From Selaginella moellendorffii (lineage: Eukaryota; Plantae; Lycopodiophyta), in the NCBI RefSeq assembly GCF_000143415.4, contig NW_003314340.1, forward strand, positions 614,161-678,160: a stretch of 64,000 nt of DNA. Direction: 5' to 3'. How positions within the stretch are numbered: position 1 is the stretch's first letter; the number at the start of each line of letters is the position of its first letter. Both the position numbers and the translations under genes were made by a program. Under the pieces are notes generated by a model. The model was given only the letters and a program-made list of their open reading frames with translations. It did no database searches and was not told the DNA's origin. Positions 1-64,000 of this stretch are shown piece by piece.

Positions 1-2545
1 TTACACTGTGTGCTATTGCGTGGTCAAGGCGCAGGAGCACTTAGATCCCACAATTTGGGCTTTGAAGAGACATTCTTCTGCAACTGCTGATGATGTAGCG
101 GTTGGAACCCCGCTAGGTGATGTGGTAACGAAGATCAAATGGGACAAGAATGTCTCCGATGTTTATTGGTTGAGGGACTCACAGTGGAAGAGTGTTACTG
201 ACAAGGATTTAGTGTTAAGTTTCCCAAAGGGAGTGATTGTTTATCTCAAGTTTGTGAAAGGTGTGGGTTCTGACCTTCCTTGTTTTGGTTGTTTTGTCTT
301 GCTTGTGTGTTTTTATGACTTTCATTGTTATCATGTGTTGTTGTTATGTATGTTCTTGCATCTTTGATTTTGTGATGTATTGTTGGCTTTTTTAACTCTC
401 AATTTACTAACGAACATGTTTGTGCTGCAGTCCCCCGTGCAACAACACATCAGGCTGCAGGTAAGCACTCTGCATGTCCGGTAGTGGGTGCAAAAATATC
501 TCGCAATGCAATGAGAAAATTTCCTGCTTGAACTTTTGCTATTATCTGGTAGCCCTTAATCAAAGCCTTTGCCCTGTTGTTGACATCCCATTTGTTCTTT
601 AACATTCTTTCACTGCATTCTGAGTGATTCGTTTCTGACATTGCTTCTTTGGTTTTTCTTTTTACACACTTCAGTCAGCGCGTTTCCAAATCTGGGTCCA
701 GTAACCGAGGGCTTAGTCGCAAGAGAGGGGCGTTACACGCCCAGGAACTCAGCAGTAAAGAAGTTGTTACAACTCGTTCAGCAGAAAGGTGCCGTCCTGA
801 TACAGGCTCCGCCTCAGAGCGGAAAGACGTCTTTCCTGCAGTTGGCATATCGGAAAGCACAATACATGCCAAACTGGGAAGCTGTTTATTTTATCAATCT
901 TGCTACTGTCAATGACATTAGCTTCAAGGAGCTTCTCAAGCTTACTTGTGGTAAGTGTAGCATCTGCACTTTGAGTTGAATTAATTCCCTGTGCTACAGA
1001 TGTTGAGGTGGCGGATCTCCTTTGCCCCGGTGGTCCGAAAAGGCTTCTTTTAGTTGATGAAGCCCAGGCTGCATTTGGCCGTGACTTGGTGTTATGGAAA
1101 ACTCTGAAGCAAGTGCAAGGGGGTTACCAGGGGCAACACTCACCCAACTTGAACATAATTCTTTCATCAGATTATGGAGCAGAAGACGTCCCTGGAGCTA
1201 TGATTCGAGTGTGGTGGGATACTTTCAACAGAGATCGAATTCTCTTGAAGTAAGCTTGATCTGCTCAAGGATTTTATGCATATAAATTGTTTTCCAGGCC
1301 TTCAGGTGATCATGGTCTTTCTTTGCAATTCAGTGACGAGGAGGCAGTAGACCTATGGCTAGCATGGATGAGGTACTACAGATTCCCAGACCTTGGTGAT
1401 GAATTACGAGATTGGATTATCCGGCTGTCCGATAAGAAGCCAGGAGTTATGACGGGAATTTTGGATTGGCTTGTGGACACTGGGATTGGGACGAAAAGGC
1501 CGAGCACACTAAGTGAGTACTTCGTCCGCAAGCTGCAGACGACCGATCTCACTTTCATTTTTGTCAATTGTCGGAGCATACAATCGTAAGCTGTGCTGTT
1601 TCTTGAAGGTTACAATAGTCTGACAGGCTATACAGGTTCTACCGCAAAATTGACAGTCCTGGTGCTTACCGTTCCTTCCTAACGTGCTTACTTGCGAATA
1701 TCGAGGTATGCATTCGCCTGGTATATCTTGATCTGTTTGATATGTCCTCTGATTTTAGATGTCGCATGATTGGCTTTCGCAAGAGATGCAAGACGCTGTC
1801 CATGAGCTACTTCTGTGTGGCCAGCTTATGAAGAATAAGCGGGGAAATTACTGCTTGCCTTCGAAAGTGCACGAACGTTTTTACTTGAGGCGCATCTACA
1901 AGGGTATACTATCGGTAGCGGAGGTAGGAGCTATGGGAATCAAGCTCTTCCTTGTCAGGGTTTTGGAGTGCTTCTCGTCGAAGGCGTTACGAAACAGCTT
2001 TTCACGGGGTCGACAAGATGAGGAAGATACCACCCCGTATGAGCGCCACTTGGAAATGGAGTTTTACAGGTATGTGACTTGGATCTGTTTCTTTTCTCAC
2101 ATTAATGTGTTGCAGATCAGTATGCTCCTTGCTTGATCCAGACATCTGCCCATGTCCCGACATGGGACCTCGTTTCGGTGTCAAAGGCTTTGCTGATTAC
2201 TATTTGGCACGGTTTGGGTGGTTTTTTGAACTGATGAGGAAGGGTACAGAGACCACAAGACATTCTCATCTTGAGAGGTAAGTAGAGTTAAAAGTGTTTT
2301 CCTTGTTGTTTTACTTGTTTACTTCTTTATGTTCCAGATTCAGGCAGAACAACCGGTACTGGCCCCTGTTTACTGGACCGCTCAAGGCTTATGTTATCAT
2401 CGGTATAGCGAATGAGGTGGAATTTGTGGATAACATGCCAGACGAGGATGGGACATACGTGTTTGCTGTTACATTTGCCTCCAACTTCAAAACAGCAACG
2501 GTTTTTCCGGATGGTCTTACTGCTCATCTTGCCAATGATCTTTAG
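1..2545 (+). CDS. Crinkler(CRN)-like protein: N-terminal header + P-loop NTPase + PD-(D/E)xK-like nuclease domain; ~9 exons, 5' end upstream of window
   Basis: GT-AG spliced ORFs: Walker A IQAPPQSGKTS (exon ~675-950), Walker B LLLVDEAQ (1000-1248), C-terminal YERHLEMEFYR...PDMGPRFGVKGFADYYLARFGWFFELMRKG...HLERF (1759-2545), a pattern typical of CR-NTPase/REase proteins; stop at 2543-2545. Confidence 0.7.
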
Positions 2546-3018
2546 TTATAGGCTAAATAATATAGTCAGCTTATCACACATGATTAAATCTCCTAAGAAT
2601 TCCATAATGTGAAATCTATCAAAAACAAAAAGGTGTGGACTGCCACAGAACACACCCTTTGCTTTGCACATAATTGAGCAATGATTGAGAGTTTTGACTG
2701 AAACAATCTTCTTCATAATCTTAAAAATTTGCAATTTGTTAATATTCAGCTTATCATAGTTAAAAGATTGACTACTCTTCTTACTCGTCAAGAGAAAACT
2801 ATCCATTATGAATTCTATCTTTCGATCTCTCTTTATCTATCCAGTCATGATTTGGCCGCCCTCTTCAAGTGAAAACCCTAGGTACATTTGTTTTTTTCTC
2901 TAATTCTGGATGTGGCTATATTTAGCATCTTTGTTTTTATATTTGTAGTTTTCCAAGTTTGTAGATATTATGCATTCCATCTATTTTCTAAGCAATATAC
3001 AATGTTTTTTATACGCTT

Positions 3019-3194
3019 TGTGAGGTCCAAGTGTACAGTTATAATGCCATATACTAATATTAGCATAGTGAGATTTTGGTATCCGTCAGATTGGTTTCAA
3101 TCCGGACCCCTTGCTTCTATATATAAACTAGGATTTTTAGGCTAATTAATATGCACATTTTCTATATTCACTTTCTATATTCTATACACTCACA
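3019..3194 (+). repeat. 5' LTR of gypsy copy 1 (~175 bp)
   Basis: TGTGAGG...CTCACA, similar to PPT-preceded LTR at 37659-37832. Confidence 0.85.
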
Positions 3195-5285
3195 TGAGAG
3201 GCATATTTAATTGTCCCTGAGAAGGGCTTGGATTTGGTTTAAATCTAGCTTTTGCATTGTTTAGATCTATGTTTTTCCATTTCCTTTCTTTTATTCTTTT
3301 CTTTCAGAATTTTGGTTTAGATTTAGTTTTTGTATCGTCTAGATCTCTCTTTTCTTCTAATTTTTTTTCCATTTCTTTTCTTTTGCTCTTTCCTTTTCGT
3401 TCATCTTCATAGCAGTTTAGTAATCTTTTCTTCCTTTGACTCTGGAGTAGTAGTTGGTGCAATTGCTTAATGCTATGTGATTGCAATTGACCAACCAAAC
3501 TCAATTGATGGCGGCATTCACAACATGTAATATAGCTCCACTCTTGGTATCAATCCTCACGTTCGGCTGAAGTCCTTTCATAGGAATCCTGTGTACTATT
3601 GGTTTAATCACTTCACGATGATTACTACATATCATTCTTGGGATGATGCTTGATGTTTGCGTGAGTTTCCCATATGTTTCCATGGGACGGTGTTGCAGTG
3701 GTACAATGGTTTGAGCACAGCCACTTGTAGGGATTGAAGTGTTCTCCCAGACGTCTTCAAATGCACATTCGAACATGCTGATGATTGTGATGATGCCTTC
3801 TAACAAATTGTCTTCATCAAGGGTCATCTAAGTCAGTGATGCAATTTAGTGTTCATTTTCAAAACCTCTTGCTTTGTTTATGGAGCCAAATATGTCAAAG
3901 CGGATCAAGCTAAGAATGTTGTGGCTAGCACTTCGTCAAGATCTTGTCAGGCTTGTGCATGCACTTGCTTCAACCACCCTTAATAATGATTTGTTTGGCA
4001 CAACATTATGAGATGTCACCTTTTCCACTTTTTGCTGCACGTTCTTCAGCTCCACTTTCTGTGGGTGATGGTCCTATTCCAATGGAGGTTGATGCTGCTA
4101 CTGCTTGAGTCTAAGGATAAGGGCGAGGATGTAGTCATGGTTATGATGTTTATTGCTGGGTATGTGATGAAATTGGTCACACTTATCGGCATTGTCGGCG
4201 TTTTCTAGATTGGCAGCCACCATTTCCTGGGTGGACACCTTGGCGTCAACAACGTTCTGTTGGTGCTATTGTAGTAAAAGGTTTGGACACCAAGATGCAT
4301 CTGAAAAACAAGGAGTCGCGCAAGTAGCGGAGGGATTTTGCATAAATAAATCAGTGACCCCTTCATCTTTCTTTTGAGAGAATCATCAAGGGGTTCACTC
4401 GACACCAATTCATCTAGTGTTTACTTTCCAAACTCGTTTTTATAACAAATGATTTCCTATTATTCTCTCCGTGTTAGTTGATACAGGTTTGAGTTTATCT
4501 TTTATTGCTCAATTTGTTACCACACGTTGCCATCTACACTTGCGTCATGTGGTGAAACTAGTTTTCATTCTTTATGGCAACAACCATATATATGCATGTG
4601 CACGGGATGAAGTGGACCTAGTTGTGCGTGTCAAGCTTGGGTTGCAATTTTTGCCAAGTTAAGCTTTTGACCTTATCTTTAGTATGGATTGGTTGTAGCG
4701 CAATCATACCAAATGTGATTTTGGGGCTTCTCCCACTTGTCTCATACTTCCTTATATTTCATCCATTCTTCTCACTTTCGTACCTCTTTGTCCCTTTGCT
4801 TCTACCTTTGTTTCCATTACTTATGTCCCCCCACTACTTCCTCCTATATTTCTGTCTTGTTCCACTCTTCCCTTTTCTGATCCCACCGACAATCTTTGTG
4901 TTGCAGTGGTTGACCGGCTCATGAAGGAGTATTCTAATCCCTTTGAATTTGACCTATCATCTAGGGCCAAGATTGCCACACATTATCCAATTCCAACTGA
5001 GGATGCTCATCCAATCAAGGTTCTTGTTTGTCATTAGTCACAAAGAAATCAAAATTTTATGTGCAAACATCAAGGAGATGTTAGAGAAAGATGTTATTTG
5101 GAAGTCACAGAGTCCTTGGGTATATGAACTTTATCTTATGCCAAAGCTTAATGGGAGTATTTATTTCTATATTGACTATCGTTTGTTAAATGAAGTGACG
5201 ATTCTAAATATGTACACTCTTCCTCAGATTGCTGATATCTTGGATCGTTTGGGGAGAAGTTGTTGGTTCACCAAGCTAGATCTTG

Positions 5286-5781
5286 TGTAAATAACCAAAG
5301 AGAACGACTCGAGAGACAATCTATAAAGGTTCAAATATAGAAGGAAAGGGCCCATGAACAAGAGTGCACCCCTTTTCCAATTGGTTAAGGGTTTTGGTAT
5401 AGTTGGGGTTAAGCGTCTTTGGGTTTAAATAATATTAGGTGACCTTCTGGGAAGTCTAAATTTAGGAGTTCACATTTGGTATCAAAGAGGTCTCAGGTAG
5501 GAGTTTACATTTGGTATCAAAAAGGTCTTAAGTTTGACTTTGTTGGTTAGCTAGGGGAATTGCACCACATGTTGATTGACATTTGGTAGGTCCAATTTAC
5601 TCCTATTTGGCTCGACCCGAGGGGTAAGGGTTCAAATATAAAAGGAAAAGGCCCATGAACAAGAGTGCACCCCCTTTTTCAATCGATTAAGGGTCTTGGG
5701 ATAATTGGGGTTAAACATCCTTGGGTTTGAATAGTACTGGGATGGATGACCTTCTGAGATGTCTAAATTTAGGAGCTTACA
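5286..5781 (+). mobile_element. Cassandra-type TRIM with 5S rRNA-derived LTR segment, internally rearranged
   Basis: TG..CA ends; 5-bp TSD TCTTG (5281-5285, 5782-5786); LTR1 5286-5474; PBS TGGTATCA (duplicated); 5S-like GTTAARC..TTGGG..TAGTACTGGGATGG.TGACCTTCTG. Confidence 0.85.
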
Positions 5782-8700
5782 TCTTGCTTCTGGGTACTAG
5801 CAAGTATCGATGGCTGAAGAAGATATTTCTAAAATTGTTTTTCCTACATTATTTGGTTTGTACGAGTTCTTGGTGATGCCATTTGGTTTGAACAATGCTT
5901 TAGCAACTTTCTGTTGGTTTAAAGTTAAAATAGTCCATGTGTGTATTTGGGTCCAAATACATGACTTATCTTGAGTATTGTATTTCTTGTGAGGGTTTGC
6001 AAGTTGATCTTGACAAACTTGTGGCTGTTCTAAAGTTCCTTACTTCGAAATGTATGAATGATGTGTAGTGCTTCTTAGGCAAGATGTAGTATCTCAGTCG
6101 TTTTGTGGATCATCTTTCTGATCGCACTACATCATTGCAAGTGTTGCTGAAGTCATCATCAGATTGTGAGTGGGCGTTCATTGATCTCAAAGAAATATTG
6201 ACGACTCCTCCGGTTTTGACATATCCTGACTACACTTGACCTTTCATTTTATGTGTGGATGCTTGTGATATTAGTCTTGGAAGTGTGCTGATGCAAGAGA
6301 GCCCAAGTGTGCTTTGTCAGCACTATCCCATTGCATATATAAGCCGTACATTACAACCAGTGGAGGTGAACTAATCCACAACTGAGAAGGAGTCAGTAAC
6401 ATCCTACCGATATCGTAAACCCAAGAGACCAATCCAAAGCAAATCACAAAGAATATGTGGTATTGCAAAAAGCCATAAGCCATCAAAAAGAATAATTAAC
6501 CATCATGAAAGATCATTAATCATCCCATCAAAAAGAGATATGTATAATCATCGTCAAAAAAGGAATCCACCATCCCGAAGAATAGCGAATCATTTTATAT
6601 CAACAACAATCAAGCAAAACCTTTTAACAAGGATAATCAACTATCCGAAATGATAGTCAATCATCATCAATGATTGTTAGATGCAAAAAGCTAACTTCAA
6701 CATCGAAGCTAATGAGCCAAAATGCCTTCCTTAACAATTTCTAACAAATGAACTATAAGCATGAAAACTTAAGAAACCAAAAGCTCAAAGAAGTCTATAG
6801 CCAAGTCTTGTTTAATAATGATCATGAGTCTTGTATGAACTAATTTCAATGCTAAAAAGACAATATGGTACAACCCACAATATCCTCTTCAACACATTCA
6901 TAAACTAAACTTCATAATGCAAAAACTAATGAAGAGCATGTCTACATCAATCCAAAAGCCATACTCCACAAATGATCACTAAACAATCCTCCATGAATCC
7001 ATCTATAGCAAGACATATCTCACTTTATAACAAGTACAAGAAAAATCATCAATGATCAATATATTCCAACTCAAATCCAACAAGGATTCAAACATTTCAA
7101 TATCGATCACTAACTTTTCGTTTCGTAAGGCTAATATAGTCCATGACTGAATCACTTTTCAAGAAAATACCAAAGCTCAACCTCTACTAAATAATTTCGT
7201 CTAGAACACAACTAACTCAACTTGCCACTCAGTTTATTTGAATGTCAATACAATTGCTAACTAGCAATTGTACAAATGCCAATAACATAAAGTTATAGCC
7301 AAATCATCAACACTATCTTCATCAAAACTAATGAAATTTAATATCAATGCTATAGAAAGACATCTCGTTTCACTCGAGTCTCAATATCAACAATGTCAAC
7401 AACAGAACATCACTTCAATGCCATCAACACCATAACAAAGCTAAAAGAAAGCAAGAGTGAATCACCACCCAAAACTTTCTAGCAACTAAGTTAACCAAAG
7501 TCGAAGATACTTTAGTCAGTATTTGACACCAATTCTTCAACAATATTTAGTTATAGATAACACATCATCAAGGAGTGATTCACCACGTCCAAGACTCAAT
7601 GTAATCTAACATTACGGACTAAACGTAACCAAATGACATTGTTAAAGGTAGAATCGACATGCCAATATGGAAAAACCATGTAAGTCTAATGACATGATCC
7701 TCCGTAACACCATTTGGTAGAGTAAGCCTATCATTACTAAATCATCATCGAGCAAAGCAAGTGTTAACAATCCTTGACGAAGTTTACAAGCAATCACTAG
7801 TCACAAAGCAACTAACAATCACTTTTCAACTTGCCTTTACAAAATCCAGACACTAAACTCATATCATTGAGTCATATACTCATCCAATATGAATGTAATA
7901 CCTCAAGTATGAGATAAAGGGTCATGAACAAGCATAATTAAATGACCACTTGAATCCAGCTTAACTGAAATAAGCTCACTAACACGTTTAGCCAATATCT
8001 CTGAGCATGCCTTGAAAAGGCTAGCTATGCATAATCAACACTTAGTCGAAACTAAAGTGATGACCATGAGATGGACTCATATCAGTACACAACCTTCTCA
8101 TAGACAAAGTTATAATACAGGTATTAACATCTCAATCTCAAACAACTAAGTTGGACATTACTATCCTCAGCCAAGGTGCAGGGCCACCAAGACCAAATCA
8201 AGATTAGTATGAGCTCACTACTCTCATAAAATCTAACGAGATACAAGGTGCAACCTGCCACCAAGCACAATGCTATAGAAGAAAGGCACAAGGGTCACCT
8301 TTCTTAGAAAAGTGCAACGGCCACTTTTTTACACCAACTCTAGACTCTATGCAACTCAATTGCCTTAGCCCCAAAAGTTAGTATCCCTTTTGGGTTACAT
8401 CATACAAACTACTTATTAAGATTTAAGCCAACCGAAGTTAACTTCGACCCTTTCACTAGTTTGTATTGGCTTACGAAAAATGGAAAGGTTTTTGAACAAA
8501 GTGATCAATAGATTAGCCATTGGAAAAGCCTAAGAAAATTTGTGGAAAATTTTCCATCCTAGAAAAAGAATGACTCTCAATCCAGGAATGCAAACTTTCA
8601 AGACTCAACCAACTTCCTTTTATTAACAACTTCACATAGGTTCATCTCAACACAAATTCTTATGACCCACAGTATGTCTAAGCATCGAACATCTTTGCCC

Positions 8701-10416
8701 ATTTTTCCGACATCTAACACTAACATTCGCAAAGTGCAAAATGAACATCCAAGGCTTGATTGCAAAGACCTTATCTTCGGACATTCATATTGCACTAACA
8801 CTCTTTTTCAACCACTTTCAAGATCCAATGTGAAACCAAAACACTAATATGAAAAACGATATGGAAAATTAAACTTTAAGGAAAATTCCTCATCACTCGA
8901 ACAACAATACCATTTCCACTAACACAAATGCTAGCAATGTCAATGCCTCAACTATACACCTTTTCCATCTAACAATTTACTCCAAGTGTTAATAGATCAA
9001 TTGATGAATTATAGCAAATGAATGCTACAACCCTTTTCCAACACTTCAATGGGCAAACTTAAGGAAACAAGGTACCAACATAAACTTAGCATAATTGGAC
9101 CATCATTGAGAACCCAGTTAAGGCTACTTCAATGTTACTACTTGCAAGTAGACTAGCTTCACCATCAACCATCTTGGGATTGATTATCATTTAACCAAAC
9201 AACTTCATAAACACATTACTCTTTATCACATTGATATGATATAAGCATCACAATGATTTGATCATCAATTGAGCAACATCATGAGCAATACCTATGTTAT
9301 TACTTCAAAGGTTTATGTGAATATCATGTATTAACTTAATTCGATAAAATGCAACATAAATGCCACACCTCATCGATAGAGATTTACAACACCCAACACC
9401 ACTAACTTTTGTTCACAACACAGACAAGCTCATGCCACTCTTTTTTTGACCAAACTCAAAACTAATCCAATACCAAGCTACTCAAGGAGCAATAGCAAGG
9501 TTCTCCAAAAAAGAATTGAGCATTGTAACCCAAGTTTTCTAATAGCAAGCCTAGACAAAATAGTTTAGCATTTCACTGTTACCCGTCCTATGACTCACCA
9601 TTTACAAGACCATAATTTCCAACATGCACAAGGTAGGGTCTCCCGATTGCATAATATAAACATAAGCAATGAGTCACATTTCATTGTGAATCATTTCTCC
9701 AAGAAAAGAAATGATTTATGTGTTTGATCTTTTGTCCCTAATGACTCTCTTTTCGGTCTCATCTTTGACTAAATCTTAAGCTTGTTTTCGCACTGCCTTT
9801 AGTCCAATCCAAGAAAAGTTTATGAGAGAGCATAGCAATGATTACTTGAATCAATAGACTCATCCCTACAATCTTTAATTGATCCACTTTTAATCATGCT
9901 TAGGAAGGATCCACTAGTGCAACTATGGACTAACCTATTTGCCACTCATAGCAAACCCAAAGAAGGTTTACTTTCACTCATGGTACATGGAACAACTCAT
10001 AGAACCACTGGTAAGCTAACATTAATCCTACCAACTCAAAATGTAATCCCGAGTTACTAATGTGCCTCACTCACAAGCCCAAGCGTAAACTCGTGTAAAA
10101 CAAACAACACAATCCATCCAACTTATGAGCCCAAGCGAAAGCTCATATATTCCAGTCCGAAAGGTAACCAAAGTTTATACCCAAGGAACAATTGCGAAGC
10201 CTTTGCACCCAAACATATACCCACTCGGATCATTGTTTTCATCTCTGCATATGCAATGAGACTAGTTGCCCAATCTCATTAGATAGTAGTTGCCAAGACT
10301 CATTCTCTGATACTAAATGTAGTGCACATGGTTTTGGCCCTTTATCCTATAGTGATTTACCATAGAATAATACTACGAAATGGAACCTAAACCCTCCATA
10401 TGCCACGTGTTATATG

Positions 10417-12160
10417 TGTGAGACACAAAATCCCTAGGCCCCAAAGTGGAGCCGGAAGGGCGCCACATGGTAGTGGCCGAAGCGAGAGCCAAACGAGCGT
10501 AACACGTTTGGACCAAAAGCTCCGACTTGAAAAGTCAAGAGCGGGAGTGGAACTCCCAACGAAGTGCTCGAGGAACGAGCACGAAGCGAGCAAAAGGCGA
10601 GGCTCCAAAAAGGGACCCAAAAGGACCAACACATGACACGTGGGAGTGTCCGAGATGGACTCGAGTTGGAGTCCGAAGTGGAGTCCGAGATGGACCCGAG
10701 TTGGAGTCCAAAGTGGAGTCCGAGATGGAGTCCGAAGTGGAGTCCGAGGTGGACCCGAGATGGACCCGAGTTGGAGTCCGAGGTGGACCCGAGATGGACC
10801 CGAGTTGGAGTCCGAAGTGGAGTCCGAGATGGACCCGAGATGGAGTCCGAGATGGAGTCCGAGGTGGACCTGAGATGGACCTGAAATGGAGTCCGAGATG
10901 GAGTCCGAGATGGACCCGAGATGGAGACCGAGATGGAGTCCGAGATGGACCCGAGATGGACCCGAGATGGAGTCCGAGATGGAGTCCGAGATGGAGTCTG
11001 AGATGGAGTCCAAGATGGAGTCCGAGATGGAGTCCGAGATGGAGTCCGAAGTCGAGACCGAGACCGGGACCGAGACCGGGACCGAGACCGAGACCGAGAC
11101 CGAGATCGGGACCGAGACCGAGACTGAGGCCGAGGCCGAGACCGAGCCCGAGTCCGGAGCCTGAGAGGGTGAAAGCCCAAAGCGTTCGTCTCCCAGACCC
11201 TAGGGGGTTTGGTGAGCTCCAAAAGTATAGTAGGGGGGAGGACTGCAGTGGAGCCAGTTTGGCCAGGAAAGGCCAGTTTGGCCCAGGAAGGCCGAACCTA
11301 GTGTTGGGTGATGAGCTGCCCACTGGGAAGTCCAAGACTAGAGTAAACACGGACCGACAAGCGGGGTAGCTTGGTGAAGTGTTCAAGAGCCGGCTCTAGT
11401 TCCCCCGGGAGATCGACTGGCCGATGCTCCCAGTCCAAGTGTGGGTGGCACTACCTACTTGGATACCTGGTGTGGCTCAACGGAACCCGCTCTAAGCCCA
11501 TGGCTAGAGCACCCAAGGGCAGAAGGTGAGGAGAGTACCCAGGTGGCTCGTGTAAGGCCACGGTGTTCCGAAATGTTGTCCCAAAGGCCCAGACTGTGGA
11601 AAGGAAGAGGAGCAGTCCTCTGGGGTAGTGACCAAGGACACAGTCACACAGTGAGGAAGTCCTAGAGGATAGTGGGACTTAGTGGTCGGGCCGGTGGGCC
11701 TCGATCCAGTGGCAATGTTGGCGAACACAGCCAAGGACAGAAAGGGACTTGGTGGGGACCGAAACAGAGATATTGGGGAAGGCTATTCCCCATGTCTGTA
11801 GGCATCCTAAGGATATTAAGGAGTGGATCTGGGATGATCACTCATGGATGGATGACCCAGTCTTTGAGGGACGGGATTGGAATGTAGGTGGTGTTGGACC
11901 ACCAGTATGACCGAGGTAAATGGGCATGGCCTTAGCGTAACGGGCCGATATGTCGGTGGTACCTTGGGGTGTCGATCATGGGATTGGACACGTGGAGCAC
12001 TTGGACCAAGTGCTAAGGTTGAGTGGCATGGATGCCATTCTCGGGGCTAGCAAGCCCCAAGTCCTGAGTTGGGCTTATGGAGGTTGTGAATGAGACTCCT
12101 CCAAGTGGTCGGAGGTGTGGTTAAGTGACTGAAGTAGAATGGAAAAATTAGTCGCTTACA
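10417..12160 (+). mobile_element. Solo LTR (1744 bp) with internal tandem array, inserted in the LTR of the previous element
   Basis: TGTGAGAC...GCTTACA; TSD ATATG (10412-10416, 12161-12165); same family as LTRs 53995-55671 and 59729-61320, opposite orientation. Confidence 0.92.
10645..11160. repeat. Tandem array of GGAGTCCGAGAT-like 12-mers followed by GAGACC-like hexamers inside LTR
   Basis: Direct reading; gives WSPR/MESE/ETET low-complexity ORFs in several frames. Confidence 0.95.
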
Positions 12161-12983
12161 ATATGCCACATGACACATGCCATGTGTCCAAAGGACAGTG
12201 GTGTGGAACCTGAGTTTTAGGGCCTTAGGCCACTGAACTAAGGAACAGTGCCAAACTCCCAAGTATGAAGCTAAGGAGTAAAAGAATTAGATCATAGAGC
12301 AACTCCCGAGCATATAGCCCAAAGAGCGAAAGGACAGAAGCCCGGAGCTACTTGGAATAGTCCTAGAGCAACCAGCATCCTAATGCTAGGACCAGCACGC
12401 AAAACGGAGCCAGACAAAGTTTGGCACTATTTCAGCATACCATCTTGCCATCGTGGCAATAAAGAAAGAATATCCGAAAAGATAGCTGATAGGTAACTTT
12501 TGATACCCAAACTTATATTCGCAACAGTTTGGCAACAATTTGGGGTTTCAAGAAACTTCATGCATATCTACATAGTTCTTGAATGTTGCTAAAAGGTGAT
12601 CATGTTGCTGTTACTTCATTATTGAAGTGAAAGAACCTAATTGGTTATACTGCTCGGTGGGCTTTGAAGCTTTAGATATGATTTTGATTTTGATGTTGTT
12701 CATCACCTAGGGAGTTTTATGGCTTTGCTCGTTCTCGTCCAAGTGAACAGCAATCAACACACTCACGTTGTGACAATTGTAAATGTTTGATTGCAGATAC
12801 AATCGAAAGTTGTGGAAGATTTGTGAGTGGTCTTCAATGAAATGCTTGAGGCATTCATGGTCACCATATGATAAACATAAAACTTGCACACCTATGAAAT
12901 GCTGAAAAGATGAGAAAGACGTGGAGCCAAACATCTGGAAGTAGAAAACCGATAACATACCACAAGTATCTGGTGGACAGCAC

Positions 12984-14220
12984 TCATGATATCGATGCCT
13001 CTGAACTCAACCTTTGGTAGAACGTAGAACCACAGATCTTTCCAATTCTTTCCAGGGATGGTGGATCAAAACTCTTGACATTCTGGAAGAAGAAGAAGAG
13101 GAGATTCTCGTTTGTAAAAACGAGTTGTCGAGAAATTGGTCGTAGCTGCGAGGCAAAGCCCAGAAATCCGGAGAGAACTGTTCGTAGAAGTCTGCAAAGA
13201 AATAAAGGGATCATGAAAAACAAATGCACAAGTGTGGCAAACTTGGTTCCACGGCCGGAGCTTCTGGATCTGGCACTTTGCTGCCACGAGTAGATCATTG
13301 TCGTTTGATTCCTCATCTCGTGGTGCCACTGCCACAAGTTGATCGTCAGGCTCCAGTGTTTGATATGGCACAGCCACAAGATAGTCGTCTTTTCCCTGCT
13401 CGTCGAGATCTGGCACTGCTGCACCTCCTGTCGGATCCTTGTCCTCCTCTTTAGGCTCGACTATCCAATTGTCAACTTCTGCCTCGTCGTCTTCACTTTT
13501 GAGCCACATCGATCATCGGATCATCCTCTTCTATCTGTGCGTAGTCCTCTTCTACCACTGCATTGTCGTCTTCTTCTTCTTCTCTCACTGCATGGTCATC
13601 TGCTTCTATCACTGCGTGCTCATCTTCTTCTCATACTTCTTCCATACCTTCTGAACTTGCTGTGCCGTCTCGGAGGAGCTCCTGCACCGCTTCGTCCCAC
13701 GAAGTTTGGATTTCCACTGGACTCGTCTTCTTCTCTTACTTCCTCCATAGCTAGACCACCTTCCGAGCTTATTGTGTCATTTTCGTTGTCTCGGGGGAGC
13801 TCCTGCCCCCCTTCAGCCCACGAAAATTGGATCTCCGCTTCGACCATCGTTGGATCGTCGTGTCGAGAGAACTGATGCGCCTCCTCGAAAGCCCATGGAT
13901 GCCAACTCCTGTACTTATGGAAATCGCCAAAGGAGTGTGCGACCATTTCTACCGCCTGAGCTACACGTACCGCCTGGTAGCACAGCAGCCTGCCATATAA
14001 ATCGCCCAAGCTGGCCGCCGTCATTGTCACAGGAGAAACCTGGGCGTTCTCTGGTCCATGAAGGCTTGCCATCGAAATAGTCGCCCTCGGCTGGTCTGGC
14101 GGAGTCCCGTGGAAGCTTGCCATCGAAATAGTTGCGTGAGATGGCGTCCGCTATTCCGCTTAGAGAGAAATCCTGCGTTGCCTCCCACACCTGGACGTTG
14201 GAATCGCTAGCGCTCAAGCT
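12984..14220 (-). other. Possible lineage-specific acidic low-complexity gene or gene fragment
   Basis: Overlapping GC-rich minus-strand ORFs (13066-13509, 13620-14123) with short internal duplications; no recognised domain. Confidence 0.25.
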
Positions 14221-14516
14221 GGTCGGATCATCCGTTGCTACTGGCCCATAATCTCCTGTCGCTGCTTCGCCACTGATCGCCGCATGGGACTGAATGCTGC
14301 GGAGGAGATCAAACCCGGAGCCTGGACTGCTAGCACCAAAGGCTTGGTCTTTTGTTGCGACCGCTGGAATGAAGTGTTTTAAATGCGGTCAATAGTGGTC
14401 AAAACACTTTCTTATTGAATCAACATGCGAGGTTGTGCTCATAGCACGGGAGCGCCCCAAGAAGGATGGCAAAAATATCGATTCATTCATTGCTAATGAG
14501 TTTTCTTTCATCCATG

Positions 14517-15194
14517 GCAGCGTTTGAATGGAGAAAGCCCGAGAGTATGGGGAAACAGATTGAAGCGTTTGCTGAGAAAATCAACATCACATGGTAAGCT
14601 AGAGGGATGCGCTACTTCGAATGCCGATGTCCAGGACGAATTCTCGGCGACTCCTGCCGAAACTCCACTTCCCAAGCGCAATCTTTGAATGAGACAGTAA
14701 GTTATCAAGTTTACTACATGATTATTTGATCTCTTGCTCTTGTCTTGTGTTATTCTTTCGGCCAAGCAGCATCCAACGTGACGATCCCGAGCCTGGTCCT
14801 TCAAAAGAGGAAGTGAAACTCGACAGTGCCACTCACGAATTCGTTGGAAAGCATAGGTACTTTCTCTTTGTTTTTCTGGATCGTACTTTAATCTCTTCTT
14901 TTGCTCAGGCGACTCCAGGACGATCTAACAGATGAAACGGTGGCGTTAGCTCGACACATGAGAGAGTCGACACTGCTCATGCAGACAAAGTTTGTTCCAA
15001 GTCATTTCCAAGAATTGTTCCTGTGTTTTTTCAGGATTCTTTCTTTTCCTTCTGACATGATTTGTTGCTCTGTCCAGGTTGTGGATGCCGCTGGCGAGGC
15101 TGTAGAGCGAAGCTTGGCCTCCGCGAACCATGTGACTCGAAGAGCCGGCGAGCTCTACTCACGAGGCTTTAGCACTGGATCCTCATATTCATGA
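14517..15194 (+). pseudogene. USE1: Truncated USE1-like Qc-SNARE fragment
   Basis: Spliced fragments VKLDSATHEFVGKHR|RLQDDLTDETVALARHMRESTLLMQ..|VVDAAGEAVERSLASANHVTRRAGELYS; no C-terminal TM anchor or clear N-terminus seen. Confidence 0.65.
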
Positions 15195-15759
15195 TCGCAG
15201 TCATCCGGATCAATTGATGATGATGTTCTCTCTTTTCTAGACCGATAGTCAAGGCATGGCCAAGGTAGGAACGAATGCAACGGTAACATTGCTTACTCCC
15301 TTCATCAAAGTTTTCTCATCTTTCAAGAGCTCGCCCTGGTCGAGCAGAATGTGTTGGCGCTTCGTCAAGAAGAACCTCCATCTCAATGAGCCTTTATCCA
15401 CCCTGTGTTAGTCGCTCCCCGAAAACAGGGACGAGCTCCCCAATGGAATCATAAACCATAGCATGCTGGTCATAATTACATGGTAATGTTCTGACCTTTT
15501 AACTCTAATGATATCCTCTGAGCATTGATATCAAATTCTCCATACATTCGTGAGTGGATTTCCAACAGCTAGAGTCGTCGCCTCGCTGCCAGCCTCGTCC
15601 AGATCCTCCAGCCTCCCACACACAAGCCCCAGCGAGCACGCCAGGAGCGTAGGAGGCATGCCAACTAGAAACTTTCGTTTAGAGTGTCTTCTATAAAATG
15701 AACTTGATTTATTTTAGAGTGTGTAGTTTTGATGTGATTCATGACGGCCAAGCTGGCGT

Positions 15760-17718
15760 ATGCCTCTCACTAGCGAGCTTGCAATCGCAAGCTCGCCCTC
15801 TACACTAGCAGAAGAAATTCGATGCGTGACCGATGCGACCGACGCGGCAACATATGCCAGCATCCTCCGCAAGTGCTGCGTCGAGAAATCTCTCGAGCAA
15901 GCCCGGCTAGCGCACTCCAAGCTGCGCAAGAGCGAGCACCGGGACAGTCGATTCATTCAGAACTTGCTGGTGGAGATGTATGGCAAGTGTGGCAACACCC
16001 AAGATGCGTCCTTGGTCTTCGACTTGGAATGTCATGGTTTCTGCCATGGCCAAGAACAAGCAGCATGCCCAAGCCATCGAAGTTTTCCGGAGAATGCTGT
16101 TCGATGGAACCAGGCCACACAAAGTAACGTATCTCAGTGCTCTTGATGCTTGCTCGGGCTTGAGCGTTGATATTGGAAGACAAATCCACAGGCTTATCAA
16201 GGAGAGTGGGAGGTGTGGCGGGATCGACGAAGCAAAGATGGTGTTTTCGAGCATGGAGGTACGAGATGTTGTCTCCTGGAACTCTTTCCTCTCTGCATAT
16301 GCCCGTAATGGGTATTCCATTCGAGTTTTGGGATTGTTTGAGGAGATGGATGTGAAGCCGGACAAGGTGACTTACCTTGCGGTTCTAGACGCATGCGCCA
16401 CAATGGCTGCTTTGCAACGAGGAAAAGAGATCCACCATCGCATAGCTGTGGAGGACGAGCAGCTTCTCTCGGACACGATGCTTGGGAACTCGCTGCTCAA
16501 CATGTATGGCAAATGCCAAAGCGTGGACGACGCAGCTAAACTTTTTGAGTCGATCCATGGTCGCAGGAGCGTTGTCACTTGGACAGGGATGATATCGATC
16601 TACGCTCAAAACAGCCATGGCTGGGACGCTTTGAGATTGTTTGGAGAGATGGACCAGGAAGGGTGAAGGCAAACGTGGTTAGCTTTGTGACGATCTTGGA
16701 TGCTTGTGCCGATGTTGGTGCGCTAGAAAAGGGCCGAGAATTGCACGCTCGGATCGTCCAAGCTGGGCTCTCGAGCAGCGTGATCCTGGGGACAGTGTGA
16801 TGAACATGTATACGAAGTGTGGGAGCTTGGAGGATGCTAGAAGTTTGTTTGAGATCCTTCTTCACGACAATGTGGCCTGGAACACACTGATGACGATGTT
16901 TGTCAAGCATGAAAAATTCAGTGATGTTCTACACTTGCTTTGCACGAAGGCTTAAGGCCGGACGAGATCACTTATCTCAACGTTGTAACCTCGTTGGAAA
17001 CTCCAAACACTCCACTCCTTGATCGCGTCTTTGCGAGGATTGTCTCCAATGGTTTAGAATCCAATCCCTTCGTGGGTCATGCTCTCGTGAGCTTGCATTG
17101 TCGGAGTGGAAACTTGGAGCAAGCCAGGAAGATTTTCGATCTAGTGGAGAGACGACGAGTGGTTGCATGGACGGCCATGCTGTGTGGATTTGCCGAGAGA
17201 GGACTCGGGAGAGAAGCTCTCCACCTTTTGAGGGAGGGTATAAAGCCTGACTCGGTGACTTTCATTGGATGCTTGCGCTAGCCTTGCGTGCCTTACACGA
17301 GGAAGAAACATCCACCAAAGAATCGAGAGAATCTATGGGTCTCAACTCGACACAAACCTTGGAAACGCACTTGTAAACGTGTATGGAAAGTGTGGCAACT
17401 TGGTTCTAGCAAGAGAAACGTTCCAGTCGATGAGAAAAGATTTGTCTCTTGGAATGCCATGATCGCAGCGTATGCCATAACGGGCATGGCAGTGAAACCG
17501 TGGAGCTCTTGCTAGAGTTGAGCTTGGAAGGGATAGAACCCGACCACATAACTTTGTTGGGAGTGATTTTTGGTTGTGGCAATGCTGGGCTCTTGGAAGA
17601 TGGGCTCGAGTACCTGACGAGGATATGTGATGACTATGGATTGATCCCACAAATGAATCACTATGGCTGCATGGTTGATCTACTTGGAAAGGCTGGGTGG
17701 CTTTCTCTCCTGGACTGA
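15760..17718 (+). pseudogene. PLS-class pentatricopeptide repeat pseudogene
   Basis: Repeated NLLVEMYGKCG / DVVSWN / PDKVTYLAVLDAC motifs and HYGCMVDLLGKAGWL, split across at least six ORFs by frameshifts and stops. Confidence 0.9.
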
Positions 17719-20560
17719 TTCTAGCTGCATACTCTTGATCTGATAATCTTTCTTCGCACGCACGCAAGAGAATATAGCTATGGCTTTCCCTGTAACAAGC
17801 ATAACACTGTCATCGGCCGGGATGCAAACTAAGTCAAAGTACCTGGAAACCATCCACAGTGTGTGCTCCCTGTTTCGCGGCGTTCGATGTCATGCCACAC
17901 TCGCTCGGTTTTCACCATCCTCCGTAAAACTCTTTTCTCGAATCTGAAATGCTTATACGCGTGAGACAATGGCAATGCATTGGGCGGATTGGATGCTTAC
18001 TTGAGGATGCATTCGATATTGTGTGTTGTACCCAGCTTTTTGGAAACGCTTAAACATGCTTCTTCCATATCTGGTCCACAGAGAGAGCGGGCTGCCACAA
18101 AAGCAGCGTTTTGGCGAAGTGGTCTTTCTTGTTCGCTCGAACACAAGAATATAGCTCCGGCTTTCTCACGTCCCTAAAAGAAGAAACGAAATTTACGCAC
18201 GAAGACGCCAAGTCTGTGAAGTACCTGAAAGCCATCCACGTCGATAAGTCGAGCAGCCTGGACTTCAGCATAGCAACTCTTCAGCTCCAGATCTTAAGCG
18301 ATTGGGATGGCGATACCCATGCCGGAGCAGTCTGCTGCTCGTAAACTTCTTTCTCGAATCCGTGATGCATGCCTGAGACAATGCAATCTATTGGACAGAA
18401 CGGATGATGCATTCGATAATACGTGCTAGTGCGTTGAACATTTTTCACGAATCTTCACAGCCTGGTGAAAACAAAAATACGAGGAATGTCACAAAGCCGG
18501 GAGATACACAAGAAAAACAAACTTGAAAGAAATGAGAGTTCGCTTACCTTGAAAAACACACCAGCCGGATCCACAAGAGAGTAAAATCTTCTGGAGCTTC
18601 CAAAAGGCAGAACATCACCCAGCCACGGAGCTAGCCTGCAAAATGGAATGACGGTTTTCTTGCGAGAGAATCCACTCGAACGATGCCGCTCTTGTGGATG
18701 CTCTACGACTGAGAAACGCAAGAATGGAGTTACCAGAAACTGGCCGAGGAGGCCGATGTCGAAACTTCTTCGTTTTGTTCCGGGTTTTCGATCGATCTTT
18801 ACTTGTGTGTTTTCCGCGACGCCGGCGCGATCAAGAACGACACTGGATGGATGCCGCTGGAACGATCAAGATCAACGACGAAGTTGCGGCATACAAGACC
18901 TACCTCAGCTTGAATCCTTCGCGCCCGATGCTCTGCGCCACTAATCCAAGAGATTGCGCTCCGAGATGGAGCTGCGGAAGCTCAAGAAGTGCCGGATTCC
19001 TCGCCCCTTTCGCTGTGAGAGGATTCACTCAGCGCGCGCTGCGAGCGCTATAATACCCTAAAGTCGTGAAGAGCTATGGCACCACGAGTATACGTTCTCA
19101 AGAACTTCGAGGAGGCCTCGGCCAGCGCCCGCATCGCCGCCCACATTGCCGCTACATCGCCTCGTCCGAGTTCGTCAGCGTTGCTGCCACCGCCACCGCC
19201 GATGCCAGCGTCGCCGCTATCGCCACCGGAAGTGCTGGCATCGCGGACACCATCGTTGCGAGCGGAAAACCGAGACCGCGTCCTCTGCGATCGAGCCCGA
19301 CGAAAGGGGTATGCTTTGCGGGAGAGCTCGACGCCGCTCATCCTCCGAGGATTCTCATTCTCGCCAGCAGCATCATCGCGATTCGCTGATAGCCGTTCGA
19401 GGCCGCCGAAAGGGTGCGGCTTTGAGGGAGAGATCGATAGCGCTCATCCGAGGGTTGCCGGCGCGCTCCTCGCGAAGATCATCGCAATTCGCAGCTGCAG
19501 GAAGCGGCGCCGCTGGTCGAGGCTCTCGAGCCATCTGCTGGGTCACTGGCCCGCTGCGAAGAAATTTCACGCCCCTCCGCGTCATGAGTCGAGTGTAGCG
19601 TCGGCAATCCCCCATCTTTCCAATCAAACGAAGAAGAAACACAAGATTAAAGGGCTTTTATAGCCGTTGAAAGAAAGTAGAATATTTGCTTTAGAAACTA
19701 TTTGGGTTTAGATGTAATCATCATTTTCTCAAACACAATTTACCACTTTCAAGAGCAACTTCACCTTAGACTGTGTGATTCCATATACACTAGAACAAAT
19801 ATATGTATAATCATTATTTTAGGAATGTCAAACCTCATTTACTCCAAGGACATGAGTTATTTCTTGCTATTTTGATTCTTGATGCAAGCTTCAATAATTT
19901 TGATTCTCGACCAAGTTTCAATGGAGGGAAATTGATTTATATTATGCTATAGATCCTCTAGTTGTATACTAAATCTCATGTGCAATGCATCAGTTGCCCA
20001 ATACAATCTTAATTTATGTAGCCTTGATGATTAGATTTTGCGCCACAAAGATTTATAAATGTGCTATTATAATTGACAAATGATATTTTTTCTAATAATT
20101 ATTTAATTATTTATTAAGTCTTAATATTTATGATAAATTAAGAAATAATTTACTACGCTTTGCATGTAGCAACGCCTGGTTTAATGTTATTCTTACTATT
20201 GATCAAACAAAAGTTTATAATTATAAACGTGTTTATAGTTTATAAACACAAGATTAATCTTATTCCAGATGGTAGAATAAAAACGAATATACTAGAAAGT
20301 GTTTAAGAAAGTTTATAATTATAAATACAAAATTAATCTAAATGAATAACAACCATTAGATGGTAAAATATCCTAGAATATCCAAGCATATTCTAAGTAT
20401 ATCCACGACCATCCAAACCAAATTATTTAAACCATTTATAATAAAATCATTTCTTGCTAAATCATATTTAAAGATAAACTAAAAAACTTAAATATAATTA
20501 TTTAAATAAAAGAGAAAAAGAGTTTCATTTTAATTTTATTTATTTGAATTGAATATTTGA

Positions 20561-22238
20561 TCATTTATCTAACAAGTAAACGCCCTTTTTTTCCTGGTCA
20601 ATATACACATCCCAGTTATTGCAATACAGCATAAAGTTACCTGTATTAATAAGTTTAGTCGAAGAAAATTAATAATAACAATAATAATAACTCACAGTCT
20701 ATATGCCAGTATTTCCGCTGAATAGCCAAACACTCCTTGTATTTGTCTTCATAAATCAGCTGCAAATAAGAAAATCCGAATAAAAGTACGAAAATATAAA
20801 TATACTTACATCAACCAAGTAGAGAGCCATGTCGCTCACATGAACCATCCGAGTTTTGCCAATGTTTTCCAGGCGCGGGTTGGGAACAACATACTGCCCA
20901 TTCCAAGCTCGCCTTCGTATTGCCTGGAGCTCCTCGAGTGAGAGCTCCACCATTCTAAATTCCTCCCAGCGGGCATTCTCGCACAGGCTCACAAACACAC
21001 CACAAAACGCCTCTCCAAAGACTTGTGCTGCCGCTCGATACATGAGCTCGTCAGCTTGATCGTTGACGTCTGCATGAAGCTTGACGTGCTCCACGAATGA
21101 ACTCACGGTGGAGCCGCACAGGTTTTGGAGCTCTGCATGGTCAATCTTGCCTTTCGTGGTTCTTACCCAGGTGTAGAGCAAACGTCCCATTGTCTTGCTC
21201 ACGTCAATACACTGATAAGACCATGATTGCCGAGCATCTTGGCTCCGGCGGTGGGCTTGCGAGTGGTTGTCGAGCCAGTCGTTGATCGCATCGCTATCAC
21301 CCAAGTTTGTGTACTTTACCGCCATCACTTCCTACACAGAGAAAAGTATAAGAACTTTGATCAAGATTGACATGTAAATCTAGCATATACATACCTTCAA
21401 CATCTGGTGAACAGCAGCTGTGAGATCAATGGACTTGCAATCTATCCTCGTGACAGTGTCAAACCACTCGATGAGTTCCTCGGCCAGCTCCTCCAGTGGT
21501 GGATCCAGAGAGGTGGAGTTCTCTGCAAAGATGAGCAATGCGCTGTGTAGTTTCTCGCGGGTGGAAGGATCTGCATCTTGTGCTTGCTTCTCAAGGGTGA
21601 CCAGCCACTCGATCGATTGTGCGTAAGTCTTGTGCTGGAGCTGAACCAGCAGCCAGAGATGAACAAGATCACACACTACCTCAGTCATGTCAAAGAGCCG
21701 AGCCGCGTCTTGGATGATTGTCTGCGGCATGGAAGTGGAGGGGAGTTTCGAGACAGCCTGCACCATGGCTGGATGAAAAAACAAAGTTAGAAACAACTAT
21801 CTGCATTAGAGTCAATACATACCTGTGAGTGCTTCTTCAGTCTCATTTGTGTTGATGACGCAATCCTGCAAAAGCGATACTGTTAGTAAACGAAAAACAA
21901 AACATTGAACATATTAGTACCCCATGGTTACGAAACATTTCTTCAACTACTCGAAAGGCAAAGGAAAAGGGTGGCAGGTTCTGCCCATAGTAATCAGCTG
22001 CAAATATTGCGAGCAGCACAACATCCGGTATGGGCATTTCAAGGACGTGACGAACAGCCTGATGCCAAATCTTCCACCTCAGATCACAAACTTCGACCTT
22101 TTGCTGGGATGTTATGTGATAGAAGGCGAGCGAGTCGGTGTTGAGGTGAAAGTAGGAGAAGAGAGGCCTCACAATGCTCTCCACCTGTTTGCCAGCGTCC
22201 GTTTGCCTCCAATTGGAAAAAGGATTCTCCATTGTCAT
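20561..22238 (-). CDS. Hypothetical protein (6 predicted exons), no recognised family
   Basis: ORFs 21843-22238, 21380-21796 and 20756-21328 join in frame through GT-AG introns; two small 3' exons end at TGA 20561-20563; TATA-like sequence ~22265. Confidence 0.65.
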
Positions 22239-22400
22239 CTCAGTTTCCCCTAGGGGAAAACTTATATAAAACGGAAAAGGAAAAAGGAATATTTGAATGC
22301 CTTAAAGATAAGGAATTTTTTTTTGCTGTTAAACACTGAAAGCTCAAAGATAATGTTTTGGCATGAATTTGATTAATACAGGCGTATATCACATTTGGAT

Positions 22401-25400
22401 TTACATATCAGAGTGAAGCTCGCTATCTCTCGAGTTGCTGCCCAGCGAAGGAACGGTGATGGCCATGAAGGAATAAGCAGGCAAGGTTATTCCCATTTGG
22501 TTTTTCCCAGACATTGTCACAGTCTTGGGAACCACCTGAGGAAAAATCAAGACACAGCAAAGTTTACTAAGAACTTTCTTTCTTTTTTTCTGTATAGCTG
22601 ACCTTCGTGGGATTGCTGAAAGAATTTTCATCCATGACGTTGTTTGACGTGAGAATCACAGCAGTGGAGTTTGCAGAATTCCAGAATGATCCATCAATGT
22701 TGAGCTTAAGCCCCACTGCTTTGTTTCCAAAGTTCACGGCCTTAACAGAAAAGAATCCATCCATTATACAAAAGAAAAAAAAAACTTTTCTTTTGCTCAC
22801 CTTTACGATGATGGATGGATCGTTTGTGTCTGAAGAACGAATTGCCGAAGTTACCACGCTATTAACATTGGTACTGCCCGTAATGTTGGAGGGTAAGAGT
22901 GTAGCTCCACTTGAGAGCTTGAAGAACTTTTGGACCCAGTAGCTTGGCGTTCCATACGATTGCCACGAGTCGTAGACTATAGAATCTGGATTCCATCTAT
23001 AATCAAGTGCCAAAGCCAGTGCATAGTCCTTGATTAAAATCATTGCAGTTCTTGAAAACTTTCTATCATACCTGCGATCGTTGTTATTTACAAAGAGGGG
23101 AGCGTAGCTTGTCATATGTACAACATCACTGTGGTAGAAAAAGTTAGCTCGAAAACTTTTTCTAATGGAAGTTACCTGTTTCGCTCAATGCCAATCAAGA
23201 ATGCTGCTTCTGCGAGTGCAGCCAAGAGACTCCCGCGGCCAGCATCGTTGCCAGTGACCGCGTACTCACTCACAAACGCCTAAAAAATCGAAGAAAACAG
23301 TTAGAAATGGGAAGAACGTCACTAAAGCTATACCTTTGGTCCATCGTTTCTAGATATCTTATCGAACTGGTGATTCATATTGAAGAGATTGCTAGCGGAC
23401 GTATAAATCTGAGAAAAGCACGCATTAAAACATGTATCTGTACTAAATCAGCTTTTTATGTACGTGGAAATCGTAGAGGTCGGCTGGATGGTCGAGTTGT
23501 CTGTACGATCCATCGCAGTTTGTGACAATGCTAATATCGGGGTAGTATTTCTTGATGGCATAGTAGAATTGGAGATAATTGTCTGCTCATTGGATAGACC
23601 AATCAAAAGAAGAACAAAAATAAAGAACTCGAAAGAGTCATTACCTCTATAGTACTGCTTTCCACAGTCCTCGTTTCCTATCGCGACATACTTGAGATTA
23701 AAAGGCTCTGGATGACCCATCTTAGCACGCAATGCTCCATATTTGCTAGAGCTGGAGCCAAGAGCAAATTCCAGCCCATCCAGAGCTTCCTGGATGCAAG
23801 AACCATCAGAATCTCCTCAAAAGCTTAAACCTTATAATACATCTCACGACGTAGTACCTGGACGAAAGGTCCAATAAGTGAAGTAGCAACTTCATCCGTG
23901 TGACTAACGCCTGATAGAGAATCAAAGTTATGCTTGGAAGTTTGTCAAGAGTTCTTTGTTTGCGTACCATTGTTGAATACCCATATTGGCAATGCGTCCA
24001 AGTCTTCTGCAAGCTAGAATGATAGAAACTTGTCCTGTTAGAGTCCGCTGGAAGCAAGACAAACTTCCAAGCTAGAAAACTTACTTGGAGGAACTCAAAG
24101 TAGCCGATTCCATCGTCGGACCAGTACCCCCACACGTCGCCGAGATGGCCGGGCCTTTCTTCCCATGGACCAACCGAGGCTCGCCATCTCCAAGCATTTT
24201 GGAGTCTCTCACCTTCAACATAGCATCCTCCTGCCAAAGTTGATATCACAGACATACACAAAAATCTCTTGAGAATTTCAGCTGGCCAAAATATTTGAGC
24301 TGCAAACCTGGGAATCGAATGAAGCGAGGCTTGAGTTCTTCGAGCATGAGAGCCAAATCTTTTCTAAAGCCGTGTCCCTGGAGCCAGAAGGAAAGAAAAG
24401 GACGAGGAATAAGAGCTTCGTTTTTATTTTGGTTTTTATGAGACTAACTTACCTTGTAAGTTTCCACAGGCATCGCGGAGACTTGATCAATCCAAAAGAC
24501 TGTTTTTTCTTTGCTTGTGATTGTGAGCTGGGCATAATGATCTGTGGCTTGTGCTTTCAAGACGATCTCCTGCTTTGTCCACCCCTTCGTGCCATCGCTG
24601 AAAACTCTACAAAGTTAGACAAAGAAAAACAAATAGTTCCATCAAACCAAAAGAAAACTCACACGTTGATCGTGTCACTTTGAGCCAGTGTCACAGAACT
24701 GTCGGAAGATACAAAGGAGACAACGACACTGCTGGATGTGGCTGCTTTCAACCAGAAAATAATTTTGTACTCGTCTCCAGCACGAACGTCCTATAGGATG
24801 ATCCAATACAAACTCATTAAAAAACCAAAGAATTCGGAGAACTGAGAAGATGAAAGCGAGCTCACCATTCCCCAGTAGCCAGGATTGGCTACACCAACAG
24901 GAGCCTGGCAGCTATCGCACAAAACCTCCACTCGCAAGGCGATGGGATTTCTCGCGAACGGAGAAGCACGCTCGGTGGCGAGCAAAACATCCGAGGAGCT
25001 TCCAACCGGGGTCCATGGCGCAATGTTGGAGGGTGTGTTTTGTCCACCAGCTTCGAAGCCTTGATCCCCAAAATCTCACAAAGTCAGCAGTGGTCGAAAA
25101 AATAGAAAAAAAAGGGCAAAAAGAAGAGAGAGATGTATTCTAACCTCGATTGCTCACGAGCTCAGACCAAAGTCCACCGTTTCCAGCGTGATTGATCTCC
25201 TGGGCGAAGATGAAAACGTATCGATAGCTATTAGCGATGGCCCCAAAACGAAGAGACGAAGAGACTTTACCTCGAAAAAAATGCCAAAGAGAGTGCTTGG
25301 TATGGGCGTGCCATCGCCTTCATCCGAGAGGACATGCATGGTGATGGATCTGCCATGGGCGCAATAGATGGACAGAAAAATCACAAGCGGCAGCAAGAGG

Positions 25401-25411
25401 AGGAGCTCCAT
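22401..25411 (-). CDS. ASD1: Alpha-L-arabinofuranosidase, glycoside hydrolase family 51 (multi-exon)
   Basis: Signal peptide; LFGIFFEEINHAG; GGCYVEG; GPWEERPGHLGDVWGYWSDDGIGYFEFLQ; KYVAIGNEDCGK; SYAPLFVN; DENSFSNP. Confidence 0.93.
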
Positions 25412-25950
25412 GGATTTTTCTTCCTATCTTGTGCCTGTCTATCTTACCCAAACGCTACTGTGCTTATATAACATGGACATTGTCGTAGCTTGGACGACGC
25501 CCTTCTCTTCGGGGCTCCTCAAATCACAATCGGGCAATTGAGTAAAAGTCATCCAGAATGACTCCTTTTCTTGTCAGCTAGTCCTTCCAATCGAATTGGA
25601 TAGACATTGAAATAAAAAGATTAAGAATTTAAAAGAAAATAATTGAAGTTTTAGTTTTAGTTTATTATTATATAGAACAAAAATTTAATACAGTTTAGAA
25701 GTTAACTAAATCACCAAATTTGTGGAAGCCCAATACATATTTAAACCAATTAAAAGAAGTGCATTCTTATTCATGTGCCTTTCTCTTTATCTTTATTTGC
25801 TTATAATCGTTTTGTTTATAATCCACCATATTTAATAACATACAGATTAATAAATATTACGTGGAATATAATTGATGAGCAATCACTTTCAAAATAACTT
25901 TCAACTCAAGTTTAAGAATACACAAAACATATTTAAAATATATTATAACT

Positions 25951-27869
25951 CTAAGGTTTAGGGTTTACTTGTCTACTTCTCTCCTTGATCAATTCATTCA
26001 ACCTCTTCCTCTCACTTTCAATCTCTTCACACCCAACTCCAAGCTTCTCCTCTTTGATCTTGATGATACTCTGTAGCAAGATGATTGCTTCATCCAATCT
26101 GCAACACACCAATTCACCAAGATCACGGAGAGCTCTTGCAAACCAAACCAAAAGAAACGAAATCCCACCTCCCAAGAGCATCGTAGGTGGCCGCCAAGTT
26201 CATGCTCACATCGATGGTGTCCGGGTGATCGATCCCACACGCCTGCTCCAGCAAGCTCCTCGCCTCCTGGAAGCACTCCCCGGCATCCACAATCTCGTAC
26301 AGCTCCACGCACGCCAGCCCCATTTGATTGAGCAGCAATCCCAAGAACACCATCTTCTTCTCGGGCAAACAAGCCTGATCCGGCGACGCCGCCTTGATCT
26401 TCATCACCGCGCTCTTGAAAGTCACAAGCGCCTCGCCGAATTTTCCAAGAACGTAGTAGAGAATCCCCATCTGCGCCTCGATCGCGGCCACGGCGCTCTG
26501 CTGCCCGAGATTATACTGCGCCGCCGGCTCGATCGCGTCGAGCACGCTGCCCAGCAGCTGGATCGCGCGCTCCGGCTCGTCCAGCGCGCCATACAGCGCC
26601 GCGATCTCTGTCAATCCGCTGATAATCTCGTCCAGCGCCTGCTGCTGCCGCGGGATTCTACTCCCCTGGATCAAACCCTCGTTCTTGGTGAAGAGCTTGA
26701 GCGCCGTCTCGCAATACGTGCGGCATTCGCGATTCTTGCCTGTTCTGAGGTAGAGATCGGCGAGACTCACATAGATCGACGCCACCGACGCGTGATCTTC
26801 CCCTCTCGCGGATTTGAAGACCGTGAGCGCCTTCTGGTAGGCAAACACCGCATCGTCGAAACGCCCTAGGGCAACGTAGGTGTCGCCAATGCTCGCCTCC
26901 ACGGCCGCCACCTCGAGATCGTGGCCGTTGGATTGGATGAGTGACATGCTGGCAAGGACGAGGTACTCGAGCGCCACGTCATGCTGGCCCTTCCCGCCAC
27001 AGATGAGCGCCATGAGCCGTCGATCCGCGGCCTCCTCAACTGATCCCGGCCGTCCGATGTGCGCGTGGATCTGGAGCAGCTCCAGGCACATTGCCTCGGC
27101 CTCGTCGAATTCCAAGTTCTAGAGGAAGAAGAACGAACGAACGAACGATTAGGGCTAGAGGGGGCGACGATCGGGGACGCGAATTCGCGGAGAATTCGCG
27201 AGAATTGGAGCTTACTTGCAAGTGGGCCTCGGCGAGATAGCGGCAAGTCTGCGCGACGCCGGGATCTCGATCGCCCACGGCCTTCTTCTGGAGATCCAGT
27301 GCGGTGTGATACGCCTGGAGTGATTCGGGGTGCCGGCCCATCAATCCATAGGTGTCGCCCAGGTGCATGTAGCCGCTGAAGATCGCGAGCGCGTGCTCGG
27401 TGCCCCGGCCAGCGTCAGGAGCCCTAATCGAGCGCTCCAGCGCGGCGATGGCGTCGCCGAATTGGCGGAGCCGGCAGTGGACAGCGGCCAGCGCGTGGAG
27501 ACTCATGGCCAGCTCGATCGAATTGCCGCCCGATTGCTCGTCCTCCTCGAAGAATTTCACCGCCTGGAGCGCGTAGTCCAGCGCCCTCTGCGGCGCGGTG
27601 GCGCCGCTGATGGATTTGGAGAGGCTCTTGAGCGCCGCCGCGGAAATGGGGGCGAAGGATCGCGCGGGGGATTGGCCCTTGGGGTTGGAGCTCCTCCGGA
27701 TCGTCTCCTTGCTCCCGCGCGGCGGCTTGTTGGGGCTGCCAGGCACGATCCGCGGCAATTCCGGTGGATTGCTCCTCCTGCCGCTGGTGATCCTGGCATT
27801 GGCGCCGCGATTCGTGTTCTCCTTGTCCTTGAAATCTGCGCTCTTACTCTCCATTCTCTCCAAATTCAC
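25951..27869 (-). CDS. KLCR: Kinesin light chain-related TPR protein (3 exons)
   Basis: TPR motifs MSLHALAAVHC, GDTYGLMG, TCRYLAEAHLQ, SVEEAADRRLMALIC, HPDTIDVSMNLAATYDALGR; ends KEEKLG..ERKRLNEL. Confidence 0.88.
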
Positions 27870-28513
27870 TGCTCAGCACTGCTAGATCTCCCGTGGACTG
27901 GTACACCCATTGGAAGAGCACAAATTCCCATTGGAAGAGCACAAATTGGCTCTAGAAAAGGATTTCTTTTCTCTTCCATCTCCCTTGCAAGTCAATCCAC
28001 CAATTACTTTGAAGAAAGTTTATCATCACATCAATCAACACCAATGTGGTTGGATCTTTTCTTTCCATCTCACGATGCAGCTTTTGATTATCACTTAGAT
28101 CTTCCATGAATTGCTATCAAAATCGCATTTTTAAAGGCTGGAAGTGGAACCCAGCCAAAGATCACACTCTTTTCCTTTCGTTCTAGCGACGAAGGATATA
28201 TTTTTCTATTGGCCACGTTGGTACAATGTCACACTCTGGCCAATAGAGAAAGGCATGAAGCAAGAAAATTCAATGTTCCATTTGCTACAAGACATTGTTT
28301 GCCAGCCAACTTCTTTCACAAACATTAAAGCACTTCCATTCCCAGCTTATTTAGTTCTTAAAAACCACACCATCTCCATCCAGCCCAGCATCAAATCAGA
28401 GAATGCTTCCTCTAGTATCAAAGCACCTTAGTTTAGTTTCCTCTTCTCGCAGGAGAGAACTTATGCTTACGCCGGGCCTGGCAGAGATCAAACTTAAAAC
28501 CACTCGCCAAATC

Positions 28514-30533
<2,020 letters not shown>

Positions 30534-30564
30534 GATTGAGGTCTTGTGCATTCAACTGTTACGA

Positions 30565-30932
30565 TTAGGCCTTTCCTGAGCTGCTGAAACCCCCCTCTAC
30601 ATAAATACGGTAGCTGAAAATATCTGAAGTACGTTCTAACGATGTCTTCCATCTGCGAGCCGGGTACCGAGATCCTCCATCCCGGAGGACTAAACCGCAA
30701 AAACTAGAGCCTAGGACGCATCGAGCAGCTTCGTCCATTTCAGAACCGGCAGAACCATGACGATTTGTCATCGCAGCAGGACAACTGCTGCCAAAAGCAC
30801 GACTCATCCATGACGCTGCATCAACAGCCCTCCTAGTCCCGTCCAAACTATGCCCCCTTTCGCCAGCCTAACAATTGGAGGCGGTGCAAACCGCCCAACA
30901 CCATAGATGATTGGCATTCCTTCTATGCTCAT
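30565..30932 (-). promoter_or_regulatory. Stacked upstream ORFs in kinase 5' leader
   Basis: uORF 30932-30804 (42 aa), overlapping uORF 30811-30740 (MDESCFWQQLSCCDDKSSWFCRF), uORF 30738-30565; all lie between a candidate acceptor at ~30952 and the main ATG. Confidence 0.6.
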
Positions 30933-31341
30933 GGGCTCAGGCACCACAATTCTGCAAGTAAAATCCACCGTCAGCCAGCTGATTCGAGCAAGCTTGCCGC
31001 GAGAAAATCCGCGAGGAGTTCTAGAGGGCGAGAATTTTGGGCGCTACTGCTGCTCTACTTACCCCAGGAATTGTGAAACGTGCCGATCCAGCCCGGCGCC
31101 TGGAGGCGCCTGGAGAGATTGATGCCTGCCGCCGCCTTGCTGCACTGTTGCCCCACCCCCCGACGCCGCCAAACCCTAGCCCTTGCTCCTGGCCAGCCCT
31201 AATAAGGACAGTGAATTTTTTTCTTGGTGGTGCCGCCGTTGGATTGGGCCGTCAAAAGCAAAATCGAAAACTATTTTGCGCGTAAAACTATTCCCTTTCA
31301 AATATCAAACTATGTTTTTGCGGGCTTCCATACACATACGA

Positions 31342-31412
31342 GCACTGCTGGTCTAGTGGTAGAATAGTTCCCTGCCACGGAACAGACCCGGGTTCGATTC
31401 CCGGGCAGTGCA
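31342..31412 (+). tRNA. tRNA-Gly (GCC)
   Basis: 71-nt cloverleaf: GCACTGC/GCAGTGC acceptor stem, GTTCC-CTGCCAC-GGAAC anticodon arm, GGTTCGATTCC T arm; T5 Pol III terminator follows. Confidence 0.97.
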
Positions 31413-31903
31413 TTTTTCCACCACATGAATAATCTTTTTATTGGCTTCAATACATTATTTTGTTCTTAGAAGTTTTATCTCTTTGATTGCTAATGGTTTC
31501 ATTCCAAGACTGTAAGAATCGATCAATCGGACAAATGGATCCCAGAAACACGACAATTAATTAGATGGGTCTTTAAACTAAAGTCGTGAGTGGAAGCAAA
31601 AGAGTGGAAAATAAAAGGAGCTAGAAGAGGAAGCCCTAGTTTTGTGGGTCATGGCGGAGGCAACGGGGCCGATCGCGCTGGCACGTTACGCATCATCGAT
31701 CTTGTAGTCGAGCGAGGCGCTGTGAGCGAGCGATCGATCGTCTCTTCCATGATCTAGCGCCAGCCAGTCCCTGCGCATTGGGAATTCCATCAGACGGATC
31801 GATCGATCGATCGGTCTACTTCCAAGGGATTTCAGGGTTCTAGCTGCGATCGGAGCTGCGGGTGATATTTCGGAAGGAATTCTTCGCGCGGTGGATTAGC
31901 AGC

Positions 31904-33468
31904 ATGAACGATCTTCTAGCGGTAGAAACCCCCATCGGCTGGAAAGCTCTCTTGGTTTTGAAAGTTTGTCTTGATCTTCTTTCTTCCAGGGTTCTTCGCC
32001 GCAAGCTAGGATCAGCGGCGACTCAAATGGAGACCTGGAAGCCGGGGTCGCTAACACAGGGATGGAGGATTTCCTTCAAGAGGTTCGTGTCTATGCCTTC
32101 CTGGAAAAGAGAATTTTTTATTCATCGGGGATTTTCTCATCAGGTTGGACATATCACTACCTCAATGGGACAGATTAGAAAAAACCTTCACAAGCTACAG
32201 GTAGTGATCTCTTTTTTTTTTTTTCCTTGTTCTTGAGACGCCTTGTGACCGGAATCATTTCAGGAAGCACACGAGGAATCTAAGACGGTCACCAAGGCGG
32301 CAGCAATGAAAGGTTCGTCAGTGAGGGGTGTTGGAAAAATTCTTTTCTAACATCAATGCCCTTGTCTTTCCCCACTACGCAGCTTTAAAGAAGCGGATGG
32401 AAGCGGACGTTGATGAGGTTAGCAAAGCCGCGCGAAAGATCAAAGTGAAGCTGGAGGCGTTGGATAAATCTGTGAGTTTTCTGGTTGATTTGGTGGATCA
32501 GTCTCTGGTTTTATACTTTTCGCAGAATATATCTAATCGTAAGAAACCGGGATGTGGGGAAGGATCGAGTATTGACAGGCAAAGGATGTCGATGACTGCG
32601 TATGTCGATCTATAGTTTTCGTGCTTGGTTCAATGATTATCAATTCTTAACAGAACTCTCAAGAAGAAGCTAAAAGACCTCATGGGAGAGTTCCAAGTAA
32701 GCCAGCTATCTTCGTAAAGAAAGAAAAGGCTAATAATGTAAAACTGGGTTTTGTCTCAGGACTTACGACAGAAATTCCAGGACGAGTACAGAGAAGTTGT
32801 CGAAAGAAGAATCTTTACTGGTGAGTGAAGAGGACATTGTTTCTTTCGCTTATAGAACTAAAACTTGTTCTTCCAGTCACTGGTAAAAGGCCAGAAGAGG
32901 ATATGATAGAGCAGCTGATTGAAACTGGTGATAGTGAATCAATATTCCAAAAAGCCATCCAAGAACAAGGGCGTGGACAGGTGATTTTATCTCTGGAACA
33001 AGCTCGTTCGTAACAAGCTCGTTGCTACAGATTTTAGATACCGTAGCCGAAATCCAGGAAAGACACGACGCAGTCAAGGACATGGAAAAGAAACTGCTCG
33101 AGCTCCATCAGGTATACAAGAGAAACAAAAAACTTTCGTGCCAAGAATCTCACTGTGCGTTTCCTTCGCTGCAGATATTCTTGGATATGGCTGTCCTCGT
33201 TGAGGCGCAGGGAGAGATGCTGGACAACATAGAAACACAAGTAAGAATCACCCTCAAAACTTTTAAAAATTGATCGATCGATCTTGCGCAGGTTTCCAAG
33301 GCGGTGGATCACGTCCAGGCGGGCACGAGCGCTCTCAAGAGGACCAAGCAGTTGCAACGCAGCAAGAGGAAATGGATGTGCATTGCCATCATCATACTTC
33401 TAATAGTGATCGCTGTCATTGTTGTAGGTGTCGTAAAGCCCTGGCAAAGCAAGTCTAACGGGAGATAG
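31904..33468 (+). CDS. SYP132: Plasma-membrane syntaxin, SYP13 group (Qa-SNARE), ~12 exons
   Basis: MNDLL; [12 protein letters not shown]; [11 protein letters not shown]; [26 protein letters not shown]; [23 protein letters not shown]; C-terminal [28 protein letters not shown]. Confidence 0.92.
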
Positions 33469-33944
33469 ATGTCTTACGCTAGCAAGCACGCATCGTGTTG
33501 TTTGATCGATTTTTACAGTAACAAGGTGACCATATTTACACGATTTACTTGTGCTGAAAATCTTTGTAAAAGGATGAGTAGTTGTTCTTTGTTTGTGAGT
33601 TTATTGCGAAGTACCTCAATGAGGAACGTTTCTTTCACAAATTCAATCTAGAAAGTGTTTAGCCGATTCTCGGCAGTATGATACTACATGATATTTCTCC
33701 TTAGGTACATGGCTGTGTTTTCTTCTGGACTGATTCGAATAAAAGGTCCTTGAGTTTAGCAAGCTTCACTGACTTCAAGATCAGATAAACTCTTTCTTCT
33801 GGTATAAGATGATAGCACCTACAAAACAGTCACTGAATAATAAGGATTGATACTTTCCAAATCCTGTGAGAAAAGGAAAAAGATGCCCTACTGTAGACAT
33901 CTTCGTAAATTAGCAGTTGCATTGTCACACAAAAAATTCACAAA

Positions 33945-36900
33945 AAATTGTCACTTATCAGCGTTGTCAACATTTTCCAGATTGGCAGCCACTATTTCTT
34001 GGGTGGAGACCTTGGCGTCAACAACATCTTGTTGGTGCTGCTGCAGTGGAAGGTTTGGACATCGAGATGCATCTGGGAAACGAGGAATTGCGCGAGTACT
34101 GAAAGGACTTTGCACAAATAAGTTAGTGACCCTTCTATATTTCTTTCGGGAGTATCATCAAGAGGTTCACTCGGCACTAGTTTATCTAGTGTTTACTTTC
34201 CAAGCTCATTTTTATAGCAAATGATCTCCTATTTTTCTCTCTATATTGGTTAATACAGGTTCGAGTTTGTCTTTTATTGCTCGACTTGTTGCCACACGTT
34301 GTCGTCTACACTTATGTCATGCAGTGGAGTCAGTTATGGCAATAGTTGTACACATGCATGTGCACGGGATGAAGTGGACTTAATTGTGCATGTGGGTGAT
34401 CTCAAGCTTAAGTTGTAATCATTGTGGGTGGTGCCAAGTCAAGCTTTAGACCTCATACTTTGTATGGATTGGTTGCAACACAATCGTGCCAAGTGTGACT
34501 TTGAGGCTTTCCCCCTTGTCTTATACTTCTTTATATTTCATTCATTCCTCTCACTTCCGTATTTCTTCGTCTTTTTGCTTCTACCTTTGCTTCCATTACT
34601 TTTGTCCCCCCACTACTTCTTTCTATATTTCTATTTTATTTTGCTCTTCCCTTTTTCGATCCCTCTGACAATTTTTGTGTTGCAGTCGTTGATCGGCTCA
34701 TAAAGGAGTATTCTAATCTCTTTGAGTTTGACCTATTGTCTGGGGCCAAGATTGCCATATGTCATCTGATTCCAACTAGGGATGCTTGTCCAATTAAGGT
34801 TCCCATTTGTCATCGGTCACCCAAAGAGATCAAGATTTTACGTGCAAATGTCAAAGAGATATTAGAGAAGGGTGTTATTCAGAAGTTACGAAGTCTTTAA
34901 GCATATGAACCTCATCTTGTGACAAAGCCTGATAGGAGTATTTGTTTTTACATTGACTATCATCCGTTAAATGAAGTGACGATCCTAGATGTGTACCTTC
35001 TTCCTCACACTGCTGATCTCTTAGATCGTTTGGGGTGATGTCGTTAATTCACCAAATTAGATCTTGCTTCTGGCCGAAGAAGATGTTCCTAAGATTGCTT
35101 TTCATATACCATTTGGTTTGTACGAGTTCTTGGTGATGCTATTTGGTTTGAACAATGCTCTAGCAACTTTCCAACGGATGATGGATAAGGTTTTTTGCGA
35201 TATGCCAGAAGTGACAACTAACTTCATTGATGATGTCTTGATCCACTTTGAAGGGATGTGGGAGAAACACATTCATGATGTTTATAAAATATTGGATTGG
35301 CTATGGGACGTTAGTTTAAAGCTGAAGCAATTGAAGTGCATGTTTGGGTCCAAGGACACAACTCATCTTGGGGACTGTATTTCTCGTGAGTGTTTGTAAG
35401 TTGATCCTAACAAACTTGTGGCTATTCTAAAGTTCCTTACTCCGAAGTGTGTGGCCTAATGCAAAAATATGGGTATTTCACCATTTAGTATGGCAAATGT
35501 AGAATAGGACTATGCATGTAAACTAGAGCTAGATTATGCCTTAAGTTGGTTGACCATGCCAACCTCTTTCCAACCCTAAACCCTTCCCTACTTTTAGGCA
35601 AGGTGCAATATCTTGGTCATTTTGTGGATCATATTTGAAATCGCATTGCATTGTTGTGAGCATTGTTGAAGTCATTAATATCATCTTTCATCTAGTCTCT
35701 AGATTGTGAGTGGGTGTTCGTGGATTTCAAAGCGCTATTGACAACTCTTTCGATTTCGGTATATTCTGACTACACTCGACATTTTATTTTACGCGTAGAT
35801 GCTTCTGATATTGGTTTTGGAGGTGTGTTGATGCAAAAGAACTCGAGTGTGCCTGGTCAACACCATCCTATTGCATATATAAGCCACACATTACAACCAG
35901 CAGAGGTGAATTACTCCATGACAGAGAAGAAGTATTTAGTAGCAGTCTAGGGTTTCGAGAAACTTCATGCATATCTATATGGTTTTCAGATATTACTTAA
36001 AAGTGATTATGCTATCGTTACTTCATTATTGAAACAAAAGAACCTAGTTGGTCGTACTGTTTAGTGGGCTTTGAAATTCTAAATATATGATTTTGATGTT
36101 GTTCATCACCTAGGGAGTTTTATAGCTGATACTAATGCCCTTTCTCGAGTTCCTCTTCATTCTCCACTCTCTTCTCATGTTTCTAATGAGCCTATTATTC
36201 TAGCATCTGTGGATTTTCTAGACAAGGATTCTTTGCCGTCAACAGTTGTTATACTTAATGTTCAATGTTCACAATGTGTAAAGCAAGATCTACCTTCTCT
36301 TGATGAGGTTCGCGAGGCTCAAAAGATTGAGCCATGGATTCAAAGGCTTCGAGATGGGTTTAAGAATCTTGGATCACTTACTAATAACTTGCCATTCCAG
36401 CATTTCCATTCTCAATATCACCTTGAAAATAGCCTTCTTTATTTATAGGGACGGATTTTAATGATCCTTTACGGCTGGTGATGCCTTTCATCTTTATTCC
36501 ACGGTTTTTCCATGTCTACCATGATTCTCCTGTTTTAGGCAGGCATATGGGACATCGTCGTGTGATCGAGAAGCAGTGTAGGTCTTTCTATTGGCCAGAG
36601 ATGCGACATGATGTTATTCGGTATGTGTGTAGCTGCATTTGGTGCCAAGATCATAATACTCCCCCTCATGCCGTGGAAAAATAGTTGGAGTCAATTGTAG
36701 TTTCTCGTTCATTTGAGTTGGTGACGTTTGATCTTATGGGACCTTTTCCACAATCGACTGCTAGTAATGAATACGTTATTATTGCTTATGACTATTTGAC
36801 TCGTTGGGGGTGCTCTTGCTAGTGCCTCTACAATTGTTGTTGGATACTTCCTCCTCAATTGAATGGTGTTCTAGCATTCTTGTCCAGAGCAGATTCTTCC

Positions 36901-37832
36901 GGATAATGGTCTCGCATTTATGGCTGAGGCATTTTATGTTTTGACGTCTTGGTTGGGGATATACCACACTTTCACTAGTGCTTATCATCCACAGTCAGAC
37001 AGTTTGGTAGAACGGCTTGTTCGGACATTCAAAGAAATGATCACGAAATACATGAACTTTTAGCATTTGGATTGGAATGGTTATTTGCCGTGTCTTCGGT
37101 ATGCATATATCATAGGAGTGTAGAGTTTTATTGGTGCTTCACCATATAAACTTCTATATGGTCATAATCCAATATTACCAATAGAGTTAGATTTACCTTT
37201 GTGATTGCCACGAGCTACTGATGCTAAGTCATGGGATTAGTATTTGACGAGCATTCTTCCACTTGTCCAAGTAGAGTCTACTAAACACTTAGGCCCCATA
37301 CAAGTGGGACAACAATGGCATTATAACTCCTATCATTATCCACCTGCGGAGTGCAAAGTGGATGACGTGGTGTTAGTCCATTTTTCTCATGTTACGATAT
37401 GTGGTTTATTTAAGGGGCTCCTTACTTAGTGGAAAAGACCGTATCTGGTGTTGTGGCAAGTTGGATCACAAGTTTATGAGGTTCGGCATGACATCCAACA
37501 AGCCAATTCTTCAGAAATTGTGCATATACAGCGGTTGAAACACTTCATATAAAGGGATCAAGAACAGCTAGTACCACCTACAGATCTACCGATGCTTCCT
37601 CTTCACGTTCCTTTAGATCCTGGCGATGGTTTTCTATTATTTCGAAAGGAGGGGATGATGTGAGGTTCAAGTGTATGGCTACAATGCCATATACTAATAT
37701 TAGTATAGTGTGTTTTTGGTAACCATCAGATTGGTTTCAATCTGGACCACTCGCTCTTGTATAAGCTAGAGTTTTTAAGCTAATTGATATGCACATTTTC
37801 TGTATTCCCTTTCCATGTTTCATACACTTACA
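33945..37832 (+). mobile_element. Degenerate Ty3/gypsy copy 2 (5'-truncated): PR, RT, RNase H, integrase, PPT, 3' LTR
   Basis: Collinear with 4180-6390; FQRMMD..FIDDVL RT; VDASDIGFGGVL RNase H; HDSP..HMG..CIWCQ integrase zinc finger; PPT AAAGGAGGGGA ~37645-37655; LTR 37659-37832. Confidence 0.9.
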
Positions 37833-39327
37833 TACCATAATAGGGATGTTTGTTAGAACATAAAATAAAATATTTGCTAAAAAAGTATTTTTATTTCTTT
37901 CTTAATTCTGTACTCTATGCTTTATAACTAATAAATGTTAGGTTTATCAGAATTTAAAAATTATTAAATTTTAAATAAAATTCTATATAAAACTATATAA
38001 TTGTTTGAAAGGAAAAAAAACAACCATTGATATAAGCTTTTTGTATATAAAATAGAGATTTGATTCTTTTCTAGAATACATTCTTGAGGGGTTTTATTAT
38101 ATCATATTATCTAGAATTTATGAATCTCTATTCACTCTCATTTGAAGAGAGGGAAATACATATAAATATCTGTGAGTTCTAGTGTTAGTAATTTAATGCT
38201 TGCAATCTTTTTTTCTAGGGTTTAAGGGCTAAGAAATGCAATAGCTATCCCAACTAAACCACACAAGAGAAAAAAAAAGAGGATAGTGAAGATAGTGATC
38301 AAATTCAATAACAAAAGATGTAACAAATTGAATGAAAAATAATGCTCTCCTACTTGTTTTAGATAATTGCAATTTCTTAACTTTTAAGAAATGCTTTATT
38401 TATTTTCTAGCTTCTGGTGAAAACAATGGCAATGATTAGTATGATGGCATATATGTTCTTACAACACACTGTACCATCATGTACCCGAAAGACTACCATA
38501 AAATATTTTTTGAGATGGTAAAGACAGAAATAGAGACATCCGAGTACTATGTCTAGTATTGCAAAAAGAGCACTCACAAGTAAATGAAATAAAAAGTGAA
38601 ATGAAAAACTTTTTTTTATTAATTAAAGTATAATAATTTTATATTATTGATAAAAAATAAACATCAATAGTTTTGGAAAATCTAGTTAGCTCCAAAAGTT
38701 TTTTTCAACTCAGCAATAATAAGGCTTGCTTGGTATATATGAATATCCACTTCAAAATTCTAGTGCAAGATGTTAATGAAAAATGCTTGCAAGGAATGTA
38801 TACCTTCTCATCTTCCTCACACTTTATAAAGTCTGGACATATGCAATAAAGAAAGTCTTGAATGGCAATTGTGTACTCTCCACCTAAGCTCTATTTCGTT
38901 AAAGTGGGAATTGTCATTATCCCACTTGTAAAATAAGGTTTCCAAACCTTTATATAGTATATAAATATAACAAAATTCAACTGCATTGAGGCATATGCCA
39001 TTTTATTTTAAACAAGGAAATGTCTACTCAATCACTTCTCCTCCCCCTGCCACTGCTTCACCTCTCTCTTCTCTTTGTCATCGTCGTCCAATTTCTTTCC
39101 ATCCTTTTAATATTGGCTCAGTTGCTCCGAGTCTAGGTGGAGCCCAAGTCCCCATTCAATCTTTACTTTCCCCTTATTAATAAAACAACTTTGTAGACTT
39201 CCAATAACATGCTGTAACACTTTTAGTATAATGCAAATCCTCTTAAAGAATTGTCTTTTAATATTAATACAATGACATGGAACCCCATGCCATAATAAGT
39301 TACATTTTTAAATAAATACATGCCATC

Positions 39328-42300
39328 TCAGACTGTTATTTTTTGCCTCCAACGCCTATACAATAATCTTGGAATTTCATCACTCTCCACACTATCAGGA
39401 TTTAAACCCAATAGTAATGCCATCTCTTCTCTAATACGTCCACGCTCATGTTCAGTGGTCGAAGAACCCATCCGGTTGAGCAGATTATGGAGATGCGGAT
39501 AGTGCTTGGCTAGACAATATACATGCCATAAATGATGACTGGTGTCTGTCCGATCAAATGGCTTCTGATATACCGTTCCATCTGCCATTTGGTTGATTTC
39601 TGCAGCCACCTCCTGGACTGGCCGGTTCTCTATCACCATTGCTCCAAGCCGTTTTGCAAGGTCCCCCAGAACATACGGTTTCTTCTCCCTAGTTTCCATA
39701 CTGCAAGAGATGGGGTGCACTGCATATGTGTGCGTGTTTGCTGCAGTTTTAATCGGCGAGTCATCGATGATGAGGATTTCACTTGACCTAGCAGTCCGGT
39801 TCATCACTATAGCCTCTGGCTTGACGAAGATGGGCTTGCTACCCCTCACATGGACCATAGTCAAGCAATCCTCCTGCGTTAGGAGAAAGTCAAATGGTAA
39901 TATTACTCGCGTCTGATCGTGCATCATCTGTAGCAACGTTAATGCATTGTGGCGCATCATGGATGTCCAAACTCCCAATTGCAAATTGAACCCGGCCCTC
40001 TGTTTTAAGTGTCGCATGGTCATTATTAGATCCCGCAGTTTCTCCCGTGTGATTAATGTGAATCTGTCTCTTTTGACCAACTTGCGACTGCAGGCTTTGG
40101 AGGGTGCAGTGACATTCGAGGACGAGCCACGCTCATGGGAGAAAAGGACACCGTTCAGATCAAAAACGATACAGTACCTTCGCCGTGACTATGAAATGAA
40201 ATGCGTCAGCATAAAAAATGGTACAAGTCAATTTTACCATCTACAATATTAGCGAATGGTGCTCCCGATGGTCGTTGAGAGGGTTTTGGTCGAGGAAACG
40301 TGAAGGGCGGAAATACTCTCCTCTACAATGTGGGGTCAATCGCATCCGATGGCGTATGGGCACATGCCATTTCAGCTGTAGACTCTGGTACAACTAGCTC
40401 AACAGTGGCATGGGGTGGTTCCGATGGCGTGTGATCACACGCCATTTCAGCTGGTGCCTCCGTTAGCAAAGTGGACATGACCAAACAGGCAGCAGGGGCA
40501 GTGTAGGGAGGTTCCAACGGGACGATTGGGCACAAGTTGAGTCTGTTGGAAATGAGGATACGACTGGCTCGGCGGCTGGGGCGGCCTCATGCGGGTCCAA
40601 TGGCGCCTGGTCACCGTCAGTTGGATACGTGGACAAGATTGACTTAGTGGTATGGGCAGCATCAAGTGGAGCGTGGTCAGCTTGCTTGGCGTTGATATGG
40701 ATAGTAGCCTCCACCAGCTCTGATGACTCTTGCAGCCAAGTAGAGTCCACTGGCGGATCCATATGCATGTCCAAATATCTCCCTTCGATTGAGATGGTAT
40801 CCTCCCGTGCTACTAAAAACAAACTCATTAGCACATTGAATCGACTATACTGTATTTACCATCAACTGCTATTGAGGAACTAGGACCGATATCACTTGGG
40901 CGCACTGCTGATTCTGAAGGATTGGACATACGTTTCGACCCTTGCTTGGCACTATCCTTCCTCGACACTAAAGGCTAGAGTTTGTAAATTCAACTGAATA
41001 ATCTCTACTTACCATTTGCTCTGCGACCTACATGGACAATGTTAGAAATGGTAAAAGGTTAGGAATGGATGTACTATTATTTACCTGATGGTTTGTCTTG
41101 TATGACCTTCCTCCGCTGCTCTTTGGCCACCTCAGGCTGGCCATCGTCGTCATCATCATCGTCGTCGTTATTGTGATCGTCACTATTGTGAGGACCATCC
41201 AAGTCCTCTTCTTCCTCCTCTTCTTCGTCCTCCTTTTCTTTGTCCTCCTCTTCGTCCTTCTGCTCTTCCTGCTCATTATCTTTCTCTGGCTCCTCATCCC
41301 CCTCCTGCATTTCTTCCATAGGCTGCTCAGGCTGGATGGCTTGTTCTTCCAGGACCATCTTGGGAAAATCATCTGGCCAAGTCTCCATCTCAAAATACAA
41401 GACATCCATAGCCTGTTTTAGTGCGTGACCTAGGACTGTATCCTCACCCGACTGTCTTAACATGGTTTCTGCACGTTCTTGCACCCTTCTAAGACGATGA
41501 GATGGGAAAAACGTGGCCCTGACTTGAAAAGCATCCCTCATCCATTGTACCTCTCCATTGAGATTGGGGAAGGGGAGTCCGCCATAGGAATCTGAGTCAG
41601 GAGGTGGTGACTGCCTACTTTCACTCAGCCCTTGATCTGCAATGAATGGCATGAGCACACACGCCATAACTGCGAGGCATTACCTATCATCTTTTCATTG
41701 CCCTTCTTCCTTTTCGAATCAAATGCCTCTGATCCCGACGACTGTCCAATGTGCTTTCGTTTTTTATGACCACTGTCAGTTTGAGCTTGGCTAGTGCTTG
41801 CCTGTTTTGCCTTTGAAGAAGTGTCTCCTGCAAGGAATGGCATGAGACCACACGCCATTGCAAATATAATTTGTACCTCCTTTTTTCCTATTGCTTGTCT
41901 GTTTGTCCTTCTTCGACGCGCCACCAGTGCGCTTTTCAGTCCTCGTGTCTGAATATTCACAATGATCTATAATCAAAATGGCGTGAGGCCTCACGTGACC
42001 TTACCTTGTGCAGGTTGTGAGCTCGGCCCAACATGGGTATCTTCAACAGTAGCTGTTAACGCCGTTTCAGCATCTGGGGGTGGCCACGCTCCTGCATACA
42101 AAGCTTGTGAGATAACATATAAACTTAAAGTGCGTACTCACCAGGTTCGCAGAGAAGATACTGTTTTTCTTTGGCAACTGTAATTATATGCTCCATTGAA
42201 GTCACCTCTTCAATGGAGTTTGTTACCGCAACACACAGGACACCCTTGAGTAGTGCGGCTCGAAAGAATAGTCCGCCGCAGTTGTACTCGACAACGCATT

Positions 42301-44745
42301 TGCCCTTGGAGTCGGAAGCAGGTGACCCACCCGCTATTGCGTTGAAGACCCAGCTGAGCATTTCCCATGCTGCACCTGGAGCTTTCTTTGGATTGGAAAG
42401 CTCCATAGCCGTCTTCAGTTCCTCAGGCACGGGTAAATTGACCTCCCTCAGATCAATTCGATCGGCCTTGTCGAACGAAGCTGGGAAGTCACTCCAGTCC
42501 CACTCTGCTGCAAGACCAATAACAAGGGCGAGTGTGAAGATTCAGACATTCGTCGGTATCTTCTTCTTAGCCATTATCCCATGGATCTCCCGCATCTCCT
42601 TGCCTTTCAACCGAGCCTTCACCTCGTTCAAGGCCTTCCAAAACTTGTGATAGGATTCGGAGTCGTAGATCATATAGTGGACTGAAGATTCCACCTCCGC
42701 AAGTCCCACCATTAAGTCAATGATGGAGCTGACTTCGTCTGCATGAGTGATCTCCTCGTTTGTGAAGTCCATCACATAAAAGATGTTCTTGACCTGCTCA
42801 TCTCCGCGGGAAACGATGCTCCTCCACCTTTGATCCTCATCCGAATTCAAGTATACCCGGTAAGGTTCTCGATAGGCCTCTGCTGCGGGGTCGAGCTGTT
42901 TCTGAAGCCGGCGGTCGACATCACTCTTAATGAAATTTGGATACTGATCCAACTTCTCAGCTTTACTTTTTGTGGCATCCCGCAGCAGATCGATGAACTT
43001 GGGGGCCCCCTTCACGTACTCGTCGATGTCTTCATTTGACAAATCCAGCGCTTCCATCATCTCTTGCGTGGTGTCGATGCTCACCCTCTCCATGGCCACT
43101 TGCTCGAAGATCCAATCCTTCAATAGCGCACGAGCTCTCAGAGTCGTGCATAAGTCCTCGTATGTCACAATATGGCCAGGAGTCATTTTGGTCTTGTTGA
43201 AGACTACCTCACCACGTAGAAGAGCATTAGCCACTGTCAGAAGGTCGTCGTCGTCTAGAGACCGCGAGAAACGCAAGGCGTTGAGCTTCAAATCATTGGG
43301 CTTCCGGCCGTCCTCCACACCTATTGAGTTTAGTAACTCCCCGTCATGGTACCTCCTCAGCACATCTACCCATTTGTCAAAAACAACTTTTGTCGCGAGT
43401 AGAATGTTATGGATGCTGAGTGTGTCATTGACCCCCAGTGTTTTCGAGAGAAGACTCGAGAATTCCTGCAATGGAAATGGTGTGAGGCCACATGCTATGC
43501 CACATGCAACGAGGCGTACTTGCCAGGCATTAGTTGCTAGTGCACGTCCTTGTCCTGGTTTTTGTGGCTTCTTCAGTTGAACCCAGAGCTTCCGTGTTCG
43601 TGCTAATGTCTCGTGCAGACCCGATTTGTAGCACGTTTCTTGCTTGACATTCTGCGCGTGGGAGATGTATATGATAGATCGGAGGGGCGAGTTGCCTTTT
43701 ATTAGACGGACAACTCTTGTCTTGAAGACTTTCTTCACCTCCTCGCCCACCATAATATCCACAACTATCTCTTGCATCGCCAAGCTAGAATGCTGCCCGG
43801 AGACGGCATAGAACCGGATGTTCTGATCGTCCAACACCTTCCTATTGATAAAGTCTGGAAACCTCGTCTCGCCCTTCATTGTTCGGTAGTAGGGGATCAC
43901 GTCTGCGATGTCGGGTGTTACTAGACTTGCCAGTATCTTCTGCTTCAGTTTCTCCACCCACTCATCAGATACTAGCCTGTGGTTGTATTTGCTTTGGATG
44001 TCGATACGGCTCACGTCGATTGTATATACTTTGTTGGAATAGTAACAAGTATTATTATCTGCGACGATTTTTGCTGCCTCTTCTTGCTCTTTCTGCTCTT
44101 TGCGGCTCTTCTTTTTGGTGGGTGTAGTGTTCAAACCCGAGGCAATGGCATCACCGAGTAGCTTCTTTTTTGGAGGAGAGTCGGACGTCGGCTTGAGCTT
44201 GACCACCCTTTTCTGCTTCGGGGTAGTTTTCAGATCGACCTCCTTCCCCTTCGCTTCGCGAACTAGAGGCACTTTCAACGGCTCAATGTTGGAATATAGT
44301 TTTTGAACATCGCCGTAGGTGAGGTCCGTGGATTCCATGTGATCTTCATAGACCCGCAGCGTCTTTGAAATTGTGGGCCTCCCAGACAACCTCTCCCTAG
44401 CTCCCTTTAGGAATTCCTCATAGCCGCTGCCCCCCTCTGGGAAGCCGCTAGGATGTGCAAGGTGGATCTTGAAGGCAGACGCTGTCTCTACCACAAGTGC
44501 CAGTCCATATTCTTGCATGGAACTGCATGGAGTGTCTATCACTTGGATGAGGATCCCCATGCATTCTTTTCTCCCACCATCTGTGTTGTACAGCGTCAGA
44601 TCCTCGCCTTCCATCCCGAAAGTCCAACTGGTGAGCTCCTCCCCCTTTTCTACATCCACATTGACAGTGGCTGGAAGAAGAACGCAATTCCTCGCCTGTT
44701 CAGAAATGCACAACAATTAGAGCTGACAGATGAAAAGCTAGCAGC
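39328..44745 (-). pseudogene. Transposon cargo gene: ParB-like + degenerate DNA-methyltransferase-like + acidic linker + FCP1/NIF-like HAD phosphatase
   Basis: FYAVSGQHS (~43787-43813); CVVEYNCGGLFFRAALLKG (~42243-42298); CIVFDLNGVL, GVWTS, IIDDSP (40190-39328); in-frame stop 42542-42544, frameshift ~40530, stop ~40323; true start unresolved. Confidence 0.7.
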
Positions 44746-46081
44746 TGGAAATAACGTGATGCCACACGCCATTCACCACTGCATCAGATGTCTTGAGGCT
44801 GCATCCTAAGATGGCGTGAGGCTACACACCATCTGTAACCGGACTGCACTCGAGAGCCCAATTGGTGCATGCCAATGTTGCTACTGAATGGCATGTGGCC
44901 TCATGCCATTTTCTACTTGGCCTAAAAGACTTACCATTTGAAGCCGAATGGAGGCGTGACAACCGGACTCGCTGGCGAATGTGCACTGTGTGTGCAGCAG
45001 ATCGTAACAGCAAAGCTACTCTGCCACTTATAGTTGGAGAGTGGCACTGAAATCTCCCGGGACGCCAAGTGGGCTGCGTGTGGGTGGCGGAGTGGGCGGC
45101 GGAGTTGGCGGCGAAGTTACAAACTGGGTGTGTCTTGAAGTGGACGCCGATGCACATGAGCGCGATGCGAGCACGAGTGTGATGCAAGCGCGAGTGGACG
45201 CCGATGCACACGAGAAACCTGTAGAGAAGGTAGATGAGCGCGAATGTGAGCGTGATCGCGAGTGGGAGCGCGATGCGAGCGCGAGTACGAAGCAAAATGC
45301 AAAACCTAACCTCACACGCGCGAAATGTCACGACGGTTGGTAATCTCGCCACATCATCATTCCTCGGACTTGGGCGCCACCATTAATTTCTGGATCGCCG
45401 CACGCATGCATGCATGTGAAATCCAAAAGAAATCCGCAACGTCATCATTCCTCGGACTGCATGCACACGAAATCCAAAAGAAAGATCATGATTGGGATAT
45501 CATTTAATACCCTCGCTATATTTATACCATGCATGATTGGATATTCCAAAGCATCTTGTATTTCCAAAAATGCCAGATGTTCAGCTAAATAAATTGTCAG
45601 AGGATTTGATGTGACGTTCAAGCGTGTGGGCTCATGCAATTTTGATCCCAAAAAATGCACCAAAAAATGCTCGGCATCATCTGGCGTTATCTCTTGAATG
45701 GCGTGGGGTCGCATGCCATTTTCAGGGGCACATAGGAGTATATTCCTAGAATATTATGACATGCGCGAGATTGTTTTGAGTTTTCTGGAGATCCAACCGT
45801 TAGATCACAACTAAATTTTACAGAATGGTATACAATGTCCTTCTTGATGACCCTGCAAAGAAGCATCTCGATCGGACACCACATGAGACCACACGAGCCT
45901 TACAATGTTTCAGGGGCATTTGCCATAGATTCGACCATTATTTTGCTCCAAGATTCTACAGTTTGGTGTGCATTGACCTTTCCATCGACACTGCAAAGGA
46001 ACATCACAATCAGATGCGAGATCACAAGAAACCAACTTCACTAACTCTGGTTTCACCAAGATCTACGTAAGGAGTTATGAA

Positions 46082-49000
46082 ATGAAAGGACCCTCTCTAT
46101 TGAAATGTCTTTATAGTCCTAGGGGCATTGTGACATATCAAAGGATTTTGAATGGTGGGAAGAGAGTTGCAAAAGGGACCCTTGTGTCTATGGATCGGAA
46201 CTTTGTTATACACTGTCAAAGGCTTGGGGAAGGCAATGCTGCTGTATTAGTAGAGATTGTCTTCGATGGGAATGTGGTCGCTATTGAACGAGGAGAGATG
46301 GTCGTCGGGGTAAATGTTGTTGTTGCCTTGAAAAATCTGCAGAAGAAAGCAGATGTTGGGGACAGCGCAAGTGCGACGCATGTTCCCTCCGTGGATCTTA
46401 AGAACCGTGCTACATGGATTCAGGCAAAGGTGTTTCTAAACAACCCCGAGGGGGAGGTGGTAGCTGAGGGCTTAGCCACAGTTGTCGATCCAAGAGATGC
46501 GGTTGCTAATCAAGAATTGGGCTGGGATGATATTGGAGTTGCGATTTTAGAGGTTGTTGACACAGAAGAAAATAGTCTGACTATTGGAAGCATTGTGCGG
46601 TGGAAATTGAGGCATTTAGTGTTTGAGAATGTGAAGGATTCACAATCAAACACCACTACAACTGATGACAGAACATCTCTTCATGGGAAAAGAAAGTACA
46701 CCTTCCTAAAGCGCAGCCAAAGGGATCTGAGCAACGAACCGAAAAAGCAGAAAATGGCGATGGAGGTTCGAATGGTCTCGACAGTTGCTTGTTGCAAGAG
46801 GAGGTGCTGTCAACATGCTTATTGGGATGCTATTAAAGAGGAGAGAGCAAGATACAAGACATTGTCCTGGAAGGTAGCTCGCAATTTTGTGTATGAGGCA
46901 TTACGATCATCTGTTGATGCTTCAGAACATCAGGTGGGGGGCATGGTCTTCCAGAGGGGTTTGGTCTGCATGAAGGCATGGAGAATCATTTATGGAGTCC
47001 CTCGAAGCACATTCTACAGAATCAAAACTGAGTTCGAGGAACAAAGGGTTCAACAGGCAGTCCATGGGAACGACAGTACGCACAAAACCAGGGGTCATGT
47101 TGTATATGGAGAGGCAATCTTCAAGAGGTTTGTCGAGACATGTAGCGAGCAACAACCACATAAAACCCACCTCTTGGAAGATGGAACACGAGACACCCAA
47201 CGAGTTCTCCCTTCCATGTATACCAAGGGGGCCATATTGGAAGATGTGAATCGGGAACTCTAGAGTAATGGCTATAGGAAGCTGAGCCAATCTAGATTTA
47301 GTAGATTGTGGGGCAACAGGTTCAGGGATGTGAGTATAGGAAAGTACTCCAGCTTTTCAAAGTGTGACGAGTGCACTGCTATCAAAATGGCTTTGTCGAA
47401 GAATTCTTGCAGCGCTCAAGAGCGAGAGACGTTGGTTAGAAAGCGGCTCGACCACAACATCGAGCAGAGAAGCTGTAGGACTGCATATTATCATAACAGG
47501 ATTCTCTCCATGGAGAGACTTGACTCTTACCTCTGCATCATCCACGACAAAATGGACCAGAAAAAGACATGCTTACCTCGACTCAATCCTGCCCCCAAGG
47601 CAATCTCTTCATCCATGCAACTGCCTATGTCTCTGTTTGGCATAATCGCTCATGGGCATGGTGCCCAGAACTATGGGAACTTCTTTGTACCTCTATGGGG
47701 TGGCGGGGGTGCAAACATGATGATTGCGTCCCTAGCAAAACACTTAAGGTCTCTGCAAAGTGCGCAGACTGAGCTGAACGGCCAACCCTTGCATAAGGCC
47801 CTTGTCGATCAAACCCCATACAGGGTTCAGCTGGAGGAGGAGCAAAGGCTTGCAGTATCGCGTGGGGCCCCATGCCATCCCAGTGAATATGTTGGCTGTC
47901 AGATTGTAGGGTTATCACATGAGGCCTCATGCCATTCCGACGAGGCTGGTCGCCCGGTGAATGCACAGCCTCATCCAAACGAAGCAGAATCTCAAGGAAG
48001 TTCTTGCGGCCGATGTGGCCTTCCACCCCATCTTCTGCTCCAAATAGACAATGCTGGCAGTGAGAACAAAAACATGTACGTCTTCGCGTACTTGGCAATG
48101 CTTGTTGCCAAAGGCATATTTGAAACGGTTACACTTGGCTTTCTCATGGTTGGGCACACTCATGAAGACGTCGATGCCATGTTCAGTCACCTGGCAGAGT
48201 CCCTCCGGCGATCCAATGTCCTCACCCTCCCACAACTCTACGATGAGTTGCATCAAAGGCACTATTGAAGTTGCACTTGTGACAGAGGTTCCAGACTTTA
48301 AGGGGTTTGTAAGAGGCTACATCAGGGATGGATCCGAAACGCTGATTGGCCACTCCAAGCCTCTTCAGTTTCATTTCAGCATGCGTGACGGTGCTCCAAT
48401 GATGAGGTACAAGATGAGAGAATGGGACACAGTGTGGCTGCCAGTGGATGGCATTGAACTCTTCAAAAGAGATCCCATAACTGGGGAACCTATGATTCCT
48501 TAGGGTTCCCCACGGCCGATGCACCCGGATGGACTCAAAGACCAGGAAAGTATAGTGGCCGGGATTAGATAGCATATTGCCTTCTGGAAGAGGGGGTTGG
48601 TGTTTGGTGGAGAATCCTATTTTAAGAGGTGCAAGCCTTTGCTCGAATACTGGGAGAAGATTATATCTGCTATCCAAAATGGGCCGGTTGTATATGAAGA
48701 ATTGGAAGAGTCCTTTTGGCCAGAACCCAGAGCACCAGATAGTAGCGGAACAATGTCCTCTGGAAATGCAGTGACAGATAACGATGTTGAGGATCACTAT
48801 TGTGGGCCGAGGAACAAGAAGCCGGATTCAGCATTCAATCCAGTACAGGTCTGCAAAGGAATGGTCGTGCTTGTCAGACCCAGTAATAAAAAACAAATGA
48901 TATGGGTGGGGCGTTGCATCACTGATGCAGAGGAGGACGCGGAAACTAACTCCTTCAATGTAACTGTGGAGTGGTTCAAGCCAAGTTCCGGATATACGAA

Positions 49001-49248
49001 GGATTGCCTAGAAAAGAGATGGGTGCTGAATCCAAAGGATCCCAGCATGAGCATACCGGTGAATAATGTTGTGCATGGTTGGATGCGGAAGCAGAGTGCC
49101 ACCATCACCTTGCCAGACCATGCAAGAGATGCAGCAAGAGCATTCATAACCCGGGTTCAAGGTGAGATTCATTAATATTCCTTTACTAAGTTTCTAATGT
49201 ATTTTATTTCAAGGTGAACAATCCGAATCTGAATCAGAGGAGGCATGA
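46082..49248 (+). pseudogene. Sola-like DDD transposase with premature stops and a frameshift
   Basis: FSKCDEC, IIHDKMDQKK, LLLQIDNAGSENKN, FLMVGHTHEDVDAMFS; stops 47261, 48501, ~48568; frameshift ~48250; small last exon 49214-49248. Confidence 0.8.
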
Positions 49249-52200
49249 TGGCATGGCGTGATGGCGTGAGGCGTGAGACGTGACACCAAAAAGGAGGTGT
49301 CCACTAGCGCTTAGGCTTATAATGGCGTGTGCCCTCATGCCATTTACTTGATCACCAAATACCTTTTTCCCTTTGCACTAGTATATCTTAATACCGGTCT
49401 GAGAAATAGAATGGCATGTGCCCTCAGGCTTTTTACTAAATCACCTTTGAAAGAAATGCAAGCCTCTATGTCGTAAAAAAAAGGTACTAGAGAAATTCCT
49501 TAATAATATGAATGTTATTTAGTTTCATGAAAATAAACTAAGGGTCAAATGAGTTAAATGACTTCTCCAGACTAGCAATGCCTCTTGCTACACCTTCACA
49601 ATTAGATTCGTTAGAAAAAGATAACATTGAATAATATCTAAATGTTCTCACCATTAAGTTATATGTCTGGCTAATAGGAATGACGTTCATCTTGGAAAGC
49701 TTACCACACGCTCAATGAATAAACAAATAGTGTGTGCGCGCATGCCATCGCTCTTCTTTAGCTTCAGATTCGGCTTGTTCACCTTGACAATGAGATTTAT
49801 TATACAACCAGATGGACTCAGTCTGGACACAAAGTCACCGCGCTAGTCACCATGCCCCAGATATGTCTAGCCCCTGGACAAAAAACATATAATTTCACGT
49901 CATTTTCAAATACTTGAAAATTTGTACCTAGTCCCATTTTACTGAATAAATCCCACTTTAACGAAATAGAGCTTACCTGCTGTTTTAACTATATACTCTT
50001 TTGCAAGCGCAATCATGTATTTTATAGAGAGAATCTCACACTCAAACATTTGAGCCAAGCTTATTTTACCCTGCTTCTACTTAAAGACGGTACTAATAAA
50101 TTTAATTACCTTACTTTTTCTTGCTAGCCTCCTATGCATCTCTGTGGGAATAATGTTAGTTTTGTCACTCATGTCTCTAACTTTCCTCTCAAAATTAAAA
50201 TTAGATTTCTTAAGGTTTTCAATTTCAATTAAGGTGAGCACAACTTTATTAGCAACCAACCATTCTTTATGTATTACATCAGGTTTAGTCATTATAGTGT
50301 CTTTGCTTCATATGATTGGCATCGGTATTGCAACAATACAACTGGCACCATCTAAAAAATCTTGCTTGCTTTTGTTTCTTATAGAAATATGGGGTTGGAA
50401 CAAAAGCAAATTTGTCACCATGAATCTAGGTATAACACTTGCCCTTCAAAAACATCTCCACACACGTTACATTAGATTTTGCTAGCACTTGGTAGATTGC
50501 CCATTGCCTTGGCTCTACACTACAGTAAATGATTTCAATCTGTTGTGATGCACTCTCTTCATCAGCCATTTGAGGTGGCTCAATCTAAGGGTAGTGTTTT
50601 AGAACAAAATGGTATTTAGCATTAGGTCTATGAGAGCTTTTCGCTCTAAGGTCCGTGCTAACATCTTCACAAGCAAAGAAAAAATGTCATTTTGAGCAAT
50701 AGTCTTTATATCACCAATAGAAACCTTGGGAGTGTACTTCATAGATGTGCCATAGACCACTTCCTTAACTATAATTGCTATTATTTGGGTATGTGGAGTC
50801 AATTTTCTCATCATTTTATCATATCACATCTCAACAAAAGGCATTGTTCCCATATATCTTTATTTCTCGAATGCCAACACTTTTGAAGATTGTTTTATAC
50901 TACATATTAAATTTGATAAACAAGCTTTGTATAGACTCAATTTCCCTTTCCCTACCTTAGAAGAATGCTAATTTAGTGTTTACTTTAGGAGAAATTCACA
51001 ATTAAAGTGTATGTGAGGTCCTCAAGTGGTTGATCCTAATAGAAAATGTAATATTAAAAGGCAAAAAAATAAGAAGAAAAAATAAAAACTAGCTTGAAGA
51101 GAATGATGTCCTTATTGGAACATTTTAAATTCCCACCACCCTAACCATAACTCAAATTGTAGTAGACAATTTATGTTTGTATGGCTATCATCATGCCATT
51201 ACATTTAAATCTCATTTACTTTTGCCTCATGCTCTTTTTTAGAAAGTGCAGCTTGCTATTATTTGGACAACTCCTTAAACATTAATTGAATTTTTAGTTT
51301 GATAAAATGATAGTGATGATTTAGATTATGAGCCAAATGGAATTCACAAGTCCACTCATGACTTTCTAATGGCTGACCATTCCCAAAAATTGCTAGAATA
51401 CCATTTCAATTTGCATTAGCCTCATTTACCATAAAATTGCAAAAGTTTGCAGACTTATTAGTTCTCTTTCGTACATTATCAGAGAGGGACTTCCAAAATA
51501 TTTTTTAGGCTATTTGGTCTTATACTTTAAACTCTACTATCACAATTGTCAAGTTATAATATAGCCTATGAAAACACAAATATTACAACTATTTCAATAT
51601 AATGAGAATAAAAATTACTTTAGATCATATACATAAGCTCCCATGGTTATTCAACCTGATATGCACTTTATATAGTCAAAATGTACCCATGTATTTGCAA
51701 CATTACTAAACTTAAACATGTCCATTCAGGAGACAAGATCTACACCAAAGGCAAAGCATATTGTAGACATTTTAAAGATGAATAGACACTCCTACTCATT
51801 CATAACTTAGTCTGGAAACAAACTTTCGTAGATAAACTTGTATGGACAAGTCTGTTTTAGTTCAAGGATGGAGTCAATTTTTTATTACAACTTCCCCTCT
51901 CAAAATTCACATATCCAAGATTTTATCCTAAATAATATAATATATATAAAACAATATTATTGTAATGTATGAAATACAATGGATGTACCTCCTTAGGCTA
52001 GTAGCAAATTACACTCTTCGTAATAAATTCCACAAGCTAGCCTTGTTTAATTGAATCTTTTGGCAACCCAAATTGAGTAAGGTGTTTATGATAAAATCCT
52101 TAAGGACGGTCTTCTGAATATGCTTTGGAGTTGCAGATGAGTTTTTCATTGTCTCTTTCTACACAACATCTTTGAAATGGTTGAAAGAATTTCTTTATAT

Positions 52201-52554
52201 CCTTTCTTGCATTGGATACATATGTGTGCCAACATGCACTACAACTCTTCTAGCCACTCCATCTTGTGGAAGAAAGTAGTATATCTTAATGTTATAGATA
52301 ATATGACATAAAGGAGTGTTTTTGAAAAATTGATACTTAAATCCAATAGCAATAGTGTTTTAAGCAGAAGGATTGATTGTAAACCCTTCAAAAAATATAT
52401 AATTTCTATAATGATCTTGATTGTATGCTTTATCCACATAATCTAAATGTCTACCACAATGAACTATAGACAATGTGCCTTCAAAATGTTGGAAGTGTGT
52501 GGTCTTGATTTTGCACCAATTGTACAATGACTCGAGTTTTAATTATGAACACTA

Positions 52555-53146
52555 TATAAGCAACTAAAGAGAACAACTCGAGAGACAATCCGTTGGGGTT
52601 CAAATATAGAAGGAAAAAGCCCATGAACAAGAGTGCACCCCCTTTTCCAATTAGTTAAGGGTCTTGGGATATTTAAGGTTAAGTGTCCTTGGGTTTGAAT
52701 AGTATTGGGCTAGGTGACCTTCTGGGAAGTTTAAATTCAAGAGCTTTCATTTGGTATCAGAGGCGTCTTGGGTTCAACTCTATTGATTGGCTAAGGGAAT
52801 CACACCACAAGTTGATTGACATTTGGTTGGTTCAGTTTGCTCCTGCTAGGCTTGACCCAAGGGGTAAGGTGTCAAGAGAGCGGGGCTCTTAGGAGAGCTG
52901 TAGCTCTCAACTTCCATTCACAAGGGTGTGAATTTGTAGGGAAGTGTGGTGGATTGTAAGCAACCAAAGGGAATGACTTGAGATACAATCCGTTGGGGTT
53001 CAACTATAGAGGGAAAGGGCCCATGAACAAGAGTGCACCCAATTGGTTAAGGGTCTTGGGATATTGAGGGTTTTGGGATATTTCCTTGGGTTTGAATAGT
53101 ATTGGGTTAGGTGACTTCTTGGGAAGTCCAAACTCATGAGTTTACA
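52555..53146 (+). mobile_element. Full-length Cassandra-type TRIM (592 bp)
   Basis: LTR1 52555-52749, PBS TGGTATCAGAG, ~200 bp non-coding interior, purine-rich tract, LTR2 52955-53146; TSD CACTA; 5S-like segment in both LTRs. Confidence 0.9.
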
Positions 53147-54989
53147 CACTACTTAGTGACATTTAAAGCATGTACCTATTATTTAGAATCTATGCCTTAG
53201 CAAGCGTTAGCAACATCCTACTGATGTCTCAAACCCAAGAAACCAATCCAGGGCAAACCACAAAGAACATGTGGTATTGAGAAAAGCCATAATCTATCAA
53301 AGAGAACAACTAACCATCATGAAAGATCATTAATCATCCCATCAATAGAGAAATGCATAATCATCGTCAAAGTAGGAATCCACCATCCCAAAGAACAGCG
53401 AATCATTTTATATCAACAACAATCAAGTAAAACCTTTTGAAAAGGATAATCAACTATCTTAGATAATAGTCAATCATCACCAATGATTGCTAGATGCAAA
53501 CATTAACTTCAACATCGAAGCTAAAAGCCAAAATGCCTTCTCCAGCAACTTTTAACAAATGGAACAATGAGCACAAAAACTCAAGGAACCAAGAGCTTGA
53601 AGAAGCCTTTAGCTAAGTCTTGCCTAACAATGATCACAAGTTCCATATAAACTAACTTCAATGCTAAAGAGAAATCATGGTACAACCCACAATATCCCCC
53701 TCAACACATCCATAAGCTAAACTTTATAATGCCAAAGTTAATGAAGAGCATGTCTGCATCAATCCAAAAGCTAAACATAACGAAGCTATGCTCAACAAGT
53801 GATCACTAAACGATCCTCCATGAATTCATCTATAGAAAACGTAACTCACTTCATAATAGCACAAGAAGAATCATCAATGATCAACATATTCCAATTCAAA
53901 TCCAAGAAGGACTCAAATATTCTAATATCAATCACTAACTCTTCCTCTCGTAAAGTTAGTATAGTCCACGACTAAATCACTTTTCAAGGAAAAGTGTAAG
54001 CGACTAATTTTTCTATTCTACTTTAGTCACTTAACCACACCTTTGATCGCTTGGAGGAGTCTCACTCACAACCTCCATAAGTCCTATTTCAGACTTGGGC
54101 TTGCTAGCCCCGAGAATGGCATCCCCGCCACTCAACCTTTGCACTTGGTCCAAGTGCTCCACGTGTTCGATCCCATGACCGACACCACAAGGTACCACCG
54201 ACATATCAGCCCGTTACGCTAAGGCCATGCCCATTCACCTTGGTCACACCGGTGGTCCAACACCACCTCCATCACAGTCTCATCTCTCAAAGACTGGGCC
54301 ATCTGTTCATGAGTGATCATCCCAAATCCACTCCTTAGCATCCTTAGGATGCCTATAGACATGGGGAATAGCCTTCCCCAATATCTCTTTTCCGATCCCC
54401 ACCAAGTCCCTTTCTACTCATGGCTGTGTTCACCAACACTACCACTGGGTCGAGGCTCATAGGCCCAACCACCAAGTCCCATGGTCCTCTGGGACTTCCT
54501 TAACACCCAACTGTATCCTTGGTCACTACACCAGAGGACTACTCCACTTCCTTTCCATAGTCTAGGCCTTTGGGACAACATTTCGGAACACCGTGGCCTT
54601 ACGCAAGCCTTGTGGGTACTCTTCCCGCTTTCCGCCTTTAGGTGCTCTAGCCATAGGCTTAGAGCGAGGTTCCGTTGAGCCACGCTTGGTATCTAAGTAA
54701 GTAGTGCCACCCACACTTGGATTGAGAGCATCGGCCAAACGATCTCCCAGGGGAACTAGAGCCGGCTCTTGAACACTTCACCAAGCTGCCCCGCTTGTCA
54801 GTCTGTGTTCACTCTAGTCTTGGACTTCCCAGTGGGCAGCTCATCACCCAACACTAGGTACAGCCTTCCTGGGCCAAACTAGCCTTTCCTGGCCAAACTG
54901 GCTCCACTGCAATCCTCCCCCTTACTATACTTTTGGAGCTCACCAAACCCCCTAGGGTCTAGGAGACTAACGCTTTGGGCTTTCACCCT

Positions 54990-55440
54990 CTCAGACTCGA
55001 ATTCGGACTCGGACTTGGACTCAGATTCGGATTCGGACTCGGACTCGGACTCGGACTCGGGCTTGGTCTCGGCCTTGGCCTCGGTCTCGGTCCCAGTCTC
55101 GGTCTCGGTCTCGGTCCCGGTCTCAGTCTCGGTCCCGGTCTCGGTCTCAGTCTCGGTCCCAGTCTTGGTCCCGGTCTTGGTCTCGGTCTCGGTCTTGGTC
55201 TCGGTCTCGGTCCTGGTCTCGACTTCAGACTCCATCTCGGGTCCATCTTGGACTCCACCTCGGGTCCATCTCGGACTCCATCTCGGTCCATCTCAGACTC
55301 CATCTCATGTCCATCTTGGACTCCATCTCGGTCCATCTCGGACTCCATCTCGGGTCCATCTCGGACTCCATCTCGGACTCCATCTCAGACTCCGTCTCGG
55401 ACTCCATTTCGGACTTTGTCTCGGGTCCATCTTGGACACT
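54990..55440. repeat. Tandem hexamer/12-mer array in 3' LTR
   Basis: GACTCG, GTCTCG and GACTCCATCTCG repeats. Confidence 0.93.
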
Positions 55441-58400
55441 TCCATGTGTTATGTGTTGGTCCTTTTTGGGTCCCTTTTTGGAGCCTTGCTCATTAGTTGC
55501 CTCATGCTCGCTCCTCGAGCACTTTGTTGGGAGTTCCACTCCCGCTCTCGACCTTCCAAGTCAGAGCTTTTTGGTCCAAACGTGTTACACTCGTTTGGCT
55601 TTCGCTTCGGCCACTACCACGTGGCACCCTTTCTGGCTGCACTTTAGGGCCTAGGGATTTTGTGTTTCACAACTCCACCACCTATAGACGAAGTTCGATG
55701 TCCTCATCGAACAATAAACTATTTTATAAAGTAATACCAACTTGTATTGCCATTTCCATCCTTGGCCCCTCGCCAATATTCATCAATGGTTTGATATTGA
55801 AGGCTCGCCATGCCTTGCCCATCCTCTAAGGAGGATAGTCTCTCCAACTTAGACACCGATTGGACCACTTGTAGTGGTTCTCTCTTTTTATTGGTTTAGT
55901 TCTTGCTAAACTTATTAGAGACACTGTTTATATCTCAATCCCGCTACTTTTCGGGTAGTCTCAGTTTCCATCGACATAACCTTTGCACTTTGGAACATTT
56001 ACTTTTGACTTCTTGAAGTCAATTTTCTACGTGTCTCCGACACCTTGCATTGCACATATTGTGCAAGTCCACTTCCCTATCCTAGGAAGTTCTCTACTTG
56101 AGGGCACCATCATCCTCTTTTCTATTTTGTGCCACCCTTGGCACTACGTTCCAATTATCATCATTTGTGCTAGGGCTGTCCACGGCCCTATCCTTTGGCT
56201 ACTTTGCCACTCCTCACTTGGAGTTTTTACTTGCCAAATTGGAACACTTGGGAATCTATCCTTGGAAGTCCACTTCCTTTCCCGCAATCTGTTAGTATCA
56301 AACACATTAGTGTTCCTTGGCTAACCTTGCCATTTGGATTCCTCCCATTAAATTCCATGGCCCAAACTTGGCCACTAGTCTTTTGCTCCTATCCATTGAT
56401 TGTTGCATCAAGCAACACAGGATCACTACCTCCTTCCTTGAAGTATTCTTTTGGTTCCATGGCAAAGCTCCACTTCGCCAAGTCCAAAGGGTACTCACCC
56501 CTAGTAGGTCTCTTTAGCAATTTTTGCTATGGGCCCCTTCCACAGCCCAACATTGTGACCCTCTCATGAGTCTTTCCCCAAGACAACTTTCTTGGACTTA
56601 CTATACCATCGTATTGACACAACTGATTTCCCTTTAGGTGTCCTTCCCATTTGGTCACCTCGACCAAGCCACACCATTATCAATAATTCAAATCAACACT
56701 TTGAACTGGGAATCATATTCCTTAACCCAAACAAAGACCTTGTCTTTGTTTAGCCACAAAATCACCTGGTGATCTTAACTTAACCCCTTAGCAGGTCTAC
56801 CAATAGGAATTATGTCTTCCAGACCCTTCTAAGTTGTTGACTATCACCCCGGGGGCATCCCCCACACTTAGTGGTGCGCCCAAGCTAGCCCTTTCGGCCA
56901 AGGATCCATAGCAACTGAAACTAGGTGTCCCCATCTTATTCACCACGTCCTTGGTGCCCTTTGCACCAAAGTATTCAAGTTAAATATGCCAAACTTTCAC
57001 TCTAAGTAATTTAACCGTGCATCACGACTCCGGGGCATCCCCCGCTTGGTGGTGTGCCCAAGCCAATCTCCTCATTGAGAGTCAATGACCACCAAAATAT
57101 GAGTGTCCTCATATTCCAAACCATCACCACGCCCTAGTGATTTGGGACTTGAACCCAAGCACTAGAGGGTCGGGACTCAAACCCAACCTCCGTATATGTA
57201 TCTACGGATGGCATCACCTAGGATGCCTGGCGTGACTCTCCACGCTGGTGCACCAACTTTTACTCAAAGCACACTACAGACCACAGCTTAAGAACCTAGT
57301 TCCTCCACACTGCCAAGTCCTCTCATTTGACACGTTTGTGATCATGCATGGACTCCTCCATACTTGGTCCCATGGCCCACCCTTCTTGAAGTTATCACCT
57401 TCAACTAGGGTATGTGTTCGCCCAACTTGCCAGTCTCGCTTGGCATGTCCCCTGACCACTGTAACATGGTTCCTACATAAGCGTGAAAGTCCTTGACCAT
57501 TGACTTTTGTTTAAAGCCCTCTCTTTGAACACTCGGGAACTACTTCCCTAACCTTGATAGCCTTGCCTCATGGCAAGCTTCAAGACCACGCTTCTGTTGC
57601 GCCACTCTAGTTTCGCGCATTCCATGAACCATTTACACTTGGCATTTCTAGGTACTAAGCTACTTAGAATCGTCTTTGGGAACTTTGAAAGGATTCTATC
57701 CTTTAGTTTGCTAAGGCCTCCCTTTTCGCAAGCTTTATAGTTGCCATATAGTTTAATATGGACAATTTCATATTTTAGACTCTCCATGGCATCACGGTTG
57801 CTAGCAACAACACCCTCGAGCTCCCACTTGATTCTCCACTCCCAACTAGCATAACCACCTTTAGTTATGCCCTTCGATTCCTATGGTTTGGTTCTATCCC
57901 CTTACTACTTACTTTTGGCTTCACACCTTTTCTTCGGTCATTCTCCTCCAAACTAAGAGGATAGTTTTGCCCTTTCTATCATGCCTTAGCAAGTATTCTT
58001 AGGGATGAACCGACTTGATAGCTTACGGAGTGGTTCCTCAATCTAGGTATGCTCACTTTATAATCCCACACACTAGGATTAATGTTGTTGCTTATGGGCC
58101 ATTACATGCCCATCACTAGCCTTGCCAAAATTCTATTTTTGGCTTTGTCCAATTCGGGTAGACAGTCTTCTCTCGTCTTCGCAATCTTCGACATTTGGAT
58201 AGCACCTTCTATCCTTCATTCGCTAAGGACTTAGTCCCTTGGGCCTTATCTATTGCCCTCGTGACATCAAACACCACTTCCTGGTGTCCTAGAGTGTTTG
58301 GGTGTCCCAAATGATGGCCTTTTAAGCAATGAGTATTCTCTTTTACGACATTGACTTACTATATCACAACATAAGCAATTTATTCCCCATAAGGGTATAT

Positions 58401-60724
58401 CTAACTTTTTTATGCCATTAAGAAGTCTTGGGTAGTTACCTTCTACCAGTTTAACAAATTATCTTGCACATTTTGCTTAGTTGCCTCATAGTTGTCAAGT
58501 CCTACAACTCATTGTTGGTGCTTCCACACCTCCATCATTATTTTGGTCACCACACTCTACCACATGCCTTTCAACTTAGGATATGCCATTCCCATTTTTG
58601 TTGGGATTCCCTTAGCAAGGGATTCTTATGAACCCACCAACATAACCTCAAGGTATCACACCTTGGCATATTTGGTGTCTCCACACCATTGGCCCCATGA
58701 GCCTATCCTTATGACACTACTTATTAGTGTCTAGGTCTTTGCCAAGACCAATATAGTTGTTCCTCATGCTAACTATCCGTTAACACCGCACCATAATGTT
58801 TGCACCCAACTTTGGGCCAAAGTTGTTTTCTTCTGGGAACATCTTTCCCACAACTTTAGTATGGCACATTCTGCCATCAATGAGATACCTACTGTTCTCA
58901 TACTTCAATCTTATGATCCTCCCTATATCTCATGGGCACCATACACTTCAGTCCAAATGCTTCAACTAATCCCTTAGAATTATTCCTTGACTCTTATTTG
59001 AGTCATCCAGCTTTTTGGACTTTATCATCTGACGACCCGTGAGGTCTTACCTTTGAGGTGCTAGCTCGCTGGAATACAACTTCTTGTATTCAAGTCCTAC
59101 TCACAAGGACCATCTTTGCAAGTGTTACTCCGACACTTGATTTGTTCTCTTGGGGCAACCTTTTGCCCTTTAGGACCACTCGTCTATGTGATGAGAATAC
59201 CAACTCATCCTCTGAGTACGCCCCCAACTCCTTGGGTTGTTCCAGCATTTATTAGAGGTAGCCCTGGCTACCATTTCGAGGACTGGTGTCCTCTTCTGTA
59301 TTTGACCTCCCACGGTCAACAATTTCGGTCTCAAATTTATGAGTACCAACCTCAACCATATAAGGGTATTCTTGTGACTCCTTTATTATTTTGGAGTCTG
59401 CATCTTTCCCATGATCCCAACTATAGTTGTTTACCACAACTACATTAGCTCGTTTGCTGCATCAAATGCTCATTTGGATCACATCCTCAGTTCTCTAAGG
59501 AAACCTTTATACTGTTCCCAAGATCCCAAAGTCATTCCCTTATTAGCCCTTTTCCATCCACCATATCGTGCACAAGTTCACACATGAACTTGAGTGGAGA
59601 GCTATGTCCTCTCAACATGCTACTCCTCGAGGATAGGTCCATATCTAGGACCTTCCAATTCCAATACAAGTGGTGATATACTTGGCCACCAATAAGAGTC
59701 AGACTAAGGAATAGCTCCGATACCAAGCTGTAAGCGACTAATTTTTCCATTCTACTTTAGTCACTTAACCACACCTTTGACCGCTTGGAGGAGTCTCACT
59801 CACAACCTCCATAAGTCCTATTTCAGACTTGGGCTTGCTAGCCCCGAGAATGGCATCCCCGCCACTCAACCTTTGCACTTGGTCCAAGTGCTCCACGTGT
59901 CCGATCCCATGATCGACACCACAAGGTACCACCGACATATCAGCCCGTTACGCTAAGGCCATGCCCATTCACCTTGGTCACACCGGTGGTCCGACACCAC
60001 CTCCATCACAGTCCCATCTCTCAAAGACTGGGCCATCTGTTCATGAGTGATCATCCCAAATCCACTCCTTAGCATCCTTAGGATGCCTATAGACATGGGG
60101 AATAGCCTTCCCCAATATCTCTTTTCCGATCCCCACCAAGTCCCTTTCTACTCATGGCTGTGTTCACCAACACTACCACTGGGTCGAGGCCCATAGGCCC
60201 AACCACCAAGTCCCATGGTCCTCTGGGACTTCCTCAACACCCAACTGTATCCTTGGTCACTACACCAAAGGACTACTCCACTTCCTTTCCACAGTCTAGG
60301 CCTTTGGGACAACATTTCGGAACACCGTGGCCTTACGCGAGCCTTGTGGGTACTCTTCCCGCTTTCCGCCTTTAGGTGCTCTAGCCATAGGCTTAGAGCG
60401 AGGTTCCGTTGAGCCACGCTTGGTATCCAAGTAAGTAGTGCCACCCACACTTGGATTGGGAGCATCGGCCAAACGATCTCCCAGGGGAACTAGAGCCGGC
60501 TCTTGAACACTTCACCAAGCTGCCCCGCTTGTCAGTCTATGTTCACTCTAGTCTTGGACTTCCCAGTGGGCAGCTCATCACCTAACACTAGGTACAGCCT
60601 TCCTGGGCCAAACTGGCCTTTCCTGGCCAAACTGGCTCCACTGCAATCCTCCCCCTTACTATACTTTTGGAGCTCACCAAACCCCCTAGGGTCTAGGAGA
60701 CTAACGCTTTGGGCTTTCACCCTC

Positions 60725-61090
60725 TCAGACTCGAATTTGGACTCGGACTTAGACTCAGACTCGGATTCAGACTCGGACTCGGACTCGGGCTTGGTCTTGG
60801 TCTCGGCCTCGGCCTCGGTCTCGGTCTCGGTCCCGGTCTCGGTCTCGGTCTCGGTCTCGACTTCAGACTCCATCTCGGGTCCATCTCAGACTCCACCTCG
60901 GGTCCATCTCGGACTCCATCTCGGTCCATCTCAGACTCCATCTCGTGTCCATCTCGGACTTCATCTCGGTCCATCTCGGACTCCATCTCGAGTCCATCTC
61001 AGACTCCATCTTGGACTCCATCTCAAACTCCGTCTCGGACTCCATTTCGGACTCCATCTTGGGTCCATCTCGGATCCATCTCGGACACTT
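60725..61090. repeat. Tandem hexamer/12-mer array in 5' LTR
   Basis: Same units as 54990-55440, shorter array. Confidence 0.93.
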
Positions 61091-63390
61091 CCATATGTCA
61101 TGTGTTGGTCCTTTTTGGGTCCCTTTTTGGAGCCTTGCTCATTAGTTGCCTCATGCTCGCTCCTCGAGGACTTTGTTGGGAGTTCCACTCCCGCTCTTGA
61201 CCTTCCAAGTCAGAGTTTTTTAGTCCAAACGTGTTATGCTTGTTTGGCTTTCGCTTCGGCCACTACCACGTGGCACCCTTTCCAACTCCACTTTAGGGCC
61301 TAGGGATTTTGTGTCTCACAAAAAGCTAAAGCTCAACCTCAACTAAGAAATCTCGTCGAGAACACAACTAACTCAGCTTGCCACTTAGTTCATTTGAACG
61401 TCAACATAGTTGCCAACTAGCAAATGTGCGAATGCTAATAACACAAAGCTACAACCAAATCATCAACACTATTGCTATCGAGACTAATGAAACTCAATAT
61501 CAATCTTTTGGAGAGATATCTCATTTCACTCAAATCTCAACATCAATATTGTCAACAACAAGGCATCTCTTCAATGCCATCAACACCAAAGCAAAACTAA
61601 AAGAAAGCTCGAGTGAATCACCACTCAAAGCGCTTTAGCAACCTAGCTAGCCAAGGTCGAAGATACCTTAATCAGTATCTGAGACCAACCCTTCAGCCAA
61701 ACTCAGTTACAGCTAACACTTCATCAAGGAGTGATTCACCACGTCCAAGACTCAATGAAATCCAACACTACAGACTAGATGTAACCAAATGATATCAACA
61801 AAGGTAGAGTCGATATGTCAACATGAAAAACTCATGTAAGTCTAACGACACGATCCTCCGCAACACCATCCAATAAAGCAAGCCCATCACTACTAAATCA
61901 TCATCGAGCAAAGCAAATGTCAAACAGTCCTCAACAAAGTCTACAAGCAATCATTAGTTACAAAGCAACTAACAATCACCCCTCAACTTGCTTTCACAAG
62001 ACCCAAACACCAACTCTTGTCACCAAGTTATATACTTGTCCAACATGAATGTGATACCCCAGGTACGAGATAAAAGTTCATAGACAAGCATAAACTAAAT
62101 GACCACTCGAATCCAACTCAACCGCAATAAGCTCACTAATGCATTTAGCCAATAGCTCTGAGCATGCCTTGAAGAGGTTAACTATGCGTAATCAACACTT
62201 AGTCGAAACTAAAGTGAAGACCATGAGATAGACTCATATCGGTACACAACCTCCTTATAGACAAAGCTATAGTATGGGTACCAACATCTCAATCTCAAAC
62301 AACTAAGTTGGATATCACCATCCTCAACCAAGGCGTAGGGCCACCAAGACCAAGTCAAGATCAGCGAGAGCTCACTACTCTCATAGAGTCTAACAAAATG
62401 CAAGATAAAAACTGCCACCAAACACAATGCTATAGAAGAAAGGCACAAGGGTCACCTTTCTTAGAAAAGTGCAATGGCCACTTTTCTACACCAACTCCAG
62501 ACTCTATCCAACTCAATTGTCTTAGCCCCAAAAGTCAACATCCCTTTCGGGCTGCATTATACAAACTATTTACTAAAGTCTAAGTCAACCAAAGTCAACT
62601 CCAACCCCTTCACTAGTTTGTACTGGTTTACGAAAATGGAATGGTTTACGGCAAAGTAATCAATAGATCAGCCATTGGAAAAGCTTAAGAAAATTTGTGG
62701 AAAATTTTCCATCCTAGAGTCTCAGTCCAGGATTGCAAACTTTTAAGACTCAATCTCATGGAACCACCGATAGGCTAACATTAATCCTACCAACTCAAAG
62801 TGTAACCTCGAGTTGCTAATGTGCCTTACTCACGAGCCCAAGCGCAAACTCATATAATACGGTACAAATGGTAACCAAATCCATACCCAAGGAACAATTG
62901 CGAAGTCTTTGCACCCAAATGTGTACCCACTTGGATTATCGTTTTCATCTCTGCGTATGCAACTAAATTAATTGCCCAATCTCATTGAATAGTACTCACT
63001 GAAACTCATGATACCAAATGTAGTGCACGTGGTTTTTACCCTTTATCCTATGGTGATTTACCATAGGATAACACCACGAAGTAGAACCTAAACCCTCTTT
63101 GTGCCATGTGACAGATGCCACGTGTCACATACCACGTGTCCAAAGGACAGTGGTGTGGAACCCGAGGTTCAGAGCCTTGGGACTGAACAAAGGAACGATG
63201 CCAAACTCCCAAGCATGAAGCCAAGGAGTGATGGAACCGAACCATGGAGCAACTCCTGAGCATACAGCCTAAAGAGTGAAGGGACAGGAGCCTAGAGCGA
63301 CTTGGAACAGTTGTGGAGCAACTAGCATCCTAATGCCAGGACCAGCACGCAAAATGGAGCCAAATGGAGTTTGGTGCTATTTCGGCATAC

Positions 63391-64000
63391 TGATGGCCTA
63401 ACGTGAGGACATGGGTACTCCACCAGCTAGCATGGAATGGAACTTGGGCTTAGACCCAAGCCGGACGCAGAACAAGGACAGGCACGCAAGCGGGAGTTAG
63501 ACTATGCCTCAGGTTGGTCAGCCATACCCGACCTACCCACTATCCCTACTACACACTTGGAACCCTCTATAGCCTGCCCCCCCCCCCCCCCCCCCCCCGC
63601 TTGAGGAACACATGCTTTGGGCTTTCACCCCAAGCCTCCCTTAGTATCAGGAGTTAGTCTCTAGGACAAGCTTGAAACTTACTAAATATGGAATGGTGCT
63701 AGAATGTGAATTTGGACACGGGACGAACACCATTGTGTTCAAGCCAATCTTTACATTCCATAGATATGCCAAATGAGCAAATCTAGACACTTTCCATAAT
63801 TAGCATTTAGGACCGAAATGAGACTAACACTAAAAGCATGATAGTGAAGGTGTTTGGCAGACACGGTAAGTTATCTTCCAGCGATATTGAAGGACTAATC
63901 TCAATACGCGAGGGTTTTTTGTCAAGCTAATGCAAAACAGAGCAAAAGAGAACTAAGAGCCAGGCCGAGTATGCTCAACTAGAAACACATAGGAGTTCCT
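63391..64000 (+). mobile_element. Probable 5' end of another LTR retroelement, running off the window
   Basis: Starts TG where the host LTR breaks; poly-C tract ~63577-63598; PBS-like TTAGTATCAGGAG ~63641; first ~150 bp resemble insert at ~35450-35590. Confidence 0.5.

Follow-up and report, generated by a model that had tools for sequence, protein, structure and literature searches.

Palindromes overlying predicted branch points in short introns of a Selaginella DNA transposon, as candidate protein binding sites

A multicopy DNA transposon of Selaginella moellendorffii contains 16 copies of a 22 nt spaced palindrome, four of which lie in short introns of its cargo gene, where they overlap the predicted branch point. 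By analogy with the VANDAL/VANC elements, we lean towards the view that the palindromes are binding sites parked in introns and overlaid on that branch point. If so, the overlay is the way in which a transposon living among 50-nt introns accommodates binding sites in its own gene. The element would also provide a second, small case of a VANC-like site-and-protein pair, in a non-seed plant, with another type of transposase and a protein that is ParB-like. The window, that is, the whole stretch of DNA analysed, is 64,000 nt long (assembly GCF_000143415.4, contig NW_003314340.1, positions 614,161–678,160, forward strand).

The transposon and its genes

As judged from its sequence, the element is a TIR DNA transposon, with TIRs, a transposase and several insertion sites. 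The TIRs form a 28-nt pair (38885–38912 and 49948–49975, 96% identity), and contigs of other copies, assembled from public runs, run into different flanks at 38884/38885 and 49972. Contigs from these runs differ from the element by about 1.5%, nearly all differences being A>G or T>C. A target site duplication is required to name a superfamily such as Sola. ACCT is repeated at 38882–38885 and 49975–49978, but contigs of other copies break at 49972. The copy present in the window is decayed, and almost no RNA from it was seen in public runs.

The features are listed in Table 1. The cargo gene model is continuous save for stops at aa 701 and 1333, both of which are sense codons in other copies; from other copies it takes over a filler of 10 nt (40520) and the acceptor 40191.

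Table 1. Features of the element (positions in the window; branch-point-like pentamers are given with the position of their A relative to the intron 3' end).
Positions	Strand	Feature	Basis or remark
38888–49972		TIR DNA transposon, multicopy, ~11.1 kb	ends uncertain by 2–3 nt
39272–39293		palindrome past the cargo stop codon, by the left end of the element
39328–44937	-	cargo gene, predicted 10 introns, ~1,645 aa	frame and other copies
40191–40237	-	47-nt intron without palindrome, CTGAC at −16	acceptor altered in window copy
40349–40445	-	two exonic palindromes, 75-nt duplication, in-frame MACDHTP / MACAHTP
40813–40859	-	47-nt intron without palindrome, CTAAT at −16
40968–41012	-	45-nt intron (49 nt in other copies) without palindrome, TTTAC at −18
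41028–41084	-	57-nt intron without palindrome, CTAAC at −15
41637–41683	-	47-nt intron, full-match palindrome 41646–41667, CTCAT at −16	frame needs removal
41828–41876	-	49-nt intron, full-match palindrome 41837–41858, CTCAT at −16	frame needs removal
41967–42004	-	38-nt intron, imperfect palindrome 41978–41999, CTCAC at −18 in 38-nt form
42092–42141	-	50-nt intron without palindrome, CTCAC at −17	frame needs removal
43466–43519	-	54-nt phase-0 intron, palindrome 43477–43498, CTCAC with A at −18
44696–44934	-	predicted 239-nt first intron, palindromes 44751, 44811, 44888	frame; structure uncertain
45698–45719		palindrome separating the two divergent genes
45977–49175	+	DUF7869 transposase-like gene, broken in present copy	Pfam DUF7869 E=8e-36
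49322–49748		three subterminal palindromes (49322, 49411, 49727)

The four palindrome-bearing stretches are very likely introns

The preliminary description had proposed four minus-strand introns of 47, 49, 38 and 54 nt, and all four have GT...AG ends. Their removal restores the frame or homology, which on this point agrees with membership in spliceosomal U2 introns, and the four stretches are very likely introns. A continuous frame had been announced once they were removed; it is obtained only if the motif-free 50-nt intron (best palindrome match, 8 mismatches) is also taken out, and a TGA then remains at 42542–42544, where other copies have CGC. For the 38-nt intron, an alternative in-frame acceptor at 41949 would extend the length to 56 nt, the frame being kept either way; the shorter form falls short of the 46-nt host minimum, yet it is the one that sets the branch-point pentamer at −18. 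A fifth palindrome, supposed to precede an acceptor near 44745, is followed by two main-frame stops; the acceptor that suits the frame lies at 44696 and has a CTAAT of its own at −22.

The palindrome introns are of ordinary size for the host. The 32 host introns in the window (GT-AG in 32/32) measure 46–77 nt, with a median of 56, and the cargo gene has five more short introns that are motif-free, so that the idea of unusually small introns does not hold. No published figure for Selaginella intron length was found in the literature searched.

That these stretches are unspliced and the gene model wrong is highly improbable. The 54-nt intron can be read through in frame, with no stop, the 38-nt one is under the host range, and no splice junction was seen in seven distinct public runs, three raw RNA runs and X12 being without coverage of the four introns. 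Against this, relatives of the cargo protein lack precisely the 18 aa that the 54-nt intron would encode, three introns are required for the frame, and all of them combine consensus splice sites with a pentamer at its usual distance. Run X1, guessed to be RNA, contains 41637–41683 and part of 43466–43519 unspliced; its coverage is even over both genes and the spacer, which suggests that X1 is DNA. X12 and three X10 reads, derived from a related copy, cross 44539–44929 unspliced, and these RNA-type sequences make the structure of the first intron uncertain.

The palindromes are confined to the element and mostly non-coding

The palindrome has the consensus ATGGCRTG-N6-CAYGCCAT. Counting copies at up to 3 mismatches, all 16 fell within the 11-kb element and none in the remaining 53 kb of the window, whereas 200 Markov shuffles averaged 0.21 copies and never exceeded 2. 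Under our gene model 12 of the 16 are non-coding, and the four coding ones are located in a low-complexity linker of the cargo and in a variable insertion loop of the transposase (47857 and 47914), which is unaligned in relatives. Within the cargo gene, 7 of 9 palindromes are intronic (binomial p ~1e-6), or 4 of 6 when the first intron is left out (p ~8e-5). Of the three ideas put forward in the preliminary description, the parking of binding sites without coding cost is the best supported by this distribution, the palindrome being present in intergenic and subterminal DNA as well.

A functionless motif, spread by local duplication and template switching and surviving where harmless, would fit the local duplications in the element (40349/40424 and 49322/49411), the decay of this copy and its near lack of RNA. 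We consider it very unlikely, as the 16 dispersed copies keep 16 arm bases and the exact 6-nt spacer amid unrelated flanks, and arm bases at 40356 and 44828 are restored in other copies of the element.

The palindrome overlaps the predicted branch point

In all four short palindrome introns, the palindrome presents CTCAY on the sense strand, 16–18 nt from the 3' end. The preliminary description had placed one palindrome per intron, 9–11 nt upstream of the AG; the number is right, and the distance is that to the intron end, which corresponds to 7, 7, 9 and 9 nt before the AG. This fixed spacing is explained by the overlap of the palindrome with the branch-point-like pentamer. A sequence match to YTNAY with its A at −15 to −18 was found in 9 of 9 short element introns (the 38-nt form being counted), the pentamer of the five motif-free introns lying at an equal distance from the 3' end. 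The −15 to −18 interval was picked after the data were seen; shuffle fractions per intron ranged from 0.06 to 0.18, with a joint value of ~8e-5 for the five motif-free ones. Host introns have the pentamer in 4, 8 and 18 of 32 cases for the intervals −15/−18, −14/−20 and −14/−30. YT-CAY is read on the sense strand in 4 of 4 palindrome introns; among the 12 remaining copies, whose arms give 24 readings, it occurs 5 times (Fisher p=0.006). The overlap is absent from the preliminary description, and a narrow word search of a partial library returned nothing on palindromic transposase-binding sites acting as branch points in introns of DNA transposons.

These data suggest how such sites could have come to lie in introns. 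The palindrome is likely a DNA binding site for a dimeric protein encoded by the element. The introns would be spliced, at least the 54-nt one being presumably older than its palindrome, and sites would accumulate where coding capacity is not spent. An intron of 40–55 nt may fit a 22-nt GC-rich site only where the site supplies the branch point and room is left for a pyrimidine run of 7–9 nt ahead of the AG. The likeliest purpose, by analogy with VANC, would be a protein coat over the whole element that counters silencing.

The preliminary description had also proposed hairpins that control splicing (autoregulation). In such a reading the palindrome acts as an RNA hairpin, which would hide the branch point and throttle or switch cargo splicing, perhaps via the cargo protein. 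With exon flanks included, the pairing probability of the predicted branch A is 0.99 in the 49-nt and 1.0 in the 47-nt intron, and retention of the 38-, 47- or 49-nt intron would shift the frame. Hairpin control is therefore conceivable for two of the four introns, but the corresponding values for the remaining two are 0.19 and 0.56. Moreover, arms and 6-nt spacer are fixed and do not covary, the R/Y variation follows a CpG-decay pattern, and palindromes also occur in intergenic and subterminal DNA and in the gene on the opposite strand. On balance this role appears improbable.

One intron position is old, and three introns have similar 3' ends

The position of the 54-nt intron (43466–43519) is common to relatives at 24–33% identity, and is thus likely older than the palindrome. 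The RefSeq model P0055 reads REWQ|EFES where the spliced cargo reads NAWQ|EFSS, and its BLAST score is 75.5 bits with the spliced sequence versus 64.3 with the unspliced one. Two annotated models splice across this position, and for one Selaginella gene the RefSeq and JGI models differ by 2 aa precisely there. Of 8 relatives of the ParB-like region (the annotated liverwort model excluded), 6 run into a V-led tail or stop at the intron codon; relatives were judged from protein models, and the read-through tails are short. The relative P0061 starts with IILQ|SF, and the palindrome-coded peptide was found in none of 22 relatives. For this intron, motif-driven gain, the third idea of the preliminary description, is thus contradicted. 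The other three palindrome introns lie where no relative aligns.

Over their last 9 nt, the palindrome introns of 54, 49 and 47 nt agree at 7, 8 and 8 positions, a level reached by 3 of 4960 host triples, and point mutation alone is insufficient to explain it. The common ends leave room for the copying, within the element, of a cassette (palindrome, branch point and TTGCAG acceptor) that was written over the 3' half of one or more old introns; it may have created some linker introns by gain or conversion, and is compatible with a binding-site role. TTGCAG ends 3 of 4 palindrome introns versus 1 of 32 host introns, GCCTCG occurs close to the donor of both the 54- and the 47-nt intron (a score matched by 5% of host pairs), and each of the three first-intron palindromes is followed by an AG within 6 nt. 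Even so, cassette copying is unlikely, though less so than the other alternatives weighed here. Besides the old position of the 54-nt intron, in 5 of 6 pairs the 5' parts show no relationship, the sixth pair being borderline; the palindrome introns have no terminal inverted repeats and no duplicated flanks beyond AG; DNA contigs of the public runs contain no intron-less copy of the element; and the palindrome is found in 0 of 32 host introns. Simple intronisation of coding DNA is disfavoured by the lengths 38, 49 and 47, none of which is divisible by 3.

The cargo protein as putative binder

The cargo consists of a ParB-like region, a helical region, a weakly methyltransferase-like region, an acidic linker and a NIF/HAD phosphatase-like end (Pfam NIF, E=3e-6). 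ParB_N is an Atlas lead only (score 0.92 to a cluster with ParB_N on 35% of its members); the region contains a conserved SGQH motif and gave no match to Pfam families or PDB entries. No HTH was identified in the cargo protein. Its single-sequence fold is weak (pLDDT 35). The fold of the relative P0039 (pLDDT 60) had no Foldseek match, and methyltransferases rank 1, 2, 5 and 10 in VIA, the best with Z 6.2 and rmsd 2.5 over 63 residues; the methyltransferase match of the relative P0065 reaches only E=0.53.

Word-based homolog searches with the cargo found no relatives, whereas a full HMMER search gave 15 matches, from which P0043, P0049 and P0052 were dropped as short or repeated (only P0049 was inspected). 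A metagenome scan with the alignment of the ParB-like region found nothing. No cargo relative was detected in 45 loci (36 transposase relatives and 9 viral pattern matches), a count that does not prove its absence from them, as the long loci are decayed. The nine viral matches to the palindrome were single ones and were set aside as chance.

The cargo protein is, by a small preference, our candidate for the binder, the transposase being the other. A more elaborate proposal, which we hold to be distinctly unlikely, would have a eukaryotic transposon run its own parS/ParB-like system: the ParB-methyltransferase-like cargo would load at the palindromes, the sites inside its own gene would double as branch points, and a copyable 31-nt cassette would bind the protein, build or convert introns and couple cargo splicing to occupancy. 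A narrow word search of a partial library found no work joining ParB, methylase and transposon in Selaginella.

Comparison with known systems

VANDAL elements, Mutator-like elements of Arabidopsis, combine the accessory gene VANC with many copies of a short family-specific motif; the VANC21 signal peaks in introns, between genes and in the non-coding terminal regions, and the motifs are 8–9 nt long, non-palindromic and arranged in tandem repeats (PMC5735166). The element described here likewise has a family-specific motif enriched in its non-coding parts, and most palindromes occupy the same classes of place (introns, intergenic and terminal DNA). The site differs in being a dispersed 22-bp spaced palindrome, the transposase is of DUF7869 rather than Mutator type, and the scanned cargo exons have no match to any VANC family. 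The VANC passages of PMC5735166 contain nothing on an overlap of motifs with branch points.

Introners have median lengths starting at 30 nt (10.1101/2022.06.06.494994), and they too are short introns with sequence in common. Here, in contrast, similarity stops short of both splice boundaries in 5 of 6 pairs, TIRs or TSDs, a trait of many but not all Introner families, are missing at the introns, and one intron position is old. All copies are in a single element, with none in host introns or elsewhere in the window.

As in ParB/parS systems, a ParB-like domain is encoded beside repeated palindromic sites. The parS site is a contiguous 16-mer, whereas the present site has an 8-6-8 structure; the host is a eukaryotic transposon, neither ParA nor HTH was identified, and the ParB label is a lead.

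At related transposase loci, family-specific repeated palindromes exceeded all 30 shuffles in 3 of 12 loci tested, and were not above shuffles in the other 9. CACTA/Spm elements have subterminal motifs bound by TnpA. The element described here resembles them as a TIR element with repeated putative sites for a protein that it encodes, but its termini are not CACTA and its sites are spread over the whole element.

Cargo introns of host size

The four minus-strand introns (41637-41683, 47 nt; 41828-41876, 49 nt; 41967-42004, 38 nt; 43466-43519, 54 nt) lie in the cargo gene (39328-44937) of an ~11.1-kb transposon with a 28-nt inverted repeat at its ends (38885-38912 and 49948-49975). GT and AG are present at the positions given in the preliminary description, and each intron holds one palindrome 9-11 nt before its end. 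Removal of the four restores a continuous frame provided that a motif-free intron (42092-42141) is removed too; one in-frame TGA persists, which is CGC in other copies. Two in-frame stops lie downstream of the acceptor proposed at 44745; 44696 fits the frame instead.

The description as “micro-introns” is not supported. Parts of three genes in the window, presumably a kinase, a syntaxin and an arabinofuranosidase, were modelled by hand, giving 32 host introns, all GT-AG with stop-free frames, of 46-77 nt (median 56; 18 of 32 at most 56 nt). Relative to these, the short introns of the cargo gene are host-sized and not unusual; the 38-nt form alone is outside the range, and a 56-nt alternative keeps the same frame. 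The palindrome was absent from the 32 host introns (best match, 5 mismatches), and five of the nine short cargo introns are motif-free.

For the 54-nt intron, homology indicates that it is real and old. In the RefSeq model XP_024528744 the residues here are REWQ|EFES, aligned with NAWQ|EFSS of the spliced window; with splicing, the alignment improved from 64.3 to 75.5 bits and its gaps fell from 30 to 12. At the junction, JGI models of that gene have two extra residues, which is what two different acceptor calls for a single intron would produce. A Calypogeia model reads KFQ|DWQ, and its close relative P0048 KFQ|V before drifting into unrelated sequence. Among eight relatives of the ParB-like region (22-29% identity), six either end at this codon or change there to a tail that begins with V, one (P0046) ends earlier and one (P0050) diverges without V. 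Such breaks may be read as run-through into an intron. A palindrome-coded peptide was present in 0 of 22 relatives, and tails of at least 14 residues in three clusters only. The other three introns lie inside a low-complexity linker without alignable relatives.

In RNA runs X8, X9, X10 and X12 the four introns have no coverage; no splice junction was observed in any run, and the junctions are predictions. Run X1 carries one intron unspliced, but its labelling as RNA is a guess and it looks like DNA. The predicted first intron is crossed unspliced by a few RNA-type sequences, and an X12 contig is unspliced over 44539-44929, then continues into unrelated sequence.

A palindrome distributed over the element

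ATGGCRTG-N6-CAYGCCAT occurs in 16 copies (at most 3 mismatches), all within the element, versus a mean of 0.21 in 200 shuffles. Under our own intron model, seven of the nine cargo-gene copies are intronic (p~1e-6), or four of six when the first intron is left out (p~8e-5). The other copies are in a linker exon, in a variable transposase loop, between the two genes and in the subterminal DNA of both ends. Within the predicted first intron (44696-44934), an AG follows each of three palindromes within 6 nt, and 44881-44934 alone would make a 54-nt GT-AG intron.

Because arms and spacer are fixed and copies are present outside the cargo transcript, the palindrome is predicted to be bound as double-stranded DNA by a dimer. 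Of 12 related transposase loci tested, three have their own repeated palindromes, in excess of all 30 shuffles. A search of these loci for cargo relatives gave none; as the loci are short or decayed, the transposase is still a candidate for the binder.

The nearest system described is VANDAL/VANC, whose accessory protein binds a short motif that has accumulated in introns and in intergenic and terminal sequence (PMC5735166); the present element may work alike, but is not a member. Narrow word searches found no paper on this combination.

Overlap with the predicted branch point

In each of the nine short introns of the element (counting the 38-nt form), a YTNAY pentamer places its A 15-18 nt before the 3' end, a window picked after data inspection. 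Per-intron shuffles reproduce this placement 6-18% of the time (joint ~8e-5 for the five motif-free introns), and host introns match in 4, 8 and 18 of 32 cases as the window is widened. The pentamer of the four motif introns is CTCAY, in which the end of the spacer meets the first bases of the 3' arm; it is read on the sense strand in 4/4, versus 5/24 arm readings in the twelve remaining copies (p=0.006). This overlap would explain why the spacing is constant at 9-11 nt, and it favours the 38-nt form of that intron. The predicted branch A is inside the stem in two of the four introns, so an effect of the stem on splicing is possible.

The last 9 nt of the 54-, 49- and 47-nt introns are more alike than in 4957 of 4960 host triples, and two of the three share GCCTCG near the donor. 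These likenesses suggest the copying of a cassette from one intron to another, by which linker introns might have been gained. The both-ends similarity that characterizes Introners (10.1101/2022.06.06.494994) was not found. On balance we lean, by a modest degree, towards real, host-sized cargo introns in which a palindrome, itself real and present across the element, is likely a site for a protein and overlies the predicted branch point.

The element and its surroundings

Public-run contigs cover the element with ~1.5% differences, which are almost entirely A>G or T>C; these contigs pass beyond both ends into different flanking sequence; the element is therefore multicopy and mobile. This copy appears to have decayed through C-to-T change. 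The plus strand encodes a DUF7869 transposase-like protein, broken in this copy (Pfam E=8e-36), with 37 relatives (2743 candidates scored).

The cargo model has ten introns and ~1,645 codons; this copy has an altered acceptor, a 10-nt gap and two stops, and at all of these places other copies are intact. The closest named relative of the cargo is a Selaginella moellendorffii gene, which makes a lycophyte or similar plant the likely host. The cargo carries a ParB-like region, an Atlas lead without Pfam or PDB support, and a NIF/HAD region. A weakly methyltransferase-like region (42143-42545, ending VVEYNCGG...AALLKG), which we take to resemble the SAM-binding end of permuted DNA methyltransferases, gives a weak structural match (Z 6.2).

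Upstream of the cargo start are GCGCGAG-type GC-rich repeats (45158-45295). A 40-nt piece (44995-45034) is all that ~143 X8 RNA reads have in common with the element before running into other sequence, which suggests a motif common to the element and an expressed locus. A 47-nt inverted repeat (81%; 49209-49787) encloses the three right subterminal palindromes and may represent a small element, either nested or derived.

Other features of the window and palindromes of related DUF7869 elements
Location	Positions	Feature	Assignment
Window	10387-11395, 54879-55654, 60494-61303	Three mutually related repetitive stretches, rich in GC and with both strands open in frame	Repeats of LTR retroelements, probably
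Window	15745-17278	Gene in pieces	Presumably PPR-like
Window	4699-5287, 34505-36445	Two decayed reverse-transcriptase-like fragments	Presumably Gypsy-type
L003	641-1584	Own repeated 18-bp palindrome	Related DUF7869 element
L004	631-927	Own repeated 22-bp palindrome, 7-N8-7	Related DUF7869 element
L015	6647-7108	Own repeated 22-bp palindrome, 7-N8-7	Related DUF7869 element
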